Assembly: GCA_014687725.1 (NCBI GenBank)
Contig: GCA_014687725.1_4094.1
Reading direction: 5' to 3' (one strand)
Length of the DNA stretch: 64,000 nucleotides
Source of the DNA: a phage
Shown piece by piece: positions 1-64,000 of this stretch. Each line of letters starts with the position of its first letter. Positions within the stretch are counted from its first letter, which is position 1. The notes beneath the pieces are model-generated. The model worked only from the letters and a program-made list of their open reading frames with translations, made no database searches and had not been told where the DNA came from. The position numbers and the translations under genes were made by a program.

Positions 1-1
1 A

Positions 2-190
2 GCACTGGTTAAATCTATGCGGGAACATGCCGACAAAATCGGCGTACAAGATCCAGCCGTTTGCTTCTGCGACGAATTGAATGATGATACCCTGGTAATA
101 GCAGAAGTCCAGGACGTTTCTAACTATTCCTCGCGTTACACTGGCGGCGTAGCAAATAAAGGTGACTTCTGTTTATACCTTACAAAATAA
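2..190 (+). CDS. hypothetical protein, C-terminal fragment (5' end outside window)
   Basis: Frame open from window edge to TAA 188-190, followed directly by a terminator hairpin; not in ORF track because no start codon in window. Confidence 0.4.
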   Translation, partial: ALVKSMREHADKIGVQDPAVCFCDELNDDTLVIAEVQDVSNYSSRYTGGVANKGDFCLYLTK

Positions 191-192
191 CA

Positions 193-226
193 ACGCGGGG
201 AGATAATAACTCCCCGTTACTTTTTC
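193..226 (+). terminator. rho-independent terminator
   Basis: GC stem ACGCGGGGAG/CTCCCCGT with 7-nt loop followed by T-run, right after stop codon. Confidence 0.6.
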
Positions 227-356
227 AGTACTGAATCATTTAATAGACGGATCTCGGCACCCGGTGGGTTAGTGACTGTTTCGTCTTGATGTAGTAATTA
301 TGCCAGTACTGGATGCACTTGTCAACAACTATTTTTCAAATACTTTTTATTAAAAT

Positions 357-412
357 ACTTGCAATTAGTTTTTAAACGCGTATAATGTTTTGCATAGGGG
401 GAGCGGTTCCCC
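357..412 (+). promoter_or_regulatory. class I early promoter + 5'UTR stem-loop cassette (PeSL-like)
   Basis: -35-like ACTTGCA 357-363, TATAAT 381-386, conserved TTTTGCAT, hairpin GGGGGAGCGGTTCCCC 397-412, then SD AAGGA. Confidence 0.6.
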
Positions 413-433
413 TGGTAACTAAGGAATAAGAAA

Positions 434-670
434 ATGGTCGAACAAATCAAATCAACGTCTTCGAATGTAACGGGAACGGTAGCACACTTTACTAGTGATG
501 AATCGCGGGGCGTTCCCTATTGTGCTGTACATGTAAACACTGAGGGTAACTACTGGTTTACGGTTTACGGATCATATTCATTTGGACGGCCAGGGCATCA
601 AAAAATTCTGGATAAAGTACAACCAACGGGTAAAAATATCACTGCCGAAATGTTTTATAAAAAATCATAA
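434..670 (+). CDS. hypothetical small protein (78 aa)
   Basis: ATG with SD AAGGA upstream; follows class I cassette. Confidence 0.7.
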   Translation: MVEQIKSTSSNVTGTVAHFTSDESRGVPYCAVHVNTEGNYWFTVYGSYSFGRPGHQKILDKVQPTGKNITAEMFYKKS

Positions 671-673
671 AGT

Positions 674-734
674 ACTTGATAATAGTTTTTAGTACTGTAT
701 AATATTTTACATCGCAAGGGGGAGCGGTTCCCCC
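674..734 (+). promoter_or_regulatory. class I early promoter + 5'UTR stem-loop cassette
   Basis: TTGATA 676-681, TATAAT 698-703, hairpin GGGGGAGCGGTTCCCCC 718-734. Confidence 0.6.
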
Positions 735-754
735 TGGTAACTAAGGATAATCAA

Positions 755-1054
755 ATGAAAATTGCAATCATCGCCCTGGCTTTATCTGTTTCCTCTTTCG
801 CTGTTAATGCGTCATTAGATGTAAGTAGTGAAAAATTCATTCAGTGCACTGTTGCAATGACCGATGAAAGTACTGGCGAGATTGTTTTAAAGGATTTAGA
901 GATCCAGCCAGAAGCATTTAAAAACGGGCCGTTCCATGAAGAAGACGAAAAAGGTAGCACGACAATTTATTACGATGCAAGTACTAAACGCGGTTCGGTC
1001 ACTGTTATGGATACTGAGAAAGTTACATTCACTGGCGTAATTAATTGTTTATAA
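755..1054 (+). CDS. small secreted/periplasmic protein (predicted signal peptide)
   Basis: N-terminus MKIAIIALALSVSSFAVNA = hydrophobic core + AxA-type cleavage motif; SD AAGGA. Confidence 0.7.
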   Translation: MKIAIIALALSVSSFAVNASLDVSSEKFIQCTVAMTDESTGEIVLKDLEIQPEAFKNGPFHEEDEKGSTTIYYDASTKRGSVTVMDTEKVTFTGVINCL

Positions 1055-1071
1055 TATAGTACTGAATCACT

Positions 1072-1100
1072 AGCCCACTATAAGAAGTGGGCTTTTTTTA
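1072..1100 (+). terminator. rho-independent terminator
   Basis: stem AGCCCACT/AGTGGGCT followed by T7 run. Confidence 0.8.
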
Positions 1101-1150
1101 TTGTAGTATTGTAGTACTGGTATACTTTGAAAATAGTTTTAAAAAAGTAG

Positions 1151-1178
1151 TTGACATTACCAGGGAAAAGCGTAGAAT
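1151..1178 (+). promoter_or_regulatory. sigma70-like promoter with ~115-nt leader
   Basis: TTGACA 1151-1156, 16-nt spacer, TAGAAT 1173-1178. Confidence 0.5.
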
Positions 1179-1292
1179 GTATTACATCAAGACGGGGAAC
1201 ACTAAGTAGACCGCCAGTAAGTCGAATGAAAAACTGGACACGTCAAACAAACTTTGATAAACTAACTTAAACTTTAATTGAGGATTTATAAA

Positions 1293-1775
1293 ATGGCTAA
1301 TGTAAAATCATTTCTGAAAGCACTGATTTCTAACGATACTGTTATTGCTGCTGAATTGCTGGCTGACCTGGATAATGATACCATGAAAGCAGTACGCAAC
1401 AATTTTAACATTGCTTACAGTGAAGCGAAAGAACTACAAGCCAAAAAGGTAGCAGAACTGGAAGAACAGAAAAAAGCCCGTGAAGCAGAACTGCAAGCAA
1501 CAATAGAAAGTATTCAGGCGGCGGTGTCTGGTTTAGATCTGGAAGTGGTTATTGAAATGGCACATAAAGCCCTGGCGGTTAAGTACGGTGAAGATAAGCC
1601 GGAATCTAAGCCTAAAAAATGGATTCAAGAACGTGTTACGGTTGTCCTTGATAACGGGGAAGAACATTTGATTCCTGTACGCGGTAACTGCATTGCGGTA
1701 GTACTGGATGCAATCAAAGAAAGCGGTATGACTCGCGAGGAATGGATCGAAGCTCACCGCAAAGTTGAAGCATAA
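1293..1775 (+). CDS. hypothetical protein (160 aa)
   Basis: ATG 1293 with SD GAGGA 8 nt upstream; track ORF began at in-frame TTG 1278. Confidence 0.75.
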   Translation: MANVKSFLKALISNDTVIAAELLADLDNDTMKAVRNNFNIAYSEAKELQAKKVAELEEQKKAREAELQATIESIQAAVSGLDLEVVIEMAHKALAVKYGEDKPESKPKKWIQERVTVVLDNGEEHLIPVRGNCIAVVLDAIKESGMTREEWIEAHRKVEA

Positions 1776-1796
1776 CAATTAAAGTACTGAATCACT

Positions 1797-1823
1797 AGCC
1801 CACTGTATAAGTGGGCTTTTTTG
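1797..1823 (+). terminator. rho-independent terminator
   Basis: stem AGCCCACT/AGTGGGCT + T-run; near-identical to terminator at 1072-1100. Confidence 0.8.
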
Positions 1824-1839
1824 TGTTTATCGTTTACCA

Positions 1840-1912
1840 GGCCACCAGCACCGCCTAGAATCGATTCTAACGCATTAAACTGATTATCTGATGCATCGCC
1901 CTAGCTGGTGGC
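1840..1912. repeat. inverted-repeat element with opposed Chi octamers flanking a perfect 14-bp palindrome
   Basis: CCACCAGC 1842-1849, palindrome TAGAATCGATTCTA 1856-1869, GCTGGTGG 1904-1911. Confidence 0.5.
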
Positions 1913-1975
1913 GTTAAGGTCGTTAGAATGCGATTGAGGACGTTTAAAGTATTTTGCAAAAAGTAATAAAAAGTA

Positions 1976-2036
1976 CTTGCACGATTAAGAGATTAGCGTA
2001 TAATGTTTTACATCGAGAGGGGGAAACGGTTCTCCT
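1976..2036 (+). promoter_or_regulatory. class I early promoter + 5'UTR stem-loop cassette
   Basis: -35-like TTGCAC 1977-1982, TATAAT 1999-2004, GGGGGAAACGGTTCTCC hairpin in leader. Confidence 0.55.
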
Positions 2037-2059
2037 TCCAAATCAAAGGAATCAAAACA

Positions 2060-2287
2060 ATGGCTATCGTAATCGCTTATGTAACTGGTACTACTGGCAC
2101 TTCTTCTACTGTTGCTGTAATTACCAACAAGAAAGGTGCGGAATTACATTCTGCAATGGATACCTGGGCGGTAAATGAGTTCGGTCAGTGGGCAAGTGTA
2201 GCATATGTTGAAACCTATCAAGTGCCAACCATTAGCTTAACGGATCTCGGTGTAGATCGTATCCTTTGCCTGGATGAATTAAATTAA
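2060..2287 (+). CDS. hypothetical small protein (75 aa)
   Basis: ATG 2060 with SD AAAGGA; track ORF start 2003 lies in promoter -10/leader. Confidence 0.7.
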   Translation: MAIVIAYVTGTTGTSSTVAVITNKKGAELHSAMDTWAVNEFGQWASVAYVETYQVPTISLTDLGVDRILCLDELN

Positions 2288-2373
2288 AAAAGTACTTGCA
2301 AAGTAAATCAGATAAAGTATAATACATTACATCAAGGGGAGAAATGGTTCTCCCTGATAATGAGGAAACTAAT

Positions 2374-2517
2374 ATGAAAACTTGTCAATGTGGTAAAAAA
2401 TCTATTACTGGTTTAAAGCGGGGCGTTGCTCTTTGCCAGTACCATTATAATTTACAAGTATGGGGTAAAGAATGGGCCGACCAGGTGGAAGCAGCAAAGA
2501 AAGCAAAAAGTAAGTAA
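2374..2517 (+). CDS. Cys-rich small protein (47 aa)
   Basis: ATG with SD GAGGAA behind class I cassette; C-x-C...C-x2-H pattern; below track size cut-off. Confidence 0.55.
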   Translation: MKTCQCGKKSITGLKRGVALCQYHYNLQVWGKEWADQVEAAKKAKSK

Positions 2518-2528
2518 AATTATTATCA

Positions 2529-2566
2529 CAGTACTATTGACATAGATTGATAGTACTGGCATAATA
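2529..2566 (+). promoter_or_regulatory. class II promoter with palindromic -35 region
   Basis: TTGACA 2537-2542, 17-nt spacer, CATAAT 2560-2565; -35 embedded in near-palindrome CAGTACTATTGA..TGATAGTACTG. Confidence 0.55.
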
Positions 2567-2598
2567 GATTTTATCAAGACAACTAAGAGGAAACAATA

Positions 2599-2811
2599 AT
2601 GGCTATCATCACAAAAATCAAAGTAAACAAATCACTGGTTAAGCTGGAAGAAGTGAAAGAAGGTTATAAAGTATCGTGGTGCGGCATGTATCGGATTTTT
2701 ACAGATGTTGACGATGCAATCAATTACTACACTGACACGGTAAAAAACTTTGTTCGTGCTGATGTGGTTATGGCAGTGGCAACACACAAAGCATCGAAAG
2801 AAAGTAAGTAA
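2599..2811 (+). CDS. hypothetical small protein (70 aa)
   Basis: ATG with SD AGAGGAA. Confidence 0.7.
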   Translation: MAIITKIKVNKSLVKLEEVKEGYKVSWCGMYRIFTDVDDAINYYTDTVKNFVRADVVMAVATHKASKESK

Positions 2812-2822
2812 AAATATTATCA

Positions 2823-2860
2823 CAGTACTATTGACATAGTTTGATAGTACTGGCATAATA
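2823..2860 (+). promoter_or_regulatory. class II promoter (duplicate of 2529-2566 block)
   Basis: TTGACA 2831-2836, CATAAT 2854-2859; ~80-nt block incl. leader nearly identical to 2508-2590. Confidence 0.55.
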
Positions 2861-2892
2861 GATTTTATCAAGACAACTAAGAGGAAATTAAA

Positions 2893-3237
2893 ATGGCTAA
2901 TATCAACACTATCGCAAAACAAAATATCAACCTGTCTTCTGTTGAAGTTGTACATATTGCCGCTCGGCGTTGGTTCCAGGCTTCATATGGTAACACTTAT
3001 TTCTCTTTAAGTGTAGACGTAGAAATTGATGGTAATTTTATTGAAGTAGTAAACGTGCCGTTCCAATATGGATACGGGGATCACTTTGACACTGTAGCAA
3101 TGGAAGAATTTAGCAAGGTTATTAATATGGAAGATAAAGAGTTTTTACGCGGTTCTTATCTTTCCCGTTTTTGCCGTGACAATAATATCACTGTTTACAG
3201 TTCGGTAACTGATGTTAAACGCAAAAAAGATCTTTAA
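2893..3237 (+). CDS. hypothetical protein (114 aa)
   Basis: ATG with SD AGAGGAA. Confidence 0.7.
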   Translation: MANINTIAKQNINLSSVEVVHIAARRWFQASYGNTYFSLSVDVEIDGNFIEVVNVPFQYGYGDHFDTVAMEEFSKVINMEDKEFLRGSYLSRFCRDNNITVYSSVTDVKRKKDL

Positions 3238-3317
3238 TTAGCTTTACTTTATGCAGATACTTTGATATAGTGTCTGCATAGGGGAAAGAAATTAAATTAA
3301 CTTAAGAGGATAGTATA

Positions 3318-3587
3318 ATGAAAAATATCAGTACTTTAATTGATGCAGGTACACATGTTCGGCGGTCTATGGTTGCAACCAGTACTACAAAACAAGTAGC
3401 GAGCGGTTATCTTGTATTTGTGCACGATGGTAAACTCCTGGAACGTTCAATCAATTTTGATGTTAAAAACAATTGCCGTTTTATTATCTTTAAGCGTGAA
3501 CAATATAAAATTGATTTACCAGCGAAGCCCATAAGCGGGGCGTATAACGTCTATTCATTGTTTGAGCGTCAACCATACACCTATTAA
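3318..3587 (+). CDS. hypothetical protein (89 aa)
   Basis: ATG with SD AAGAGGA. Confidence 0.65.
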   Translation: MKNISTLIDAGTHVRRSMVATSTTKQVASGYLVFVHDGKLLERSINFDVKNNCRFIIFKREQYKIDLPAKPISGAYNVYSLFERQPYTY

Positions 3588-3638
3588 TCAAAACATCGTT
3601 AGCGGTCGATTTAGGCCGCTTATATTGGGGATTATACC

Positions 3639-3911
3639 ATGAACGTTAATCAAGTACTGAATGAGATCGAAAGCATCATTAAACCGATGAAGCGTACTGA
3701 TGCTATGTTAACACCGGAAGAATGCCGCCTTTATGAGCGTTACAGCGTCGAACAAGTCCAGGCAATGGCTATGGCTACGCCAGCCGTTAAACCGCCTGAG
3801 AATGCGTTACAGGACGTTACAGGGGATTATATCATCAATCCAGTACTAGGGAAGATGGCTGCAATCACCGAAGATCAACAAGACTACTTAAGCCAGTACT
3901 TAAAAGGTTAA
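3639..3911 (+). CDS. hypothetical protein (90 aa)
   Basis: ATG preceded by G-rich SD-like TTGGGGA; hairpin upstream. Confidence 0.65.
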   Translation: MNVNQVLNEIESIIKPMKRTDAMLTPEECRLYERYSVEQVQAMAMATPAVKPPENALQDVTGDYIINPVLGKMAAITEDQQDYLSQYLKG

Positions 3912-3916
3912 TTAAT

Positions 3917-4126
3917 ATGCTTACTGTACAGGATAAGATCGACATCTTAAAGGTTAATATGTATGTGATTGATGCAGTACCTGGTAAAGTATTTGCATAC
4001 GATGACACCACTGTAAGCGATTTCTACTATAGCCAGGACGTGGGGGATCTTTCTGTACAGTCGGTTATTGAAAACGTAGTTAATGCAGCGTATGAGCATT
4101 TACTTTCAAATAGTACTTGCAATTAG
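3917..4126 (+). CDS. hypothetical protein (69 aa)
   Basis: ATG 6 nt after previous stop, SD AAAAGG. Confidence 0.6.
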   Translation: MLTVQDKIDILKVNMYVIDAVPGKVFAYDDTTVSDFYYSQDVGDLSVQSVIENVVNAAYEHLLSNSTCN

Positions 4127-4176
4127 TTTTTAAACGCGTATAATGTTTTACATGAAGGGGAGAAATGATTCTCCCC
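4116..4176 (+). promoter_or_regulatory. class I early promoter + 5'UTR stem-loop cassette
   Basis: TTGCAA 4117-4122, TATAAT 4139-4144, hairpin GGGGAGAAATGATTCTCCCC 4157-4176. Confidence 0.6.
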
Positions 4177-4195
4177 ACTAATTAAGGAATATGAA

Positions 4196-4342
4196 ATGAA
4201 AGCATCAAAAAAGAGTAATACTAAGAAAGCACGTTCACCTTTCGCTGGGGTATTCCCTTTACGTTTCGTTGATGAAGTGGTTTCCTACCCGCCTGGCCTT
4301 ACTCCTGAGATGGTAGAAAGTTTGCGTAAATCTAAAAAATAA
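4196..4342 (+). CDS. basic small protein (48 aa)
   Basis: ATG with SD AAGGAA; below track size cut-off. Confidence 0.55.
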   Translation: MKASKKSNTKKARSPFAGVFPLRFVDEVVSYPPGLTPEMVESLRKSKK

Positions 4343-4344
4343 TA

Positions 4345-4405
4345 CTTGCAATTAGTTTTTAGTACTGTATAATAGTTTACATGAAGGGGAGAAATAGTTC
4401 TCCCC
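4345..4405 (+). promoter_or_regulatory. class I early promoter + 5'UTR stem-loop cassette
   Basis: TTGCAA 4346-4351, TATAAT 4368-4373, hairpin GGGGAGAAATAGTTCTCCCC 4386-4405. Confidence 0.6.
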
Positions 4406-4423
4406 AATAACAGGAGAAACAAA

Positions 4424-4576
4424 ATGAAACAATATAATGCTCGGATGGATGTAACTATCGGTAACGGCAAAGGTCAATTCTCTTTCAGTACTCGCAAAAG
4501 TTATACAGAAAACTTCCTGCGTAATTGTGCACTGACCGCCGCACAAATTAAACATTACTTTCAGGCTAAAAAATGA
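4424..4576 (+). CDS. hypothetical small protein (50 aa)
   Basis: ATG with SD AGGAGA; below track cut-off. Confidence 0.55.
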   Translation: MKQYNARMDVTIGNGKGQFSFSTRKSYTENFLRNCALTAAQIKHYFQAKK

Positions 4577-4662
4577 AATCATTAGCTTATTACAGTTCGG
4601 CCCTGGTCGGTGCATTGATCGCGGCATTGTTAGTAACCTATCTATTCTTTATGGTGATTTAA
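4573..4662 (+). CDS. 29-aa hydrophobic peptide (one predicted TM helix)
   Basis: ATGA overlap with upstream stop; MKSLAYYSSALVGALIAALLVTYLFFMVI. Confidence 0.4.
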   Translation: MKSLAYYSSALVGALIAALLVTYLFFMVI

Positions 4663-4800
4663 ATGAATCCTAACGGTTTAATTTACAGTACTCCTAAAAC
4701 GAAAGCAGATAAAGCGAAAGCACGTAAAGCGAAAGTAAAGGAGTACATCAAGCAAGGCATGACGCGAAAGGCGGCAATTCTAAAAGCTAAAAATAAATGA
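4663..4800 (+). CDS. lysine-rich small protein (45 aa)
   Basis: ATG directly after upstream TAA; followed by R1 terminator. Confidence 0.45.
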   Translation: MNPNGLIYSTPKTKADKAKARKAKVKEYIKQGMTRKAAILKAKNK

Positions 4801-4808
4801 AAAAAAAA

Positions 4809-4895
4809 GTGGTTGACTTCGGTCAGCCATTTTGCTATTATGTATTCATTGAGAGATAGCTCACTAGCCCACAGGGTGCATAAGTGTATCTATTG
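4809..4895 (+). repeat. R1 terminator-promoter cassette, copy A (divergent)
   Basis: hairpin TGGTTGACTTCGGTCAGCCA 4810-4829 + T-run; TTGACT 4813-4818 inside hairpin, 17-nt spacer, TATTAT 4836-4841; 3' box AGCCCACAGGGTGCATAAGTGTATCTATTG. Confidence 0.55.
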
Positions 4896-4944
4896 TATAA
4901 TGATTGAGTACTGAAAACTATTTTAAAGTATTTGATAAAAAGTA

Positions 4945-5004
4945 CTTGCATACTATCTCAATAGGCGTATAATGTTTTACATCGCAAGGGGAAACGGTTT
5001 CCCC
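4945..5004 (+). promoter_or_regulatory. class I early promoter + 5'UTR stem-loop cassette
   Basis: CTTGCA 4945-4950, TATAAT 4968-4973, hairpin GGGGAAACGGTTTCCCC 4988-5004. Confidence 0.6.
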
Positions 5005-5024
5005 TGGTAATAAGGAAACGAATC

Positions 5025-5366
5025 ATGACTATTGCAATTGCTCAATCTAACTTTGAAAACGAAATCATCGCTCAGGCACTGCGTTTAAATGATGGTCGGG
5101 CCGAAATCAATTACGGTTTCAATAGTGGTGGATGTGAAAAATATCAGTACTTTATAACTGCTGATGGCGGTGTCCTGGGCATCAATACCGTTATTGTAAA
5201 CATTCAGAAAATTAATTTCAATGATCCAGACGATAGCCAGTTTTACATCACGGGCGTAGACGTGAACTATGAGGATGACTCACTAACTGATGATCACACT
5301 GGTGAGAAGTTAGAAAGTGCATACGGTGAAGATGATTATCAGTCCGGTCCAGAAGATTTCGAATAA
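5025..5366 (+). CDS. hypothetical acidic protein (113 aa)
   Basis: ATG with SD AAGGAA. Confidence 0.7.
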   Translation: MTIAIAQSNFENEIIAQALRLNDGRAEINYGFNSGGCEKYQYFITADGGVLGINTVIVNIQKINFNDPDDSQFYITGVDVNYEDDSLTDDHTGEKLESAYGEDDYQSGPEDFE

Positions 5367-5458
5367 TATTAAAAAATAGTTTGACAATAGTTTTTAGTAC
5401 TGTATAATAGTTTACATGAAGGGGAGAAATGATTCTCCCCACTAAGAGGAAAAACAAA

Positions 5459-5671
5459 ATGGCTAATATCCGCACTGTACTGAAAAATGCAAAACAAGTT
5501 TTATTTTCTGATCATGAAAATTTCAACAAGGATATCACAGGTGTTCGGAATATCAAAGATGTAAAAAGTGTTATGGGTATCTATTGCAATATGAAACGTG
5601 TTGGCACGTTCGGCGATAAAGTACTATACCAGGCAGGGGATTACAATTTTACACTGACTATCATTAACTAA
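5459..5671 (+). CDS. hypothetical small protein (70 aa)
   Basis: ATG 5459 with SD AGAGGA; track start 5429 lies inside leader hairpin. Confidence 0.7.
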   Translation: MANIRTVLKNAKQVLFSDHENFNKDITGVRNIKDVKSVMGIYCNMKRVGTFGDKVLYQAGDYNFTLTIIN

Positions 5672-5684
5672 AAATATTATCACA

Positions 5685-5720
5685 GTACTATTGACAACGT
5701 TTGATAGTACTGGCATAATA
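5685..5720 (+). promoter_or_regulatory. class II palindromic promoter
   Basis: TTGACA 5691-5696, CATAAT 5714-5719; CAGTACTATTGACA..TGATAGTACTG. Confidence 0.55.
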
Positions 5721-5762
5721 ACTTTTATCAAGACAACGCATATTAATTTAAGGAATACTAAA

Positions 5763-5942
5763 ATGGCTATTATCGCAAAAACTGAAATCATCGGCCTGGA
5801 TTCTATCATCATGACGTTTGAAGATCAAAAAGGGATGTATGTAGTTTCCTATGGTGATTATGTTCGGGAGTATGAAACGGTAGACGAAGCCTTTGAAAGT
5901 TACATTCGCCAGGTGAATAAAGCATACGACGACTACCGCTAA
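5763..5942 (+). CDS. hypothetical small protein (59 aa)
   Basis: ATG 5763 with SD AAGGAA; track ORF started in promoter. Confidence 0.6.
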   Translation: MAIIAKTEIIGLDSIIMTFEDQKGMYVVSYGDYVREYETVDEAFESYIRQVNKAYDDYR

Positions 5943-5961
5943 AATATATTACCAGTACTAT

Positions 5962-5997
5962 TAAATCTATTGACAATGATTGATAGTACAGTATAAT
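5962..5997 (+). promoter_or_regulatory. class II palindromic promoter
   Basis: TTGACA 5970-5975, TATAAT 5992-5997. Confidence 0.5.
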
Positions 5998-6041
5998 AAG
6001 TTTTATAAACAGTAGTTAACTTAACCTAAGAGAGAAACAAA

Positions 6042-6185
6042 ATGATCGCACTGGATTCATTCATCGACGCAGTACTGGCAAAAACTGGCGAGGATCTGAC
6101 CGCAGAACAATACGCGATGATCGAGCAATGCCAGCAAAACGGTAAATCGGTGAAAGATACTGTTAAGATTATCCGCAAGATGTAA
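6042..6185 (+). CDS. hypothetical small protein (47 aa)
   Basis: ATG with SD AAGAGAGA; below track cut-off. Confidence 0.55.
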   Translation: MIALDSFIDAVLAKTGEDLTAEQYAMIEQCQQNGKSVKDTVKIIRKM

Positions 6186-6191
6186 GAATAT

Positions 6192-6220
6192 AGCCCACTG
6201 GTTAACGCTGGTGGGCTTTA
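6192..6220 (+). terminator. terminator-like hairpin containing a Chi octamer
   Basis: stem AGCCCAC/GTGGGCT with 12-nt loop, weak T-tract; GCTGGTGG 6207-6214. Confidence 0.4.
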
Positions 6221-6290
6221 ATCATTTACCCTATACAATGCCAGTACTAAACCGTTTAACTCGTTAGAATGCATTACAGGACGTTTAACA

Positions 6291-6488
6291 ATGATTAGCA
6301 TGAAATCAGTACAAAAACAAATTGATACATTATCAAAAATTAAACGTAAACAATACTCATTAGAATATACAATCAATGGTAACTATCATCTAATGAAAGA
6401 GAATAATTTCATAGTCATTGATGAATCATTGCAAGTTATTAGTATAGTACTGAAAGCATTAATCAATGACAGAAAAAAGTTAAAATAA
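6291..6488 (+). CDS. hypothetical small protein (65 aa), weak
   Basis: Track ORF; poor SD, very AT-rich. Confidence 0.35.
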   Translation: MISMKSVQKQIDTLSKIKRKQYSLEYTINGNYHLMKENNFIVIDESLQVISIVLKALINDRKKLK

Positions 6489-6492
6489 TCTA

Positions 6493-6521
6493 TTGACAAA
6501 TTATGCCAGTACTGGCATAAT
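6493..6521 (+). promoter_or_regulatory. class II-type promoter
   Basis: TTGACA 6493-6498, 17-nt spacer, CATAAT 6516-6521. Confidence 0.55.
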
Positions 6522-6583
6522 ACTTACATCAAGACGAGAACGTCACTAACCCATAGGGTGCACAAATGTAGCTGTCTAATATT

Positions 6584-6614
6584 GATCAAAAAATGATCTG
6601 ATCAATACTTGATC
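6584..6614. promoter_or_regulatory. GATC cluster within repeated TGATCA motifs (4 GATC in 31 bp)
   Basis: GATC at 6584, 6595, 6600, 6611; sits in a 330-bp gene-free region. Confidence 0.5.
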
Positions 6615-6819
6615 AATTTGCGTAAAGTAGTATAATTCTATGCAGTTGGTTAGACGAAAGGTTATGATTAGTAGTGGAAGTGTATAAAAATTTTCATGGT
6701 GTGGTGATCCGCACATATGGGGATGAATATGTCGTGTCGTATGGATTGGAAAAAGTAAGAACAAGTAATATACTTGTCGCGTTACAGTACTATAGTATTT
6801 TTATAATGAGGTTAAAATA

Positions 6820-7077
6820 ATGGCTGTAGGATTCACGAAAGATGGGGCCGAGCAAGACGAGATTAACGCAGTGATTCAGGCCGCTGTTAACCACGCTAGA
6901 ACGCAAATTAACGCACAAATAGAATCACTGATACATTGCCTCGACTGCGGCGATATAATCCCTGAGAAACGACGCCAGGCCGTTAAGGGATGTAAGTACT
7001 GCATAACTTGCCAGGAGGATCATGATAGTACTTTTAAACGTCCCCCGCGTAATTGTTGGCATAGATCTATGAGATAA
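6820..7077 (+). CDS. DksA/TraR-family C4 zinc-finger protein
   Basis: CLDCGDIIPEKRRQAVKGCKYC matches the TraR/DksA zinc-finger signature (CxxC...GxxIPxxRRxA...CxxC). Confidence 0.75.
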   Translation: MAVGFTKDGAEQDEINAVIQAAVNHARTQINAQIESLIHCLDCGDIIPEKRRQAVKGCKYCITCQEDHDSTFKRPPRNCWHRSMR

Positions 7078-7083
7078 AAAGTA

Positions 7084-7111
7084 TTGACAGTACTGAAAGA
7101 TAGTGTATAAT
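7084..7111 (+). promoter_or_regulatory. sigma70-like promoter
   Basis: TTGACA 7084-7089, 16-nt spacer, TATAAT 7106-7111. Confidence 0.5.
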
Positions 7112-7140
7112 ATTTTATATCTTAACTGAGGATTGAAATC

Positions 7141-7497
7141 ATGGGAATACAACATATCACGCGTACTACTGACAATGGCGAGATCACTGGCTATCAAGTA
7201 CAGGGCAAAGTAGCACAATTGCAGTACTGGTTTGTTAAACGTGGAATCATTGCACCGGATCTTGATTATGACCGTGTAGCGTTTATTGATTCTCTTTATG
7301 TTGATCCTGATAGTCGGGGCAATGGTGAAGGTAACGAATTAATGAATGCCTTTATTGATGCCGCCGATGATTCAGATTGTATCATTTTAGAATGCGATAC
7401 GGGAGAAGATAACGCCTTTAATCTTAAAGAATGGTACGAAGGTTTCGGATTCGAGGTACTGATCGATAGTGAATATCCTATCATGATTTTATCATAG
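7141..7497 (+). CDS. GNAT-family acetyltransferase-like protein (118 aa)
   Basis: VDPDSRGNGEGNELMNAF resembles the acetyl-CoA-binding R/QxxGxG/A loop; family call tentative. Confidence 0.6.
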   Translation: MGIQHITRTTDNGEITGYQVQGKVAQLQYWFVKRGIIAPDLDYDRVAFIDSLYVDPDSRGNGEGNELMNAFIDAADDSDCIILECDTGEDNAFNLKEWYEGFGFEVLIDSEYPIMILS

Positions 7498-7575
7498 TAC
7501 TTGCATTTAGTTTTCAGTACTGTTATAGTACTTACATCAAGGGGAAACATCTTCCCCTACTAAGAGGAAATAAAA

Positions 7576-7764
7576 ATGGAAAACTTATCAAGTATTTTAG
7601 TACAAGATGATTTCGGTAATCCTGGAAGTGCTATCATTGTTCGGGGTAATAAAGCAACATTTGTTATTGCTGGTGGACCTGTACAGCGTAGCATTAAAAA
7701 TAATGCTGTTACCATTAATAATGTACGCTATCGCTTAGATAAAGAATTGATTCATAAACTTTAA
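7576..7764 (+). CDS. hypothetical small protein (62 aa)
   Basis: ATG with SD AAGAGGAA behind class I cassette. Confidence 0.65.
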   Translation: MENLSSILVQDDFGNPGSAIIVRGNKATFVIAGGPVQRSIKNNAVTINNVRYRLDKELIHKL

Positions 7765-7848
7765 AAAGTATTTGACAATAGATTATAGTACTGTATAATA
7801 AGTTACATGAAGGGGTGAAATGATTCTCCCCACTAAGAGGAAAGAAAA

Positions 7849-8061
7849 ATGCAAGGTCAACTAATCGTTCGTAAATGGTCTGATACTAACGAAAAACCGT
7901 GGGATGTACAATACATCGGACCGGATGGGGTATCACGTTATCAGCCTGGCGTAACGCATAGTACTGAGCAATTCGCAAACGCTCACCGCGAACGCCTGTT
8001 AGAATCCATGAAACAGGGATTCTGTGAAAAATTCATTCAAGATCATTGGCTGAAAGATTAA
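7849..8061 (+). CDS. hypothetical small protein (70 aa)
   Basis: ATG with SD AAGAGGAA behind class I cassette. Confidence 0.7.
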   Translation: MQGQLIVRKWSDTNEKPWDVQYIGPDGVSRYQPGVTHSTEQFANAHRERLLESMKQGFCEKFIQDHWLKD

Positions 8062-8078
8062 TATAAGGAGTACAGCTT

Positions 8079-8171
8079 ATGCAAATGAATCCGATGATTA
8101 TTGTTTTAGCTGTACTTATGATCATTCATGCAATAGTAGAAGTATTAACGCAATCAGGAGTAATAAAATGA
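8079..8171 (+). CDS. 30-aa hydrophobic peptide
   Basis: ATG 8 nt after SD AAGGAG; MQMNPMIIVLAVLMIIHAIVEVL...; below track cut-off. Confidence 0.45.
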   Translation: MQMNPMIIVLAVLMIIHAIVEVLTQSGVIK

Positions 8172-8341
8172 TTCAAGTAGAATTATCAGTACTGAAAGAT
8201 CTGTTTTATCGGTTAGGTACTACTGGCGAGTATCCTAAAAGTGATACCGCAAAACTTTTTGTATCACTCGACTTATGGCAACGCGAACAATTAGTAATGT
8301 CCTGGCGTAAAGGTAAAGCAGATAGCGAGGTGAAAGCATGA
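8168..8341 (+). CDS. hypothetical small protein (57 aa)
   Basis: ATGA overlap with upstream stop; below track cut-off. Confidence 0.5.
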   Translation: MIQVELSVLKDLFYRLGTTGEYPKSDTAKLFVSLDLWQREQLVMSWRKGKADSEVKA

Positions 8342-8487
8342 AAGAATTCTTATTCGAAGTAGTGTTTCAAGGTGTCGGTAGTAACCAACTGATTCGCTCA
8401 AGTGGTTACAATGTTAACCAGGCATGGAATAACATTAAACAAATGTACCCGAACGCTATCACCTATCGCAACCCGAAACAAGTTTAA
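8338..8487 (+). CDS. hypothetical small protein (49 aa)
   Basis: ATGA overlap with upstream stop; followed by R1 terminator. Confidence 0.5.
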   Translation: MKEFLFEVVFQGVGSNQLIRSSGYNVNQAWNNIKQMYPNAITYRNPKQV

Positions 8488-8494
8488 AAATAAT

Positions 8495-8585
8495 TGAAAA
8501 AGGGATTGACTCCGGTCAGTCCCTTTGCTATTATATACGCATAGAAACAAATCAGCCCACAGGGTGCATAAATGTATCTATTGTT
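8495..8585 (+). repeat. R1 terminator-promoter cassette, copy B
   Basis: A-run + hairpin GGGATTGACTCCGGTCAGTCCC 8502-8523 + T-run; TTGACT 8506-8511, 17-nt spacer, TATTAT 8529-8534; 3' box ..AGCCCACAGGGTGCATAAATGTATCTATTG. Confidence 0.6.
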
Positions 8586-8812
8586 TGCTGGTGGCTAGTA
8601 CTATCAAGTACTGAAAACTATTTTTAAAAAAGTACTTGCATTGTACTTAGAATCAAGTATAATGTTTTACATCAGGACGGGGAACGAAACAAGTAACCCC
8701 GTTAAGTAGTCCAGGAGTAAGACATAAGAAAACCTCCCCTGATAAAATAGTTTGACAATAGAAAGTAAACGAGTATAATACTTACATCAACCACTGATAA
8801 GGAAACATTAAA

Positions 8813-9088
8813 ATGCGGATTCTACTGACAGCTAACGAAATCGAACAAGTACTGACTACTAACCTGGAAGACTGGAAACGTGAAGCAGATATCCAGGCGG
8901 TTCAACGGCTTAACGATGAGTTAACGCCGGATGACTTAAGCAAGATTGTAGATCCTCAATTCTACGAAGATATCCACGACACCGCGTTAAGCGTCGAGGA
9001 TGTACTAGATAAGCACTACATTGATATTGATTTGCAGGTTTACGGTCGTAAAAACTTTATCACTATTCACGACATTTACAATAATTAA
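8813..9088 (+). CDS. hypothetical protein (91 aa)
   Basis: ATG with SD AAGGAA; two promoters upstream. Confidence 0.7.
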   Translation: MRILLTANEIEQVLTTNLEDWKREADIQAVQRLNDELTPDDLSKIVDPQFYEDIHDTALSVEDVLDKHYIDIDLQVYGRKNFITIHDIYNN

Positions 9089-9174
9089 GTATTGACAAAG
9101 TATCTTAGTACTGTATAATAGTTTACATCGAGAGGGGGAATGGTTCCCCTCCTAACAAAGAGAGAGAAATAAAA

Positions 9175-9357
9175 ATGGCTAAATGCACTATCTGTAAGAA
9201 AGAAATCGTATTAGTTCCAAGTGCCCGTGAACGTGCCGCTCGGTTCGGTGGCAAACCGTCAGACTATACAAAAATGTTTACTGTCCATGCAGCTTGCCAG
9301 GTAGCAAAACGTTCACAAGAAAGCGTAGAATTAATGCGTAAACTTTCCAAAAAATAA
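9175..9357 (+). CDS. hypothetical small protein (60 aa), Cys-containing
   Basis: ATG with SD AGAGAGA behind class I cassette. Confidence 0.7.
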   Translation: MAKCTICKKEIVLVPSARERAARFGGKPSDYTKMFTVHAACQVAKRSQESVELMRKLSKK

Positions 9358-9445
9358 GTATTGACAAAGTATCTTAGTACTGTATAATAGTTTACATCAA
9401 GTGAGGGGAAACGGTTCCCCTCCTAACAAAGAGAGAGAAATAAAA

Positions 9446-9769
9446 ATGGCTATGATCCTTGCCCAGAAAGTAGAACTGAAAATTGTAACCTCCTTTGACA
9501 TTAAAGTTAATCGGTGGACTGATTCACACGGCAATACTTACCACTCTTGCTACGTGTCTGCGTTAATTGGTGATCGTTGGGAAGACCTGGGACATGAAAC
9601 CTTTACATACGGTTACGGCACACAAGGCGAATACACGGGCTTGGAGATCATTAAAGAAACCGTTATAGGTTTCAACCCGAAAGAAACAGTTATTCACCGC
9701 ATCGAGGAAGAGATCAACAAAGAAATAACAGTTCGATACTACGATGTAAAACGTAAGAAAGATATGTAA
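9446..9769 (+). CDS. hypothetical protein (107 aa)
   Basis: ATG 9446; track start 9401 is a GTG inside the leader hairpin; cassette 9355-9445 duplicates 9084-9174. Confidence 0.7.
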   Translation: MAMILAQKVELKIVTSFDIKVNRWTDSHGNTYHSCYVSALIGDRWEDLGHETFTYGYGTQGEYTGLEIIKETVIGFNPKETVIHRIEEEINKEITVRYYDVKRKKDM

Positions 9770-9855
9770 TAGAATCCATTTAAAGTACTATTTGACATTG
9801 CCCAGATAGTACTTTATAATAGACTCTAACTTGTAGTACTAACTCAACTAATAGG

Positions 9856-10260
9856 ATGTATACCATGATTACTAAATTCTACGCTACCCGTGAAGCTGCC
9901 CGTATTGTTGCACGCGAGGAAGGAGCAGCATTTAAAGACATGGGCAAAGATGCACCGAAAGGCCAACGCTGGGCCGTACAGTTCAAAGAGATCTCTGATA
10001 TTGTGAATTCACCTGAGCCAGTACTAACAGCAGCAGAACTAAAACGAGCGGATTTACTGGCGTCAATACTTGATGCACAAGATGAGTTTATCGCTGATTC
10101 TGATATCAAAGTACAGACAAACCATACCGCTTGGACTCACGCGGATCACCTGGCAAACCTGAAGCGTCCAAGTGAACTGGTACGCAACCAGAAAGAGATC
10201 CGACACGACCGTAAGGGTAATCGTGTAACAGTATACAGTAAACGCCGCCAGGTTATCTAA
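9856..10260 (+). CDS. hypothetical protein (134 aa)
   Basis: Track ORF; alternative ATG at 9865; GC-richer than neighbours. Confidence 0.7.
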   Translation: MYTMITKFYATREAARIVAREEGAAFKDMGKDAPKGQRWAVQFKEISDIVNSPEPVLTAAELKRADLLASILDAQDEFIADSDIKVQTNHTAWTHADHLANLKRPSELVRNQKEIRHDRKGNRVTVYSKRRQVI

Positions 10261-10282
10261 TAACTTGCAGTACTAACAACAC

Positions 10283-10308
10283 GGCGGGATCAGTTCCCGC
10301 CTTTTTTA
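10283..10308 (+). terminator. rho-independent terminator
   Basis: stem GGCGGGA/TCCCGCC + T6. Confidence 0.8.
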
Positions 10309-10321
10309 TAGGACAAACAAA

Positions 10322-10576
10322 ATGATTAAGGTTCAACTATATAAAGATAATATCTTGCGGGTACACTATAAAGCCCCTCAGAGAATCATCACAAAGGCCG
10401 TACAGCTTGCTAATGAGTTTATTAATGGTAACCTATTACCAAGGAAGTTAAGCAACGGAAAACTGCGTGTAATCGATGTAGACACTAACAACAGAATAGT
10501 AATTGAGAACACAGGAAAGATAAACCTATATGAACACCAACAATATAATAAGAAAATAAAACTAATATCACGTTGA
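10322..10576 (+). CDS. hypothetical protein (84 aa)
   Basis: ATG with SD AGGA. Confidence 0.6.
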   Translation: MIKVQLYKDNILRVHYKAPQRIITKAVQLANEFINGNLLPRKLSNGKLRVIDVDTNNRIVIENTGKINLYEHQQYNKKIKLISR

Positions 10577-10629
10577 CAGTACTCAATTGTTTTAGTACTA
10601 TGTACATATACCAACACGGGAGAAACAAA

Positions 10630-10848
10630 ATGAAATTATCTAAAATCGAAAAGAAAACTATTGATGAAGCAGTTAAGCACGGTTATACCTTTCGTAATGA
10701 TTCACATTTTACCAATTTTCAACAAGGGTATCGTACTATTAAAAAACTCATTGACAAAGGTTTATTAGTTGAAGTCAATAACGGCAATGGTATTGAGTAT
10801 CAACCAACACAAGACGCATTTTATTTTAAGAAATATAATATTATCTAA
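10630..10848 (+). CDS. hypothetical protein (72 aa)
   Basis: ATG 10630 with SD GGGAGAAA; track start 10573 is the TTG of the promoter -35. Confidence 0.65.
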   Translation: MKLSKIEKKTIDEAVKHGYTFRNDSHFTNFQQGYRTIKKLIDKGLLVEVNNGNGIEYQPTQDAFYFKKYNII

Positions 10849-10905
10849 TTGACAGTACTCAAATGTTTTAGTACTATATGTACATACCAACACGGGGAAA
10901 ACAAA

Positions 10906-11148
10906 ATGATTACTTTAGAAAAACGTATCAAAGAAACTACATCGCTGGTGGAACTGTTAACAGTACTGAAATGCCGTACTACTCGGTTTAGTACACCGGA
11001 CTTTATTAATATGGTTGATGTTAACGGTCGTTATCGCATTGCAGTAGAACAAGGAACAGCGAAAGTATTCAGTACTAAAAACACTAAGGAAGTGATTCAT
11101 GCTGTAAGTGTTAAAAAAGTAGTTGCCATTGATAGTAAAGTACTGTAA
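10906..11148 (+). CDS. hypothetical protein (80 aa)
   Basis: ATG 10906; promoter/leader block 10849-10905 duplicates 10563-10629. Confidence 0.65.
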   Translation: MITLEKRIKETTSLVELLTVLKCRTTRFSTPDFINMVDVNGRYRIAVEQGTAKVFSTKNTKEVIHAVSVKKVVAIDSKVL

Positions 11149-11179
11149 GATAGTTTCATTAACTCAAGGAGAACATGCA

Positions 11180-11764
11180 ATGCGTAATTATACTAAATTC
11201 ATCCGTACCCTGTCAGAAATGGAAACCAACAAAGAGATCCTTTCAGCTTGTCGGTTAGCTGGTCTGGAGATCATCGGTGCGGGTTCTTCCCGTATTGTAT
11301 TCGCTTTAAATGATCGGTTAGTGATCAAGGTCGCGAATTGTGATGCGGGTGTAGAACAAAATGAAACTGAATGTAAGGTATGGAATTTTTTAGATTATGA
11401 CCGCCCTCAATTGAAACAGTACTTTGCAAAGGTGCATATGCATTTATGCGATCCTGATAATATGTTTATCGTTATGGATCGGTTGAGTACTGCAAGTAAA
11501 GGCAGTGTAAAGCACGTAAACGCGTGCAATGAATTAAAGTACAATATTAAACGTAATGCCATTGAACGCCAGCACCGCTTTGCTGATGCACTACAACACG
11601 TTGATGATACATTATCAACACTAACGATAAGAGATATCAGAAAACAGAATATCGGCCAGGATCGTAATGGCCTTATTAAAGTACTTGATTACGGTTTAAC
11701 CCGCAATATCTGGAATCAGTACTATAAAAAGCGTGATGTAGAAGCAAGTAAGGTAACACGATAA
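11180..11764 (+). CDS. protein kinase-like protein (eukaryote-type kinase fold)
   Basis: Gly-rich loop GAGSSRIVF, VIKVA lysine, catalytic-loop-like IRDIRKQN, DFG-like DYG; ATG with SD AAGGAG. Confidence 0.75.
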   Translation: MRNYTKFIRTLSEMETNKEILSACRLAGLEIIGAGSSRIVFALNDRLVIKVANCDAGVEQNETECKVWNFLDYDRPQLKQYFAKVHMHLCDPDNMFIVMDRLSTASKGSVKHVNACNELKYNIKRNAIERQHRFADALQHVDDTLSTLTIRDIRKQNIGQDRNGLIKVLDYGLTRNIWNQYYKKRDVEASKVTR

Positions 11765-11771
11765 AAAAGAT

Positions 11772-11862
11772 TAAAAAAGGGATTGACTCCGGTCAGTCCC
11801 TTTGCTATTATATATTCATTGAGAGATAACTCACTGACCCATAGGGTGCGGAAGTGTATCTA
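11772..11862 (+). repeat. R1 terminator-promoter cassette, copy C
   Basis: hairpin 11779-11800; TTGACT 11783-11788, TATTAT 11806-11811. Confidence 0.6.
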
Positions 11863-11984
11863 TTATATAAGTATTCAGTACTGAAAACTATTTTAAAAAA
11901 GTACTTGCAATGTACTTAGAATCAAGTATAATGTTTTACATAGAGAGGGGGAAATGGTTCTCCCTGGTAATAAGGAATAAAATC

Positions 11985-12206
11985 ATGACTACAATGACTT
12001 GCATTTACGCTTCCAATCTTCTGAATGATGCGGCCTTTAATGTTGATTCAGAATATCAATGTTATCGGGATGAAAATAAAAAAGTTTTTGTAGTTGATAA
12101 TAATGGTTTCCATATTGAATTACAATCCGGTTTCACTGGTGTTGATGGTAAATCAGTGTGGGGCGTACAGGATGATAAAGGCACATATCATTTTAAACGT
12201 AATTAA
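11985..12206 (+). CDS. hypothetical small protein (73 aa)
   Basis: ATG 11985 with SD AAGGAA; track start 11910 is inside promoter/leader. Confidence 0.7.
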   Translation: MTTMTCIYASNLLNDAAFNVDSEYQCYRDENKKVFVVDNNGFHIELQSGFTGVDGKSVWGVQDDKGTYHFKRN

Positions 12207-12290
12207 GTATTGACAAAGTATATCAGTACTGTATAATAGTTTACATCAAGGGGAGAATAGTTCTCCCCGATACTAAAAGGAAACAAAATT

Positions 12291-12563
12291 ATGTCCAGCT
12301 ACTCCGCTACTATGATCATTAAAGATATGAACGGTAATCCTACTTCTGCTGGTGGATCATTTGGAAACATTAATTTAGATGGTCGGTTATCCATGCAATC
12401 AGCCATCGATGCAGCGAAAGAAGTTTTTAAGAATGAATGTACTGTTAGTAAGCTGGATTATATGGGATTCGCTATCGAGAAAACTAATCGTTTTGTGAAC
12501 TACAAAAATCCACTGATGATTGATACTAACCTGAAAGCTAACGAAGTGGGGTACTTATTATGA
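12291..12563 (+). CDS. hypothetical protein (90 aa)
   Basis: ATG with SD AAAGGAA behind class I cassette. Confidence 0.7.
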   Translation: MSSYSATMIIKDMNGNPTSAGGSFGNINLDGRLSMQSAIDAAKEVFKNECTVSKLDYMGFAIEKTNRFVNYKNPLMIDTNLKANEVGYLL

Positions 12564-12751
12564 CAGTAGAAGAAGTTAAAAAAGTACTGGCAGTACTACG
12601 CTATCATAATCATTGCAAGGTGAAGAATGATCCTGATTATGTTGATTCATCCCTGGAGGAAGACACATTAAACGCAATAAGCCATATGCAAACATTAGCA
12701 AAGCGTATGACCGAAAAGAATAGACCGGACTATATCGGAAATAAAATTTAA
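12560..12751 (+). CDS. hypothetical small protein (63 aa)
   Basis: ATGA overlap with upstream stop. Confidence 0.6.
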   Translation: MTVEEVKKVLAVLRYHNHCKVKNDPDYVDSSLEEDTLNAISHMQTLAKRMTEKNRPDYIGNKI

Positions 12752-12837
12752 AAAGTACTTGCATTGTAGTTAGATTAACGTATAATGTTTTACATAGAGC
12801 GGGGGAACTATTCCCCCGCCAGTCCAGGAGATACACC

Positions 12838-13101
12838 ATGAACACTATCGAAATCACTATCAATGCACACGTATACGACAACGTAGTACTGCAAACTACT
12901 ATGACCGCTAATGATACCAGTACTTTGCGGAATACTGTTATTAGTGCCGTATGTGCCGCTATCGGTGATGTCGCCCTGGAAAATGCAGAACACATCAACA
13001 ACGGTTTCACTATGTGCAAACGTGATAACGCAAAACATATCATCGTAGAAGGTTACGGCGGTGTAGAATATAATCTTTATATGAAAAAAGTACTTGCATA
13101 A
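12838..13101 (+). CDS. hypothetical protein (87 aa)
   Basis: ATG with SD AGGAGA behind class I cassette. Confidence 0.7.
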   Translation: MNTIEITINAHVYDNVVLQTTMTANDTSTLRNTVISAVCAAIGDVALENAEHINNGFTMCKRDNAKHIIVEGYGGVEYNLYMKKVLA

Positions 13102-13168
13102 TAACTAAAACAAAGTATAATGTTTTGCATAGGGGGAGATATCCTCCCCCACTAAAAGGAGTAATAAA

Positions 13169-13393
13169 ATGGCTAACTTTGATGAACTGATGCGGGAAGT
13201 AGCTAACCTGGCAGAAGAGAAGAAATCATTCGATTCTATCTATAACACCGCTCACCGTGATTCAGTACTGGCATGTACTCAGGATCAAAAAGATGAACTA
13301 ATCGCCACATATCATGAAGCATGGAAGTACTACCGCCAATGGGAGAAAGAAGAAAGCGAGTCTACCATCAACGGCATCAATAATCTAATCTAA
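13169..13393 (+). CDS. hypothetical small protein (74 aa)
   Basis: ATG with SD AAAGGAG behind class I cassette. Confidence 0.7.
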   Translation: MANFDELMREVANLAEEKKSFDSIYNTAHRDSVLACTQDQKDELIATYHEAWKYYRQWEKEESESTINGINNLI

Positions 13394-13469
13394 AAGTTTT
13401 ATTTCAGTACTATTGACATAGCTTGATAGTACTGATGTAATAACTTTACTAACTACAAGGGGAAACATA

Positions 13470-13727
13470 ATGGAACAGTTCACACAATATCGGGTAAATC
13501 CTCAAGCTATGGCCTACGTAGAAGACCATAAAACGTTACCAGTACTAACACCAATTAAAGGCCATATCTATCGTGCAATGTCATGGAATACGGCCCAGGA
13601 TGGATATACTACCGCTGGCGTGGGTATGTATTGCGGGAATGGTGAATGGTTTGATCCAAATAATCCGGTAGCCATTGACAGTACTGAAAAAATGAAATGG
13701 GCCGACTACATCGAAGATATTTCATAA
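13470..13727 (+). CDS. hypothetical protein (85 aa)
   Basis: ATG with SD AAGGGGAA behind class II promoter (TTGACA 13413-13418). Confidence 0.7.
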   Translation: MEQFTQYRVNPQAMAYVEDHKTLPVLTPIKGHIYRAMSWNTAQDGYTTAGVGMYCGNGEWFDPNNPVAIDSTEKMKWADYIEDIS

Positions 13728-13816
13728 AACTATTTGACAGTACTAACCAGTAATGTATAATGTTTTACATAGAGCGGGGGAATAGTTCTCCCGCCAATAG
13801 TTTGGAGTAAAACATT

Positions 13817-14017
13817 ATGTCTATCGCTATCGCCCTGGTTGAAGTACTGAAAGAAGCTAAAGCCAACCTTATCGATGTACAGATTAAGGAATTACAAAAT
13901 GGTTTAATCGGCTGTACTTGTACCGCTGGTGGAGCGGCAGACTATCGGGAATTCGAATCACTTGAATCGATGGTCCGTTATCTTACCATGATCGTAGAAG
14001 ATTGGAGAATCATCTAA
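13817..14017 (+). CDS. hypothetical small protein (66 aa)
   Basis: ATG with SD TTGGAG behind class I cassette. Confidence 0.7.
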   Translation: MSIAIALVEVLKEAKANLIDVQIKELQNGLIGCTCTAGGAADYREFESLESMVRYLTMIVEDWRII

Positions 14018-14028
14018 CAAAAAAGAAT

Positions 14029-14115
14029 AAAAAAAGGGATTGACTCCGGTCAGTCCCTTTGCTATTATATACGCATAGACAAAAACTAGCCCACTGGGTG
14101 CAGGAGTGTATCTAA
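14029..14115 (+). repeat. R1 terminator-promoter cassette, copy D
   Basis: hairpin 14036-14057; TTGACT 14040-14045, TATTAT 14063-14068. Confidence 0.6.
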
Positions 14116-14263
14116 AATATATAGTTAATAACGGTGAGTAACTATCTGCTGGTGGGGTGAAAACTATTAATAAAAAAAGTATTGACAAAGTATATCAGTA
14201 CTGCAATAATGTATCTCGTAGGGCGGCAATGGTGCGACGGCCCACAAAGTTAGGAGATTCAAA

Positions 14264-14596
14264 ATGAGTACTTCAATCGCTATCGTTAAAGCTTTCATCC
14301 GTACCAATGTTTCATCTGTATTCATCGACGGTCTGGATCGGGAAGTAGAATACTCAATCATTATCGCACAGACTGCAAACGGTGCTCGGTATATCCTTAA
14401 TGATAGTGAAGCAAATCACTACTACTTCACTAAAGCTACTGGCTTTAAACGCATCGATGCTGACGTAGTATACACTAAGATGAATAAGCTGGTAGACAAG
14501 ATTAACGCGAAAGGTACTATCGATTTACAGTACTGGACCGAAACCGATCCAGAATATGGATCTCACCGCTACCTGAATCCAGGTATTAAAATGTAA
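14264..14596 (+). CDS. hypothetical protein (110 aa)
   Basis: ATG with SD TAGGAGA. Confidence 0.7.
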   Translation: MSTSIAIVKAFIRTNVSSVFIDGLDREVEYSIIIAQTANGARYILNDSEANHYYFTKATGFKRIDADVVYTKMNKLVDKINAKGTIDLQYWTETDPEYGSHRYLNPGIKM

Positions 14597-14685
14597 AAAG
14601 TACTTGCATAGTACTTAGAATCAAGTATAATGTTTTACATAGAGAGGGGGAAATGGTTCTCCCTCCTAAATTAAGGAGTTTTATC

Positions 14686-15087
14686 ATGACCTTCTCAATC
14701 AATTCCTTCGCTGACGTTTTAGTACTGGCTCGGACTTTCGGTAAAGATGCACTGGAGTACGCTGTAAGTAATGGTACTATCCAACCGGAACAGTGCCGCA
14801 TCATTGGAAACTGCAAACGTTGGGCGGTATCCAATACTATTGCACTGGAAAACTTCCACGATGGCAACAATGAATATTCTGTTGATGTAGTATTCGAAGC
14901 CGTTGATCTCGGCGGTATCTATAATACTAACCTGAATGATGTGCGTATCGTTCGCACGGGGTTCGGTGCTTATGATGTATCTATTCGTGAAGCTATGAAC
15001 ACCGGATACATTAGCAAGGACTTACTTGCTCACATCATGCAGCTGTGTACGGAACGTAACGAAGCACGCACTATCTTAGGACTGTAA
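14686..15087 (+). CDS. hypothetical protein (133 aa)
   Basis: ATG 14686 with SD AAGGAG; track start 14653 lies in leader hairpin. Confidence 0.7.
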   Translation: MTFSINSFADVLVLARTFGKDALEYAVSNGTIQPEQCRIIGNCKRWAVSNTIALENFHDGNNEYSVDVVFEAVDLGGIYNTNLNDVRIVRTGFGAYDVSIREAMNTGYISKDLLAHIMQLCTERNEARTILGL

Positions 15088-15155
15088 GCGTTACACATCA
15101 CCAAACATCATAGGCCGCCTTGTAGCGGCCTTAACTATATCAGGAGGGCATACAT

Positions 15156-15365
15156 ATGTTCTATACAGTATACAGCGTTCTAGGTACTATTGCAGGCGTA
15201 CATGATAACGTCAATGATGCTATGCGTACAGTACTGCAACAGGTTCCACTAAAGCCTAAGACCATTAAGCAGATGACAGCACGACTAACCAGGGCGACCG
15301 ATGGCGTGGAAGTATGGCAGGACTACGGGGATACACAGATAATCGTTAGCGTAACGAAGGATTAA
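15156..15365 (+). CDS. hypothetical small protein (69 aa)
   Basis: ATG with SD AGGAGGG. Confidence 0.65.
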   Translation: MFYTVYSVLGTIAGVHDNVNDAMRTVLQQVPLKPKTIKQMTARLTRATDGVEVWQDYGDTQIIVSVTKD

Positions 15366-15393
15366 TGCGTAAAGGGATCTAGTACTGATTCAG

Positions 15394-15459
15394 AAAAAAG
15401 TCAAGGCGTTTTTAAAATTATGCGTTAAAAAAATGCATAGGTAATCCCTTGACTTTTTT
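15394..15459. repeat. 13-bp perfect inverted repeat flanking a 40-nt AT-rich core
   Basis: AAAAAAGTCAAGG 15394-15406 / CCTTGACTTTTTT 15447-15459; in the 250-bp gene-free region before the array. Confidence 0.5.
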
Positions 15460-15556
15460 GAAATAAAAGGGATTGGACTATGGCAAAATGCGTAGGGGGC
15501 TAAAGGGCGGGTAACCTTAGCGACTTCGATAAAGGGGTATTACGAATAAAATGTTA

Positions 15557-15585
15557 TTGACTTTTTATATGAATCGTATAAAATA
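15557..15585 (+). promoter_or_regulatory. promoter at head of paralog array
   Basis: TTGACT 15557-15562, ~16-nt spacer, TAAAAT -10; then SD AAGGGAG. Confidence 0.5.
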
Positions 15586-15614
15586 TGATTGATATTAATT
15601 TTAAGGGAGTCCCT

Positions 15615-15812
15615 ATGCGTATTTTAACTAAAGAACAGCACCACGAAAGACTTATCAATAACATGGCTATGATAATGTATAAGTCCCATGACCGTGGTAT
15701 TGCCTATAAGCGTGAATTAATTATGGCACTATTCATTGGAACTAACTTTCAGGAAAGGTATGTCAACGATTGGATTTGGTATTTAATTGAAGATATAACG
15801 AGTAAACTATGA
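15615..15812 (+). CDS. family A paralog (LGTNYQ-motif small protein)
   Basis: motif FIGTNFQER; ATG 15615 with SD AAGGGAG (track start 15585). Confidence 0.65.
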   Translation: MRILTKEQHHERLINNMAMIMYKSHDRGIAYKRELIMALFIGTNFQERYVNDWIWYLIEDITSKL

Positions 15813-16009
15813 AAATGCGTATTTTAAATAAAGAAGAATATCAATCACTGTTACGTAAAAACTTCACAAAGATTTATAATACAGACACACACGTAGAACG
15901 AATGGAGTTATACCTTTTGATTACATTGGGAACAAACTATCAGGGTAGATGGGTGTGGCAATATATGGATACATTGAAAAATAAAATATTGTCCACGAGG
16001 AAACAATGA
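15809..16009 (+). CDS. family A paralog
   Basis: motif LGTNYQGR; ATGA stop/start overlap. Confidence 0.65.
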   Translation: MKMRILNKEEYQSLLRKNFTKIYNTDTHVERMELYLLITLGTNYQGRWVWQYMDTLKNKILSTRKQ

Positions 16010-16215
16010 AAACTATAACACGAACCCAATCATACGGTCTTATCTTGAAATACATGGACTTAATGGTGGATATCAGCAAAGACCTGCCTAAAACTGAAAT
16101 TGAAGTTGCAAGAGCAGAGATCCGCATGTTGGCTGTACTGAACACAAACCATCAGGAAGATTATGTTGAAGAATGGATTCGATTTTTAATAGAAGATATT
16201 AAGAGTAAACTATGA
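16006..16215 (+). CDS. family A paralog
   Basis: motif LNTNHQED; ATGA overlap. Confidence 0.65.
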   Translation: MKTITRTQSYGLILKYMDLMVDISKDLPKTEIEVARAEIRMLAVLNTNHQEDYVEEWIRFLIEDIKSKL

Positions 16216-16427
16216 TTATTATAGAAAACTCATATCAATATACTAAACGCATCGCTGCCAGACAACTTGAAATCCTCATAATATACGAAGAGACTTCTGA
16301 TTTAAACTTAGCCGAGGTATTGGAAAATGAAATACTTTTGGGTGCATTCTTGGGAACAGACTATCAGGAGTATTATGAGGAAAAGTATTTGTCATCTCTA
16401 GAGAAATACATCAGGAGCAAATTATGA
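16212..16427 (+). CDS. family A paralog
   Basis: motif LGTDYQEY; ATGA overlap. Confidence 0.65.
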   Translation: MIIIENSYQYTKRIAARQLEILIIYEETSDLNLAEVLENEILLGAFLGTDYQEYYEEKYLSSLEKYIRSKL

Positions 16428-16636
16428 TTATATTAACACCAGAAGAATATAAGAAACGTTTCAATTCTGTCCAGACTGAAATATTACTTATATACCTTTC
16501 AAATGCAGACCTTAACTTATCAAGGGCAATGGAGAAGGATTTACTTATGGGTGCATTTTTGGATACAGACTTTCAGGAGTATTATGTAGGGAAATACTTA
16601 ATTGAACTTCAGAACTACATTAAGAGTAAACTATGA
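16424..16636 (+). CDS. family A paralog
   Basis: motif LDTDFQEY; ATGA overlap. Confidence 0.65.
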   Translation: MIILTPEEYKKRFNSVQTEILLIYLSNADLNLSRAMEKDLLMGAFLDTDFQEYYVGKYLIELQNYIKSKL

Positions 16637-16860
16637 AACATTTAAGTAATATTGAGAAGATGAGAATTATCATTGATGCATTAAACAAATACGATACCCT
16701 TTTACAAATAAAAGGTTTAACTCGATTGGAACACAAGATAAACACCACCGATGTACGCATGTTGGCTGTACTGGGGACGAACTTTCAGGAAGAGTATGTT
16801 GTTGCACACATAGTTGCACTCACTAATTACATAATGGACAAATGTAATGAACATCATTAA
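16633..16860 (+). CDS. family A paralog
   Basis: motif LGTNFQEE; ATGA overlap. Confidence 0.65.
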   Translation: MKHLSNIEKMRIIIDALNKYDTLLQIKGLTRLEHKINTTDVRMLAVLGTNFQEEYVVAHIVALTNYIMDKCNEHH

Positions 16861-17071
16861 TAACTTTGAATACGAGGCCCGTGCTAAGAGTGCCAGAAAA
16901 AAAGAGAACACCATTTACTTCACTATGATGTACTTACAATGGACTGAAATTGAAGAAAAGGTTGCTGAAGTATGGATGTTGGAATTCATGGGGACGCAGT
17001 ATCAGAATAGGTTTGCGGGTGAGTATATCAATGTTCTTATGAAACAAATAGAAAGAAAGGAAAAGAACTAA
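16847..17071 (+). CDS. family A paralog
   Basis: motif MGTQYQNR. Confidence 0.65.
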   Translation: MNIINNFEYEARAKSARKKENTIYFTMMYLQWTEIEEKVAEVWMLEFMGTQYQNRFAGEYINVLMKQIERKEKN

Positions 17072-17229
17072 TGGTTTTCATTAACATATCTGACCAACTC
17101 GATACTAAACTAGAAGTCGAGCAGAGTGAGGGATGGATGCTGTACTTTCTTGGAACTTCTCATCAGAATTTTTATATCCATGAACACATAGTTGCACTCA
17201 AGAATTACATTATGGACAAATGCAAATGA
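17071..17229 (+). CDS. family A paralog, N-terminally shortened copy (52 aa)
   Basis: motif LGTSHQNF; C-terminus HIVALKNYIMDKC repeats that of the 16633-16860 copy; TAATG overlap; below track cut-off. Confidence 0.4.
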   Translation: MVFINISDQLDTKLEVEQSEGWMLYFLGTSHQNFYIHEHIVALKNYIMDKCK

Positions 17230-17483
17230 AATACTTAACACAAGATGAATATTCACTTAGAATTCGAAAGCTCACCCCAGAAGCAAGAGTAATCTACGAT
17301 GACCCCACCCTTACATGGAACCAAATGCGAGCTAAAGTTAATGAGCTATGGTTGCTGTACTTTATGGGGACTCAATATCAAGATAAGTTTTGCAAAGAAT
17401 TTGTCGATCAATTAATGAATGTTATACAGGATAAACTAGATGAATATTGGCTCGCAAAACATGAAGACTTTATCAGGAGTTGA
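17220..17483 (+). CDS. family A paralog
   Basis: motif MGTQYQDK. Confidence 0.65.
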   Translation: MQMKYLTQDEYSLRIRKLTPEARVIYDDPTLTWNQMRAKVNELWLLYFMGTQYQDKFCKEFVDQLMNVIQDKLDEYWLAKHEDFIRS

Positions 17484-17712
17484 GTATCAAACTGCCCTCT
17501 TCTCTCTTATTAACACCCTTAGAAAAAACAATGCATTACATGGTGCACCTGAAGTGGATGTTATCAACGGTGATGTTTATCTTATGAAATTCATTGGAAC
17601 AAACTATCAAGATCTGTTCATTCAACGATACTTGGCAGCATTAAGAAACCAAATCCAATATAAAACCCGTCAAGCCCAAAGAGAATGGAAGAGACAATGC
17701 GACAAAGACTAA
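17461..17712 (+). CDS. family A paralog
   Basis: motif IGTNYQDL; start uncertain (track 17440). Confidence 0.6.
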   Translation: MKTLSGVEYQTALFSLINTLRKNNALHGAPEVDVINGDVYLMKFIGTNYQDLFIQRYLAALRNQIQYKTRQAQREWKRQCDKD

Positions 17713-17945
17713 ATCACAAAATGTATTGTAAACTATTACAAACACTGGCACAGAAACACTATGACACCGTATCTGAAATATTACCCTATGATATCATGCG
17801 TTTAATTCATAGTGAGGCCGAGATGCTTGTACTGATGAGAGGGACTGATAAAACAGCAATAGCCAGATCGATTGAGCAATATATTGATGCACACTGCCAA
17901 CACATGAGAACCGAAATCTGGAGGAAAGAGAATGATAATCCTTAA
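17685..17945 (+). CDS. family A paralog (divergent)
   Basis: motif region MRGTDKTA; tandem position. Confidence 0.55.
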   Translation: MEETMRQRLNHKMYCKLLQTLAQKHYDTVSEILPYDIMRLIHSEAEMLVLMRGTDKTAIARSIEQYIDAHCQHMRTEIWRKENDNP

Positions 17946-18147
17946 TGAGTATCAGTATCATTGGAGGTTACAAACTATCAAATCAAAAGTGTATAGTATT
18001 GTGTTAAACAAATCTATTGCACAAGAGGACAAATGTGTTATAATAGCTGAAATGAAGTTGGGTGTATTCGTAGGGACAAACTATCAAAACATCTACACTG
18101 ACGTATTATTAAGTTCCTTACGTAACAAGGTGGTATCCAAAATATGA
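17932..18147 (+). CDS. family A paralog
   Basis: motif VGTNYQNI. Confidence 0.65.
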   Translation: MIILNEYQYHWRLQTIKSKVYSIVLNKSIAQEDKCVIIAEMKLGVFVGTNYQNIYTDVLLSSLRNKVVSKI

Positions 18148-18362
18148 GAAATTTACAAGGCTTTGAATACATCAGACTCCTGAAAACATGTGGAAGCAGA
18201 AGGAGAATGATATCAAGCGATAAGAGCATCCAAGCTAACCTTAAGCACGCACTAGTAACTGAACTCTATGTAGGTGCACTCTTAGGCACAAACTATCAAC
18301 AAATGTATGTAGATCTATGGATTGACGCTCTACAGAAAGAGGTTAAAAGTAAATGCAAATGA
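18144..18362 (+). CDS. family A paralog
   Basis: motif LGTNYQQM; ATGA overlap. Confidence 0.65.
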   Translation: MRNLQGFEYIRLLKTCGSRRRMISSDKSIQANLKHALVTELYVGALLGTNYQQMYVDLWIDALQKEVKSKCK

Positions 18363-18571
18363 TTAATTTAAGTAAAGACGAATTTTATGTTATACTGGCG
18401 AAAACTTATCCAGCACGTAAGGCCGTTTATGATAGTCACATTATTGAACCCTCAAAGAAGTTGATTTTAGTAAATGAGATAAAGATGCTTTCAGTCTTAG
18501 GAACAAACTATCAAGAGAATGCTGTACTGATGTTAATTGATGCCCTCCAGCGAGAGGTTAAACGTAAATGA
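18353..18571 (+). CDS. family A paralog
   Basis: motif LGTNYQEN. Confidence 0.65.
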   Translation: MQMINLSKDEFYVILAKTYPARKAVYDSHIIEPSKKLILVNEIKMLSVLGTNYQENAVLMLIDALQREVKRK

Positions 18572-18798
18572 AAATGATTCATTTAACTTACCATGAATAT
18601 CAAAAACGTTTAAATGCATCCAGAGATATAAGGATTCAAATATTCAATAACAAAAGATTGAAGCCTGATATCAGAAAAATCAAAATTATAGAAGCAGAGT
18701 TATGCAACTTTCTAGGGACCAACTATCAGGCAGGTAAGGTAAAAAACTATCTTAGAGAACTAATGAATAGTATTGAAAATAAATGTAAGGGTAATTAA
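18568..18798 (+). CDS. family A paralog
   Basis: motif LGTNYQAG; ATGA overlap. Confidence 0.65.
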   Translation: MKMIHLTYHEYQKRLNASRDIRIQIFNNKRLKPDIRKIKIIEAELCNFLGTNYQAGKVKNYLRELMNSIENKCKGN

Positions 18799-18799
18799 C

Positions 18800-19039
18800 A
18801 TGAAAATGATTAAATTATCTCAAGCAAAATATAAAGAACGCCTGGTGAAAATTGCACCTGGACTTAATGAAATCCATCACGGAGAAGTCATTAAACACGG
18901 AAATAAGATGATTATGAAACTTGAGTTAAAGGTGGGTGCATTCATAGGAACAAACTATCAGGAGTATTATGTAGATGAATACATAATCGCACTTAAGAGA
19001 TACATTGGAAGAAAACTATATCTACAAACTAAAGAATAG
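18800..19039 (+). CDS. family A paralog
   Basis: motif IGTNYQEY; ATG 18800 right after upstream TAA (track TTG 18773). Confidence 0.6.
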   Translation: MKMIKLSQAKYKERLVKIAPGLNEIHHGEVIKHGNKMIMKLELKVGAFIGTNYQEYYVDEYIIALKRYIGRKLYLQTKE

Positions 19040-19068
19040 TATTGAAAATAAATGTGAGGTTGATGAAC

Positions 19069-19332
19069 ATGCAAATGATCAATTTAAGTAAAGATGAATA
19101 TACCGAGCGTATGACAAAAATTACGCACAAACGTAATACAATCTATCACAACCCAGAAATTCAACACAGTAAGAAAATGATTATGATGCGTGAGTTAAAG
19201 ATGGGTGTATTCTTAGGAACAAACTATCAAGATACAGAAGTAAATCGCTTAATCGCGGAGTTACTACTGGAAATCAGAGGTAAGCTGTACTTTCATCAAA
19301 TGACCCAACCACTGAGGTGTACTAAGAAATGA
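19069..19332 (+). CDS. family A paralog
   Basis: motif LGTNYQDT; start uncertain (track TTG 19042). Confidence 0.6.
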   Translation: MQMINLSKDEYTERMTKITHKRNTIYHNPEIQHSKKMIMMRELKMGVFLGTNYQDTEVNRLIAELLLEIRGKLYFHQMTQPLRCTKK

Positions 19333-19544
19333 TCAACATCACATTGCAAGAAAGATTCATCCGAATCAACTATGCAATTACCAAATTAGATGCTACTATA
19401 GGATTCCAAAGTCTACCATACAAAACCAGATTGTTATTAGAGTGTGAAGCTAAGTTGGGTGTACTGTTAGGGACGCAACACCAACAACGATATGTGGAAA
19501 TCTGGATTGACCTTTTAACCCAAAATATATATGAGAGAATGTAA
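19329..19544 (+). CDS. family A paralog
   Basis: motif LGTQHQQR; ATGA overlap. Confidence 0.65.
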   Translation: MINITLQERFIRINYAITKLDATIGFQSLPYKTRLLLECEAKLGVLLGTQHQQRYVEIWIDLLTQNIYERM

Positions 19545-19775
19545 ATGCAAAATGAAATGATATACTTAACGAATGAAGAATTTCAAGAGAAGATGTTAAA
19601 AACCAAAAACATTACTCTTAAGTTCGTTCCAAATCAATCAATATCTGAAGTATCTGCAAATGTATTGTTTCAGAAGCTACCATACGTTCTTGGAACTGAT
19701 AAACAAGAATTTATGGTTCAAAATATGATTGAACATCTTATAATGAGTATTAAGGAAAAAGTTAATGCAAAATGA
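19545..19775 (+). CDS. family A paralog (long-N variant)
   Basis: motif LGTDKQEF. Confidence 0.65.
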   Translation: MQNEMIYLTNEEFQEKMLKTKNITLKFVPNQSISEVSANVLFQKLPYVLGTDKQEFMVQNMIEHLIMSIKEKVNAK

Positions 19776-20019
19776 AATGATATACTTAACCTATAATGAA
19801 TACGTCGAGAGATTAGTTCGTGCCAAGAGATATACCAATAAACGTCCAATTGACCTAAACCAAACCCCAGCAGAAAGGAGTGCAGAAGTATTATTCCAAT
19901 CACTACCATATCTTCTGGGAACTGATAGACAAGAGGAATATGTTGCACGTATGATTAGATATCTTAAAATCACTATTAAGGAAAAAGTAAATGCAAATGA
20001 AATACTTAACAGACGATGA
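19765..20019 (+). CDS. family A paralog (long-N variant)
   Basis: motif LGTDRQEE; first 33 nt identical to the 19545 copy. Confidence 0.65.
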   Translation: MQNEMIYLTYNEYVERLVRAKRYTNKRPIDLNQTPAERSAEVLFQSLPYLLGTDRQEEYVARMIRYLKITIKEKVNANEILNRR

Positions 20020-20242
20020 GTTAAAAGAACGACTAATTAAATCAAGAAAACATACAAATCAACTTCCAAACGACACAAACAAGTCTCCAGCGGAAAGGAG
20101 TGCAGAAGTTTTATACATTCAACTCATGTACTTTCTTGGCACTGACAGACAAGAGTATTACATTGAAAGTATGCTTCGATATCTTAAATTCTCTATAAAG
20201 GAAAAGATACATGATCAAGTATTTAAAAATCCTAACAGTTAA
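19991..20242 (+). CDS. family A paralog (long-N variant)
   Basis: motif LGTDRQEY. Confidence 0.65.
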   Translation: MQMKYLTDDELKERLIKSRKHTNQLPNDTNKSPAERSAEVLYIQLMYFLGTDRQEYYIESMLRYLKFSIKEKIHDQVFKNPNS

Positions 20243-20453
20243 TGAATATCATAAGATTGTAATGAAAACTAATAGTGCTTACGCTAAAAAATCAAACCCA
20301 AAGTACATACTGGAACACACATTTGAAGAACGTCAATTAGCTTTAGTTGAAGCAAAACTTCTTGCACTATTAGGAACAAACTATCAGGAAGAATACAATA
20401 GAAAACTAATATACCTTTTAACTAAACATATAAGAAAAAGAAAAAATGCATGA
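20211..20453 (+). CDS. family A paralog
   Basis: motif LGTNYQEE. Confidence 0.65.
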   Translation: MIKYLKILTVNEYHKIVMKTNSAYAKKSNPKYILEHTFEERQLALVEAKLLALLGTNYQEEYNRKLIYLLTKHIRKRKNA

Positions 20454-20680
20454 AACACTTGACAGATGATGAACATGGGCTTATAGTAATGGATGTAATC
20501 AACATCGAATACAAAAAGTTGATACGCTATCGTTGTTATGAAGATAAGCAACTCGTTCTAGCAGAACAGAAGTTGTTTCGACTCTTAAACACAAACTACC
20601 AAGCACAATACGAAGAATCGTATATGTACCTTTTGGCGAGGAAAGCAAAAAGAGATTATGAAAATTTTAAGCAAAGGTGA
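20450..20680 (+). CDS. family A paralog
   Basis: motif LNTNYQAQ; ATGA overlap. Confidence 0.65.
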   Translation: MKHLTDDEHGLIVMDVINIEYKKLIRYRCYEDKQLVLAEQKLFRLLNTNYQAQYEESYMYLLARKAKRDYENFKQR

Positions 20681-20879
20681 TTCAGTAATATTACTTATAG
20701 AGAGTTCAAGTAAATTCTTAAACATAACACTGTCTGATATAGATGAAGATGACAAAGAAGTACTGAGAGCAGATTTAAGAGTACTGTTACATATCGGAAC
20801 AAACCTACAAGAAGAATATGTAGAGTGCTACATCAATGAACTTAAAGAATCAGTACTGAGAAAATGCAAATGCAAATGA
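20658..20879 (+). CDS. family A paralog
   Basis: motif IGTNLQEE. Confidence 0.65.
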   Translation: MKILSKGDSVILLIESSSKFLNITLSDIDEDDKEVLRADLRVLLHIGTNLQEEYVECYINELKESVLRKCKCK

Positions 20880-21097
20880 AAATCATTACCGATGTAGAAT
20901 ACCTAACAATCATAAATGGACTGTTTTTGAAGCTCTTCGTCATTAACACATCAGATATACCAGATATGGATAAAATTATTAAGAGAAATGAAGTCTATGT
21001 TCTAGCTACCCTTGGAACGAACTATCAAGAACACGACATTAAAGATTATATTAATACACTTAAACGAGCTATTGAACTAAAATGCCAAAACCACTAG
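20864..21097 (+). CDS. family A paralog
   Basis: motif LGTNYQEH. Confidence 0.65.
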   Translation: MQMQMKIITDVEYLTIINGLFLKLFVINTSDIPDMDKIIKRNEVYVLATLGTNYQEHDIKDYINTLKRAIELKCQNH

Positions 21098-21297
21098 GAA
21101 CAGCAGAATACATTGAACTCATGGGATTACACTTCTCATCCTTTCAGAAACTTATGCGAGAATCAAAGAATGATTTAGAATATACCATCAGAGGTTCCGA
21201 TTTAAGAATGCTTCTCACCCTAGACACAGATTCCCAAGAGCGATTTGTCAATGAGCATATTAGAGCACTTTTAATGGAAATTAAAAGTAAACTATGA
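21082..21297 (+). CDS. family A paralog
   Basis: motif LDTDSQER. Confidence 0.65.
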   Translation: MPKPLGTAEYIELMGLHFSSFQKLMRESKNDLEYTIRGSDLRMLLTLDTDSQERFVNEHIRALLMEIKSKL

Positions 21298-21509
21298 AGA
21301 TAATATCAAACCAAGAGTACTTGGCACTATTCAGGAAGAATAATCACAAATATATGGCACTTGATTCAAGAACTGATATAAGTGAACTTGAAAAAAATCT
21401 TTTGCGTTCAGATATGATAGTACTGACACTCTTAGGAACACAGCATCAAGAGAGAACTGTTAATTCATACATAGGTATTCTTATACAGATAGTACAGGAA
21501 AAGATATGA
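21294..21509 (+). CDS. family A paralog
   Basis: motif LGTQHQER; ATGA overlap. Confidence 0.65.
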   Translation: MKIISNQEYLALFRKNNHKYMALDSRTDISELEKNLLRSDMIVLTLLGTQHQERTVNSYIGILIQIVQEKI

Positions 21510-21727
21510 GAATCATAACACAACAAGATATTCTTAAGTTCACAAGGGTTCATGCATCTGAATTTGATGCTATATTATCAAAAAGTTACAATGACCCTTA
21601 TACACAAGATGTACATTACAGTGAATTATGGATGTATATACTTTTAGGTACAAATAAGCAAGAGCAAGCCGTACAGAAGTATTTGACAGCTTTACGTGAT
21701 GCTACTGCTAATGGAGTATGTGTTTAA
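21506..21727 (+). CDS. family A paralog
   Basis: motif LGTNKQEQ; ATGA overlap. Confidence 0.65.
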   Translation: MRIITQQDILKFTRVHASEFDAILSKSYNDPYTQDVHYSELWMYILLGTNKQEQAVQKYLTALRDATANGVCV

Positions 21728-21728
21728 T

Positions 21729-21971
21729 ATGAAAGTACTGACAGAACTAGAAATGTATCATAGATTTAATAAGTACTATCATTTACTTAAGCCTATACAG
21801 AGGATTAAATGTCCATTTGAAGAGAAACAGGTTTTAATCTATGAGCACAAGTTCTTTGTATCATTAGGTACAGATCAACAAGAGTACTATTTGACGTTGT
21901 ACTTGATTACATTAATAGATTTAATTCACTATAAAACCAAACAAGCTAATAAAGAGAAATATGAAAACTAA
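21729..21971 (+). CDS. family A paralog
   Basis: motif LGTDQQEY; ATG 21729 just after upstream TAA (track 21696). Confidence 0.6.
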   Translation: MKVLTELEMYHRFNKYYHLLKPIQRIKCPFEEKQVLIYEHKFFVSLGTDQQEYYLTLYLITLIDLIHYKTKQANKEKYEN

Positions 21972-22305
21972 TATACAACTCAAGGTATATAAATCATTTG
22001 AACATACATATATCAAAAGTAGTCTATGTAGAGATGTAATGGATTACAAGGGTAAGCCATTCACAATTACCTATGATTCTTATGTTAGTGATTTATATAT
22101 ATCATTTGTTAATTACGAAAATAAAATATACAAGCACGTTGATATTAAAGATTTAAGTACTTTATCACCAGAGGAATACTTTCAGGAATCATTAGTATGG
22201 GATTTAGAGTTTCCTATGCCATTAGTACATAAGATGATAGTACTAATGAAAGAATCTAAACAGGAGCCTAATGGTGATTATGAAGAACACACAGTTGAGT
22301 ATTAA
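21961..22305 (+). CDS. family B paralog (EEYFQ-motif protein)
   Basis: motif LSPEEYFQESLVWD. Confidence 0.65.
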   Translation: MKTNIQLKVYKSFEHTYIKSSLCRDVMDYKGKPFTITYDSYVSDLYISFVNYENKIYKHVDIKDLSTLSPEEYFQESLVWDLEFPMPLVHKMIVLMKESKQEPNGDYEEHTVEY

Positions 22306-22675
22306 AAGTACTGATAATACTAAGAGTTATACAAGCTCAAGTACTGTGACAATCGAAGTGAATTCTATTAATGCTGGTAATGCAGTAGATAAGTTCTTTA
22401 TTGCTCAAGGGTACAGGAAAGATATTCATCAATATTGTTCAGTATATGGGGAGTACAATTCTACTGAAGATATAATTTATTGGTCAACACATCAAGATTA
22501 TATAACTAAAATTGGCGTTCCAGATGTTAGTACTTTATCTGAAGAAGAATACTTTCAGTACAGCTTAGTACATGATGTACCTATACCTTTAGGGTTAATC
22601 AAGGGTATGCAGGAAGAGGTTCATAAGCTTAAATCCATGAGTTCAGGTACTTTCATTAGAACAGTGCAATACTAG
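22271..22675 (+). CDS. family B paralog
   Basis: motif LSEEEYFQYSLVHD; start uncertain (alt ATG 22280). Confidence 0.6.
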   Translation: MVIMKNTQLSIKSTDNTKSYTSSSTVTIEVNSINAGNAVDKFFIAQGYRKDIHQYCSVYGEYNSTEDIIYWSTHQDYITKIGVPDVSTLSEEEYFQYSLVHDVPIPLGLIKGMQEEVHKLKSMSSGTFIRTVQY

Positions 22676-22676
22676 C

Positions 22677-22705
22677 TTGACAGTACTTTTCATTACTGAT
22701 ATAGT
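22677..22705 (+). promoter_or_regulatory. sigma70-like promoter inside array
   Basis: TTGACA 22677-22682, 17-nt spacer, TATAGT 22700-22705. Confidence 0.55.
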
Positions 22706-22734
22706 ACACTAACGTTAATCATAGGGTAAAAATT

Positions 22735-22980
22735 ATGTTAAATTTTTTAAATTTCCTTATCGTTTTGTGTATTGTTCTTGGGATTGCACCATTTGTATTG
22801 TATTTCATGGATTCAGATGAAATGCAGAAGATGAATTGCACAAGGACAGGACAGAGTAGAGAAGAGACGATTCTTATGCCTGTTACGGTTATTGTTAACA
22901 ACATGCCCATTACAAACATGGTCCCTACCCTAACGACAACGTACCAGTACTCTTGTGCTGACGGAGAGAGGTGGAGATGA
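22735..22980 (+). CDS. hypothetical small membrane protein (81 aa)
   Basis: N-terminal hydrophobic helix MLNFLNFLIVLCIVLGIAPFVLYF; own promoter. Confidence 0.55.
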   Translation: MLNFLNFLIVLCIVLGIAPFVLYFMDSDEMQKMNCTRTGQSREETILMPVTVIVNNMPITNMVPTLTTTYQYSCADGERWR

Positions 22981-23297
22981 AATTTAATATAGCAAAAACA
23001 TCGAGTATATGTATTTTTGGTTATGCAGAAGAGTTAGGTGATATTGACATTCTTTTGTACAAAAAGGATGGTGTTATGCATTTCAAGTACCAGGATGAAG
23101 AGGCAGACAATTATCCTTTACCTAATTTAGTACAAATGCAGGAAGATGAATTATTCCAGTACAGCTTAATATACGACATTGATATTTGCACGATGCCAGT
23201 ACTAATTAGTATTCAAAAAGTGATGCTCGATATGTATGATAAGCTAATACAAGGTACATCAGGGAGAATCATTGAAATCGATATACAAGACAATTAA
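22977..23297 (+). CDS. family B paralog
   Basis: motif MQEDELFQYSLIYD; ATG 22977 in ATGA overlap (track GTG 22971). Confidence 0.6.
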   Translation: MKFNIAKTSSICIFGYAEELGDIDILLYKKDGVMHFKYQDEEADNYPLPNLVQMQEDELFQYSLIYDIDICTMPVLISIQKVMLDMYDKLIQGTSGRIIEIDIQDN

Positions 23298-23490
23298 TCA
23301 AGAATGGAAGACCCAAAAGTACAGGGAATTCAACAGGAATTTTACAAAAGATGCATTGAATTTAAAAACAACAGAGTTTGATATGTTTATTTTTCTTGGA
23401 ACACGTTCACAAGAACAATTTGTTCATTATTATATAAATTCGTTGCGAACGGAGATAGTATGCAAAACACAGGGTATTATAAAAAGGTAA
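23272..23490 (+). CDS. family A paralog (island inside family B block)
   Basis: motif LGTRSQEQ; TTG start with SD GGGAGA. Confidence 0.55.
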   Translation: MKSIYKTINQEWKTQKYREFNRNFTKDALNLKTTEFDMFIFLGTRSQEQFVHYYINSLRTEIVCKTQGIIKR

Positions 23491-23726
23491 ACCAATATTT
23501 GTACGCTACAAAGTACAGGGATTTTTGTTTAAAGGGTGGTGATGAAGATTTTTCTTTGCGATTATCAGAATTTAATCTGTTATTTTATCTTGGTACAAAA
23601 GAACAAGAAGAAATGGCACAGAAATTTATCAAGCACCTTGTACAAAAAATTAATATGCAAATTTTGATGCTTAAGATACAGAATGAGATAAATGAATATG
23701 AATCCAGAAATAGTTCAGGATCTTAA
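23460..23726 (+). CDS. family A paralog (island)
   Basis: motif LGTKEQEE; ATG with SD GGAG. Confidence 0.6.
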   Translation: MQNTGYYKKVNQYLYATKYRDFCLKGGDEDFSLRLSEFNLLFYLGTKEQEEMAQKFIKHLVQKINMQILMLKIQNEINEYESRNSSGS

Positions 23727-24084
23727 AAAAGTAATATTTCTTTTGAATACCAGAAGTGAATTGTATACAGAGTTAAAAGAGATTAATGCATTTTATCAGA
23801 ATTTTGTAATCCAAGAGATCAGTGATTTAATTACAGATGCATTATTTGAATTATCGGAGAAATACAAAGGTTCAGAGTTCAGTGTTAAGAATGTTATTCG
23901 TCCAAGTGCAAGGAAAATTATATTATCACATTTTACATTTGACAATAAAGATTTATTCAGTCATAATCCAAGTACAGCTTTATATTTTATTCCTGATTCA
24001 GACAAAAATCATCCTATTCATTACGGATGGATTTTGTCATATATAGTACAAGGAAAGGAGTATCCTATTAAATGGAAAGATTAG
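23692..24084 (+). CDS. hypothetical protein (130 aa) with family A-like N-terminal segment
   Basis: FLLNTRSELYTELKEI resembles family A core; longer C-terminal extension. Confidence 0.55.
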   Translation: MNMNPEIVQDLKKVIFLLNTRSELYTELKEINAFYQNFVIQEISDLITDALFELSEKYKGSEFSVKNVIRPSARKIILSHFTFDNKDLFSHNPSTALYFIPDSDKNHPIHYGWILSYIVQGKEYPIKWKD

Positions 24085-24232
24085 GGCGATTAGATTATTA
24101 CACAATTAATACAAATTATTTGTTGCGTAATATAAAATCCGATTACAAAATATGGATAAAGAACAGAGATAGCATGTGTTATGAATTTTATTTAGATTAT
24201 GCTATCAAACGATTTTTAAGAGAAGAACATTA

Positions 24233-24436
24233 ATGCAAAAGATTAATACGATAACATTAAATGCATTACAGGATTCATTATTAGATAGTATTAAGATGTA
24301 TTACAATATACATTTGAAGGGTGGTATTGATAATTACGATTATTATTTGAGTTTAATTACATTTGAGCACCTTTCAGTACAGGACAGGATTTTACATCCT
24401 ACAAATCCTAGGTATCCATCGATAGGTAAATTATGA
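24233..24436 (+). CDS. hypothetical small protein (67 aa)
   Basis: Track ORF after 148-bp gap. Confidence 0.5.
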   Translation: MQKINTITLNALQDSLLDSIKMYYNIHLKGGIDNYDYYLSLITFEHLSVQDRILHPTNPRYPSIGKL

Positions 24437-24981
24437 ATGAGATAGAGTTATTAGCACACAAGATAAGTACAATAATGCTTATCCTCAATAACAACCATCC
24501 TATATCGCATATAGATGGAATCCTGAGTCAGAGGACAGGTGGTAGTTTATATTTGTCCATAAACGCAGATATCGCAAGGAAATACATTGATATTGATGTT
24601 GAAATCGAATATGATACAACGGGGATTGTTGATGTAGGTGCATTAATCAGTTCAAATCCAGTATCAGCATCCCCATTGACCAAAGATGTTAGTACAGGAT
24701 TCGAAGGATATTTGTGGTACAATACCAATGATGATTATTTTATATATCAGCATTCCAATACAAATTATGATGAAGACAAATTTCAGTTCATAGACCCTTA
24801 TGATGAAGCTGGCGTATTCCAACAATCATTAATCACAAAACCGCATGAGATGATGTATCTAATGTTATTCAGTACAATGCATTTGAATCCATTAATTAAA
24901 GGTTTAAAATTTTATATTCAATTAAATTTAGTCCATGTAGTTTATGATTTATTAATGCAAGGATATAGTTATGAAGTATAA
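24433..24981 (+). CDS. family B paralog (divergent)
   Basis: motif DEAGVFQQSLITK; ATGA overlap. Confidence 0.6.
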   Translation: MNEIELLAHKISTIMLILNNNHPISHIDGILSQRTGGSLYLSINADIARKYIDIDVEIEYDTTGIVDVGALISSNPVSASPLTKDVSTGFEGYLWYNTNDDYFIYQHSNTNYDEDKFQFIDPYDEAGVFQQSLITKPHEMMYLMLFSTMHLNPLIKGLKFYIQLNLVHVVYDLLMQGYSYEV

Positions 24982-25282
24982 AATGATGTATACCCCAGAT
25001 ATGATTTATGTTGAATTAGAAGATGATGACGATGGGTGGAATTTGATTTATTCAAGAAGTTCAGGTTGGTACATGGCACATTTAAATGATTCGATAGTTA
25101 CAGATTATTTTGTAGATTTCAATACATTATCCGATGAAGAATTGTTCCAACAGCAATTAGTGATTGACACGGGTGGTTATGATGTCTTATTATTAAAAAA
25201 GATACAGAAAGCTGTTATTGATTTTAAGCCCATGATATGGCAAAGGAAATATTATGACCTCGAAGTACCGTACCAGCAATGA
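24971..25282 (+). CDS. family B paralog
   Basis: motif LSDEELFQQQLVID. Confidence 0.65.
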   Translation: MKYKMMYTPDMIYVELEDDDDGWNLIYSRSSGWYMAHLNDSIVTDYFVDFNTLSDEELFQQQLVIDTGGYDVLLLKKIQKAVIDFKPMIWQRKYYDLEVPYQQ

Positions 25283-25820
25283 AATTCAGTACACCTACGC
25301 TAATGCAATCCTTATGGGACAAAAGTTAGCTTGTATTGTTGCAGCCTTATATAATGCCCAGAAATATCACAAGCGTCATTTCCACAAATGTATTGGTATT
25401 ATTCCATCGAAGTACAATACATATATTGCGTGCACGAGTCATTTTGATAAACGATTCAATACACCTGATACCCCAAATTCCCGTAGTGTTATTGGTCTTT
25501 TGGATTTCGCACCTGGTGCTGTTATTGGAAAGAATGATTTAGAGTACGCATGGTATAATAAAAATGCCCCATTAGTAATGGTAACATATGATAAAGAAAC
25601 GAACAAAACAATAGAGTACAATACATATAAATCAGAGGAAGAATTTTTCCAAGGTTCAATGCTTGTACCAGTGCGTTTGTTATTTTATAATGTCATAATG
25701 AGTACAGTACACAATAGTCCATTACACAAGAATCACAAAATTAATTTCAATTTTTGTGCTTATGCGATTGATGGTGTGTATGAGTGTTTAATGGAGGTAT
25801 TGAGTTATGAAGCTGAATAA
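25254..25820 (+). CDS. family B paralog
   Basis: motif KSEEEFFQGSMLV. Confidence 0.65.
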   Translation: MTSKYRTSNEIQYTYANAILMGQKLACIVAALYNAQKYHKRHFHKCIGIIPSKYNTYIACTSHFDKRFNTPDTPNSRSVIGLLDFAPGAVIGKNDLEYAWYNKNAPLVMVTYDKETNKTIEYNTYKSEEEFFQGSMLVPVRLLFYNVIMSTVHNSPLHKNHKINFNFCAYAIDGVYECLMEVLSYEAE

Positions 25821-26148
25821 TACATTTGATATTAATAAGTTAAGAGAATGGTTTTATAGTATTGAAATTGAAGCCATCCCGTATCATAGATATGAACAAT
25901 ATAATTTAACCAGTATTGATATCAGTGAGTTGTACGCGTATTATCAAAGTGCATTAGAGATGCATAAGTTATTTTTGAGTACAGATTTTGTTCTAAATTA
26001 CAATTTTGAGGAATTTAAAAATTATAATTTAGTACAGAAATATGTAGTAGCAAAGTACATGTACCTTCAAGGAATTACAAGTATAGTGGAATTCAATACA
26101 GTCCTTGCTTTAGTTGAGGTAATTTTATGCAGTACATGTATGATTTAG
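25807..26148 (+). CDS. hypothetical protein (113 aa), array member
   Basis: Track ORF; no clear family motif. Confidence 0.5.
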   Translation: MKLNNTFDINKLREWFYSIEIEAIPYHRYEQYNLTSIDISELYAYYQSALEMHKLFLSTDFVLNYNFEEFKNYNLVQKYVVAKYMYLQGITSIVEFNTVLALVEVILCSTCMI

Positions 26149-26633
26149 AGTTCAGCTTAGATGCTGCATTTAAATATGTTCACAAGATAGAAACAATATA
26201 CAGTACATTATGTGCAATAAAATCAGTAACAGAAGAGCTTGATGTTGGTGAAAAATATCAGGTATGGAATAATACATTTTTAAATAAAGAACGTTGCTCT
26301 ACGGGGTTTAATATTTTAACATTTAATCCCAGCAATTGTTACCCAGAGAAGCATGAACGTTATCCGAATGACGACATGTGGTTTGAGTACAAAGAAGATT
26401 GTGATATGTCGTTCATTGAAGTTCCTGATGATTTTAATGCACAAGATTTAACAGACGAGTGGTGGTTCCAGCAGAATTTAGTCCACGATGATATTGATTT
26501 ATTTTTTTATGTAGTATTTAAAATGCTTTATCACAACAATATAGTACAAGATAGTGTGTTTTTTTCATGTCTATATATTGATGATTTGTACAATGAAATT
26601 CAAATCAACATGCCCAGCACGCCTGTATCGTAA
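26127..26633 (+). CDS. family B paralog
   Basis: motif LTDEWWFQQNLVHD. Confidence 0.65.
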   Translation: MQYMYDLEFSLDAAFKYVHKIETIYSTLCAIKSVTEELDVGEKYQVWNNTFLNKERCSTGFNILTFNPSNCYPEKHERYPNDDMWFEYKEDCDMSFIEVPDDFNAQDLTDEWWFQQNLVHDDIDLFFYVVFKMLYHNNIVQDSVFFSCLYIDDLYNEIQINMPSTPVS

Positions 26634-26649
26634 GATATGGGCTTTTTTC
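26612..26649 (+). terminator. terminator-like hairpin + T-run
   Basis: 5-bp stem GCCCA/TGGGC with long loop, then T6. Confidence 0.4.
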
Positions 26650-26658
26650 GTTTTGGTA

Positions 26659-26687
26659 TTGACAAAGAAGTGCAAAGCTGTTATCAT
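26659..26687 (+). promoter_or_regulatory. sigma70-like promoter inside array
   Basis: TTGACA 26659-26664, 17-nt spacer, TATCAT 26682-26687. Confidence 0.5.
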
Positions 26688-26715
26688 GTGTAATCATTTT
26701 AAAGGAGAACATATA

Positions 26716-27228
26716 GTGAGTTTCATAATCCCAAGTACATACGAAGATGCATCAAGTGCAGTTCATAAGATTCATTATATTTTTAATTTAATTATTAGAT
26801 CTGCAAAAATTAAAATGTATGCACCTCTTGTGACAAATAATCGAAATGAAGAAATTTTTATTAGCACAGACAAAATTATTTTTCCATATTTCAATGAAGA
26901 TAGATTGTGGTTCATACATTTAGCTGCATTACAAAAATATAAGATGTCAATTCGTAATAATTTGGTTATACCGTTATATCATCCAGATATTGGAGAGGAT
27001 GAGTATTTTCAGTACAGTACAGTGCATCGCCATGAAGATATCTTTGTTGCTATGCTTATTGCTAAATTGAACACCGTTGATTTGGAGTACCACAAATACA
27101 ATAATAAATCATGTAAGATCATAATCCCTGCATTCATAGCTCTTTATGATTATGTGGTGCATAACAAAAAAGATGATACATATGCTTTCAATGAAGAGTA
27201 TTTGGATTTTTTTAAGGATAACATATGA
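26716..27228 (+). CDS. family B paralog
   Basis: motif IGEDEYFQYSTVH; GTG 26716 with SD AAAGGAG (track ORF began upstream at 26554; alt ATG 26683). Confidence 0.55.
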   Translation: MSFIIPSTYEDASSAVHKIHYIFNLIIRSAKIKMYAPLVTNNRNEEIFISTDKIIFPYFNEDRLWFIHLAALQKYKMSIRNNLVIPLYHPDIGEDEYFQYSTVHRHEDIFVAMLIAKLNTVDLEYHKYNNKSCKIIIPAFIALYDYVVHNKKDDTYAFNEEYLDFFKDNI

Positions 27229-27764
27229 GCAGTACAACAGTATCAAAAGTACAGAAAGCAATGTCATTCAATGAAATTGGTACATTTAAAGATAAGATCA
27301 TTGATTGCCTTGAATACATGATTTGTAGTAATATCGAAAGTATCGAGATATTTAACAAGACAAATCGCTCTTACCATATGATGTACATTGCAAACAATAA
27401 TGGTATCATTCCATTTATTTCGGATAGTACAATATGGTACGCATGTGATACGAAAAAATACACAGCAGGTTCGTATAGCTTAGGGTCACATACGGAATTG
27501 ATTATTCCTGAGCATTGTATGAAAGAAGAAGAATATTTTCAAATGCAATGTATACATTCACCATTAGTGTTGTTTAGTTTATATATTATACCTTATATCA
27601 CCAAATGTGTTCATGAGAATAAAGCTCCGTGGAATCATGAATTTGTATCGTTGAAGTTATTGTATAATGTATTAGTAGAATATTATGATTACAGGCACAA
27701 TGGTACAATCAGTGATGTATGGGATTTTGAATCGCTAAGGGTGAAAACATACACAGGTGAATGA
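27225..27764 (+). CDS. family B paralog
   Basis: motif MKEEEYFQMQCIH; ATGA overlap. Confidence 0.65.
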   Translation: MSSTTVSKVQKAMSFNEIGTFKDKIIDCLEYMICSNIESIEIFNKTNRSYHMMYIANNNGIIPFISDSTIWYACDTKKYTAGSYSLGSHTELIIPEHCMKEEEYFQMQCIHSPLVLFSLYIIPYITKCVHENKAPWNHEFVSLKLLYNVLVEYYDYRHNGTISDVWDFESLRVKTYTGE

Positions 27765-27765
27765 T

Positions 27766-28380
27766 ATGACCAGAATTAAAATGTATGATTTGATGCAGTA
27801 CAGTAAAATTGCCATTCCAGTGCTTAATAAAGTGCTGGATGCATTCATTGCCAAATACCCTGAGAATTCAGTGTTATGTATTCCATTTAGTGTTCCAGAT
27901 AAAGATGATATATTCCAAGTGAATGTCAGTACACGTGGTATTACATTACAGCAGAAATACATGGATACGGAATATTATGGAATAAAGTTGGATTCAGTAC
28001 AGGGTTCAAAATCAGCCTATGATTTTTTTGTTCCTAATAATATAGAGTCATGGGAAACAAACATTTCAAAGAAAGATGAAAATGATGTTCCTATTAGTGG
28101 TGTGTTCAACAATAAAGTTTTTTATTATTACGAAACCGACAAATTCCCTGAAGAGTTATATTACAATTCAGAAATGAATGAAGATGTAGATGCATTCATG
28201 TTTCAATTATCTTTAGTACATGATATCATTGATGTTCAAGAGTTAAGAGCAGAAATCAATTTAGCTAAAGAGTTATCGGACATGCTGCCACCGTTTAGTA
28301 TGCTTTTTTGTGAAGGTGGTTATTTTTCAAAAGAAGTGTTTGAACATTTCGTAGATGTTGTAAAAGGGTTGGATATATAG
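27766..28380 (+). CDS. family B paralog
   Basis: motif DVDAFMFQLSLVHD; ATG 27766 with SD AGGTGA (track GTG 27757). Confidence 0.6.
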   Translation: MTRIKMYDLMQYSKIAIPVLNKVLDAFIAKYPENSVLCIPFSVPDKDDIFQVNVSTRGITLQQKYMDTEYYGIKLDSVQGSKSAYDFFVPNNIESWETNISKKDENDVPISGVFNNKVFYYYETDKFPEELYYNSEMNEDVDAFMFQLSLVHDIIDVQELRAEINLAKELSDMLPPFSMLFCEGGYFSKEVFEHFVDVVKGLDI

Positions 28381-28381
28381 T

Positions 28382-28576
28382 ATGCTTACAGTTGATGTTA
28401 AACAAAAATACCGTAAGTTTGATTGGTTCACCGACAGTTTCCAGCTTGAATTATTACATTTGAATATCTGTGAAACATTATGTGCAGAAACACAAGATGA
28501 ATTTGATGATAGAGTGATGAACATAGTAATGCTTTCTTGCTTTAAACATTTTGGTTATTTTTTCGGACAGAATTGA
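28382..28576 (+). CDS. hypothetical small protein (64 aa)
   Basis: Track ORF. Confidence 0.5.
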   Translation: MLTVDVKQKYRKFDWFTDSFQLELLHLNICETLCAETQDEFDDRVMNIVMLSCFKHFGYFFGQN

Positions 28577-28584
28577 GGTAAAAA

Positions 28585-29100
28585 ATGCATCAACACAAGC
28601 ATCATTCATATGATTTTGCAATTAACATTATGAAGTTCATTCGAGCGTTGGAGGATGGGAAGCTTAGTCATAAGTACACCAAAGTGGGTGACAATTGGTT
28701 CAGAAATGATGATGAGTTCAGAAGTCATAAGATTGTTTACAGCAATAATTACAGTGCCAATTACCTACAAGATGTAGTGATGTGTTTTGAATACGTGTTG
28801 CAGTTCAGGGGTTCAATCCAGGATGAGTTGATGGAGCACATGTACATCCGATACCTTCCAATGCTCAAAGATGAAAATGTATTATTAAATTCAATATACC
28901 AACGAGTTCGTGAAATTGAGTGCAGGGATATATTAGATACAGAAGAATCGTATTTCCAGCAATCCCTGATTTATGCACCTGATTTATTACAGGTACATAA
29001 TTTGTTTAATACATTACGTCAAAACATCAGTACAGACATATTTTTGTCATTATCGGATTATGATACATTTGTCAAAGATTTAGAGGAAATAGGTTTATGA
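28585..29100 (+). CDS. family B paralog
   Basis: motif TEESYFQQSLIY; SD GAGG. Confidence 0.65.
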   Translation: MHQHKHHSYDFAINIMKFIRALEDGKLSHKYTKVGDNWFRNDDEFRSHKIVYSNNYSANYLQDVVMCFEYVLQFRGSIQDELMEHMYIRYLPMLKDENVLLNSIYQRVREIECRDILDTEESYFQQSLIYAPDLLQVHNLFNTLRQNISTDIFLSLSDYDTFVKDLEEIGL

Positions 29101-29441
29101 GTCGATTTTCGGTTTATATAGTAAACGTCAGTAAAGATGGTAGTTTAATTGAATTTGATGTAGTTGATAACAATGATAATTCATATGGTATTAAGGTACA
29201 GGACAATGATGTACAGTTCAGTACAAGGACAAATTTTGAGAATCCAGTCCAAGTTCCGAATTTCATAGAAGATGAAGCTGCACGATTCCAATACGAAACG
29301 GCATATGACAATGTACATATGCATATTATTATGCAAACGAGTTTAGTTCAATTAGTTCCTTTGTTCAGACAAAATATATATGTACATGAAGTGTCGATTA
29401 ATGGCATTCAAAGTTCCGTTTTGTTCGGTACAAATATGTAA
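29097..29441 (+). CDS. family B paralog (divergent)
   Basis: motif EDEAARFQYETAYD; ATGA overlap. Confidence 0.6.
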   Translation: MSRFSVYIVNVSKDGSLIEFDVVDNNDNSYGIKVQDNDVQFSTRTNFENPVQVPNFIEDEAARFQYETAYDNVHMHIIMQTSLVQLVPLFRQNIYVHEVSINGIQSSVLFGTNM

Positions 29442-29451
29442 GGAAAGTACA

Positions 29452-30003
29452 ATGAGTTCAATGAGTTTATTAGATACATTAGAAAAAGACAGAAGTGCAA
29501 TTAAGCGTTTAAAAGAGCAAGTACAAAAGATTGTATACAACGTTGATAAGTTTGAAGTCCCAGGAAGATTTGGTGATATTTCCCATACGGAGATCAAATC
29601 CCTTAAGTCAGATTTGTTGATTAAAAATAAAAATGGGTTGATTTTAGTTTTGAGTTCAGATATGATGGGGGCAACACATAGTTATAATGCAGTATCGGTG
29701 CGTTCAGAGTGTGAAGGTATATATCTATCACAGGGTTTCAATAGCGAGACACAGGTTTGTTTTTGTGATGCAGTACATGACCCTATGAAGTTCACGAGAA
29801 GTGAAGCCCAAGCGTTATTAGAGCTATCAGACGAGAGTTTGTTTCAGTACAGTACAATGTATGACAATGATAAGCTTCGTTGTATGTACGCTGTAAAGCA
29901 TTATACACAGGAGTTTTCTGGATTTGCATACCTTTTAGTTAGAACCAATACCAGATATATTGATATGTTAGAAGATTACATCGATAAAGTTGTTAATGTA
30001 TGA
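29452..30003 (+). CDS. family B paralog
   Basis: motif SDESLFQYSTMYD; ATG 29452 with SD AAGGAAAG (track 29380 overlaps upstream gene). Confidence 0.65.
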   Translation: MSSMSLLDTLEKDRSAIKRLKEQVQKIVYNVDKFEVPGRFGDISHTEIKSLKSDLLIKNKNGLILVLSSDMMGATHSYNAVSVRSECEGIYLSQGFNSETQVCFCDAVHDPMKFTRSEAQALLELSDESLFQYSTMYDNDKLRCMYAVKHYTQEFSGFAYLLVRTNTRYIDMLEDYIDKVVNV

Positions 30004-30185
30004 TGTATGATTATGTGATGGTATAATGCTGATGAAAGAGTTATTTGAAGATCAGTTCAATACATATGTGGATAATATTCTTTATTCCAGCCGTGCTAGT
30101 CAACGAGGAAATCGTGCTTACAATATAGATTACCTATTAGTGGTGCTGAGTTCACAGTACACCTACGCTGTACAGAGGACATATT

Positions 30186-30389
30186 ATGAATAATTTTAGA
30201 GATGTTGCTAAGGAGAAGTTCAAGTGCAGTTTAGATTTTGGGTTAAATGATTTTCTGACATGCACAATGTACAGGAATGATGATTATGAGCAATCCGTAA
30301 TTTCGTTGCACAGATATTTCGAAATAATTTACGCAAGATATCTTAGAAGGTTAGAGGGAATAGGGGATTGGAATTATGATTACGTTTGA
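30186..30389 (+). CDS. hypothetical small protein (67 aa)
   Basis: Track ORF after 180-bp gap with extended -10 TGGTATAAT 30020-30028. Confidence 0.5.
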   Translation: MNNFRDVAKEKFKCSLDFGLNDFLTCTMYRNDDYEQSVISLHRYFEIIYARYLRRLEGIGDWNYDYV

Positions 30390-30600
30390 AGAGCCGGAAG
30401 TGGCATATTGCTTTAGTGTGAAAGGTTTTGAATTCATGATGGATTCTATTTTGAAGGATACATATTTGGTTCAGATTGCAGTTGCAGATAATACAGATAA
30501 TGCATTACAGCGAGTATTGAATATATACGAGAGGACGAGTCGAAGGCTTTGTGCAATGAAAAGGATTGAAGAAATCAAGGTTTCTAGGCTGAATAAATAG
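30376..30600 (+). CDS. hypothetical small protein (74 aa)
   Basis: Track ORF. Confidence 0.5.
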   Translation: MITFEEPEVAYCFSVKGFEFMMDSILKDTYLVQIAVADNTDNALQRVLNIYERTSRRLCAMKRIEEIKVSRLNK

Positions 30601-30798
30601 AGACGTTTCATTTTGACAGGCCGCAGGGGGGGGTCAAAAAAATTTCCGCTGAAAAACATGCTAAGGTATATGTTTAATATAAAGTTTTATATTGTGTTTT
30701 TCAGAGTACAGTTCATGTTTCCTGAAACAAAAAATACCCCGCCGCCGAACGTTCTCCTTATATTGGAGTTTACCTTATTAATTATAGTAGAGATTAAG

Positions 30799-31176
30799 AT
30801 GGAAATAAAATATAATGAATTTTGTGCAAGGACATGGATGTACACTGGTGAGTTAGTTACGCACTCTAACTTATACAAGGGTGATTTAAACTACGCTAGG
30901 GACAAGATTTTAAAGTACTGGAATGCTGACTTTTATTTGATGGATTTTAGTACTGGGTTTAGGGGTAAAGCAACCGAGATGTTGGACTATACAGTACTTG
31001 ATGATGCTGCACTGTTTCAGGCGGCATTAGTATTTGATAAGAAGTACATCTGTACATTAGAAGAGATGATTGAATTACAGCGTAGAATTAAATGTATTCA
31101 CAGGGAATGTATAGATATCTGGTGCAGTACTGGTGAAGATGATTTTTGTAATCATTTCAATCTAGGGGAAGTGTGA
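30799..31176 (+). CDS. family B paralog
   Basis: motif LDDAALFQAALVFD; ATG 30799; track start 30613 (TTG) runs through a G8 tract and non-coding-looking sequence. Confidence 0.55.
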   Translation: MEIKYNEFCARTWMYTGELVTHSNLYKGDLNYARDKILKYWNADFYLMDFSTGFRGKATEMLDYTVLDDAALFQAALVFDKKYICTLEEMIELQRRIKCIHRECIDIWCSTGEDDFCNHFNLGEV

Positions 31177-31337
31177 TGGAATTTGATTTTTTAATATCAG
31201 TACATTCTTTTAAGCACAGTTATCAGTACTTTTGTAATTTAAACAAAGGTGATTTGATTATGGATACAGATACAGAGGCTGTATACAGTTCTAATATTCT
31301 GTACAAATTCAGTACTAATCTGAAGGAGATTTTATGA
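31176..31337 (+). CDS. family B paralog, truncated N-terminal duplicate (53 aa)
   Basis: first 27 codons near-identical to gene 31705-32061 (MEFDFLISVH(S/T)FKHSYQYFCNLNKGDL); likely recombination remnant. Confidence 0.4.
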   Translation: MEFDFLISVHSFKHSYQYFCNLNKGDLIMDTDTEAVYSSNILYKFSTNLKEIL

Positions 31338-31705
31338 AAAAAGAAATTAGAATTCAATTCGGTATGAGGAAAAAAGAGGTCATCTGTACACTGAATCATG
31401 CGGTCGTGGAAAGCCTTGGTGGTGCATTACAAAAATTCTCCCATTTTGTTCTTGTACTATATGAAAATGGGTCTTTTAAAATCTTCACATATGATGATTC
31501 AAAAAATTACCGTAATGATTTTGTAAATCTGACAGTACTGTCAGAAGAGGAATTCTTTCAGGAAAGTACTGTCTGGAATTTACCAGGAGCACCAATTGAA
31601 TACGTCCGTGCTACACAGGCAGAAATGATCAAAGTAATGCAGAACTATCCAGAAGATTATATGACTAAGTTTCCTGAATCTATTTATGTAGAGGTTGAGT
31701 ACTGA
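31334..31705 (+). CDS. family B paralog
   Basis: motif LSEEEFFQESTVW; ATGA overlap. Confidence 0.65.
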   Translation: MKKEIRIQFGMRKKEVICTLNHAVVESLGGALQKFSHFVLVLYENGSFKIFTYDDSKNYRNDFVNLTVLSEEEFFQESTVWNLPGAPIEYVRATQAEMIKVMQNYPEDYMTKFPESIYVEVEY

Positions 31706-32061
31706 TGGAATTTGATTTTTTAATATCAGTACATACTTTCAAGCACAGTTATCAGTACTTTTGTAATTTAAACAAAGGTGATTTAATGCACAGTGCAAAT
31801 GAGTATATTCATTACACTCAGGGTAAATTTACATTCATTGATTACAGTTCATTACAGTATCCACACCAAGATATGCCGGACTATACATTAATGGATACCG
31901 CAGAACTATTCCAAGAATCATTAGTATTTGATAAGAAGTACTTGTGTACATTTGAAGAAGTTATTGCAATACAAAATGAAATGAAAGAGTATGCTGCTTT
32001 GCATAAACCCAATGCAAGTATTAATCAAGAATACAAATTCAATTTAGGAATTCAAGAATGA
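31705..32061 (+). CDS. family B paralog
   Basis: motif MDTAELFQESLVFD. Confidence 0.65.
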   Translation: MEFDFLISVHTFKHSYQYFCNLNKGDLMHSANEYIHYTQGKFTFIDYSSLQYPHQDMPDYTLMDTAELFQESLVFDKKYLCTFEEVIAIQNEMKEYAALHKPNASINQEYKFNLGIQE

Positions 32062-32417
32062 CATATGATTATTCTATGTACTATTATAAGTTACCTAAAG
32101 GATGGGACTTGTGCTGTAATCTTATTAAGGGCGACTCGGAACATGAGTTGAGTTTATATATGCATTACAAAGATTCTTGTTTTAAATTTATTCATGTATC
32201 ACATGACGACTATGACTATGAATCTGAGAGTCTTATAGATTATACAGTACTGGACGATGGTGAACTATTTCAGGCTGCATTAGTGTTTGATAAGAATAAG
32301 TACTCCTGTACATTTGAAGAAATGGTTTCTTTGCAAAATGAAATGAAGAGATTTGAAAAAGAAAACGTATTTAATCCATCCCCATCAAGAACGAATAATT
32401 ATTATTTCAATATATGA
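32058..32417 (+). CDS. family B paralog
   Basis: motif LDDGELFQAALVFD; ATGA overlap. Confidence 0.65.
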   Translation: MTYDYSMYYYKLPKGWDLCCNLIKGDSEHELSLYMHYKDSCFKFIHVSHDDYDYESESLIDYTVLDDGELFQAALVFDKNKYSCTFEEMVSLQNEMKRFEKENVFNPSPSRTNNYYFNI

Positions 32418-32426
32418 GATTATAAA

Positions 32427-32918
32427 ATGACATTACAGAGTTCATTGGAAAAAGCAAAGAAGATTCATGAGTACATGAATATGGCAAAAGAAGGTTCAGT
32501 TTACGGTGTTTTCAAAGACACAAGTACTCAATATTATGTACCGGATAACCTCCTTTATAATGACTGCTCAGATACAGAAACGTGCGTACTGGATACAGAA
32601 ACGTGCATACTAGATACCGACCCTAATGATTATGAATGCTTCATTAATATGCATAATGAGTACATGGTCTATATTAATGATACAGATACCATCAACAGTA
32701 CTGACAGCGATTCCAATGACATTATAATTCCGAGTGAAGTACTGGAAGGTCCGTGGGATAGTGAAGAGTATTACTTCCAACAAAGTACTGTATATGATAA
32801 TGAAGTACTTGATGTTATTATAATTATGTGGTACTTTAAAAGTATTGGTTCTGGGAACTTCTATTTCGATTACAAATACGTAAAGAAAACTGTAGATAAC
32901 GGTATTAACAGGGGTTGA
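32427..32918 (+). CDS. family B paralog (WDSEEYYFQ subgroup)
   Basis: motif WDSEEYYFQQSTVYD; contains in-frame 21-bp tandem repeat 32571-32621. Confidence 0.65.
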   Translation: MTLQSSLEKAKKIHEYMNMAKEGSVYGVFKDTSTQYYVPDNLLYNDCSDTETCVLDTETCILDTDPNDYECFINMHNEYMVYINDTDTINSTDSDSNDIIIPSEVLEGPWDSEEYYFQQSTVYDNEVLDVIIIMWYFKSIGSGNFYFDYKYVKKTVDNGINRG

Positions 32919-32919
32919 A

Positions 32920-33390
32920 ATGAGTTTAGAAAGAGCATTAGAGATTGCGAAGTTAATTGATTTATGCAGCAAAGAAATTGTAGCAAATTGTCTTAATGGA
33001 TATCTATTCAAGGAAGGTAAATCATATTGTCGAATGAGATACGATGACAGTAGTGAGTACATTCACATGTATGAAGAAAACTTAGATTCTTCTGAAACAA
33101 CACTCAATGGGTGTGATGTTAATTTGGAAGATAATTACATGTACTTCTGTCGTGATGCTGATATTTTAATACAAGATTCTGACATTATATCTGGTGCAGC
33201 AGAGAAACATCTTCCGTATTCAGTACTGGATAATGACTGGGGAAGTGAAGAGTACTACTTCCAGCAGAATACTATCTACGAGGAAGATGTACTTGACAAG
33301 CTTGTCATTCTGTGGTACTTTAATAATACAGATTGTCCTAGCTTCTATTTGGACTTGGATCTACTACGAGTTATTAAAGAGGATATATGA
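32920..33390 (+). CDS. family B paralog (WDSEEYYFQ subgroup)
   Basis: motif WGSEEYYFQQNTIYE. Confidence 0.65.
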   Translation: MSLERALEIAKLIDLCSKEIVANCLNGYLFKEGKSYCRMRYDDSSEYIHMYEENLDSSETTLNGCDVNLEDNYMYFCRDADILIQDSDIISGAAEKHLPYSVLDNDWGSEEYYFQQNTIYEEDVLDKLVILWYFNNTDCPSFYLDLDLLRVIKEDI

Positions 33391-33830
33391 GTTTAGCAAG
33401 TGCACTTGAACTAGCACACAGAATACATCACTTCCACGATAACATAAAAAGTGGTTTCTATGGTGATAAAGTAAGTGCATTTGGTAATGAGTATTATCTA
33501 TCAGGTATAAAGACATACTCTGATGATATTTTACTTATGGGACAGGATAAAGACAATACTATACAGTACTCTTCATGTAGTCAATATACTAATTTTTTTG
33601 TATATATTCCAGGTACTAAGATTACTTTTGACACAACAAATACACCTGTTGACTTCGGGGTACTTGATGGCCCGTGGGGTACTGAAGAGTATTACTTCCA
33701 ACAGAGTCTCATTTTTAACCAAGAAATTCTTGATTCCTTGGTTGTGTTGTGGTACTTTAAGGAATTGAATTTTGAACCATTCTTTCTTGACTGGGGAGCA
33801 TGTGAATATTTAAGTACAGGGGATTTGTAA
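33387..33830 (+). CDS. family B paralog (WDSEEYYFQ subgroup)
   Basis: motif WGTEEYYFQQSLIFN; ATGA overlap. Confidence 0.65.
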   Translation: MSLASALELAHRIHHFHDNIKSGFYGDKVSAFGNEYYLSGIKTYSDDILLMGQDKDNTIQYSSCSQYTNFFVYIPGTKITFDTTNTPVDFGVLDGPWGTEEYYFQQSLIFNQEILDSLVVLWYFKELNFEPFFLDWGACEYLSTGDL

Positions 33831-34318
33831 TGTCATTACAAAGTGCATTGAAAGAAGCAAAGAAGATTCATGAGTACATGATTATGGTACAGGAAGGTTC
33901 AGTACCAGGTGTATATAAAACATCTGATACTGAATTTTTTGTAAAAGACCGTGACGATTATGACGAGTCCGAGATATGTGCAGAAACATTAGTACTGCAC
34001 ACTGATACTGGTGACAGTGATAACTGTGAATATCATATGTACAATCAGTACATTAGTTATTGCCGTAATGAAGATATTACCATCTACAACACAGATAGTG
34101 ATGCTGATGACACTATCATTCCTTATTCAGTACTGGAAGGACCGTGGGATAGTGAAGAATATTACTTCCAGAATAGTACGTTGTACAATGAAGAAGAATT
34201 AGATGTTATTGTAATTATGTGGTATTTCAAAAGTATTGACTCCAGTAGTTTCTATTTTGATTATGAATATGTAGAGAATACTGTAGGAGAAGGTAATGTC
34301 ATTACAAAGTGCTCTTGA
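33830..34318 (+). CDS. family B paralog (WDSEEYYFQ subgroup)
   Basis: motif WDSEEYYFQNSTLYN. Confidence 0.65.
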   Translation: MSLQSALKEAKKIHEYMIMVQEGSVPGVYKTSDTEFFVKDRDDYDESEICAETLVLHTDTGDSDNCEYHMYNQYISYCRNEDITIYNTDSDADDTIIPYSVLEGPWDSEEYYFQNSTLYNEEELDVIVIMWYFKSIDSSSFYFDYEYVENTVGEGNVITKCS

Positions 34319-34748
34319 AAAAGCAAAAGAACTACATGGATACTTTGACGATATAAAGGCAGGAAAGTTCAAAGAAGTGTACAAAGCCGAGAACGGCAAC
34401 TACTACAAGGATGAAATGTATAATAACTCCGTTGGTGTAAGGGTTATTCTTGGGTTGAATTCCAATAGTCCTATATCGTTTTCTGAATACAATAGAGATG
34501 CAGAATTTATTAGTTATGTTGAAAATGGTAGCATTCGTTTTATTAATCGCAAAAAACCATTAATTTTGAATTATGAAGTACTGGAAGGTCCGTGGGATAG
34601 TGAAGAGTATTACTTCCAAAACAGTACTGTTTACGATGATGAAGTACTTGAAGCATTAGTTATTATGTGGTACTTAAAGAGTGTTAACTGTCCTCGATTT
34701 TATTTGGATTTCGAAGAACTTCGTAAAGATCCAGAAGGTATAGAATGA
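34296..34748 (+). CDS. family B paralog (WDSEEYYFQ subgroup)
   Basis: motif WDSEEYYFQNSTVYD. Confidence 0.65.
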   Translation: MSLQSALEKAKELHGYFDDIKAGKFKEVYKAENGNYYKDEMYNNSVGVRVILGLNSNSPISFSEYNRDAEFISYVENGSIRFINRKKPLILNYEVLEGPWDSEEYYFQNSTVYDDEVLEALVIMWYLKSVNCPRFYLDFEELRKDPEGIE

Positions 34749-35059
34749 AAAACTTATTCAGTGTTCAGTACGTCCCTGGTGAAATTAGTTTATTGTATCT
34801 GTTTGATCATGATAATTCATTATTACTAGTAGTAAAGAAATGCCAAGCTAGTTCGTTTGTTGAATACATTCACGATAGTGAATATATACCTGATTTTTTA
34901 GAGTGTGATTATTACGATGAACATGAATCATTTATTTTCCAGGAATCTCTCGTATGGGATAAATCGATCAACTTCTTTACGTTAATTGAATTACAAAAGC
35001 AGGTGAAGTATCATTGGGATTATTTAATCACACAGGATTACATTGAGATAGAAATATAA
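34745..35059 (+). CDS. family B paralog
   Basis: motif DEHESFIFQESLVWD; ATGA overlap. Confidence 0.65.
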   Translation: MKNLFSVQYVPGEISLLYLFDHDNSLLLVVKKCQASSFVEYIHDSEYIPDFLECDYYDEHESFIFQESLVWDKSINFFTLIELQKQVKYHWDYLITQDYIEIEI

Positions 35060-35367
35060 TGACTAAAAATGAATTTGATTCACTTTGTACGGTTTATAAT
35101 TCATTGACAGAAATACCTGACTTTATTAATTACATTTCAGCTTTAAATCAAATTATGCATAGTTTTGAACAATCGTTTGAAGAGAAATATGCTGGTAGAA
35201 AAGTTCTATGTCATATGTCAATGTACTTAGGAGATGGTGAGCCTTACACTACAAGTACTACATGTGAAATAAAAAAATATAATATATTATTGGGGACAAT
35301 AGAATTCACAGTATCCAATGGTGGTAGTTATATGTACTTTAGAGATGGAGTGGTTGAATTATTATGA
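35059..35367 (+). CDS. hypothetical protein (102 aa), array member
   Basis: Track ORF; no clear motif. Confidence 0.5.
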   Translation: MTKNEFDSLCTVYNSLTEIPDFINYISALNQIMHSFEQSFEEKYAGRKVLCHMSMYLGDGEPYTTSTTCEIKKYNILLGTIEFTVSNGGSYMYFRDGVVELL

Positions 35368-35813
35368 GTTACGAAAGTGCAATCAAGAAAGCAAATGATA
35401 TTCTACGCGTCGTTAAATTCTTCAAAGAAAATCCTGAATACTTAGCTGATGAAAACCATGATCACGATGAGAGATTGAGACGAAAAATTGTCGCTTTATT
35501 TGACACTAATGCGGATAATTATAGTCTAATTGAGTTAGCATACGATTATATTTCATTGAACCGAAACGGCAATATAGTTAATATAGAAAGACATGCAACT
35601 GAAGAATCTTTTAAAATTTCAGATATTTTATCCCTGAGTACTGAAGAAGGGTACTTCCAGGGTAGTACTGTTTATGAACAAGGAACACTTGACAATCTAT
35701 GCACATTCAGTGTAATATATCAGAAATCTGTATTAGATGTATTTTATCTTGACACTGCTGAACTGGATACACTAACCAATTTTGTTACTACTGAAGAGGC
35801 TACATTCGAGTGA
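35364..35813 (+). CDS. family B paralog
   Basis: motif LSTEEGYFQGSTVYE; ATGA overlap. Confidence 0.65.
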   Translation: MSYESAIKKANDILRVVKFFKENPEYLADENHDHDERLRRKIVALFDTNADNYSLIELAYDYISLNRNGNIVNIERHATEESFKISDILSLSTEEGYFQGSTVYEQGTLDNLCTFSVIYQKSVLDVFYLDTAELDTLTNFVTTEEATFE

Positions 35814-36346
35814 TGAAAGTTAACATCAATGACTTTGATGCATTACAAGATTTATCAAAAAAGATTCGCACCATTGTACCAGTACTCAAAAAATGCAGTA
35901 CTGGTTTAATCGATCCTAGTACTGTTGTTAATGAGAAGTACAATTTTCATTATGTATTACAGGGTACTGGGGCATTCCAGAAGTGTGAGGTGCGTGAGAC
36001 ACACGTAATTGATACATCATTGTTTTCTATTGGTGCACCTGTGTCGAATAATACTATTTTCCTAGACAACGCTGGAAATATTCAACAATTAACATTTAAG
36101 AAAAGGAAAAAGAACAATAACATTGGTGTGTATGCGATGAAGTGGGGTCAACCTGATTTGAAGCGTGAAATTCACATCCCTAAGTACAATTACAATGCAT
36201 TTGACGAACAGTGTTTTCAACTATCGTGTACTGACCCTGACTATGCTATCATTCAGTTCTATATGGAATTGCAGATAGCATTTAACAGTAATTTGTATAT
36301 TAACTTATTGGCGATTAACATTGATGAAGTATTCAAAAACATTTAA
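35813..36346 (+). CDS. family B paralog (divergent)
   Basis: motif FDEQCFQLSCTD; ATG 35813 (track GTG 35810). Confidence 0.55.
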   Translation: MKVNINDFDALQDLSKKIRTIVPVLKKCSTGLIDPSTVVNEKYNFHYVLQGTGAFQKCEVRETHVIDTSLFSIGAPVSNNTIFLDNAGNIQQLTFKKRKKNNNIGVYAMKWGQPDLKREIHIPKYNYNAFDEQCFQLSCTDPDYAIIQFYMELQIAFNSNLYINLLAINIDEVFKNI

Positions 36347-36542
36347 TCGAATTGAATACATGAGAACTGTGAGTGCAGTGTGGGACATATGGTTCACTAC
36401 TAAACCAAAAATGGATTACCATGACTTTAAGCTCTTGTTCTTCGTTGGCTCTAACAAACAGGATGTTGCAATGAAGGGTTATATTCAGCACTTACAGGAA
36501 CTAATCCAGAAGAGAATATATGAAAATAATAGACCAAAATGA
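36324..36542 (+). CDS. family A paralog (island inside family B block)
   Basis: motif FFVGSNKQDV; ATG 36324 (track TTG 36321). Confidence 0.55.
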   Translation: MKYSKTFNRIEYMRTVSAVWDIWFTTKPKMDYHDFKLLFFVGSNKQDVAMKGYIQHLQELIQKRIYENNRPK

Positions 36543-36711
36543 CATTGCTAAACTATTCAATATATATTCTACTAGAATGATGCAAACAGACTCATATAGT
36601 ACTGAATTCAAAGAGTTGAAAGTCCTGATGTACTTGGGAACCCAATATCAGGAACAAGTTATTTTGGAATATATTAATTCGCTGAAGAAGGATATCCGTT
36701 ATGTACGATGA
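36520..36711 (+). CDS. family A paralog (island)
   Basis: motif LGTQYQEQ. Confidence 0.6.
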   Translation: MKIIDQNDIAKLFNIYSTRMMQTDSYSTEFKELKVLMYLGTQYQEQVILEYINSLKKDIRYVR

Positions 36712-37261
36712 TTTAGATATTGCGTTTGAACGTATGGTAATTTTAATGCAATGTGCAGAAATGCATGAAACAATCCGTCGCACCAAAGGGATTGAATATA
36801 CAAGTAAACTATTCTCATACGAAAGTCGTCGAGGGATGGATCATTTTTACTGCACTGATTGTTCAAAGTTTTCAGTACTGAAATATTATCATCCTACTGT
36901 TTCCAATAATAGTTTAATATCCACATATGACGGTGATCTGTTTAGTGTAATGTATGACACATTACATCCATCAATTTCAATCTATAAAGATTGCGATAGT
37001 AGTTTATCGTATATAATTGAAGATTACTTATCTCCTAATACTGAAGAGAATATTTTTCAGAACAGTGTGTTGCATGATGAATTAAGTATAAAATGCATCT
37101 ATATGTTCAATAAGTTAAAAGAGTACGCCGATAATAATTACTTAATTGATAAGTTAGCAGTATTGTCTGTTTCCGTTTTTAATACAAATGACATTGATAT
37201 GAAATACTATAATGAGATTTGTAAAGTACATCATATGTATAAGGAACTATTATGTCAATAA
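36701..37261 (+). CDS. family B paralog
   Basis: motif NTEENIFQNSVLHD. Confidence 0.65.
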   Translation: MYDDLDIAFERMVILMQCAEMHETIRRTKGIEYTSKLFSYESRRGMDHFYCTDCSKFSVLKYYHPTVSNNSLISTYDGDLFSVMYDTLHPSISIYKDCDSSLSYIIEDYLSPNTEENIFQNSVLHDELSIKCIYMFNKLKEYADNNYLIDKLAVLSVSVFNTNDIDMKYYNEICKVHHMYKELLCQ

Positions 37262-37854
37262 ATGCAAATAAATGTTGTAGTGCAGATGTGCATTTGTTTT
37301 TTAAGAAATTAGCAAATGATATTATATATATGCAGGAAATGATTTATCACAAACGAGCGGATTTAGAAAAAGCATTAGTACAGTTCTCATTTATGCTTGA
37401 TGGTGATATATTTCTAGAGAGTGATGCATTGCGAATAGTATTAGACAAAAATGCTAAAAGATTTTTATTTCATATAGATAATAAATTATGTTCCTCCGTA
37501 TGTCGTACTTTTTATAATCGTGATTCGGACTTATATCAATTCCTTTATTCTAAAGGTGCAGTAGAAGCATCATATGGTGATGGTTATGCCCTAGGAAAGA
37601 GTATTCCATTTATGAAATCATTTAAAATAGAACACATCAGTACTGATGAAGATGCAATGTTCACAAATGATATAACTATGGGACGTGAAGATGCAATGCG
37701 ATATATTACAAATTCTATGCATACATTCTTTCAACGAACAGAATTTGATAATGTATATATATCAAATGTAAATATTTTCAATGACCTGTGTCAGTACTTG
37801 AGAAGTGTTTGTGATTTTGATGAAAGCTATTGTAAGCTTTATACTGAGGTATAA
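37252..37854 (+). CDS. hypothetical protein (200 aa), array member
   Basis: Track ORF; no clear motif. Confidence 0.55.
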   Translation: MSINANKCCSADVHLFFKKLANDIIYMQEMIYHKRADLEKALVQFSFMLDGDIFLESDALRIVLDKNAKRFLFHIDNKLCSSVCRTFYNRDSDLYQFLYSKGAVEASYGDGYALGKSIPFMKSFKIEHISTDEDAMFTNDITMGREDAMRYITNSMHTFFQRTEFDNVYISNVNIFNDLCQYLRSVCDFDESYCKLYTEV

Positions 37855-37859
37855 AACAA

Positions 37860-38222
37860 ATGAACACATTAAGTATTACATACTATACAACTAAAAAATT
37901 AGTTACTTGTTTAATATCATTGAAGACAAACCATGATGATATGTTTGATATGGCTGCATATGAATTAGAATTATCAGAAGATGGCTTCAAGAGCTATGAA
38001 GTATATAGCTATGTTCGTGAAGATGTAATTGACACTACACTAATGCAAGAGGATGAGTTATTCCAAGAAAGTTTAGTATGGGATAATAAGTACGATTGTA
38101 ACTTTGATTTCTTATGTTTAATCCAGAAAGAAATGAAAAGAATCTTTGATAATTATCCAGTGAAGAGATTGAGTACTGGACCGGAGCAGTACAGGAGAAT
38201 TTTATTCCGTTATGAAGACTGA
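37860..38222 (+). CDS. family B paralog
   Basis: motif MQEDELFQESLVWD. Confidence 0.65.
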   Translation: MNTLSITYYTTKKLVTCLISLKTNHDDMFDMAAYELELSEDGFKSYEVYSYVREDVIDTTLMQEDELFQESLVWDNKYDCNFDFLCLIQKEMKRIFDNYPVKRLSTGPEQYRRILFRYED

Positions 38223-38547
38223 ATTAGTTAAAGTAATGTACGCTACTCATATTAAACTACTACTTGTTAAATTTGATTATAATAAAAAACATAATGATTT
38301 CTATACTTTAATTCGTGATGAAAATACATTCTCCTTGCGATGCAACAATATACCCTTGAAGATAAATGATTTTACTTCACTTGACGAGGGGGAATTATTT
38401 CAAGAATCATTAGTTTTTAATAGTAATATAAAAATTGATATAGAAGTTATTAAAAAATACCAGATTCTATTGAACAAAATTATGAATTGTTATCCATGTG
38501 AAATAGGTGGTCATATGCAGTTCAAATCAAAAATGTATGAATTATGA
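38212..38547 (+). CDS. family B paralog
   Basis: motif LDEGELFQESLVFN. Confidence 0.65.
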   Translation: MKTELVKVMYATHIKLLLVKFDYNKKHNDFYTLIRDENTFSLRCNNIPLKINDFTSLDEGELFQESLVFNSNIKIDIEVIKKYQILLNKIMNCYPCEIGGHMQFKSKMYEL

Positions 38548-38554
38548 GGTTTAT

Positions 38555-39091
38555 ATGTTAGATAAAAAAATGAACTCTGGAACCCAATATAATCATCTTA
38601 AGTTGGATACATTCGAATCAGCTATCAGTACAGCACAAGATATAATTGATATTATCAAGTTCATTAAAGAAGATAAGTTCAAATGTTTGAAAATACTAAA
38701 TCGTTCAATGTACCGTGATAAAAATATTCATGTATCAGTACGTAGACCGAAAGATCAAGAAAGTGGGAGAGATTTCTATAACAACAGTGAGCAGTTCGAA
38801 TGTGAATATGATCCAGAATTTAGAGGTGGTTTCATGTGTTACAGTATGAAGGATACCTCACACATTGAGATACGTTCATCGAAAGGTGGCATACGTACAT
38901 TAGAGTTTATTGATATAGTTTTAAATCAGGAATACTACTTTCAACTATCATTATTGTTTCCTGCATACGATTTAGGAGTTCTATTCATGTATAAGTACTT
39001 TCATGAGCACTGGAATGAAGACTTCTATCTGGACTTAGAAGATTACCAATTAGTTTGGGAAGAAATGGTAGAACTTCGCAACCACTCTTGA
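38555..39091 (+). CDS. family B paralog
   Basis: motif LNQEYYFQLSLLF; ATG 38555 with SD GAGG (track GTG 38507 overlaps upstream gene). Confidence 0.6.
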   Translation: MLDKKMNSGTQYNHLKLDTFESAISTAQDIIDIIKFIKEDKFKCLKILNRSMYRDKNIHVSVRRPKDQESGRDFYNNSEQFECEYDPEFRGGFMCYSMKDTSHIEIRSSKGGIRTLEFIDIVLNQEYYFQLSLLFPAYDLGVLFMYKYFHEHWNEDFYLDLEDYQLVWEEMVELRNHS

Positions 39092-39117
39092 CACCCACCG
39101 ATTTTTTGTGATATAAT
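39088..39117 (+). promoter_or_regulatory. sigma70-like promoter with extended -10, inside array
   Basis: TTGACA 39088-39093 (overlaps upstream stop), TG-n-TATAAT ending 39117; hairpin CCCTTTA..TAAAGGG downstream. Confidence 0.55.
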
Positions 39118-39150
39118 CCCTTTATATTAATTGTAAAGGGTTATAACACA

Positions 39151-39627
39151 ATGTCCAAAGACCTATCATTTAGCAATGCACAAAAAATAGCAAAAGACAT
39201 TATCAGGGTTTATAAATTCCTTGCGAATGTTACTGAAGATTTTTTAATTGATAAAAATAAAGTTATTAAACGAAATGGATATCTTTCCTTTATGGATGGG
39301 TTACTCTATAGCTCAGATGAATCAACTTGTAGTATTAGAGTGCTTGATGAAGTACCAAGTGGTGATTTTATTTCATACCATTTCCCAAGTTCAGATAATT
39401 TCAAATACTACAATCATCTTCTTATAAATGAAGCATTTGATACGATTGTAATTAACACTGAAGAAGAGTTCTTCCAGTACAGTACTGTGTATCCAGAGAG
39501 GATTGTTTTCAGTTCAGTGATTTTAACAGCCCTTAAAAATGAACTAAATTCCGATAGTGATCATTTCTACTTGGACCTGAACAATGTCGATTGTATTATT
39601 GAGTACCTGGAGAAAAATGGTTTATGA
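39151..39627 (+). CDS. family B paralog
   Basis: motif NTEEEFFQYSTVY. Confidence 0.65.
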   Translation: MSKDLSFSNAQKIAKDIIRVYKFLANVTEDFLIDKNKVIKRNGYLSFMDGLLYSSDESTCSIRVLDEVPSGDFISYHFPSSDNFKYYNHLLINEAFDTIVINTEEEFFQYSTVYPERIVFSSVILTALKNELNSDSDHFYLDLNNVDCIIEYLEKNGL

Positions 39628-40094
39628 TTACTACAGAATATGATTACGATGGTGTTTTAGAATTTGCAGAAAATATCTATCGCATTGCAAAGGAGTTCAG
39701 AAGTCCTAAACCTTTTGGTGGTATGTTTCAATACGATGAGTTCAGTTCATCTAAAGGAAGACTAGCATTTACTAATGGTAGAGGTAATCAAATCTACGCG
39801 GAGTACTTTGATGATAATGACTTTCATTACAAAGCAGAATACATTTCATATTGCCCTGGGTCTGATTTGAAGATTAATATTGATACATTTAGAGAAGCAG
39901 TACAAGTTCCATATAATGATTTAGTATTCATGTCAGAGGAAATGTACTTTCAGAAATCATTGATTAATGATACAAAAGTACTTAATGCTATGTTATTTTA
40001 TGGTGCACTACTTAATCATTACAAATACAATCAACGATTCTTTTTAGATTTAGCAGTATACTATAAATGCGTGGATTATTTGAATGCAAAATAA
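39624..40094 (+). CDS. family B paralog
   Basis: motif MSEEMYFQKSLIND; ATGA overlap. Confidence 0.65.
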   Translation: MITTEYDYDGVLEFAENIYRIAKEFRSPKPFGGMFQYDEFSSSKGRLAFTNGRGNQIYAEYFDDNDFHYKAEYISYCPGSDLKINIDTFREAVQVPYNDLVFMSEEMYFQKSLINDTKVLNAMLFYGALLNHYKYNQRFFLDLAVYYKCVDYLNAK

Positions 40095-40446
40095 GAAAAC
40101 AATTCAGTACATGACTGATGGTTCTGAATACTTTGTTTCAAGATATGTAATCAACTACAACCATTATGTAACCTATATTCCAGAGTACAATCAATTTTAT
40201 ATTCAGATTTATCAAAATAATGGAAAGATAAATGATATATATTCAGAAATAAAAATCCCTGATTATAGTACTTTATCAGAAGAGGAATTGTTTCAGGAGA
40301 ACACTATAAGTACTGAAGATGTGTACGAAATAATGGAATACCAGAAGGTACTTAAACATTTTCATGAAGCAAATGATATACAAATAGATATTGTTAAACC
40401 GTGGTGTTACAATACATATGAGGTAAATTATGTTAGAAATGATTAA
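40084..40446 (+). CDS. family B paralog
   Basis: motif LSEEELFQENTIS. Confidence 0.65.
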   Translation: MQNKKTIQYMTDGSEYFVSRYVINYNHYVTYIPEYNQFYIQIYQNNGKINDIYSEIKIPDYSTLSEEELFQENTISTEDVYEIMEYQKVLKHFHEANDIQIDIVKPWCYNTYEVNYVRND

Positions 40447-40843
40447 AATTATGCAACGCTGTCTTGTTGATCAACACGGGGTATATGGATATCGTTTAAG
40501 TGCTCCTATTGACAAAAATAAAACAACCTATGTAAGCTATAATGCTGTACATGGATTTGATATATTCATTGATGCCAACAATAAAATCAAACAAGCTAAG
40601 GATGTGTCTATAATGACCCCTGATGAGTTATTCCAGTACAGCTTAGTTCTTCCTACATGTATCGATTTACAACGTCTAGGAGCGATACAGAAGGTTTTAC
40701 GCGAACATAAAGTACAACCCAATAAAGTCACACACATTCCAGAAACAATCTTCAAAACCATAGAAGTAGAAACTCCTGATTATATGTTAAGTGATGATGA
40801 GTACTACGAAAAACACTTCCCTGGTAAAGTTTGGAGAGACTAA
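40430..40843 (+). CDS. family B paralog
   Basis: motif MTPDELFQYSLVL. Confidence 0.65.
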   Translation: MLEMIKIMQRCLVDQHGVYGYRLSAPIDKNKTTYVSYNAVHGFDIFIDANNKIKQAKDVSIMTPDELFQYSLVLPTCIDLQRLGAIQKVLREHKVQPNKVTHIPETIFKTIEVETPDYMLSDDEYYEKHFPGKVWRD

Positions 40844-41334
40844 TGAACCGAAAGTACAGAGAAACTATGAAGTTCGCTAAGGAGTGTTTAGAAGTGTTTG
40901 AGTTCATCAATGCTCATAAAGATTTACTCCATAGATACATTGCAATCAGTGAGACAGATGACCATAGGTACATATGTTCTCGAATTCAAGATAAGATATA
41001 TAAGATTGTGTTCTCGGAAACATACACAGATACATCTAATTCACTATATGATTTTGCACGTACTGATTACGTTTCATACAAATCTTGGTCTGATAGTATT
41101 AAAATTGTGCACAAGCAAAATACATTTTATTCTTTTCTTACGGACATTTCCGAAGAAAGTTACTTTCAAAACAGTTTAATTTATACAGAAAAAGAACTCA
41201 AAATGTTATTCATAATGTCGTACTTTAAAAAGTACTGCAAATTTAATACATTATCTTTTGAGATTTCTGCAATGAAAGTATTCATTAAAAATGTAAAAGA
41301 ATTAAAGAGGGCTTTTAATGTACATAGAAAATGA
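40843..41334 (+). CDS. family B paralog
   Basis: motif ISEESYFQNSLIY; ATG 40843 (track TTG 40831). Confidence 0.6.
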   Translation: MNRKYRETMKFAKECLEVFEFINAHKDLLHRYIAISETDDHRYICSRIQDKIYKIVFSETYTDTSNSLYDFARTDYVSYKSWSDSIKIVHKQNTFYSFLTDISEESYFQNSLIYTEKELKMLFIMSYFKKYCKFNTLSFEISAMKVFIKNVKELKRAFNVHRK

Positions 41335-41860
41335 GAATGTAAAATGCATTACTGACATTTGTATAAAATTAATGAAAATTTTCATTAACCCAAAATACAA
41401 GACTCGTTCTTTACGTCATAATATTGATGAGCATTGTACCATTAATATACTAGGTAGTATTCTTGATGTAAAATATGATGGTAAAATGTTATTCGGTATA
41501 AGAGAAGAGAAGATAGATGATGCATTCTTTTCTTCTAAAGATAAATTTGAACCTTCTGATTATAAAGTGATTATTCGTGATGATAGCATCTATATTAGTA
41601 GTGATTATTCAAATTACTTCGATAAAATATACACTGAAAACGTTGACTACCATTATGAAATGATTGATTTACCAGTAACAGACATTGATATGGAGAGAAT
41701 CAAATTTTCATTATCAGATAATGAGTACTTAGGTATACAAACATATTATTCACTACAAGGAAAGATTCCACCTGCTATGTATATAAGGATTGAGATTGGT
41801 AATGTATTCAATGATAAGGTTATATCAATTGCTGATAAAATATTGGGGGTTGAATTATGA
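41318..41860 (+). CDS. hypothetical protein (180 aa), array member
   Basis: Track ORF; no clear motif. Confidence 0.55.
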   Translation: MYIENENVKCITDICIKLMKIFINPKYKTRSLRHNIDEHCTINILGSILDVKYDGKMLFGIREEKIDDAFFSSKDKFEPSDYKVIIRDDSIYISSDYSNYFDKIYTENVDYHYEMIDLPVTDIDMERIKFSLSDNEYLGIQTYYSLQGKIPPAMYIRIEIGNVFNDKVISIADKILGVEL

Positions 41861-42420
41861 ATATCAATGATTACCAATTTCATAGGCTTGAATTTCGTCA
41901 TTGTGTTGCATTTGCAAAAACATTGATGTGCATCATTGACACTCTTTCATCCAAACAATTTCGTAAGGATAATGATTTATTTCTGAAAAAAGGTCGTGTA
42001 ACATCATCCGATATCTGTGTTGAACTATTTGTTGATATCAGTGTTGATACCGGAGACAGTACAAGGGTTGGTTGTATAGGTCATATTGGTACACATTGCT
42101 TCACATGGAATCCAAATACAAGTCAAGTACGAATTGATTATAGAAATTCACGTTGGGTTGATCTTAGTACTGAATCAGATTTAGAATCAGCTATGTTCCA
42201 GCTAAGTTTAATTCACAATCCTAATGAACTTCTTTACATTATTACTTTCAGTTATCTGTTACAAAACTACGATAAACCATCAGGGTTTTTCATAGAATCG
42301 GATATAGAAGAAATTATGGAAGAGTTTCCTAGTTTAAAGGATATTCTGGTAGAAAAAGATTTCTATGAAGACTTCAGAGATTTATACGACATGCACTTGG
42401 AGTTATTTAAGAATGGATAA
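41857..42420 (+). CDS. family B paralog
   Basis: motif SDLESAMFQLSLIHN; ATGA overlap. Confidence 0.65.
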   Translation: MNINDYQFHRLEFRHCVAFAKTLMCIIDTLSSKQFRKDNDLFLKKGRVTSSDICVELFVDISVDTGDSTRVGCIGHIGTHCFTWNPNTSQVRIDYRNSRWVDLSTESDLESAMFQLSLIHNPNELLYIITFSYLLQNYDKPSGFFIESDIEEIMEEFPSLKDILVEKDFYEDFRDLYDMHLELFKNG

Positions 42421-42931
42421 AGATGATATTCTAATTAGACTAATCAACAGTCTGTTAAATTTCGTGAATAGTGCCAGTGATACACACAATATAGGTGACA
42501 TTGAATTCAAATCATTTGGAATGTACGGTGAGGAAAAAACATATTATGCATCAATGAAATTCCAAGATTATTATGAAATGTTAGTTTCATTATCATACGA
42601 AGATGTGGACCCAAGATGGAGTTCCAGTATTTCACTATCGAGAATGGTAATTCGTAGTAAACATCGTTACATTTCGTCAAAGAATACTCCCAACTTGTTT
42701 GATATTGTTTTAAATGAAAATACCAATCCTATATCTAAACATGATATCGTACCTTTAACTGATGAAGTACTTTTTCAATTAAGTACCATTTGTGATGAAG
42801 ATGTGATATCATGTATGAAAATTTATGAGAAGGTTGGGAGTGATATTCCCATGAACTATTACCTAACGATAGATGGAACATACCTCAGAGATGAAGCTCT
42901 AGCGTACATTGACAGTGTTTTACCAAAATAA
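42413..42931 (+). CDS. family B paralog
   Basis: motif LTDEVLFQLSTICD; ATG 42413 (track 42365 overlaps upstream gene). Confidence 0.6.
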   Translation: MDKDDILIRLINSLLNFVNSASDTHNIGDIEFKSFGMYGEEKTYYASMKFQDYYEMLVSLSYEDVDPRWSSSISLSRMVIRSKHRYISSKNTPNLFDIVLNENTNPISKHDIVPLTDEVLFQLSTICDEDVISCMKIYEKVGSDIPMNYYLTIDGTYLRDEALAYIDSVLPK

Positions 42932-42953
42932 AGACCCGTATTGGGTCTTTTTG
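42932..42953 (+). terminator. rho-independent terminator
   Basis: stem AGACCC/GGGTCT, 5-nt loop, T-run. Confidence 0.7.
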
Positions 42954-42963
42954 TGTTTACGTC

Positions 42964-42992
42964 TTTACAGTAGCATTCAGATGTGTTATAAT
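42964..42992 (+). promoter_or_regulatory. promoter with extended -10
   Basis: TTTACA 42964-42969, 14-nt spacer, TG-n-TATAAT 42984-42992. Confidence 0.5.
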
Positions 42993-43019
42993 CGCTTTTA
43001 ATAGAGTACAGGAGAAGAT

Positions 43020-43586
43020 ATGAGTACTGAATTAATTAAAGAAGTTACCTTACTTCTGAAGCATTGTTTTAAGTTCATTCCTGATACTGGTTCACGCCAG
43101 TACATTAAAGTTAATGAGAAATATAACATCAATATCCTTGTATCTGAAACTGCGAGCAGTTATGCTAACATTGAGTTGGATTCTGAAGAAAAATATACAG
43201 TATTACAAATCATAGCAGATGTACAACGTAAACAAGATTATCGTTCTTCATTTTACAACGATTATCTGTGTGTTTGCTCAAACTTCAGTGAGAATAAAAT
43301 TGTGTATAAGAATTTATACACACATGAAGTGATTGATACATATAATTATAAAATTTCATCTGATGAATACAATGTGCTAATGTTCAACGCAAACCTTTTG
43401 TATGATACCAGTACTGTACGCTGTTTAGAGTTAGCATATAAAATTCCAAAGATCATGGAAAGAAAAGATTTGATTCACTTTAAAACTATTTTAAAATACA
43501 GTACAAAAGAATTAGAGGATTTAGTACAGGCTCTTAAGAATTTCATTAATGAACATGTACCTGTTAAATTCGAGGATGCACAATGA
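43020..43586 (+). CDS. hypothetical protein (188 aa), possibly very divergent family B
   Basis: weak motif-like segment VLMFNANLLYD; SD AGGAGAAG. Confidence 0.6.
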   Translation: MSTELIKEVTLLLKHCFKFIPDTGSRQYIKVNEKYNINILVSETASSYANIELDSEEKYTVLQIIADVQRKQDYRSSFYNDYLCVCSNFSENKIVYKNLYTHEVIDTYNYKISSDEYNVLMFNANLLYDTSTVRCLELAYKIPKIMERKDLIHFKTILKYSTKELEDLVQALKNFINEHVPVKFEDAQ

Positions 43587-44167
43587 ACCATATCAGAACT
43601 AAAATTTTGAGACTCATGCATGACATTGCAGAACTTTCAGAGATTCATGACATTACAGAAATTGTTGAATTTGGTGATTATCGACTGAAAATTGAAAACA
43701 AATCCAAACATCGTTTTGGTTCAGTTCAGTTGGATGTATATAAAACTTATGAATTTTCTAAAAAAATTAAAAGTTCATGGGATACGATTACTATGTACAT
43801 TCGCACATCCAGAAATCGTGAACGTATTGGTTCTATTTCTTCTAATATGGTATTTGCGAATGCATTACATGAAAAAATGAATAAAATTGTAGAATCTGAT
43901 TTCAGTGAAGATGATGGTTTTATTGGGTTGGATGTTCCACCAGAATTAGACCAAAGTGAAGATATTCGAGATGCATTCATTTTCCAGAAATCATTGTTGG
44001 ACAATTACAAAGAATTCGAGTACTTAATGCTTTGTTACGATACTGCAAAAGTTCTTGATTGTGGTGAACTAGTTATGTACAATGATTTTATCAATTACAA
44101 GACTGATGTTCTGAATACACTACTTCAAAATATAGAATCGGTTAAGGAAAAATATGAACGCTTATAG
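43583..44167 (+). CDS. family B paralog
   Basis: motif IRDAFIFQKSLLDN; ATGA overlap. Confidence 0.65.
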   Translation: MNHIRTKILRLMHDIAELSEIHDITEIVEFGDYRLKIENKSKHRFGSVQLDVYKTYEFSKKIKSSWDTITMYIRTSRNRERIGSISSNMVFANALHEKMNKIVESDFSEDDGFIGLDVPPELDQSEDIRDAFIFQKSLLDNYKEFEYLMLCYDTAKVLDCGELVMYNDFINYKTDVLNTLLQNIESVKEKYERL

Positions 44168-44732
44168 TTATATGACAGAACGCCATCAGTTATTATATGA
44201 TATCAGTACAAAAATGTTATCAATTGTTAGTAGTGCAAAAGAAATTGAAAAACAATACCTCATCCGTGATGTAGCAATTTCATCTAAATGTTGGTCCAAT
44301 GAATATTACGATCACGGTATTCTTACTATTTCTGGGGCTAGAAATATTTGTATTGTAAAAAATAAAAATAAAAGTAATGAAGAGTGTGAGATTAGAACCG
44401 ATATACAAATTAAGGATGATGGGAGTTTTTCACACCACCCATTCCATATTAGTACTATTAGTGTTTTATATAATATTAAAGTACTATTCGGTGATGAAGA
44501 GTATGTGTTAAAAGCTATCAATCCAGAATCAAGTACAGTTGAAGAAGAACTGTTCCAGATGAGCACTGTTATACATGAAGAGGTTCTTAGTACTGTTATT
44601 TTTTGTAGTTTAATTTATCATGAATACAAAAAGTTCCAGTTCGATTTCCACATGTTAGGAACATACATCTTCAATAATTTGAATGTAGATCGTTTAAAAG
44701 CATTAAATGCAGCAATGGATAAGGTGCTATAA
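44154..44732 (+). CDS. family B paralog
   Basis: motif VEEELFQMSTVIHE. Confidence 0.65.
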   Translation: MNAYSYMTERHQLLYDISTKMLSIVSSAKEIEKQYLIRDVAISSKCWSNEYYDHGILTISGARNICIVKNKNKSNEECEIRTDIQIKDDGSFSHHPFHISTISVLYNIKVLFGDEEYVLKAINPESSTVEEELFQMSTVIHEEVLSTVIFCSLIYHEYKKFQFDFHMLGTYIFNNLNVDRLKALNAAMDKVL

Positions 44733-45160
44733 TGACAAGAGATGATTGTTTGTACATATGGGATATAATTGAAACTACACTTTCAAATCCAGAAAATTAT
44801 AAAACAAAAAAAAGACAACGACACAAAATATGGATAGATTTGTTCGTTGAGGGCATACACGCAGTGACTATTTGGCATTCACCAAGGGCATCAGCATCTA
44901 CTCTATTGGACAATGAATGCATTGATTGCATTAATTCCACTTTTCATCTCCACGGTACTACAATTTTCGGTACATTTCTGGATATTGAAAGTAAAGATGA
45001 TATTGATTCACTTGCGTTACAATACCAAGTACTATATAATACTAAATTAATTTACGATTTAGTACTAGCTTCTTATGTGTATAAATTAATGATGAAATAT
45101 AATCATATTTCTGTTTCAGTTTATACTAAGGATATTCTTTCATTAAGAGACAAAACATGA
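44732..45160 (+). CDS. hypothetical protein (142 aa), array member
   Basis: Track ORF. Confidence 0.55.
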   Translation: MTRDDCLYIWDIIETTLSNPENYKTKKRQRHKIWIDLFVEGIHAVTIWHSPRASASTLLDNECIDCINSTFHLHGTTIFGTFLDIESKDDIDSLALQYQVLYNTKLIYDLVLASYVYKLMMKYNHISVSVYTKDILSLRDKT

Positions 45161-45666
45161 GTTTATTAAATGCACGAGAATTAGTTGAGATGTATGAGAT
45201 CTTATCTTCATATAAAAATTCTCCAAAAGATGTAATTCTAAACAAAAAGTTCCATGTCAGTGTTGAACATATAACAAATATAGATATGATTTCTTTGGTG
45301 GAAAGTAATAAGTCAGGTCTGGAGCGTGATATCATGCGTTTGATTTATATTCCTAAACCATCATATACTAATGATAGTACTATTAGCAATGAGACATTCA
45401 TGTATAGTCCTGGTACGGATTCTACTATAGTATCGCTGTCCAATAAATCAATGGATACTTTACAATTCATCAATACCAGTACTGATAACATTGAAGAAAT
45501 TGAATTTCAAAACAATACATTAAGTCCATGTAGTAGTGTTATAACCTTTATGTCATATCTATGGTCAACTAAAACAAGTGCTGTTGTATATAGTTCAAAT
45601 TATACACAAGATAGTATTGTTGAATCATATAAAGTTCTAAAGGAATACTATGAAAATAACAAATGA
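45157..45666 (+). CDS. family B paralog (divergent)
   Basis: motif NIEEIEFQNNTLS; ATGA overlap. Confidence 0.55.
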   Translation: MSLLNARELVEMYEILSSYKNSPKDVILNKKFHVSVEHITNIDMISLVESNKSGLERDIMRLIYIPKPSYTNDSTISNETFMYSPGTDSTIVSLSNKSMDTLQFINTSTDNIEEIEFQNNTLSPCSSVITFMSYLWSTKTSAVVYSSNYTQDSIVESYKVLKEYYENNK

Positions 45667-46231
45667 TTTTATTAAAAGTGTAGTACACCCTATGCTTAGT
45701 ATTATGAAAAAAATACAGAATCTACCGGAAGATAACGATTACAAGTTTAATCGTTTTGATTCAGATGTGTTTTGTATTGAAATTGAAATTAATAACAATC
45801 GTAATTTACATTTAAAATTCAAAGAATCTTCGAGTCCGTACTACAACTTTGATATGAATTTTAAAATAGATACTGACATTGAAGAAAACATAATATCAAA
45901 TCATACTAGCAAAAATGGTTTTATGCATAGAACTACTATGTACAATAATAAAAATAGTATTATATCTAAATGGAATCAACAATTCACTAAAATTTGTGAA
46001 ATTGAATATAATGATTTTGGTGAAGAACATTACTTTCAGTTAAGTACAATTCATGAACTTCCACCATATGATTATGTTAAAACATGGTTTGATATTCATA
46101 ATATAATTGATGATGCAATCAAACTTCCATTTGGTGTGTCAATATCATATACTGCTCCTAAAACATTTGTTTTTACTGAAGATATGATTATGAAAAAGAT
46201 ATGGGCAATCATCCCACTTATGATGGATTAA
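45650..46231 (+). CDS. family B paralog
   Basis: motif FGEEHYFQLSTIHE. Confidence 0.65.
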   Translation: MKITNDFIKSVVHPMLSIMKKIQNLPEDNDYKFNRFDSDVFCIEIEINNNRNLHLKFKESSSPYYNFDMNFKIDTDIEENIISNHTSKNGFMHRTTMYNNKNSIISKWNQQFTKICEIEYNDFGEEHYFQLSTIHELPPYDYVKTWFDIHNIIDDAIKLPFGVSISYTAPKTFVFTEDMIMKKIWAIIPLMMD

Positions 46232-46237
46232 ATTTGT

Positions 46238-46263
46238 ACCAGGGGTTGACTCTGGTTTTTTTG
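46238..46263 (+). terminator. rho-independent terminator (contains TTGACT)
   Basis: stem ACCAG/CTGGT, loop GGGTTGACT, T7 run. Confidence 0.65.
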
Positions 46264-46292
46264 TATGATACATTGTTCTCAAGGAGAATTTT

Positions 46293-46844
46293 ATGAACTA
46301 CAATCATGATCTTTTTACATTATGTGCATCCAAATGTGTTGAAGGATGGGCAGATAAAATCAATACCATAATTCATCGATATCTCGTCTTTAGTTCCCGT
46401 GCACGAAGTGAGGGGGCTATGGATTTCAAATATACACTATCTATTGATGGTGTAACTATCCATGCAGACGAAGAACGTCTGAACATTAATTTGTATGATT
46501 CCTGTGTATTTGCTATTCACCAAAAGATGGGGAAAGGATGGGGTTGTAATAACATTAACTCCAAAGCTATCTTTTGGGTTGGTCACCATCAGACAGTACT
46601 TGATCCTTCAATCAAATCTAATCTTTTATCCGATAATATGGTTTATGATTTATTGTACTCCGAAGAACAACATTTTCAGTTAAGTACATTGCATGTTCTG
46701 GCACAGTACGAGGATTGTTACAAAACATTAGAACTATGCCATTCCCTTGAACTTAAAGATAAATTAATACAAGTTTACCCTTCATTCTTTCATGAAGAAG
46801 TCCAAAGTACACTAGATCATATTTTATATGGATACGATAAATGA
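46293..46844 (+). CDS. family B paralog
   Basis: motif SEEQHFQLSTLHV; SD AAGGAGAA. Confidence 0.65.
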   Translation: MNYNHDLFTLCASKCVEGWADKINTIIHRYLVFSSRARSEGAMDFKYTLSIDGVTIHADEERLNINLYDSCVFAIHQKMGKGWGCNNINSKAIFWVGHHQTVLDPSIKSNLLSDNMVYDLLYSEEQHFQLSTLHVLAQYEDCYKTLELCHSLELKDKLIQVYPSFFHEEVQSTLDHILYGYDK

Positions 46845-47443
46845 GAAAAAGTTATCAAGAAGCTATTGACTTAATTCGTGAAGTTATCAAGGTGGCTCCT
46901 GCTGCTATTGAGTTCAAGAAGTCCATATACAAGAAGTATGGGTCAATGTCGAGTATGTGCTTTCAAAAGAAACGTAGAGCATTCACTACCCAGTACTGGA
47001 ATGATTCTATCATCCTGAGCAATGAGACTCAGCGTATTTTAACACTAGAATCTGAACCTAATGAGTACGGGGAAGGGAACATTTGTGTACCTGATTATGA
47101 TGAAATTAACTTCAACTGCGGTGATTTTGAAACAACATTATTACTTCATGAGGGTTATCCAGAAGGTGATGTATTAGCTGAGTACAATCCAAAAACTAAA
47201 ATTCTCAAAAGAGGAATCCAGTTCACTATTAATAACAAAGATGATGTTCAAGCAGCACTGATGCAACTGAGTACAAGTGAACCTATCACTATTAGTGTAG
47301 AAGAGTTATGGGGAATTATTTCAGTACTCAATGAGTGCTACAAAGTAAAATCATTGCGTAAACACAGCATTATATTACATACCAATATGGCAAATATAAA
47401 ATGTAAGCACATTCAAGAAATGGTGGTTCCAGATGGACTTTAA
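46841..47443 (+). CDS. hypothetical protein (200 aa), weakly family B-like
   Basis: segment AALMQLSTSEP; ATGA overlap. Confidence 0.55.
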   Translation: MRKSYQEAIDLIREVIKVAPAAIEFKKSIYKKYGSMSSMCFQKKRRAFTTQYWNDSIILSNETQRILTLESEPNEYGEGNICVPDYDEINFNCGDFETTLLLHEGYPEGDVLAEYNPKTKILKRGIQFTINNKDDVQAALMQLSTSEPITISVEELWGIISVLNECYKVKSLRKHSIILHTNMANIKCKHIQEMVVPDGL

Positions 47444-48017
47444 AGAAATTGAAAGTAAATTAAAGTACTTCAAAGATATCAAACTTCTTTGGAAAAAGTA
47501 TAAAGTTGATTACAATTTCAGTGATGATGAGACAATAAAATACATTGAGATTAATATCAAAATCAAGTTCAAGAATAATAATTATGGTGAAGTAACCTTA
47601 AATCATACTGGTATATCACTCAAGGACTATGATGGTACAACACTCGCATATTTTGACTTCACACCAGAACCAGGTGAAACACTACTTAGTGAGATAAATT
47701 CCTATGACATGGAAGTGTTCGGCGGGAATCCGTTACTGTTCCGACTTTCTGAAGAGTGGAGTGAAGAGTACTACACTTACAAAGATGGTGTAGTACTTGA
47801 TATTCATGGAGAAGTTGTGAATGACTTGGAAGAACGTTTGTTCCAAGAATTGTGTGTTTCAAATACTTCATATGCATACAATCATATCCTTGACATGTTT
47901 GATTTATATAGTAAAATAGATGCTGAAATGAAGGCACATGGTATTCATTACCTTACAATTAACGACTATGCTCAACTCGAAACCGCTGTGAAAGCATTGA
48001 CTAAAGTACTGAAATAG
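47433..48017 (+). CDS. family B paralog (divergent)
   Basis: motif LEERLFQELCVSN. Confidence 0.55.
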   Translation: MDFKEIESKLKYFKDIKLLWKKYKVDYNFSDDETIKYIEINIKIKFKNNNYGEVTLNHTGISLKDYDGTTLAYFDFTPEPGETLLSEINSYDMEVFGGNPLLFRLSEEWSEEYYTYKDGVVLDIHGEVVNDLEERLFQELCVSNTSYAYNHILDMFDLYSKIDAEMKAHGIHYLTINDYAQLETAVKALTKVLK

Positions 48018-48026
48018 GAATGAAAT

Positions 48027-48440
48027 ATGAAACTGTATCATGCGAGTACTGTAAAAATTGATAACTTTTATATCCCGTATGGTGGTCTTCATATGGGAGG
48101 TAAACACAGTGCTTTGGAAGCTGCATTACGCAAGCTGAGAAGCCCACTGAACGTAGTAGACGCATGTACAGTATACTTGCATACCTTAGAAGTTGATGTT
48201 GATAACGTGCTTCTGTGTGAAGATTTAGGCAGTGATGATGAGTGGCGTTCACTTATTGAGAATTGCACTGCTCAAGGTTATGATGCTGTTCAGTACAAAA
48301 ATGATTACGAGCCAGACAATGTTCCTAGCTTTATGATTTGGGATGCATCTAAAGTTCGCATCATTGAAGTTGATGCTATGCATATGGATGAAGCTGAAAT
48401 GATTATCGAAGATTTTCTTGATGAATATGAAGGTGTATAA
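48027..48440 (+). CDS. hypothetical protein (137 aa)
   Basis: Track ORF; distinct from families A/B. Confidence 0.6.
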   Translation: MKLYHASTVKIDNFYIPYGGLHMGGKHSALEAALRKLRSPLNVVDACTVYLHTLEVDVDNVLLCEDLGSDDEWRSLIENCTAQGYDAVQYKNDYEPDNVPSFMIWDASKVRIIEVDAMHMDEAEMIIEDFLDEYEGV

Positions 48441-48976
48441 TGTCTGAACCGATGGTAGCACTGGCACGTACAAAATTACTATTAAAGATTGGTGAGATTT
48501 TTACGGTTCTTCTGTCCAATAATATTGATATCACTGAGCTAGATATTAAGCAACCGTGGGAAGTGACTATGTTCTCGGCGTTCCACCGATTGTCATATAA
48601 AGGTGAAAGTGTTCTTGATTTTAACCCTAAAGCAAAATTCATAGATTATGCTGCGTTGTACAGAGAGTTGCACAGAAATATTTATTCCGGTTGTATAACC
48701 AATAACTTCAAAGAAATTAAAGTTCAAACTGCATCACATGAGTTCAATGATTTACTTTATCCAGAATTTAATCTAACGGAAGAATTACTCTTTCAGTACT
48801 CGTTAATTCTCACAAATCTCGAAACGCTAGAGTACTACAAAGAGTTAGTAGATATTTTTATGAATACACGACTTTCAAAAGATATTGTGATATTCTGGTA
48901 TACAGAGCATGTTACGGAGGAATTGCTTACTGAATTTCTTCTAAATATGACAGCTATAAAGGAGAAGTTATGTTAG
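48440..48976 (+). CDS. family B paralog
   Basis: motif LTEELLFQYSLIL; TAATG overlap. Confidence 0.65.
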   Translation: MSEPMVALARTKLLLKIGEIFTVLLSNNIDITELDIKQPWEVTMFSAFHRLSYKGESVLDFNPKAKFIDYAALYRELHRNIYSGCITNNFKEIKVQTASHEFNDLLYPEFNLTEELLFQYSLILTNLETLEYYKELVDIFMNTRLSKDIVIFWYTEHVTEELLTEFLLNMTAIKEKLC

Positions 48977-49443
48977 ATATTTTAGGAAACATCGATACTG
49001 CAAATTATTTTATCCAGGACGCACTGTTCAATACAGTTCAACAAGGATTAGAAGTTCGTCATAACGTTTACCAAGGTGATGGTTATTTCGTTGATATTGT
49101 TGAGGCACGAAAGAATACGTTTAATGTTAACATTACAACACTGGGTAGACAGAACATTGCACGAATTTTAGTAAGTAAAGATGAAATTGTATTGAGATAC
49201 AGTGCTAAGTTTATGTTGACTTATAAGAAAAAAACTGATATGTTCAGTACTAATTTATTTGATGAACCATTTGACCTTGATGATATTGAAGCTACTTTCT
49301 TTACTCAAAGTACTATGGTAAAATACACTGATGTTCAATTTTCTGCTGATGTAATGTCAGAAACATTACAAATGATCAAGGTATTATTTTATGCATTTGA
49401 GCAATTTAGAGAAGAAAGAAACAAGGTTAACAACCACAGATGA
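48970..49443 (+). CDS. hypothetical protein (157 aa), weakly family B-like
   Basis: segment IEATFFTQSTMV. Confidence 0.55.
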   Translation: MLDILGNIDTANYFIQDALFNTVQQGLEVRHNVYQGDGYFVDIVEARKNTFNVNITTLGRQNIARILVSKDEIVLRYSAKFMLTYKKKTDMFSTNLFDEPFDLDDIEATFFTQSTMVKYTDVQFSADVMSETLQMIKVLFYAFEQFREERNKVNNHR

Positions 49444-49804
49444 ACTAATAGAGGCGATCACTAAGGAGTCAAAATACCACAAAGGGATTCGTCTATATTT
49501 TATAGATATTGGTTCAATGGAAGGCATATACATTTATGGTTCACAATCTTTATCTTATGATGTAATGCCAAAAAAACATGTAAAAATCTTTTTAGGTTCA
49601 AATAAAAAAACTTTCTTGACAATTAATGATAAAAACGTTATTATGAATTCGTTGGGTCATGATAAGGTGGAAATTGATCTAAACACACTGGAGGATATTG
49701 ATTTTTTTCAATACGAGTGTTTAGGTGTTGACTTACATGGCATTAGTAGCGATATGATAAAATCATTAATCAAATATTTCGAAGGTGTTCATAAATGTAT
49801 CTAA
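49391..49804 (+). CDS. family B paralog (divergent)
   Basis: motif LEDIDFFQYECLG; 53-nt overlap with upstream gene, start uncertain. Confidence 0.5.
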   Translation: MHLSNLEKKETRLTTTDELIEAITKESKYHKGIRLYFIDIGSMEGIYIYGSQSLSYDVMPKKHVKIFLGSNKKTFLTINDKNVIMNSLGHDKVEIDLNTLEDIDFFQYECLGVDLHGISSDMIKSLIKYFEGVHKCI

Positions 49805-50292
49805 CTAAATCAATGAAAAATTCATTTGATAAAATCAAGAGTTGTCTTGATGGGGAAAATATTACAAGTGTTACACAAACTGCTGACCAAATTCAAAGCA
49901 GTTCAAGTGATTGTACTGTTATTTTAGGTTTACATAGTCTACGTTTATCAATAGTAAATAATATTGACAACACTGCTATTGTAATCACACCATGCCATAT
50001 TCAAAATGAGAATGGTGTATATCTTCATCACATGGGAACAGTATTTCATATTTTCAATACAAACGAAAACATTGTTAAGGAATACAAATCTCTTAATATT
50101 GATTCAGGTGAATTATTTCAAATGAGTACTTTGTACTCATGTAATTTTACAGATACTTCATGTATTTTGCCATTTTTCTTGGAAATTATTAAGAAAATGG
50201 AAAATTTAAAACGTGAATACAATAAAGAAATGGTTCCTGAAGCTATATTAAATATTACTAATGCTATAGAGAAGTATAATGCAGTGACTTAA
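49795..50292 (+). CDS. family B paralog
   Basis: motif DSGELFQMSTLYS. Confidence 0.65.
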   Translation: MYLTKSMKNSFDKIKSCLDGENITSVTQTADQIQSSSSDCTVILGLHSLRLSIVNNIDNTAIVITPCHIQNENGVYLHHMGTVFHIFNTNENIVKEYKSLNIDSGELFQMSTLYSCNFTDTSCILPFFLEIIKKMENLKREYNKEMVPEAILNITNAIEKYNAVT

Positions 50293-50334
50293 TAAAAACG
50301 CACATGGAGTGCATTAGAAGATCAAGGATAGATC

Positions 50335-50808
50335 ATGGAGATTAAAACTGTTGAAAATGGGAAAATTGATGACATTTTAGAGTTGGACGCATTCAAAGTT
50401 CATGATATAATGTTTAATGTGAAGGACATTATTCAATGTCTATTTTTGTGTAGCAAGACAATGCATGATTTTTTTCACAACCCAAATACTAACGTTTTTA
50501 TACTAACAATCAGTACTGAAAACTCGTTTATCATGGGTATGCCTATGAGTACAAATGAACAATATATTGATTGTGTTATTCGTAATAACGATAGTATTAC
50601 GCCACAATCTGAAGTACGTAAAAAGAAAAACACCTACACAATCAAAGATGATAAAATTATGATGTGCTGTAGTAAAGGGTTTATATTAGATAATTTTATC
50701 GTCAAAGACAGTTATCACGACTTTAAAGTGTCTGAAAATCAATCCAATGTAGTTCTTTATGCGAGTGACATAGAAAGTCTAACAGTTAAAGATCCCAGTT
50801 TGGAGTAA
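50335..50808 (+). CDS. hypothetical protein (157 aa)
   Basis: Track ORF; SD AAGGA. Confidence 0.6.
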   Translation: MEIKTVENGKIDDILELDAFKVHDIMFNVKDIIQCLFLCSKTMHDFFHNPNTNVFILTISTENSFIMGMPMSTNEQYIDCVIRNNDSITPQSEVRKKKNTYTIKDDKIMMCCSKGFILDNFIVKDSYHDFKVSENQSNVVLYASDIESLTVKDPSLE

Positions 50809-50810
50809 GT

Positions 50811-50942
50811 ATGGCTAAGAAAGTAAACAATTTCGTACAGAAACACATGAATGAGTTTAACAAGCCTCAGACACATGTGGATCGTAAAAAAGAAATGAAA
50901 AATGGTAAAGTAAAACACAAGTCGAGATTTATTCTCGACTAA
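50811..50942 (+). CDS. basic small protein (43 aa)
   Basis: ATG with SD GGAG 7 nt upstream; MAKKVNNFVQKHMNEFNKPQTHVDRKKEMKNGKVKHKSRFILD; below track cut-off. Confidence 0.45.
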   Translation: MAKKVNNFVQKHMNEFNKPQTHVDRKKEMKNGKVKHKSRFILD

Positions 50943-50971
50943 TTTTTTGTCTAAATTTATGAGGATTGTAT

Positions 50972-51820
50972 ATGTTAGATATTTCAGATTTTCTTAATTT
51001 TAAAAAGTATTCAGTACTTGAACATATCAACGAATTTCTGAATTCTACTACACCATTTGGTATCAGTACATCAGATGCATACGATGGATATACAATCTTC
51101 CCATACAATGACTTTCAAATTTCCGTCAAAAAAGGTTTTACAAAAGAAGTTGCAATTCGTGATGTAGTAATGTATAGCGATTCTTCTATTTCTTACTGTC
51201 ATGACGTGAACAAGTTTGAATCTCTTTCAACACCTAATTGTTCATACTACAAATCCCATGACACGATGATGTATAAAGAACAACATATCAATGGTGTTTC
51301 GTTCTATAAAACTAGCAGTGATAAATCATATACATCTAGAGATGATTTTGGAAAATACACATGTACTATGCACACGGATAATGAAAAAACAAATTACACT
51401 CATTCATTCGAGTCCAAATTCCAAGAGAGTGAAGTTTCAAATATCACTATACAAGAACAGGTTTCAGAAGGCATTGTATATCGTAGTACTGCATTCTTTC
51501 GCATGAAAGATATTGCCACAGGCAGACCAATGATGTACAATATTGACATATACATGAAAGGTGATATATCCGAAGTAGTGATTAGTACTGGTTATCGTGA
51601 AAAATATACAGTTACAATGGAATCACCAGATGCATCATTAGTTCACCTCTTTAACAATTTATATACATTCCAATTCGAACTTAGTTTCGATCCAAATGAA
51701 TATCAAATATTTGATATATTAAAAAGTAATATTATTAATAAGTTAGAATATTACTACAAGTTAGGTGGTAAGATGTGCATAGTTAATACTATGTTACATA
51801 ACATAAAAGAAACATTATAA
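50972..51820 (+). CDS. hypothetical protein (282 aa)
   Basis: ATG 50972 with SD GAGGA (track TTG 50966). Confidence 0.7.
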   Translation: MLDISDFLNFKKYSVLEHINEFLNSTTPFGISTSDAYDGYTIFPYNDFQISVKKGFTKEVAIRDVVMYSDSSISYCHDVNKFESLSTPNCSYYKSHDTMMYKEQHINGVSFYKTSSDKSYTSRDDFGKYTCTMHTDNEKTNYTHSFESKFQESEVSNITIQEQVSEGIVYRSTAFFRMKDIATGRPMMYNIDIYMKGDISEVVISTGYREKYTVTMESPDASLVHLFNNLYTFQFELSFDPNEYQIFDILKSNIINKLEYYYKLGGKMCIVNTMLHNIKETL

Positions 51821-51836
51821 ATCTGGAGGATTTGGT

Positions 51837-52130
51837 ATGGATACTAAATTCAAAATTATTTTTAAAACTAAGCCGTATATTCCACATACAGCAGAACGTT
51901 TTATACCACATGGTGCTGAGGAAATTATTCACCAAGATGGTACTAAGTTATACCTTGTTCCTTGTTCTTATGAACGTGCAGTAGAAATGTTACTAATGAA
52001 TGCTAGACTATGCAAAAACAAGTACATTAGTTACCTATACAATGAACATATTTTAGATTTCAATGATGAAAATATGTTCATTCTAGCAATTGAGGATTTT
52101 GATAACTGGTACAATATTATTAAAATCTAA
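51837..52130 (+). CDS. hypothetical protein (97 aa)
   Basis: ATG with SD GGAGGA. Confidence 0.65.
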   Translation: MDTKFKIIFKTKPYIPHTAERFIPHGAEEIIHQDGTKLYLVPCSYERAVEMLLMNARLCKNKYISYLYNEHILDFNDENMFILAIEDFDNWYNIIKI

Positions 52131-52140
52131 TGAAAATAAT

Positions 52141-52175
52141 GTGAACATATTAGATTCTTGTGATATAATGTTCAC
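52141..52175 (+). promoter_or_regulatory. extended -10 promoter bracketed by 8-bp inverted repeat (operator-like)
   Basis: GTGAACAT 52141-52148 / ATGTTCAC 52168-52175 flank TG-n-TATAAT 52161-52169. Confidence 0.45.
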
Positions 52176-52201
52176 ATCTTTTTTTGATAACGGAGATATA
52201 G

Positions 52202-52588
52202 ATGAATACAAGTTCAGTCCTAAAAGCAATTGGTGGTGTTTTACTCATTGAAGTAAAAGGTGAGCCAAAGCTATGCTGTTTAGAAGATATGAAGAATACA
52301 AAACACTTCAGTACTGGTCAGATTTTCAATGCCATTCGTATTCTAAATGACAAATCCATTGCTGATTATGGAAAAGTTTGGCCTGTATATCAAAATGCTG
52401 ATGGTGATATCAGTACTGATTGGAAAACAATTGAGGCGGTACGACAAAGTTGTGAGAGTGATTGGGACTTCATTGTTGAAGTTTGTGATCAACTACAAGA
52501 AGATGTTCCAGAAATTGTTGAACGAAAAGAAGTTCTAGCACGACTTGAAAAATTCCGTCACGGAACACTACAGTATGACACAATCTAA
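52202..52588 (+). CDS. hypothetical protein (128 aa)
   Basis: ATG with SD GGAGA. Confidence 0.65.
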   Translation: MNTSSVLKAIGGVLLIEVKGEPKLCCLEDMKNTKHFSTGQIFNAIRILNDKSIADYGKVWPVYQNADGDISTDWKTIEAVRQSCESDWDFIVEVCDQLQEDVPEIVERKEVLARLEKFRHGTLQYDTI

Positions 52589-52637
52589 TCTGCTTATTAA
52601 AAATATCTAATTAACATTATATAAAAGGAATTTAAAA

Positions 52638-52943
52638 ATGGAAGACAATGGAATGAAATTTGATATGTTTGAAGGTGTACCAGAGTTCGATTTCAACAAA
52701 CTTGAAGAAGGTGAGGAATCAGAACTAGTTAGTGTTACACTTAAAGCAGATTCTAAAAAGAAATATTCATCATCAGTACGTTCACGTTCACAAGAAGAAT
52801 ACGAAACATTTATTGAAAGTATTCATTATGAAACATTCCATCACGCAGATGGAACTCCATATGAAGTACGTGTAACAGTACTGAAGCCTGAAGTAAATCC
52901 AATGGAAAATCTACGTCCTGTTTACTGCTGGGCAAGTCACTAA
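52638..52943 (+). CDS. hypothetical acidic protein (101 aa)
   Basis: ATG with SD AAAGGAA. Confidence 0.65.
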   Translation: MEDNGMKFDMFEGVPEFDFNKLEEGEESELVSVTLKADSKKKYSSSVRSRSQEEYETFIESIHYETFHHADGTPYEVRVTVLKPEVNPMENLRPVYCWASH

Positions 52944-52951
52944 TAAACCAA

Positions 52952-52983
52952 AGGACGGGATTTGTTATCTCGTCCTTTTTTTG
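52952..52983 (+). terminator. rho-independent terminator
   Basis: ~10-bp stem AGGACGGGAT/ATCTCGTCCT + T7. Confidence 0.75.
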
Positions 52984-52994
52984 TCTGGAGATGT

Positions 52995-53849
52995 ATGAAA
53001 CTTTATCTAATCGTTGACTACAATAAGGATTATGCTGGTAACTTCACCGAAGATTCGGATGGATATTGCACATCGACTAATGTCAATGTACGTAGCAGTA
53101 GTGCTCATGAACATGAATCTTGTAAAAATCTAAAAGATTTTATCGCATACCGAGCATTTGAAAAGAACTTCTGCCGCAGTAGATATTCGAAGTTTGAGTA
53201 CCCGTTAATTGATGTTCCTGATGATTTAATGTTCCAGTTAATGCTGACTGGAGTTCAAGATTATGATTACATAGCGTATAATCATATTACTAAGAAAATT
53301 TATATTGGTACATCATCACATGACACTTCTATGTATGCATCATGCCCAGATGATCGAATGAATGATAGAAAATCATACTATAGTGGGTCAGTTGGTTTAA
53401 ATGATTCATTAAATAAAAATTCATTCTTTGAGTATGTTTATGATTACCATCATGAGAAAAAAGAACGTGAAGATTACTGTATAGCAATTGATAGTACTAA
53501 TGGTTATGAAGACGTGAAAGAAGCACTTATGCCGTACATTATTGAAAAGTACTACAAAGATTTTCAGTACTGTAGTAATTTTCTAATCAGAAATTCTATT
53601 ATAATCGGTCGCCAATCTAGTGCATACTCTCAGTACTATAATGATTCACCAGTAGCATCGGCAAATGAAATGTGTGATATTTTACAAATTCCACGTGAAG
53701 ATATGGCATTCATTTTTACATCTTTTATTGAAGATGATGAGTTGTATATTAAAAATAAACACCGTTTCATGCCAAGCAAGATTGAGGTTATTCGAAGTTT
53801 TAGTGTTGATATACTAACAAATTTCACAGAAAAAACCGAATATAACTGA
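52995..53849 (+). CDS. hypothetical protein (284 aa), weakly family B-like
   Basis: ATG 52995 with SD GGAG (track 52962 overlaps terminator); segment DDLMFQLMLTG. Confidence 0.65.
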   Translation: MKLYLIVDYNKDYAGNFTEDSDGYCTSTNVNVRSSSAHEHESCKNLKDFIAYRAFEKNFCRSRYSKFEYPLIDVPDDLMFQLMLTGVQDYDYIAYNHITKKIYIGTSSHDTSMYASCPDDRMNDRKSYYSGSVGLNDSLNKNSFFEYVYDYHHEKKEREDYCIAIDSTNGYEDVKEALMPYIIEKYYKDFQYCSNFLIRNSIIIGRQSSAYSQYYNDSPVASANEMCDILQIPREDMAFIFTSFIEDDELYIKNKHRFMPSKIEVIRSFSVDILTNFTEKTEYN

Positions 53850-53878
53850 GACAAATGATAAGTTAATGATATAATATA

Positions 53879-53912
53879 AGGTGACAACATAATATGTTGG
53901 TCACCTTTTTTA
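53879..53912 (+). terminator. rho-independent terminator
   Basis: 12-bp stem AGGTGACAACAT/ATGTTGGTCACCT + T6. Confidence 0.8.
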
Positions 53913-53913
53913 A

Positions 53914-54527
53914 TCCTGAAAGGTTCCCATAAGGAAATGATTAAAAGCCTAATCCACTCGAAAATGTAGAGGGTAGATGAGTAGTCCTTTCAGTACGAAC
54001 AGCAGATGAAACCCGTTAGATGATGGCATAGTTTGAACCACTCACGGCAATGCGGCTGTATAAAGAACTCCAATAGGATAAAGAGAGTTCCTCGATAGAC
54101 ATATAAGGATCGCACCTTACCAATTATCTAAGGGAGATTTCATAAGAAATATGCGGTCGGAATTATACAATATAGTTGCGTCCAAATTTTGTGAAATCAA
54201 ATACAAGTACTGGTCATATGGTATTTGTATTATGTGTCGGGATGTTTAAGACCGACGACCGTTGCTACAAGAACCGCGATAGAGAGAAACAGAGCAACCC
54301 GCTTTCGTCTCGTAAGAGAATTCGTGATATGAACTATGTGAAGGCCACCAGCGTCAAATTTTTTTGTTCTTTCCCCTGCGGGGGGGATGAAATATGCTCA
54401 AGCAAACCCCGTCAATATTAATTAAAAGAAAATAGTACTTGTAGAATTAGACATGCGTAGCATGATAATTCTACTGATGTTGATGCAATCAACGTCACGT
54501 ATATTCATTGATGTTTCCATAGGAATA
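53914..54527. other. ORF-poor, GC-richer intergenic region (candidate structured RNA / origin-type element)
   Basis: ~600 bp with no convincing ORF on either strand; multiple short hairpins; G7 tract 54380-54386; minus-strand Chi 54345-54352. Confidence 0.4.
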
Positions 54528-55073
54528 ATGATGGCATTTATTAGAAAAGAAAAAACTGTTACTTATAAAACTTTGAATTTTGATGATTGCATTAATCAAT
54601 CACAAGACGAAGATATCTTTACTGGATATGTGGTTATTAAAGAAAAAGGATGCATTTCTTATATAAAGGAATTACAAAATGGAATTGAAGTGACTTCAGT
54701 TAAATTACTTCCTACTCAAAAACCAACAATATCAAAAGCCCAGTATGGTAATTATTTTGAAGAAAGATATAGTAATAATTCAATAAGTGTTAAGGCTCAT
54801 ATTATTAAAGGAGAACTAGAAGGAGAATATAGAAAATACAACCCACAAGGAAAATGTGTTTGGGTTAAATACTTCAATTCAGGATATGATGTAACATCTG
54901 AAATTATAGAATTCTTGGGTTTAAAATGTACCCCTGAGACTATTCATGATTACAAGTTCAATACTGAAGAAGAGTTTAATCTGATGATGCGTTACGGTTC
55001 ACATTTTAAATTTTTATATGAATATAACATTGACAGTAGTACTTTTGATAAGATAGTACACAACTGTCTCTAA
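54528..55073 (+). CDS. hypothetical protein (181 aa)
   Basis: ATG 54528 with SD AGGAA (track start 54453 upstream); repeated G-x-Y/W-x-Y-N-x-G-like units, weakly MORN-like. Confidence 0.6.
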   Translation: MMAFIRKEKTVTYKTLNFDDCINQSQDEDIFTGYVVIKEKGCISYIKELQNGIEVTSVKLLPTQKPTISKAQYGNYFEERYSNNSISVKAHIIKGELEGEYRKYNPQGKCVWVKYFNSGYDVTSEIIEFLGLKCTPETIHDYKFNTEEEFNLMMRYGSHFKFLYEYNIDSSTFDKIVHNCL

Positions 55074-55089
55074 CAAAAGGAATTATATA

Positions 55090-55611
55090 ATGTCGAAGAA
55101 GGATGCTTCGAAAAAACATTCAGTACATTTCAGTACTGGAAAGGACAACTGGACAACTCCCAAAGATTTCTTTGAAGATTTGGATGAGTTATGGGGATTT
55201 ACACTTGATGCTGCTTGTGTTGATGAGACTGCATTGTGTGATAACTATTTTACACCTGATGATAATTCTCTTGAACAAGACTGGGGAAAAAATATTGTTT
55301 GGTTAAATCCCCCATATAGTGATTTAAAAACTTGGTTAGCCAAGGCAGTAGATGCGTATAATAAAGGTGCTACAGTACTGATTCTAGTACCATCCAGGAC
55401 TGATACAATAGCATTTCAGGAATATGCAGCCAAAATATGTGATTGTATTTGTTTTATCAAAGGTAGATTACGTTTTGGTATTCCAGAAGAACCTGATAAG
55501 AAAACAGATTCAGCACCATTTCCTTCGTGTCTTATAGTCCTTGATAAGTACCTCACTACTGCTAAAATTAATTATCTTAAATCTCTCGGATTGGTGATGA
55601 AGAATCTATGA
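55090..55611 (+). CDS. DNA N6-adenine methyltransferase (phage Dam-type, NPPY family)
   Basis: WTTPKDFF, LNPPYS, VPSRTDT, GRLRFG blocks; SD AAAGGA. Confidence 0.85.
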   Translation: MSKKDASKKHSVHFSTGKDNWTTPKDFFEDLDELWGFTLDAACVDETALCDNYFTPDDNSLEQDWGKNIVWLNPPYSDLKTWLAKAVDAYNKGATVLILVPSRTDTIAFQEYAAKICDCICFIKGRLRFGIPEEPDKKTDSAPFPSCLIVLDKYLTTAKINYLKSLGLVMKNL

Positions 55612-56141
55612 AAGAAACATGTGTATTAACGTTTGGTCGTATTAATCCTGTACATCGTGGACATGGTTTAGTTTTTGAAAAGGCCAAAACATTACAAGAA
55701 CAGTACAATGCTGATTTAAAAATATATCTAAGCACCAGTACTGACAATATAAAAAACCCACTCCCACCTGAACTAAAAATGTATTATACAGAGGGATTCT
55801 ATCCTTCAGTGCAAGAGAACATCTACACAGAAGACAATCTATTTGATATAATGAGAGAACTGGATGGAAAGTACTTAGATGTTCTTTTCATTTGTGGTTC
55901 TGACCGTATTGATTCTTTTCAAAAAACTCTTGACATGTACAATGGTAAGTTGTATAATTTTTGTAGTATAAAAGCAATTCAGGCAGGTATTGACCGTAAT
56001 GTAAGTCAATATAGCTCAACACAAATGCGTAACTTCGCAAAAAATGAAGATTTTGATAGTTTTCGTGAGTTTTTACCTGGAAATGACGAGGACTTAAAAA
56101 TACAATTATTTGAAGACGTTATAAAATACATGAGGAAATAA
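55608..56141 (+). CDS. HxGH-motif nucleotidyltransferase (cytidylyl/adenylyltransferase superfamily, NMN adenylyltransferase-like)
   Basis: N-terminal TFGRINPVHRGH = (T/H)xGH signature; ATGA overlap with methyltransferase gene. Confidence 0.7.
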   Translation: MKETCVLTFGRINPVHRGHGLVFEKAKTLQEQYNADLKIYLSTSTDNIKNPLPPELKMYYTEGFYPSVQENIYTEDNLFDIMRELDGKYLDVLFICGSDRIDSFQKTLDMYNGKLYNFCSIKAIQAGIDRNVSQYSSTQMRNFAKNEDFDSFREFLPGNDEDLKIQLFEDVIKYMRK

Positions 56142-56143
56142 TT

Positions 56144-56437
56144 ATGTCAGTACTGTTCAAAACCAATCCAGTACTTTGGGTTCAAAATGAGCAATCAGGA
56201 TTTCGTTCCATCCATGTTGAATACAAAGGTAATACTGTAGTTGCAATTATTGCTAACAAAACTCTAGGAAACTGGACTGCACAGGTTGTTCCTATGGGAT
56301 ATTCTTACACATCTGATGAGGTACAATTCCTGGCTGAACTATATCGCCAAGTGCCGTTTATCATTAATGTACTAGAAGGTAATGATACATTATCACATGC
56401 AGATGTGATTAATTTTCTTGGAAACTTGCATGTGTGA
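56144..56437 (+). CDS. hypothetical protein (97 aa)
   Basis: ATG with SD GAGGAA. Confidence 0.65.
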   Translation: MSVLFKTNPVLWVQNEQSGFRSIHVEYKGNTVVAIIANKTLGNWTAQVVPMGYSYTSDEVQFLAELYRQVPFIINVLEGNDTLSHADVINFLGNLHV

Positions 56438-56717
56438 TGAAATAAATCTTACAGGATATTTTTTACAAGAATCAATGATTAAATTTAGTGAAAAATTTTC
56501 AGTACTGGATGGTATCGAAATGTGGCATGTCAAACCACTGTTCCACACTTTCAGTAAAGAGCACAAAATGTTATTGACTGAAGCGAGTAAATCAAATAAC
56601 ATATGTGAAATCAAAATTGGTGTAAATGTCTATAAAGGGATGGTTATCTTTTTTGACAATAACAGCAACTACTTTTATATTGTTAAGGAGCATTACGTTG
56701 ACAAATACAAATACTAA
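56430..56717 (+). CDS. hypothetical protein (95 aa)
   Basis: ATG 56430 (track TTG 56418). Confidence 0.55.
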   Translation: MCDEINLTGYFLQESMIKFSEKFSVLDGIEMWHVKPLFHTFSKEHKMLLTEASKSNNICEIKIGVNVYKGMVIFFDNNSNYFYIVKEHYVDKYKY

Positions 56718-57312
56718 TACATACTTCCGTTATCTTCGCTTAGGTCTTTCCCTACGTCCGATCCGTGGAAAGTGCGATTCACTCGCTGACCTTGACTATG
56801 CATATGCATTACATCATGAAGGTGTACAGTATGTATTGGGTGATTATGGTGAATTTGAAGAAACAAATGACAGTACTGGAATTAATGCTGGTGTAGAAAA
56901 TCTTAACAACATTGCTAACAGTTCTCGCCATGACATTGTGTTACAGATTCAAAACTTTATTGAGCAGCACACAGGTAAACGTGTTTGGTGCTATGTCGGC
57001 ACTGATGCACAAATGTCAATTTCATTCGGTAACGATGAAGGATATGTTGCACAGCTTATTATGGATTTTGAATCTGAAGAGAAGTTTTTAGAATTCAAAG
57101 AAAAGATTATTCAGTCACTTGTTGATATGGGTATCCCCGAAGATAAAATGCCAGAAGTTCAAAACATTGATGAATTTGTTTTGATTCCATCTGATGAGAA
57201 ATATGATGCAATGTTTACTGCTCTTAATATTCCAGGAGTTATTGTGGAGTACTTTGATGATGGTGATGATAGTATCTATATCGATCTAGATGACGATGAC
57301 GACGATGAATAA
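56698..57312 (+). CDS. hypothetical protein with poly-Asp C-terminus (204 aa)
   Basis: TTG 56698 with SD AAGGAG 7 nt upstream (track ATG 56626 would overlap upstream gene by 90 nt); tail DLDDDDDDE. Confidence 0.55.
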   Translation: MTNTNTNTYFRYLRLGLSLRPIRGKCDSLADLDYAYALHHEGVQYVLGDYGEFEETNDSTGINAGVENLNNIANSSRHDIVLQIQNFIEQHTGKRVWCYVGTDAQMSISFGNDEGYVAQLIMDFESEEKFLEFKEKIIQSLVDMGIPEDKMPEVQNIDEFVLIPSDEKYDAMFTALNIPGVIVEYFDDGDDSIYIDLDDDDDDE

Positions 57313-57318
57313 TGTACA

Positions 57319-57347
57319 TAGCCCGACATAAGTTCGGGCTATTTTTG
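57319..57347 (+). terminator. rho-independent terminator
   Basis: stem TAGCCCGA/TCGGGCTA + T5. Confidence 0.8.
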
Positions 57348-57358
57348 TAAGGGGATAT

Positions 57359-57634
57359 ATGAATTATAAAGTTCTACAATATACATACAGTGTTTTGTTT
57401 GATTTACATCACAATGGAAGATATCTCAATACAATACGAGAAAACACATTCACTCATACTATCTGGATTAATCACTTAATAATGATACGTGAATATTTTG
57501 TTAATAGTGAGATAATCATTCGTGGTAAAAAACAGAAGATAGAACAAGTTAATAGTTTTGGTGGTAAATTAGTGCTATCATTTATAGATAGTAATACTAA
57601 TGAAAGATATAGTATAGATTTGGTGGACATATGA
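57359..57634 (+). CDS. family C paralog
   Basis: N-terminus MNYKVLQYTYSVLFDL; SD GGGGA. Confidence 0.65.
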   Translation: MNYKVLQYTYSVLFDLHHNGRYLNTIRENTFTHTIWINHLIMIREYFVNSEIIIRGKKQKIEQVNSFGGKLVLSFIDSNTNERYSIDLVDI

Positions 57635-57897
57635 ATTATAAAGATTTCCTACTAACATACAAGATTATTCAAGATTTAGCACACGACAATGATAGCCCTA
57701 GTCTAGAAGACACATGCACTGAAATGATTCATACGATTCGTGGTAAGATTAAAAAAAAATTCAGTACTGTTATTATTGGTGATGACCATGCAGAATTTTC
57801 TGATATAATCATTAGACGTGATGGTAAAGTTGAGGTTCAGTACTACACTGATTTTGGATTTACCAGTATTCCGTTGGAGATATTCCCTTGGGATTAA
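57631..57897 (+). CDS. family C paralog
   Basis: N-terminus MNYKDFLLTYKIIQDL; ATGA overlap. Confidence 0.65.
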   Translation: MNYKDFLLTYKIIQDLAHDNDSPSLEDTCTEMIHTIRGKIKKKFSTVIIGDDHAEFSDIIIRRDGKVEVQYYTDFGFTSIPLEIFPWD

Positions 57898-58199
57898 ATT
57901 TAAATGATATACAATTCACTTATAAGATCCTATATGATTTGTATGATGTATACCTTGTTAGTAACAACATAGGTTCACATAACCGATCCAAAGAACAACC
58001 ATTTATTGATTTATATATTGAGTACTTAGATTCAGTAGGTGAATATATAAAAAAGAATTACAGTACTTTTATCGATGGAAATGATAAATTCGATTTCTAT
58101 GGTGTGCAATCATATAATGGTATAATCCATGTTCAATTTCAGGAAATAACCGATAGGGGATTTATCGAGATTAAAGTTGTGAAGTTGGTGAATTTATAA
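57888..58199 (+). CDS. family C paralog
   Basis: LNDIQFTYKILYDLYD; TTG start with SD GGAGA, no in-frame ATG nearby. Confidence 0.5.
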   Translation: MGLNLNDIQFTYKILYDLYDVYLVSNNIGSHNRSKEQPFIDLYIEYLDSVGEYIKKNYSTFIDGNDKFDFYGVQSYNGIIHVQFQEITDRGFIEIKVVKLVNL

Positions 58200-58209
58200 G
58201 AGGTTACAT

Positions 58210-58521
58210 ATGTTATTAAATGATATACAATTCACATACAAATTTTTGTATATCCAATACGCTACGGTTGATGCTGGAGAATATCTCTACAGTGAAATCT
58301 ATCGTTCGGTATGGATAAAGTTTTTGGATGAATTACATGAATATTACCATGATTTGTGTATAGTTCGTGATAATAAAATATACAAATTCCGCGATATTGT
58401 TAGTCATAGCGGTAAGCTACGATTGGAATTAAGTACTGATAGTGATGTTGATTGGATTGGTGTAAATTTACTGGAGTTGGAGAATGAAAAACAACTTAAA
58501 GGAAATACAAGTATTTTATAA
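58210..58521 (+). CDS. family C paralog
   Basis: MLLNDIQFTYKFLYIQY; SD AAGAGG. Confidence 0.65.
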   Translation: MLLNDIQFTYKFLYIQYATVDAGEYLYSEIYRSVWIKFLDELHEYYHDLCIVRDNKIYKFRDIVSHSGKLRLELSTDSDVDWIGVNLLELENEKQLKGNTSIL

Positions 58522-58768
58522 ATTCTTATACTTATCATATGTAAAAGATGAGTACTATGAAAGTGTGTATTATTTTTTATGGCAACATTACCGTACTATA
58601 GTAAGAGATTTATATATAGGAAAATCTATCATATACAATGGTGAAAAATGTATATGTACTGATGTCGTTAGTTTTAATGGTTCTTTAACACTGTGTTTCA
58701 GATGCGATAATAATAGTGGGTCATTTTCATTAAACGTATATCAGTTAGAAGGAATAAATTTTGAATAA
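58484..58768 (+). CDS. family C paralog
   Basis: LKEIQVFYKFLYLSY; 38-nt overlap with upstream gene. Confidence 0.55.
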   Translation: MKNNLKEIQVFYKFLYLSYVKDEYYESVYYFLWQHYRTIVRDLYIGKSIIYNGEKCICTDVVSFNGSLTLCFRCDNNSGSFSLNVYQLEGINFE

Positions 58769-58961
58769 ATGTCCATATTGTAACAGTACTCAATTAGCTC
58801 GTTTCCGTTTAGATTCAGACTGGGCGACTGGTGCTGGTGATTTCTTCCCTATTAATGATGATGCGGAATACACCGAAGAACAGCACAAAGATTTTGATAA
58901 ATCATGGCGACCTGACATTGAGTGCATTTATTGCCTTAATTGTGAGCGTGTTCATGACTAA
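58761..58961 (+). CDS. zinc-ribbon small protein (66 aa)
   Basis: CPYC...CLNC pattern; TTG start with SD AAGGA. Confidence 0.5.
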   Translation: MNKCPYCNSTQLARFRLDSDWATGAGDFFPINDDAEYTEEQHKDFDKSWRPDIECIYCLNCERVHD

Positions 58962-59217
58962 AGCTGAACTAATAGTTCATACATATAAAATGATATCAAG
59001 TACTGAGTTATCATATAGTGCAGATAATCCAGTACTGGATTATTTTGTTGAATTATTGAAAGAGCATTATATTGGTAAATCACTGAATATTAATAATATT
59101 AATTTCACTATAACGGATGTGGGACCAGGAAAAAACGTACTAATTGTATGTATTACTTCAACTGGTAACCCATTATACCCAATATCAGTAATTTTTGAGG
59201 TATTAGGTGATTTATGA
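58954..59217 (+). CDS. family C paralog
   Basis: ATG 58954 (track 58831 is out-of-frame overlap of zinc-ribbon gene); shares layout with 59214 copy. Confidence 0.55.
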   Translation: MTKAELIVHTYKMISSTELSYSADNPVLDYFVELLKEHYIGKSLNINNINFTITDVGPGKNVLIVCITSTGNPLYPISVIFEVLGDL

Positions 59218-59504
59218 ATATCATATTAATACAAAAAACATATACTCTACTGATGAAAGAATATACTAATACTTATGATGAAAAGTGCAGTGCAAATCAT
59301 AATATGTATGAATTCATTACTCAAGAGTACAGGGATTATATATATGCTGTGTTAGTTGGTAGATATTTCAGTACTAGAAAATACCCAAAACTTCAAATAG
59401 TTGATGTTTCTTTTTATTTCAATGGTCATATTACTATTCATAGTTTAGACCAAGATTCAACAACGTACTTAAACTTTTCATTTGATGAGGTAATATTTTT
59501 ATGA
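59214..59504 (+). CDS. family C paralog
   Basis: MNIILIQKTYTLLMKEY; ATGA overlap. Confidence 0.65.
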   Translation: MNIILIQKTYTLLMKEYTNTYDEKCSANHNMYEFITQEYRDYIYAVLVGRYFSTRKYPKLQIVDVSFYFNGHITIHSLDQDSTTYLNFSFDEVIFL

Positions 59505-59677
59505 GAACAGTATTTTTTATCTGGAGTCTTTTTTCATTGGCAGTACTGACAGTATGTGGGATTTGTTTCCTTTCATCAATTAATACTTGGTATATCAATT
59601 TACTATTTCCATTTGTCGGTGTTGGTTTAGGGTTTACTTTGCATAGTGTATGTAAGGATTACAATGAGAACAAATGA
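59501..59677 (+). CDS. small membrane protein (58 aa, two predicted TM helices)
   Basis: ATGA overlap; FFIWSLFSLAVLTVCGICFL and INLLFPFVGVGLGFTL segments; below track cut-off. Confidence 0.45.
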   Translation: MRTVFFIWSLFSLAVLTVCGICFLSSINTWYINLLFPFVGVGLGFTLHSVCKDYNENK

Positions 59678-59942
59678 AGTACTTATTGCTGAAACAATGA
59701 AGATGATTTACAATATCACGTCAGCACAGAATATGCCCTATCCAACTAAGTCTTTATTGAGGACTGTGTATCTGGGGATAGTACAGGAGTACTACAAATC
59801 CAAGCACCGAAGCATTATTAGTGTTTATCGTGATTATGAAAGGATTCGTATTTTATTCTGGAACAAGAATCGAGTACGTTCTGAATGTGACCTAGTGGAC
59901 TTTAAATTAGAGAATCTTTATTGCTATAAACAGGGACAATAG
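59664..59942 (+). CDS. hypothetical protein (92 aa)
   Basis: ATG 59664 with SD AAGGA (track GTG 59646). Confidence 0.55.
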   Translation: MRTNEVLIAETMKMIYNITSAQNMPYPTKSLLRTVYLGIVQEYYKSKHRSIISVYRDYERIRILFWNKNRVRSECDLVDFKLENLYCYKQGQ

Positions 59943-60000
59943 TTTAATTCATGATATAATAATGGGTAAGGAACAATAATTAACACAAGGAGTGTGTGAA

Positions 60001-60729
60001 ATGCTTGACCGTATCCGTTTCGCTACAGAGATGGCGAATGAATTAAACATGGCAAATTTCCAAATGTTAACATCAGTAATGGCTGAACATGCATGTGCTT
60101 ATTCTGTAAGTGGTGTGCAGTGTGGTCAGGAGAATATGTTAGCAGATGTTTATAGTGAAGTGCAAAGTAAGCAATATAGTGTAAAGACATATAAGGATAA
60201 GTTTGTTAGTCTTTATATGAACGAAGATATTGCCGAAGACCGTAAATTCACTGATTTTATTATTGAACGCCGAGTATCAGGTGTATCTAATCCTAATGCA
60301 TCAAGCGAGGAAGTTTTTGCAGAAGTACTGAAAGATATATACGAAAATGAATTAAAAAGTAAGAATCATTACAATGTACGTGAAACGAACACAGTGCTCT
60401 TGGGATATGATGAAGACGAAGAATACTATTATTTTCGTATGACTGAAGTTCCTTTTGAATACAAATCTCCATATACAACTACAGTGAAAGAATTTACTGA
60501 AAAAAGTAAAAACTTCATGAAGCATGAAGGAAATCGTTGTAGTATAAATGGTTATGACGAAAATGGCATTCACATTTATGAATGGGTTCACCCAAATTGT
60601 CAGACATACACTCGTTGCTTGAAAAAACGTTATAATTTAGAAGAGCATGAATCATTCTATTTTAAAGTTAAGAAGCAAGGTTATACTCGCCCCGCCGATT
60701 CTGAATTGATGGGTATGATATATTTCTAA
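60001..60729 (+). CDS. hypothetical protein (242 aa)
   Basis: ATG 60001 with SD AAGGAG (track GTG 59992). Confidence 0.7.
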   Translation: MLDRIRFATEMANELNMANFQMLTSVMAEHACAYSVSGVQCGQENMLADVYSEVQSKQYSVKTYKDKFVSLYMNEDIAEDRKFTDFIIERRVSGVSNPNASSEEVFAEVLKDIYENELKSKNHYNVRETNTVLLGYDEDEEYYYFRMTEVPFEYKSPYTTTVKEFTEKSKNFMKHEGNRCSINGYDENGIHIYEWVHPNCQTYTRCLKKRYNLEEHESFYFKVKKQGYTRPADSELMGMIYF

Positions 60730-60739
60730 GGAAACTTCT

Positions 60740-61021
60740 ATGGATTTTTATCTACACACATGGACATACGAACAATATATTACATTATATCTTGAAATTA
60801 TTAACACAGAACCTAGGTGTGGTTGTAGGTTCGCAGATATCATAAAAGAGTATGCTGACGAGTTCGAGTTTGTGTATCTTGGGTCTGATATATTTGTAAA
60901 AAGTGTAGGTAAAACCGGACGAATCACTGATATAGATTACGACACTGTTAGTGTGAATTTCTATGTTGATTTTCCTGATGCTGGCGTTGATGGTGTATAT
61001 TGTCTTTATGAAATAATTTAA
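60740..61021 (+). CDS. hypothetical protein (93 aa)
   Basis: Track ORF; followed by terminator. Confidence 0.65.
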   Translation: MDFYLHTWTYEQYITLYLEIINTEPRCGCRFADIIKEYADEFEFVYLGSDIFVKSVGKTGRITDIDYDTVSVNFYVDFPDAGVDGVYCLYEII

Positions 61022-61027
61022 ATTCTT

Positions 61028-61053
61028 AGGCCAGCGTTTGCTGGTCTTTTTTC
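61028..61053 (+). terminator. rho-independent terminator
   Basis: stem AGGCCAGC/GCTGGTCT + T6. Confidence 0.75.
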
Positions 61054-61065
61054 GCAGGTACAAAG

Positions 61066-61368
61066 ATGTTCAGTATAGATTTAATTAACAGTACTATCAA
61101 AATGTTGGCTGATTTGGTGAGACAATCCAATGGAACTTTATATCCATCAATGTATAAAATGTTTGACCGATACATCAAGGATTGTAACATATCATTATAT
61201 GGACTTGCTGTTGATATAGACGATTACTATGGAATTAATACTTCATATAAAACAGGAATTTTAATTGGTATTAATATAAAGATGGGGTATTTACCTTATT
61301 ACTGTATAGGATTACCAGATAATACTTTTGTAGAATATCCAGCCAGTACTATTAAATTAAGAGGATAA
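61066..61368 (+). CDS. hypothetical protein (100 aa)
   Basis: Track ORF. Confidence 0.6.
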   Translation: MFSIDLINSTIKMLADLVRQSNGTLYPSMYKMFDRYIKDCNISLYGLAVDIDDYYGINTSYKTGILIGINIKMGYLPYYCIGLPDNTFVEYPASTIKLRG

Positions 61369-61375
61369 AACTAAA

Positions 61376-61954
61376 ATGAATGTATTAGAATTAAGTACTA
61401 AGCTGATTAGTATGCGTAATGAGTGGTACGATTGGTTTTATAATGGTACTGATATGGATTTTTCAAAATATCCATTTATGGAATCAGGATGTGATGCAAG
61501 ATACCGCTGGTTGAGCAAAGATTGTTCTGGTTTACATATTCTAGTTGACGATAGTGGTCAGGGAATTATAAAAGATTTACTTCAAGTTGAACAACTCGTC
61601 CATGATAATTGGTGTGATAACGATCCATACCTTGGAAATATGATTTATGTAAGTGAAGATGATTGCATATTCGTTATCCAGCGTCATGGTAATTCTATGT
61701 TTTATGTAGCAGATAGCAGTACTCCAGAAGGTGCAGCAGCCGATGGACTTATGCCTAAGATTGATATATTGGAATTTGGATTACCTGAGCACTTCCAGAT
61801 TAGTACTTTATACGATATTCCACCACTTGAGTTCTTTGAAGAATTTAAATTGTACTACAATGATCTTCAAAAATTGAGTACTGATCGACGCATTGAAATA
61901 ACTGTTAAGTACATGGACGGAACGAAATTAACTGATACGGGGATAGAATTTTGA
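61376..61954 (+). CDS. family B paralog (outlier copy)
   Basis: motif GLPEHFQISTLYD. Confidence 0.6.
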   Translation: MNVLELSTKLISMRNEWYDWFYNGTDMDFSKYPFMESGCDARYRWLSKDCSGLHILVDDSGQGIIKDLLQVEQLVHDNWCDNDPYLGNMIYVSEDDCIFVIQRHGNSMFYVADSSTPEGAAADGLMPKIDILEFGLPEHFQISTLYDIPPLEFFEEFKLYYNDLQKLSTDRRIEITVKYMDGTKLTDTGIEF

Positions 61955-62640
61955 TTAAAGATTTAGATAGAATTTTATATGTACTAAGGGGTGTAATTAC
62001 ATTACATCCACAAATCAATCGAATTGAAAGTACATTTCAGTTGGAGTCAAGAGAAACTCCATATTCACATATATCAAATGTAGTTGGTTCACTCAGTACT
62101 GAAGACTCGTCTTACGATATTTGTGTATGTGAAGTACAACCAAGTTCGGATCTTGGATTTGCTATTTTTGATAAAGATCAAAATCTCATTAGTATGTTTC
62201 AGTGCAATAATCCTTTTTGGAAAACATGCCTGTATCCAGAGTGGGCTATGCTTGATCCAACCAAGAGTACCATTAAAGTTTATGACTCTAAAAATGATGA
62301 AGTCGTTATTGATTTGGATGAGTCAATGTCAGAGGAAGAACACTTTCAGCTAATGATGATGCGTGCTATGCCGGAATACAATGCAATGATTAACACTGTG
62401 CAATACATTAAGGATACCATGCCAGCGTTGCGTACACATGAGTTTTGTCATCCGGTATTGTATGAACATCTAGATTTAGACTTCAGTACTATTAAATTTA
62501 AAGATAGTGTTAAAAAATATATTCAAGAGAATGTTAAATTTGATTTTATTAGTACTATGAACAATAATCCAAAAACTAATTTTAGGCATCAGTACAATGA
62601 ATCTTTGTCTAATGGACGTGATACAAGTTGGTGGAAATAA
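61951..62640 (+). CDS. family B-like paralog (outlier copy)
   Basis: motif MSEEEHFQLMMMRAM; TTG start with SD GGGGA. Confidence 0.5.
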   Translation: MIKDLDRILYVLRGVITLHPQINRIESTFQLESRETPYSHISNVVGSLSTEDSSYDICVCEVQPSSDLGFAIFDKDQNLISMFQCNNPFWKTCLYPEWAMLDPTKSTIKVYDSKNDEVVIDLDESMSEEEHFQLMMMRAMPEYNAMINTVQYIKDTMPALRTHEFCHPVLYEHLDLDFSTIKFKDSVKKYIQENVKFDFISTMNNNPKTNFRHQYNESLSNGRDTSWWK

Positions 62641-62641
62641 T

Positions 62642-62905
62642 ATGAATATTAAAGATAGATTACAATTACTATACACTATTGAACAGGCTGCTTATGATCT
62701 TGTTCGAAAAATCTCAGATGAACTACCTAAAGGAACTAAAGTTCGTGTACGTGAGATGAATTATTTTTCTGGAAAATTTGAAGAACAAGTACTAACAGTG
62801 AATAAAGTAACATACTATGAATCTGAGTTGTCTATTCAGTGTGAATCTGATCATGGATTAATATCATATTATGGAACTGATGTAGATATAGAGGTAATAA
62901 AATGA
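62642..62905 (+). CDS. hypothetical small protein (87 aa)
   Basis: ATG 62642 just after upstream TAA (track 62597). Confidence 0.55.
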   Translation: MNIKDRLQLLYTIEQAAYDLVRKISDELPKGTKVRVREMNYFSGKFEEQVLTVNKVTYYESELSIQCESDHGLISYYGTDVDIEVIK

Positions 62906-64000
62906 CCCTTTTGCAAATATATGAAGATTTAATGCACTTATGTAATACAAACGATGCATTCTTTTATGTGGATCATAAAAGCCCTGCTGGTGGCACGTAT
63001 CGTGTATTCAGTTATCGTCTAGCATCATACACTGATTTCATGCAACCAAATGCGTTGGAAACCCGTGGCTCTATGTGGGAAATTGATGAAGAAGGTGAAA
63101 TGATACGTTGTGCAGCACGTACAATGAAAAAGTTCTTCAATGCTTACGAGAATCCTGCTACAATGTTCCCTGCTAACACCACATTCGATGACATTGCGGT
63201 AGTGATGCCTAAGTTGGATGGTTCGATTATCAGTACTTACCGTGATAATGATGGTGAGATTCGTTGTAAATCACATACTGCATTGTATTCTGACCATGCG
63301 ATTAACAGTACTCGACTTATTAACGAGAACCAGAATTTGTATCAGTACATCGACGAAGCGGAACGTTTAGGTTACACAGTTAATATGGAGTATACAAGCC
63401 CAGAGTACCGAATTGTATTACCATATCAGGTAGAACAACTGTTTGTACTGAACGTTCGTCATCGTGTGAGTGGTGAGTTGCTATGTGGTAAAGCACTACG
63501 TGATAAGTTTCCATGTCTTGCACAGTACAGTACTAATATGACTGGAAAAGATATTCATCACACTTTTCCGGTACGAAATACCTTCCGTGAAAGCGTGGAG
63601 GAAGTTCATAAAATGCTTGATATTGAGGGTTTTGTGTGCATCCTAAATAATGGGACAATGTGTAAAATAAAGACTGACTGGTACAGTTCATTACATCTTA
63701 CAAAAGATAGTATTATTATTGATTCTCATTTATATGAAGCAGTATTAAATGGTTCAAGTGATGATTTAAAACAATTGTTCAGTACTGATGAATATGCTAT
63801 GCAAAAGATATTAAGAATGGAACAATTGGTATTTTCGTGCTATAATGCATTACAAGATGAAGTAGAAAGCTTCGTCAAGGAACACAAGCACTTGGAGCGA
63901 AAGGAATTCGCAATGAAGGTTCAGGAGTGTTTAACTAATGAACTGAATCGTCAGGGCTTGGCCTTTGCAATGTATAACAATAAGAAAGTTGATTACAAAG
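62902..64000 (+). CDS. rnlA: RNA ligase 1 (T4 gp63/Rnl1-like), 3'-truncated by window end
   Basis: ATGA overlap start; blocks TYRVFSYRLASYTDF, ALETRGSMWEID, nucleotidyl-lysine motif KLDGS, IEGFVCILNNG..KIKTDWYSSLH parallel T4 Rnl1; not in track (no stop in window). Confidence 0.9.
   Translation, partial: MTLLQIYEDLMHLCNTNDAFFYVDHKSPAGGTYRVFSYRLASYTDFMQPNALETRGSMWEIDEEGEMIRCAARTMKKFFNAYENPATMFPANTTFDDIAVVMPKLDGSIISTYRDNDGEIRCKSHTALYSDHAINSTRLINENQNLYQYIDEAERLGYTVNMEYTSPEYRIVLPYQVEQLFVLNVRHRVSGELLCGKALRDKFPCLAQYSTNMTGKDIHHTFPVRNTFRESVEEVHKMLDIEGFVCILNNGTMCKIKTDWYSSLHLTKDSIIIDSHLYEAVLNGSSDDLKQLFSTDEYAMQKILRMEQLVFSCYNALQDEVESFVKEHKHLERKEFAMKVQECLTNELNRQGLAFAMYNNKKVDYK

Follow-up and report, generated by a model that had tools for sequence, protein, structure and literature searches.

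FQ-motif paralogs upstream of the RNA ligase gene of an Asteriusvirus jumbo phage, probable members of an old RNA-ligase-side subfamily

Genes upstream of the RNA ligase gene

The DNA analyzed, a stretch of 64,000 nucleotides (hereafter the window), carries two small genes, T1 and T2, upstream of the gene encoding an RnlA-type RNA ligase. Positions 60700–64000 were 99.7% identical to the Escherichia jumbo phages vB_EcoM_G17 (hereafter G17), phAPEC6 and Sharanji, and PBECO4 and 121Q showed 98–99% identity over the same positions; the genomes of the jumbo phages compared are of 348–384 kb. The phage is an Asteriusvirus, a Rak2-like jumbo myovirus with some T4-like genes, and not a T4-type phage proper. 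Hence the conserved T4-type context invoked in a preliminary description of the window applies to RnlA and PseT, which are T4-like genes, but not to the phage as a whole.

The genes of the window are closely packed and all in + orientation. In all relatives, the RNA-ligase-side cluster is delimited upstream by a conserved 245-aa protein (59992–60729, + strand). Its orthologs of fEgEco12, Turkey5, Hallingskeid, Munch, EJP2 and loci L012–L015 are of 242–244 aa and equivalently placed. In the window, this gene is followed on the same strand by a terminator-like hairpin, AGGCCAGCGTTTGCTGGTCT (61028–61047) and then TTTTTT, located 5' of g61066, a 100-aa gene (61066–61368, +). T1 (61376–61954, +; gp379c of phAPEC6) encodes a protein of 192 aa from an ATG start, and its core motif, GLPEHFQISTLYD, is encoded by positions 61778–61816 (+). 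T2 (61951–62640, +; gp378c of phAPEC6) encodes 229 aa from a TTG start that overlaps the stop codon of T1 within TTTTGA, and its core motif, MSEEEHFQLMMMR, is encoded by positions 62326–62364 (+). Both motifs match the translations exactly. The TTG start of T2 is backed by a conserved N-terminus (MIKDLD), and Turkey5 has an ATG in its place; the phAPEC6 annotation of this gene begins only at an internal ATG.

An 87-aa gene (62642–62905, +) lies between T2 and the RNA ligase gene (62902–64000, +, continuing past the end of the window). The ligase was identified by Pfam matches to RNA_lig_T4_1 (E = 1.4e-15) and T4_Rnl1_C (E = 2.5e-16), and the homologous genes of related phages are annotated as RNA ligase. 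The preliminary description had reported two genes with the core of the array family (see below) immediately upstream of an rnlA-like gene and 11 kb beyond the array. Coordinates and peptides were as reported and both genes are upstream of the ligase gene, but the 87-aa gene separates T2 from it. This small gene is present in Asteriusvirus and in L012, and missing from Munch, EJP2 and Hallingskeid, whose T2 orthologs adjoin the start of RnlA or run into it.

The consecutive genes g61066, T1, T2, the 87-aa gene and RnlA are separated by spacers of 0–7 nt or have overlapping codons, and a terminator is annotated directly after pseT in G17 and Munch. The hairpin at 61028–61047 thus appears to open a transcription unit with g61066 as its first gene, in which T2 would be packed with its neighbors from the hairpin through rnlA towards pseT. 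Hairpin and overlapping codons suggest a probable co-transcription of T1 and T2 with the rnlA–pseT RNA-repair genes. No sigma-70-like promoter was found near T1 or T2, the early-promoter cassette being restricted to positions 1–14.7 kb.

Relationship of T1 and T2 to the array family

The main array (21961–50292, + strand) contains at least 41 genes bearing the core motif [ST]-E-E-x-aromatic-F-Q-x-S-hydrophobic, which is matched by 41 open reading frames in this interval; degenerate members are interspersed (g24433, g29097, g35810, g43020, g45157 and others). These 41 genes define family B, an FQ-motif paralog superfamily of Rak2-like jumbo phages, and F and Q were invariant in their alignment. 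The last clear array member ends at position 50292, and T1 starts 11.1 kb further on. A profile of the family retrieved 157 proteins at E ≤ 1e-3 among 1.84 billion representatives, all of 65–215 aa, and the xFQ core was present in 145 of the best 150 matches. No significant profile or fold match to any curated family was found in Pfam, NCBIfam, or PDB sequences or folds.

All-against-all BLASTP joined only sub-clusters of the array and did not reach T1 or T2, whose closest array matches showed ca. 24–29% identity across 50–87 residues. The relationship was apparent with position-specific scoring. With a PSSM derived from the 41 array motifs, T2 scored 13.5 bits (P = 6e-4) and T1 12.8 bits (P = 9e-4), where P-values are per protein and derive from 33,800 shuffled proteins. 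These were the two best scores outside the array region, and they fell in adjacent genes. F and Q remained invariant when T1 and the T2 orthologs were aligned jointly with the array members, and comparison of the T1 and T2 ortholog profiles by hhalign gave a probability of 91.6% (P = 8e-7) over 52 columns. The set of real negatives (n = 226), made up of 97 non-family proteins of the window and 129 open reading frames from the next 50 kb of G17, scored at most 8.2 bits with all three profiles, the sole exception being a genuine extra member of the family.

With the array HMM, T1 reached 14.9 bits (E = 2.6e-4; 169 proteins), whereas none of 3380 shuffled decoys exceeded 11.1. When its flanks were shuffled with the 18-residue motif fixed, the score dropped to 5.1 ± 2.0 and only 0.2% of the decoys reached the real score (P = 0.002), and the T1 ortholog profile matched the array profile with an hhalign probability of 83% (P = 9e-6; 36 columns). 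Alignment beyond the short motif, on which the claim of family membership had been made to depend, is therefore evident for T1. In the T1 lineage G-L-P-E replaces the acidic S/T-E-E cap. The orthologs of T1 are 85–97% identical to it, plus one, P0193, that is 43% identical and occupies the same slot. The motif region of P0193 reads TEEEYFQLSVLYPMP, its DILDFTEEEYFQLSVLYPMPSIEEF represents a canonical family-B core (TEEEYFQLS), and this protein scored 29.3 bits against the array HMM (E = 9e-9), at the upper end of the 14.5–29.3 bits spanned by the T1 orthologs.

For T2, 22 orthologs with 20–48% identity were found. They constitute an orthologous group by reciprocal full-length similarity, by the pattern E-x-E-H-F-Q...P...Y and by their site directly upstream of RnlA. 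Residues E128, E130, H131, F132 and Q133 (E-x-E-H-F-Q) were invariant among them. T2 has M-M where the array motif has S-T after Q, reading FQLMMMRAMP. On its own, the T2 of the window reached only 4.9 bits with the array HMM and its flanks made no detectable contribution (P = 0.31), so that T2 is linked to the array through orthologs and profiles. Seventeen of the 22 orthologs scored 13–25 bits against the array HMM, and for those of EJP2 and Munch the flanks contributed significantly (P = 0.002 and 0.008, respectively). Alignment beyond the motif thus holds for T2 through its ortholog profile and 17 of its 22 orthologs, but not for the sequence of the window alone. Conversely, when the T2 ortholog HMM was run against the 169 proteins of the window, the best matches beyond T2 itself were g45650 with 22.6 bits (E = 6e-7; ca. 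110 residues) and T1 with 19.9 bits (44 residues, comprising motif, helix and strand), followed by g46293, g25254, g22971, g31334, g22271 and g27757. The top eight were all family-B members, and the maximum for decoys was 10.2. The alignment with g45650 takes in a downstream strand (GVSISY/GFSIDY). This gene (GEEHYFQLSTIHELPPYDY; 45650–46231, +) is the array member nearest to both T1 and T2: it scored 18.3 bits against the T1 ortholog HMM, and carries a Pro at F+9, shared with few other main-array members. A direct hhalign comparison of T2 orthologs and array gave a probability of only 51% over 39 columns.

Structure models were compared with the putative architecture of family B, in which a protein of 100–230 aa has a variable beta-rich middle, the motif at the start of a helix within its C-terminal half and a helical tail. 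The AlphaFold2 model of T2, built with the 22 orthologs (pLDDT 76, pTM 0.72), contains helices at residues 5–18 and 22–28, eight strands within residues 41–122, the motif helix at 128–137 and a further helix at 143–162; S127 precedes the E-E-E of the motif helix, giving an S-x-x-E pattern. The model of T1, built with the family alignment, was poor overall (pLDDT 62, pTM 0.39) and disagreed with its BFVD counterpart (TM 0.27). It was confident (pLDDT 88–90) at residues 131–170, which include the motif helix (136–145) and a helix at 151–169, with an additional N-terminal helix and central strands. In the models of T1 and T2 alike, F is preceded by the first four residues of the motif helix, and the next helix begins at F+11. 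Where confident, the models predict for both proteins an N-terminal helix, a variable beta-rich middle and a conserved motif helix, at whose start an acidic S/T-E-E cap is followed by an aromatic residue and F-Q. Judging from the models and from what is generally known of helix caps, the S/T-x-x-E motif may be read as a helix capping box followed by a buried Phe, with a mainly structural function. Foldseek searches of both models against BFVD returned only self or ortholog entries, with no array member at a significant level. Weak matches to small proteins of RaK2, GAP32 and fHe-Yen9-04 (TM 0.2–0.3) were unusable. The likeness of the motif to a TEV-type protease site (EEYYFQS, EEGYFQGS) was set aside, given that the motif is modeled as the start of a well-ordered helix and that the position following Q varies.

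Given the shortness of the core and the missing acidic triplet of T1, the EHFQ strings could be a coincidence in AT-rich small open reading frames. This reading is refuted, its probability being negligible: each of two adjacent genes has a PSSM P-value below 1e-3, the HMM scores exceed those of 3380 shuffled decoys and 226 real negatives, and the motif is invariant in 22 T2 orthologs. A further alternative is that T2, perhaps along with T1, shares no ancestry with the array proteins and has independently gained only a short helix motif, e.g. for partner binding or capping. The failure of the window T2 to show flank similarity to the array HMM, the 39 columns at 51% and the lack of a T2–array structural match in BFVD would fit such convergence. 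We consider it improbable in view of the ca. 110 residues of g45650, including the downstream strand, aligned by the T2 ortholog HMM, the flank signal of the EJP2 and Munch orthologs, the 52 columns at 92% between T1 and T2, the common order and spacing of secondary structure in T1 and T2, and the exclusive presence of family B among the top eight matches of the T2 profile. Judged by these profile comparisons, T1 and T2 are genuine, diverged family-B paralogs, and the family is indeed dispersed, as had been proposed. Another member, G17_00418 (NEETFFQEDTIIN), is located ca. 39 kb past the RNA ligase. Two other candidate outliers were rejected, g52962_53849 (DDLMFQLMLTG; PSSM 6.2 bits) and g54453_55073 (EEEFNLMMRYG; PSSM 2.8 bits), both with negative or insignificant HMM scores.

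Age and layout of the RNA-ligase site

Orthologs of T2 were located directly upstream of RnlA in 12 out of 12 loci, some overlapping its start and some with the 87-aa gene in between. These loci were those of the window, vB_Ec-M-J, fEgEco12, Turkey5, Erwinia phage Hallingskeid, EJP2, fENko-Kae01, Munch and four metagenome contigs. Identity to T2 was 47% for Turkey5, 31% for Hallingskeid, 30% for EJP2 and 23–26% for Klebsiella phage fENko-Kae01 and Salmonella phage Munch. Between the conserved 243–245-aa protein and the T2 ortholog, the relatives carry one to four more family-B genes. In EJP2 and Munch, scanned over 49 kb upstream, the layout of the window is repeated, with a main array, a block encoding a Dam methylase and a nucleotidyltransferase, and an RNA-ligase-side cluster; matches to the array HMM numbered at least 24 in EJP2 (9.4–30.5 kb) and 18 in Munch (21.3–36.2 kb). 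The content of the main array differs greatly between lineages. A Pro at F+9 (FQxSTxxx[ILVM]P) was found in 19 of 24 side-cluster genes, including T2 and T1 (FQISTLYDIP), versus 7 of 77 main-array genes, counts that contain non-independent orthologs and thereby inflate the P-value. This Pro and a position between the conserved 243–245-aa protein and RnlA define the RNA-ligase-side subfamily, and T1 and T2 have both.

In a neighbor-joining tree of 85 columns, the T2 orthologous group was monophyletic (77% bootstrap) and T1 was an unplaced long branch. Neither gene was nested in a recent array subclade. The phylogeny suggested earlier as a means to discern basal from nested outliers was thus informative in this latter respect, but resolved neither the placement of T1 nor the deep branches.

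Presence of T1 was variable: 28 Asteriusvirus records contain it, whereas it is absent in fEgEco12, Ecwhy_1, Turkey3, WPEC3, WPEC5, CMSTMSU, Turkey5 and JNE01. The T1-less junction corresponds to a clean deletion between short GGATA(A/G)AA repeats. The left microhomology arm (GAGGATAAAAC) is held in the 3' end of g61066, and in fEgEco12 the junction, GAGGATAGAATTTTGATT, consists of two repeats known from sequences with T1, the left one, GAGGATA(AAAC), being fused to the right one, (GG)GGATAGAATTTTG. Taken together with P0193, which fills the T1 slot at 43% identity, the junction points to loss of T1 by microhomology deletion in some relatives rather than to its gain. T1 would thus be an accessory sister copy just upstream of T2, at least as old as the divergence to 43% identity, and deleted in some Asteriusviruses.

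The preliminary description held that family B had seeded, or been captured at, a second site. This was not borne out, as T2 occupies the same place in all 12 loci and the bipartite layout recurs in EJP2 and Munch. Recent transposition or duplication, by which a main-array copy would lately have been moved or copied to the RNA ligase site, could account for the variation of T1 among close Asteriusviruses, phages with T2 at 91% identity either having or lacking T1. It is already largely refuted, and we regard it as very improbable, because positional orthologs of T2 extend to other genera at identities down to ca. 20%, a 43%-identical T1 ortholog shares the T1 slot, the T1-less junction is a clean microhomology deletion, and EJP2 and Munch show the same two-site layout. 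In addition, the best array matches of T1 and T2 reach only ca. 24–29% identity, and true recent duplicates of the array, g32427–g34296, cluster with 94% bootstrap. The opposite direction is somewhat unlikely but deserves more weight: the RNA-ligase-side cluster, with T2 as founder, would be the ancestral home, and the main array would have been copied later and expanded in tandem. T2 alone has one-to-one orthologs in every relative examined as well as the most conserved motif (E-x-E-H-F-Q), g45650 resembles the side subfamily both in its Pro at F+9 and as the best match of the T1 and T2 profiles, and main-array content varies greatly between lineages. However, a slowly evolving conserved member is not necessarily the founder, the three lineages examined all carry both sites already, and no polarity can be read from the tree since its deep branches lack resolution.

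The orthology and synteny of T2, the layout shared by EJP2 and Munch, the T1 ortholog in its slot and the lack of nesting in recent subclades support, by comparison of the sequences, that the RNA-ligase site is ancestral to the lineages examined. It is probable that T1 and T2 belong to an old RNA-ligase-side subfamily of the FQ-motif superfamily and not to the main array. T2 would be its conserved single-copy member, with at most one gene between it and rnlA in all relatives studied.

Possible roles and comparison with known systems

The mass-spectrometric virion proteome of phAPEC6, of 62 proteins, includes none of gp36x–gp47x, among them T1 (gp379c) and T2 (gp378c), and the annotations of ENKO_098–101 of fENko-Kae01 carry no mass-spectrometry note. 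On these grounds T1 and T2 probably act inside the cell and not as virion components. Specificity may reside in the variable beta region, most likely through binding of host or phage partners in takeover or counter-defense, and the role of T2 would probably be more constrained and tied to the expression of RNA-repair genes. That family B consists of small non-structural binding proteins for host takeover or counter-defense, with T2 as a constrained member, is a guess held with low confidence. A long shot would be to regard the FQ-helix family as a library of binders built on one scaffold, with T2 as the original that works with RNA repair and the more than 40 array copies each blocking another target of host defense or takeover; T2 could then, e.g., neutralize or sense a host RNA-targeting defense nuclease, the conserved helix would be a common docking or scaffold element, and the family would amount to a large, unexploited reservoir of counter-defense proteins.

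With these assignments, two orphan "hypothetical proteins" of well-known jumbo coliphages become tied to a superfamily of at least 157 clusters at 50% identity, which fills roughly 10% of these jumbo phage genomes. The family appears in a stable two-site organization in which one slowly evolving, universally retained member lies beside RNA-repair genes. T2 offers a practical entry point to the function of the family, since its orthologs are genuine, its structure model is usable and its genomic context is constant, and is to be preferred for study because the array copies are too divergent and variable for one-by-one work.

Tandem gene arrays have been described in jumbo phages 121Q and G (Hua et al. 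2017, mBio, PMC5646251), and likewise in phAPEC6 (PMC7247149). 121Q and phAPEC6 belong to the same phage group as the window, which is 98–99.7% identical to them. In these papers no family is defined, and neither a motif nor a member located elsewhere is given; the array referred to there may correspond to the 70-aa family A. In the literature, general mention of tandem arrays was found, but not of the FQ-motif superfamily, its RNA-ligase-side members, the bipartite layout or the conservation of the site across genera. PHROGs covers T1 and T2 end to end with phrog_37163 (E = 1e-136) and phrog_32531 (E = 2e-166), respectively, as tiny families of unknown function; it keeps them apart from each other and from families of array members (phrog_34636, 29816, 9317 and others), and holds no superfamily relation.

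The RnlA/PseT RNA-repair pair of T4 counters anticodon nucleases (PMC7247149 ref. 18; PMC7824862). From gene order and spacing, T1 and T2 apparently share a transcription unit with genes of the RnlA and PseT types, and they showed no sequence or fold relation to any RNA-repair protein; their functional link to RNA repair is a guess from gene order. As a whole, the finding reflects the ordinary evolution of a paralog family within a phage group sequenced before. Hyperplastic regions of T4-like and other large phages contain small, fast-evolving, same-strand, packed and functionally uncharacterized paralogs that vary in presence and absence between close relatives, and for which a part in host takeover or counter-defense is generally assumed. 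Unlike such paralogs, T2 is a fixed single-copy neighbor of rnlA–pseT across genera.

Family B within and beyond the main array

A further family-B gene was found in phage G17, in a downstream stretch (L007). This gene, G17_00418, encodes a protein of 133 aa, lies at 10801–11202 of L007, roughly 39 kb past where the window stops, and adjoins a nucleotidyltransferase gene. It scored 14.6 bits against the HMM profile built from the main-array proteins, and its motif region reads ECMNEETFFQEDTIIN. G17_00418 is one more dispersed member of family B.

The array itself holds other genes. Four stray copies of family A, whose genes are marked by an LGTNYQE-type motif, are found inside it; family A comprises 29 genes in tandem, each encoding about 70 aa, at window positions 15585–21971, plus 23272–23726 and 36321–36711. 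The 137-aa gene at 48027–48440, also within the array, lacks the family-B motif and showed no family match, and may be an unrelated insert.

The second of the two family-B paralogs upstream of the RNA ligase gene, T2, is annotated in phage phAPEC6 (gp378c) as a gene of 393 nt starting from an internal ATG. The full open reading frame (window 61951–62640) spans 690 nt from a TTG start, which is supported by the N-termini of orthologs. The start given for phAPEC6 appears to be a mistake in the public annotation.

Regions flanking the paralog arrays

An intergenic cassette is present in about 24 copies at 345–14700, one ahead of each small gene, and consists, in this order, of a strong sigma-70-type promoter (AAAAAGTACTTGCA or TTGACA, followed by N17 and GTATAATGTTTTACAT), a GC-rich hairpin (GAGGGGGAAATGGTTCTCCCTC) and a ribosome-binding site. 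The cassette was not found in the 15–64 kb portion of the window, where the sole exception was one consensus promoter at 55930. The region at 345–14700 looks like an early-gene region.

Downstream of its RNA-repair genes, G17 encodes a ClpP-like protease subunit and Sir2-like, NUDIX, PhoH-like and WGR-domain proteins (L007 37121–37816 and neighbouring positions). The phage ClpP-like subunit is a conceivable candidate partner for a conserved short motif.

The interval between the array and the RNA ligase gene

A third set of small paralogs, family C, of about 90–100 aa and with an N-terminal IQFTYKFLY-type motif, was located at 57359–59942, and three of its members were linked by BLASTP. It is preceded by a 228-aa open reading frame (56626–57312) containing a TNTNTNT run and a C-terminal poly-Asp tail, DDDDDDE. 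Family C occupies the space upstream of a well conserved gene for a 245-aa protein (59992–60729; sequence including MLDRIKFAQELANELN), whereas in other genera family-B genes are found there. The 245-aa protein showed no family match, and it occupies a constant position across Asteriusvirus, EJP2, Hallingskeid, Munch and the metagenome contigs. At 55090–56141, a gene for a Dam-type N6-adenine methyltransferase (Pfam E=7e-32) stands ahead of a cytidylyltransferase-like gene (weak match); in EJP2 and Munch, the same pair separates the main array from the RNA-ligase-side cluster.

Follow-up and report, generated by a model that had tools for sequence, protein, structure and literature searches.

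An rnlA (RNA ligase 1) orthologue in DNA from a Rak2-like jumbo coliphage (Asteriusvirus)

The 3′ end of the window, by which we mean the whole 64,000-nucleotide stretch of phage DNA analysed here, carries the RNA ligase 1 gene rnlA (62902..64000, + strand), identified by its matches to T4 Rnl1 and TIGR02308. The frame opens with an ATG at 62902 and runs through 366 codons without a stop until it is truncated by the window end, in agreement with the first-pass annotation, which had described a partial ORF leaving the window over the same interval. Full-length rnlA in the near-identical phage phAPEC6 (L001:12001-13143) has 380 codons, so that the window copy, comprising codons 1-366, lacks only 14, with the expected sequence …ETLIKYMKIVLKDF. 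The two copies differ at two nucleotides over their shared 1099 bases (62982 and 63185), the latter placing Phe95 in the window and Cys95 in phAPEC6. A Shine-Dalgarno-like GAGG, read from the sequence, lies 7 nt 5′ of the rnlA ATG (62891..62894, + strand). The start shares ATGA (62902-62905) with the stop of the preceding 87-aa ORF (gp377c in the phAPEC6 annotation), and this overlap suggests that rnlA is translationally coupled to the upstream ORF. At 37.7%, the GC content of rnlA is slightly higher than that of the neighbouring genes (30-35%).

Profile, alignment and structure comparisons confirm the ORF as a genuine rnlA/gp63 orthologue, a two-domain RNA ligase of the Rnl1 family with predicted ATP-dependent activity. 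The similarity to T4 Rnl1 (gp63) claimed in the first pass was borne out in BLASTP and HMM searches: phmmer aligns residues 4-342 to T4 Rnl1 (PDB 2c5u) with E=1.1e-56, blastp against T4 Rnl1 gives E=1e-63 at 35.7% identity, the match to PHROG 562 has E=4e-108, and the 366-aa window fragment scores 292.9 bits against the NCBIfam equivalog TIGR02308, above its cutoff of 242.25. The adenylyltransferase (nucleotidyltransferase) domain, residues 55-261 (63064..63684, + strand), matches PF09511 (RNA_lig_T4_1) with 58 bits over profile positions 3-227 of 227. It is followed by an all-helical domain at the C terminus, of which the window holds residues 268-366 (63703..64000, + strand) and which continues to 380; the match to PF20819 (T4_Rnl1_C) scores 60.5 bits for the truncated protein and 62.4 for the full-length one, the cutoff being 27. 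Asp287, Asp288 and Lys334 of the C domain are invariant, as is Arg333 in a 16-sequence alignment. This helical domain sets Rnl1 apart from Rnl2-6 and is the source of the tRNA specificity of T4 Rnl1, and its role is documented (PMC1920235, PMC6379707, PMC11494293). An AlphaFold model of the rnlA product (pLDDT 93) is helical over residues 259-377. Its best PDB match in Foldseek is T4 Rnl1 (E=4e-32, both domains), with 388 columns aligned to 2c5u; the superposition has a TM of 0.62 and an rmsd of 14.5 Å, possibly because the model orients its two domains differently. Foldseek also lists PDB 9do4, T4 Rnl1 with ATP and Mg. Rnl1 is present in 1644 phage records, T4-like for the most part, and the gene is already annotated as an RNA ligase in Asteriusvirus genomes; the finding itself is thus known and ordinary.

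Residue conservation was assessed in the 16-sequence alignment and in a 49-sequence set of homologues. Motif I, K104-L-D-G-S (63211..63225, + strand), aligns with T4 99-KEDGS-103, so that the adenylated-lysine motif had been read correctly in the first pass; its K, D, G and S do not vary across the 16 sequences, and KxDG with its lysine is constant in all aligned homologues. Lys104, the counterpart of T4 Lys99, is the predicted AMP-attachment site. Glu163 of motif III (T4 Glu159; 63388..63390, + strand) is invariant in 16/16 and 49/49 sequences. Invariance extends to Glu242-Gly243 of motif IV (T4 Glu227-Gly228; 63625..63630, + strand) and to Lys255-Ile-Lys257 of motif V (T4 Lys240 and Lys242; 63664..63672, + strand), and in the 16-sequence alignment to Arg55, Lys77, Phe78 and Phe79. 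Roles of the Rnl1-specific Arg, Lys and Phe residues have been described, and the T4 residues matching Arg55 and Lys77 touch the ATP γ-phosphate (PMC6379707). Membership in the Rnl1 family, which the first pass had made dependent on a full-length alignment, is upheld by that alignment, in which the following T4 residues are retained: Tyr37, Arg54, Lys75, Phe76, Phe77, Lys99, Asp101, Gly102, Lys117, Ser118, Glu159, Glu227, Gly228, Lys240, Lys242 and Tyr246.

The one departure lies in motif Ia, defined as Ser-Lys or Ser-Arg and contacting the ATP γ-phosphate and/or the RNA 5′-phosphate (PMC1807946); its importance is also described in PMC6379707. Here K123-S124-H125 (63268..63276, + strand) aligns with T4 K117-S118-K119: the serine is kept (Ser124), His125 takes the place of the basic residue Lys119, and the Ser-Lys/Arg dipeptide is absent. 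The position is H, N or Q in all 29 members of the Rak2-like clade, compared with Lys in 26/26 sequences outside it. Work by Wang and colleagues in 2003 is said to have found that K119A abolishes step 2 in T4. On that basis, and from general statements on motif Ia, we take Lys119 to be essential in T4. Motif Ia belongs to the whole nucleotidyltransferase superfamily and holds a catalytic residue in T4, but it does not serve to delimit Rnl1; because every comparison that does delimit the family places the protein within it, we regard the change as clade-specific variation within Rnl1. Since the missing lysine normally contacts phosphates, step 2 may differ or be weaker. In the clade lacking Lys119, a search for a compensating Lys or Arg found only poorly conserved or C-domain positions (Arg200, His236, Arg305, Arg350).

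The surrounding DNA identifies the phage. The DNA is 98-99.8% identical to Asteriusvirus genomes (310-383 kb, about 350 kb), with 99.8% reached against more than 20 of them, including phAPEC6, G17 and PBECO4; the whole window is identical to no record, the best match being 98.2% over 24 kb. The taxonomy line of the matching genomes reads Caudoviricetes and Asteriusvirus, not Straboviridae, a family with genomes of about 160-250 kb. By sequence identity, the source is an Asteriusvirus, a Rak2-like jumbo coliphage of approximately 350 kb that is only distantly related to T4. Rak2-like phages have 41 proteins in common with T4, which has been termed a 'distant relationship', and phage CBB has 21 of the 38 T4 core genes (PMC5259590); group 2 jumbo phages are regarded as expansions from T4-like predecessors (PMC7824862). 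The proposal that the ligase anchors the window in a T4-type genome therefore needs qualification. A deep link to T4 stands, in the shared core genes and the order of rnlA and pseT, but DNA identity and taxonomy assign the window to Asteriusvirus rather than Straboviridae. Likewise, the upstream paralog arrays can defensibly be called accessory expansions if the backbone that carries them is described as distantly related to T4, but not if it is described as T4-type.

The first-pass annotation had also suggested looking for a polynucleotide kinase-phosphatase (Pnkp) partner, and one is encoded in phAPEC6 beyond the point that corresponds to the window end: pseT (L001:13967-14899) lies on the same strand, 823 bp downstream of rnlA. 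The phAPEC6 Pnkp is 34% identical to T4 PseT (E=1.5e-49) and contains AAA_33 and HAD_PNKP (149 bits) domains, with the P-loop GxxGxGKT and DxDGT motifs intact. The rnlA-to-pseT order is common to T4, Raoultella M21a, KVP40, Salmonella 7t3 and phAPEC6, and in Asteriusvirus and 7t3 three small ORFs separate the two genes. A comparison of the three intervening phAPEC6 ORFs with T4 alc and pseT.1-3 found no similarity (best E=0.54), so that only gene order is shared. None of the T4 neighbours denA, alc and nrd was found near phAPEC6 rnlA; from the T4 order nrdA-nrdB-denA-rnlA-alc-pseT.3-.1-pseT, only the linkage of rnlA to pseT with small ORFs between them is kept.

The two genes are probably carried on one transcript, as judged from the placement of terminator-like sites. 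A hairpin followed by a T-run (61028..61047, + strand) is a possible, if uncertain, upstream boundary of the rnlA transcription unit. The next comparable same-strand hairpin in phAPEC6, a strong one, lies directly 3′ of pseT (L001:14903-14929), and the only terminator-like site of the rnlA-pseT interval is a weak stem inside the rnlA coding sequence, with three G-C pairs and a poor T tail. A sigma-70 promoter scan returned fewer matches than shuffled sequence, and we therefore claim no promoter.

We consider it likely that this Asteriusvirus rnlA orthologue seals broken tRNA anticodon loops together with Pnkp, a reading in which activity, tRNA specificity, co-transcription and counter-defence are all extrapolated. 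In the proposed mechanism, Lys104 would be adenylylated from ATP, the AMP would be transferred to the 5′-phosphate end of the RNA, and attack by the 3′-OH would close the break. The helical C domain would steer the ligase to tRNA anticodon loops. Its probable partner is the Pnkp whose gene lies about 0.8 kb further downstream, and the pair would undo the cuts that PrrC- or RloC-type anticodon nucleases of the host make in tRNA. The Pnkp and Rnl1 repair pathway of T4 is documented (PMC1920235, PMC6379707, PMC11494293), and for CBB, a related phage, the rnlA homologue has previously been proposed to function in tRNA repair (PMC5259590). The putative counter-defence role is extrapolated from T4 and PrrC (PMC11494293, PMC1920235).

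Other roles for the protein deserve consideration. GenBank and PHROG label it 'tail fiber protein attachment catalyst', and T4 gp63 has an established dual function that appears in the annotation of the T4 record; the main role could accordingly be morphogenetic, attaching tail fibres to the baseplate as in the second activity of T4 gp63, with ligation secondary. We consider this quite improbable. The label was transferred purely by homology, and all ligase active-site residues but one are invariant in about 50 diverged homologues, a pattern that speaks for selection on catalysis. The gene also sits near pseT among small early-type ORFs, away from structural genes, and the tail-fibre apparatus and morphogenesis proteins of Rak2-like phages are highly diverged from those of T4 (PMC5259590). 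In the structural study of phAPEC6, gp376 goes unmentioned in the main text, a weak negative for presence in the virion. The two roles are, moreover, compatible with each other. Repair might instead be directed at tRNAs and mRNAs of the phage itself or at damage by phage nucleases, as general RNA repair and processing rather than defence against host anticodon nucleases. Asteriusvirus genomes encode seven tRNAs, a CCA-adding enzyme and a tRNA deaminase (PMC11895373), jumbo phages often carry several RNA ligases thought to be specialised and non-redundant (PMC7824862), and CBB has two (PMC5259590). This broader role nevertheless appears unlikely, given that the tRNA-specificity C domain and the linkage to Pnkp reproduce exactly the restriction-repair pair of T4, and that no tRNA genes were found in the 64-kb window.

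The substitution in motif Ia raises the further question of whether the ligase is catalytically impaired, or has altered chemistry or substrate. The position lacks Lys or Arg in all 29 clade members and has Lys in all 26 sequences outside the clade, the motif has a described importance as set out above, and loss of the lysine in T4 reportedly blocks step 2. We still judge impairment or alteration on this account to be unlikely: across the clade, strong conservation holds for the remaining catalytic residues and for the entire C domain, which one would not expect if the enzyme were dead; hydrogen bonding to a phosphate is still within reach of His, Asn and Gln; and Arg55 and Lys77, matching the T4 contacts to the ATP γ-phosphate, are kept. 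A more specific suggestion, which we put forward only tentatively, is that the Rak2-like clade, with His, Asn or Gln instead of the lysine, may run RNA adenylylation (step 2) differently, for instance through another residue or the C domain, or may have shifted its substrate range, for example to different cleaved tRNAs. The substitution also bears on the origin of the gene. Its slightly elevated GC content and the prevalence of T4-like phages among the Rnl1 records would fit a recent horizontal gain from a T4-like phage, which would make rnlA uninformative on backbone ancestry. Such a transfer is highly improbable, for identity to any T4-like Rnl1 is just 35-40%, a neighbour-joining tree groups the Rnl1 proteins of Asteriusvirus, Salmonella 7t3, GAP32 and Eneladusvirus in a deep clade of their own, the motif Ia change is specific to the Rak2-like sequences, the pseT linkage is shared, and many further T4 homologues have been reported in Rak2-like genomes (PMC5259590).

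With tRNA repair by ligase and Pnkp as the preferred reading, the main value of the locus lies in identification: rnlA and the 98-99.8% DNA matches place the window in an Asteriusvirus, and the upstream paralog arrays are consequently to be read against the Rak2-like lineage, not T4 proper. As far as gene content and order indicate, these 350-kb phages appear to keep the classical heal-and-seal module for tRNA, Rnl1 with Pnkp, its two genes still being linked, which fits published views of group 2 jumbo phages as investing in RNA repair. For an RNA-ligase specialist, the only point of possible interest is that the whole clade has lost the lysine of motif Ia.

Among known systems, T4 Rnl1 (gp63, RnlA; PDB 2c5u, 5tt6, 9do4) is a close counterpart in architecture. 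At 374 aa, compared with 380 aa here, it has the same two-domain build, with an Rnl1-type N subdomain, a nucleotidyltransferase core and a helical C domain; the two proteins agree in motifs I, III, IV and V and in Arg54, Lys75, Phe77, Lys117 and Ser118, and in T4 as in phAPEC6 a same-strand Pnkp gene follows rnlA after a few small ORFs. The differences are an identity of only about 36%, the replacement of motif Ia Lys119 by His, and an insertion or variable segment of about 15 residues between motifs IIIa and IV (about residues 200-225). The denA and alc flanks are missing, the intervening ORFs are unrelated to pseT.1-3, and the genome is that of an approximately 350-kb jumbo phage. The same gene is found in Rak2-like phages as phAPEC6 gp376c, 121Q gp438, Salmonella 7t3_0262 and Pectobacterium CBB_83, and in PBECO4, G17, Cronobacter GAP32 and Erwinia pEa_SNUABM_50. 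RnlA proteins are 99-100% identical within Asteriusvirus and 57-59% identical to those of 7t3, GAP32 and Eneladusvirus, and H, N or Q at motif Ia is common to all Rak2-like members. More remotely, the ligase domain of fungal Trl1 (Rnl6 clade; PDB 6n67, 8rbj) shares the Rnl1-like adenylyltransferase including the N subdomain (Foldseek E ~1e-12; PMC6379707). Unlike the RnlA of the window, to which it is 14-15% identical, Trl1 has another C-terminal domain, requires a 2′-PO4 end and retains the lysine in its motif Ia, SKHS.

The rnlA reading frame (62902-64000, plus strand) starts at an ATG that overlaps the stop codon of the preceding 87-codon ORF (ATGA) and has a GAGG 7 nt to its 5′ side; it continues for 366 codons without a stop up to the window end. 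The complete gene in the near-identical Asteriusvirus (Rak2-like) jumbo coliphage vB_EcoM_phAPEC6 has 380 codons (L001:12001-13143, where L001 denotes coordinates in the phAPEC6 record). The window holds 96% of the protein, and the label 'partial ORF' in the first-pass annotation therefore undersells its content. The two genes differ at two of their 1,099 common bases (62982 and 63185), and the second difference alters residue 95, which is Phe in the window and Cys in both phAPEC6 and the cluster representative P0001. The GC content of rnlA (37.7% over 63000-63999) is slightly above that of the neighbouring small-ORF region (30-35%).

The proposed membership of the RNA ligase 1 (Rnl1) family is confirmed. 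BLASTP and HMM searches, suggested as a check by the first-pass annotation, agreed with structure and orthologue matches: the window fragment matched the T4 RNA ligase 1 structures 2c5u, 5tt6 and 9do4 over residues 4-342 (E about 1e-56), T4 RnlA by blastp (E=1e-63, 35.7% identity), PHROG 562 (E=4e-108), Pfam PF09511 (58 bits) and PF20819, T4_Rnl1_C (60 bits on the fragment, 62 bits with the full length), and it exceeded the curated cutoff of the NCBIfam equivalog TIGR02308 (292.9 versus 242.25 bits). Aligning the full-length protein with T4 Rnl1 and either 14 or 48 diverged homologues upheld this assignment and bore out the adenylated-lysine motif, with K104-LDGS (63211-63225) opposite T4 K99-EDGS. 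Also kept (T4 numbering) are Tyr37, Asp101, Gly102, Lys117, Ser118, Glu159 of motif III, Glu227-Gly228 of motif IV, Lys240 and Lys242 of motif V, Tyr246, and the C-domain residues Asp272, Asp273, Arg318 and Lys319.

An AlphaFold2 model built from a 49-sequence alignment (mean pLDDT 93, pTM 0.80) features an N-terminal half rich in β-structure and a helical C-terminal third. T4 Rnl1 was its top Foldseek match in the PDB (E=4e-32, 388 aligned columns), followed by fungal Trl1 ligase domains (E about 1e-12) and, lower, by Rnl3, Rnl5 and Rnl2 enzymes. Superposition on T4 Rnl1 gave a global TM-score of only 0.62 and an rmsd of 14.5 Å; the model may have its two domains oriented differently, which could be one reason.

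At the DNA level, 20 phage records share at least 99% identity with rnlA and three further ones share 95-99%; all come from jumbo phages of Escherichia or Salmonella with lengths of 310-383 kb, among them phAPEC6, G17, Sharanji, slurp01, PBECO4 and SHEFM2K. The best matches to a 24-kb query ending at rnlA were G17, Sharanji and phAPEC6 (98.2% over the full length). phAPEC6 matches the entire window in collinear blocks of 90-98.5% identity, lowest over 1-21 kb (90-96%), where short gaps between blocks are uncovered; no record in the phage collection searched is identical to all of 1-64000. The taxonomy line of the matching records reads Caudoviricetes and Asteriusvirus, with the family absent and not Straboviridae. 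The window is that of an Asteriusvirus jumbo phage, a distant relative of T4. All matches annotate the gene as RNA ligase, RnlA, or 'RNA ligase and tail fiber protein attachment catalyst'. The gene itself is known, dozens of public genomes already carrying an annotation for it, and the finding is thus an ordinary one; its value lies in showing where the window comes from.

The remainder of the window carries well over 100 small hypothetical genes on one strand. All-against-all blastp (E<1e-4) grouped paralogs into families of 30, 10, 8 and 4 members, the largest consisting of proteins of ~70 amino acids. Their tandem arrays of small plus-strand ORFs lie at 15585-23726 (plus 36520-36711), 21961-40843, 32427-41334 and 57359-58768, and in phAPEC6 these genes are annotated solely as hypothetical proteins. 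Among the few genes of the stretch with a predicted function are rnlA and, by phAPEC6 annotation, a DNA N6-adenine methyltransferase and a cytidylyltransferase (~55090-56140; gp394c and gp393c, L001:4189-5240).

The kinase-phosphatase partner that the first-pass annotation proposed to look for is encoded in phAPEC6, on the same strand as rnlA and 823 bp past its stop codon (pseT, 310 amino acids, L001:13967-14899). This Pnkp aligns with T4 PseT along its full length at 34% identity (E=1.5e-49) and matches AAA_33 and HAD_PNKP (149 bits). The P-loop of the kinase, the Asp-Arg pair and the DxDGT motif of the phosphatase are all retained. Just past the window end (L001:13174-13963), rnlA and pseT are separated by three small ORFs of 84, 78 and 103 amino acids; none had a Pfam match above threshold or similarity to T4 alc or pseT.1-3. 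A strong plus-strand terminator-like hairpin with a T-run precedes the rnlA block (window 61028-61047), and another, with an 11-bp stem and a T-run, directly follows pseT (L001:14903-14929, plus strand). The terminator scan found only weak stems between these hairpins and, from rnlA to pseT, nothing but a weak stem within the rnlA coding sequence (three G-C pairs, poor T tail). This placement fits a possible multi-gene transcription unit from about 61066 through pseT, without proving one.

The protein departs from T4 at motif Ia, the Ser-Lys/Arg dipeptide of the nucleotidyltransferase superfamily: within K123-S124-H125 (63268-63276, plus strand), Ser124-His125 (63271-63276) stands opposite T4 Ser118-Lys119. 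A neighbour-joining tree built from 55 Rnl1 sequences groups the nearest relatives in a single clade; besides many metagenomic contigs, the longest of 370 kb, it comprises Asteriusvirus, Salmonella 7t3, Cronobacter GAP32 (P0040) and Erwinia Eneladusvirus (P0043). All 29 sampled members of this Rak2-like clade lack the lysine (His in 18, Asn in 7, Gln in 4), whereas it is present in all 26 sequences outside, among them a sister clade whose contigs reach about 350 kb, as well as T4, KVP40, Raoultella M21a and Stenotrophomonas RAS14. The position is the sharpest charge switch of the alignment, and a search of the clade for a compensating basic residue found no clear one. In T4, K119A reportedly blocks step 2 specifically (Wang et al., 2003). 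The clade-wide substitution is a small point, and a testable one.

An enzyme impaired or altered by this change is possible but unlikely given the conservation elsewhere; because the rest of the protein is strongly conserved, we read the change as clade-specific variation inside the Rnl1 family that does not count against membership or activity. By analogy with T4 gp63, the protein might act in tail fiber attachment, a role compatible with ligation; the matching records carry that label, but it is inherited from gp63 by homology, and the conserved catalytic residues and the linkage to pseT lead us to argue for ligase activity as the selected function. The T4 Pnkp and Rnl1 pair counters the PrrC anticodon nuclease in a well-documented pathway, with the Rnl1 C domain providing tRNA specificity (PMC1920235; PMC6379707; PMC11494293). 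We infer that this counter-defence role carried over, such that Asteriusvirus Rnl1 and Pnkp would likewise repair tRNA cleaved by an anticodon nuclease. The CBB paper suggests tRNA repair for the rnlA homologue of that phage (PMC5259590), and we found no experiment on any Rak2-like Rnl1. Less probably, Rnl1 serves RNA processing in general; Asteriusvirus phages have seven tRNAs along with a CCA-adding enzyme and a tRNA deaminase (PMC11895373).

The first-pass annotation took rnlA to anchor the window in a T4-type genome, which holds only in a loose sense: the phage is a distant T4 relative, but a jumbo phage outside Straboviridae. Homologues of Rnl1 are present in 1644 phage records, for the most part T4-like genomes of 160-250 kb, and also in unrelated-looking large phages (Stenotrophomonas RAS14, Caulobacter C2, Campylobacter phages); the gene alone is therefore a weak anchor. 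Rak2-like phages (PBECO4, 121Q, GAP32, Rak2, CBB) have 41 proteins in common with T4, and 21 of the 38 core genes of T4 were identified in CBB; large divergence is evident from portal and capsid trees, and the authors speak of a 'distant relationship' (PMC5259590). In the view of Iyer et al., group 2 jumbo phages expanded from T4-like predecessors (PMC7824862), and Sharanji has the hallmark sigma factor of that group (PMC11895373). Recent horizontal acquisition of rnlA is unlikely: since identity to T4-like Rnl1 is only 35-40%, the Rak2-like clade is monophyletic, and the order rnlA-few small ORFs-pseT is kept in T4, Raoultella M21a, KVP40, Salmonella 7t3 and phAPEC6, deep common descent fits better. 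Salmonella 7t3 shares the phAPEC6 arrangement, including three small ORFs between the genes. In T4, by contrast, other small ORFs with no relation to these separate rnlA from pseT, and rnlA is adjoined by denA and alc, which are absent here.
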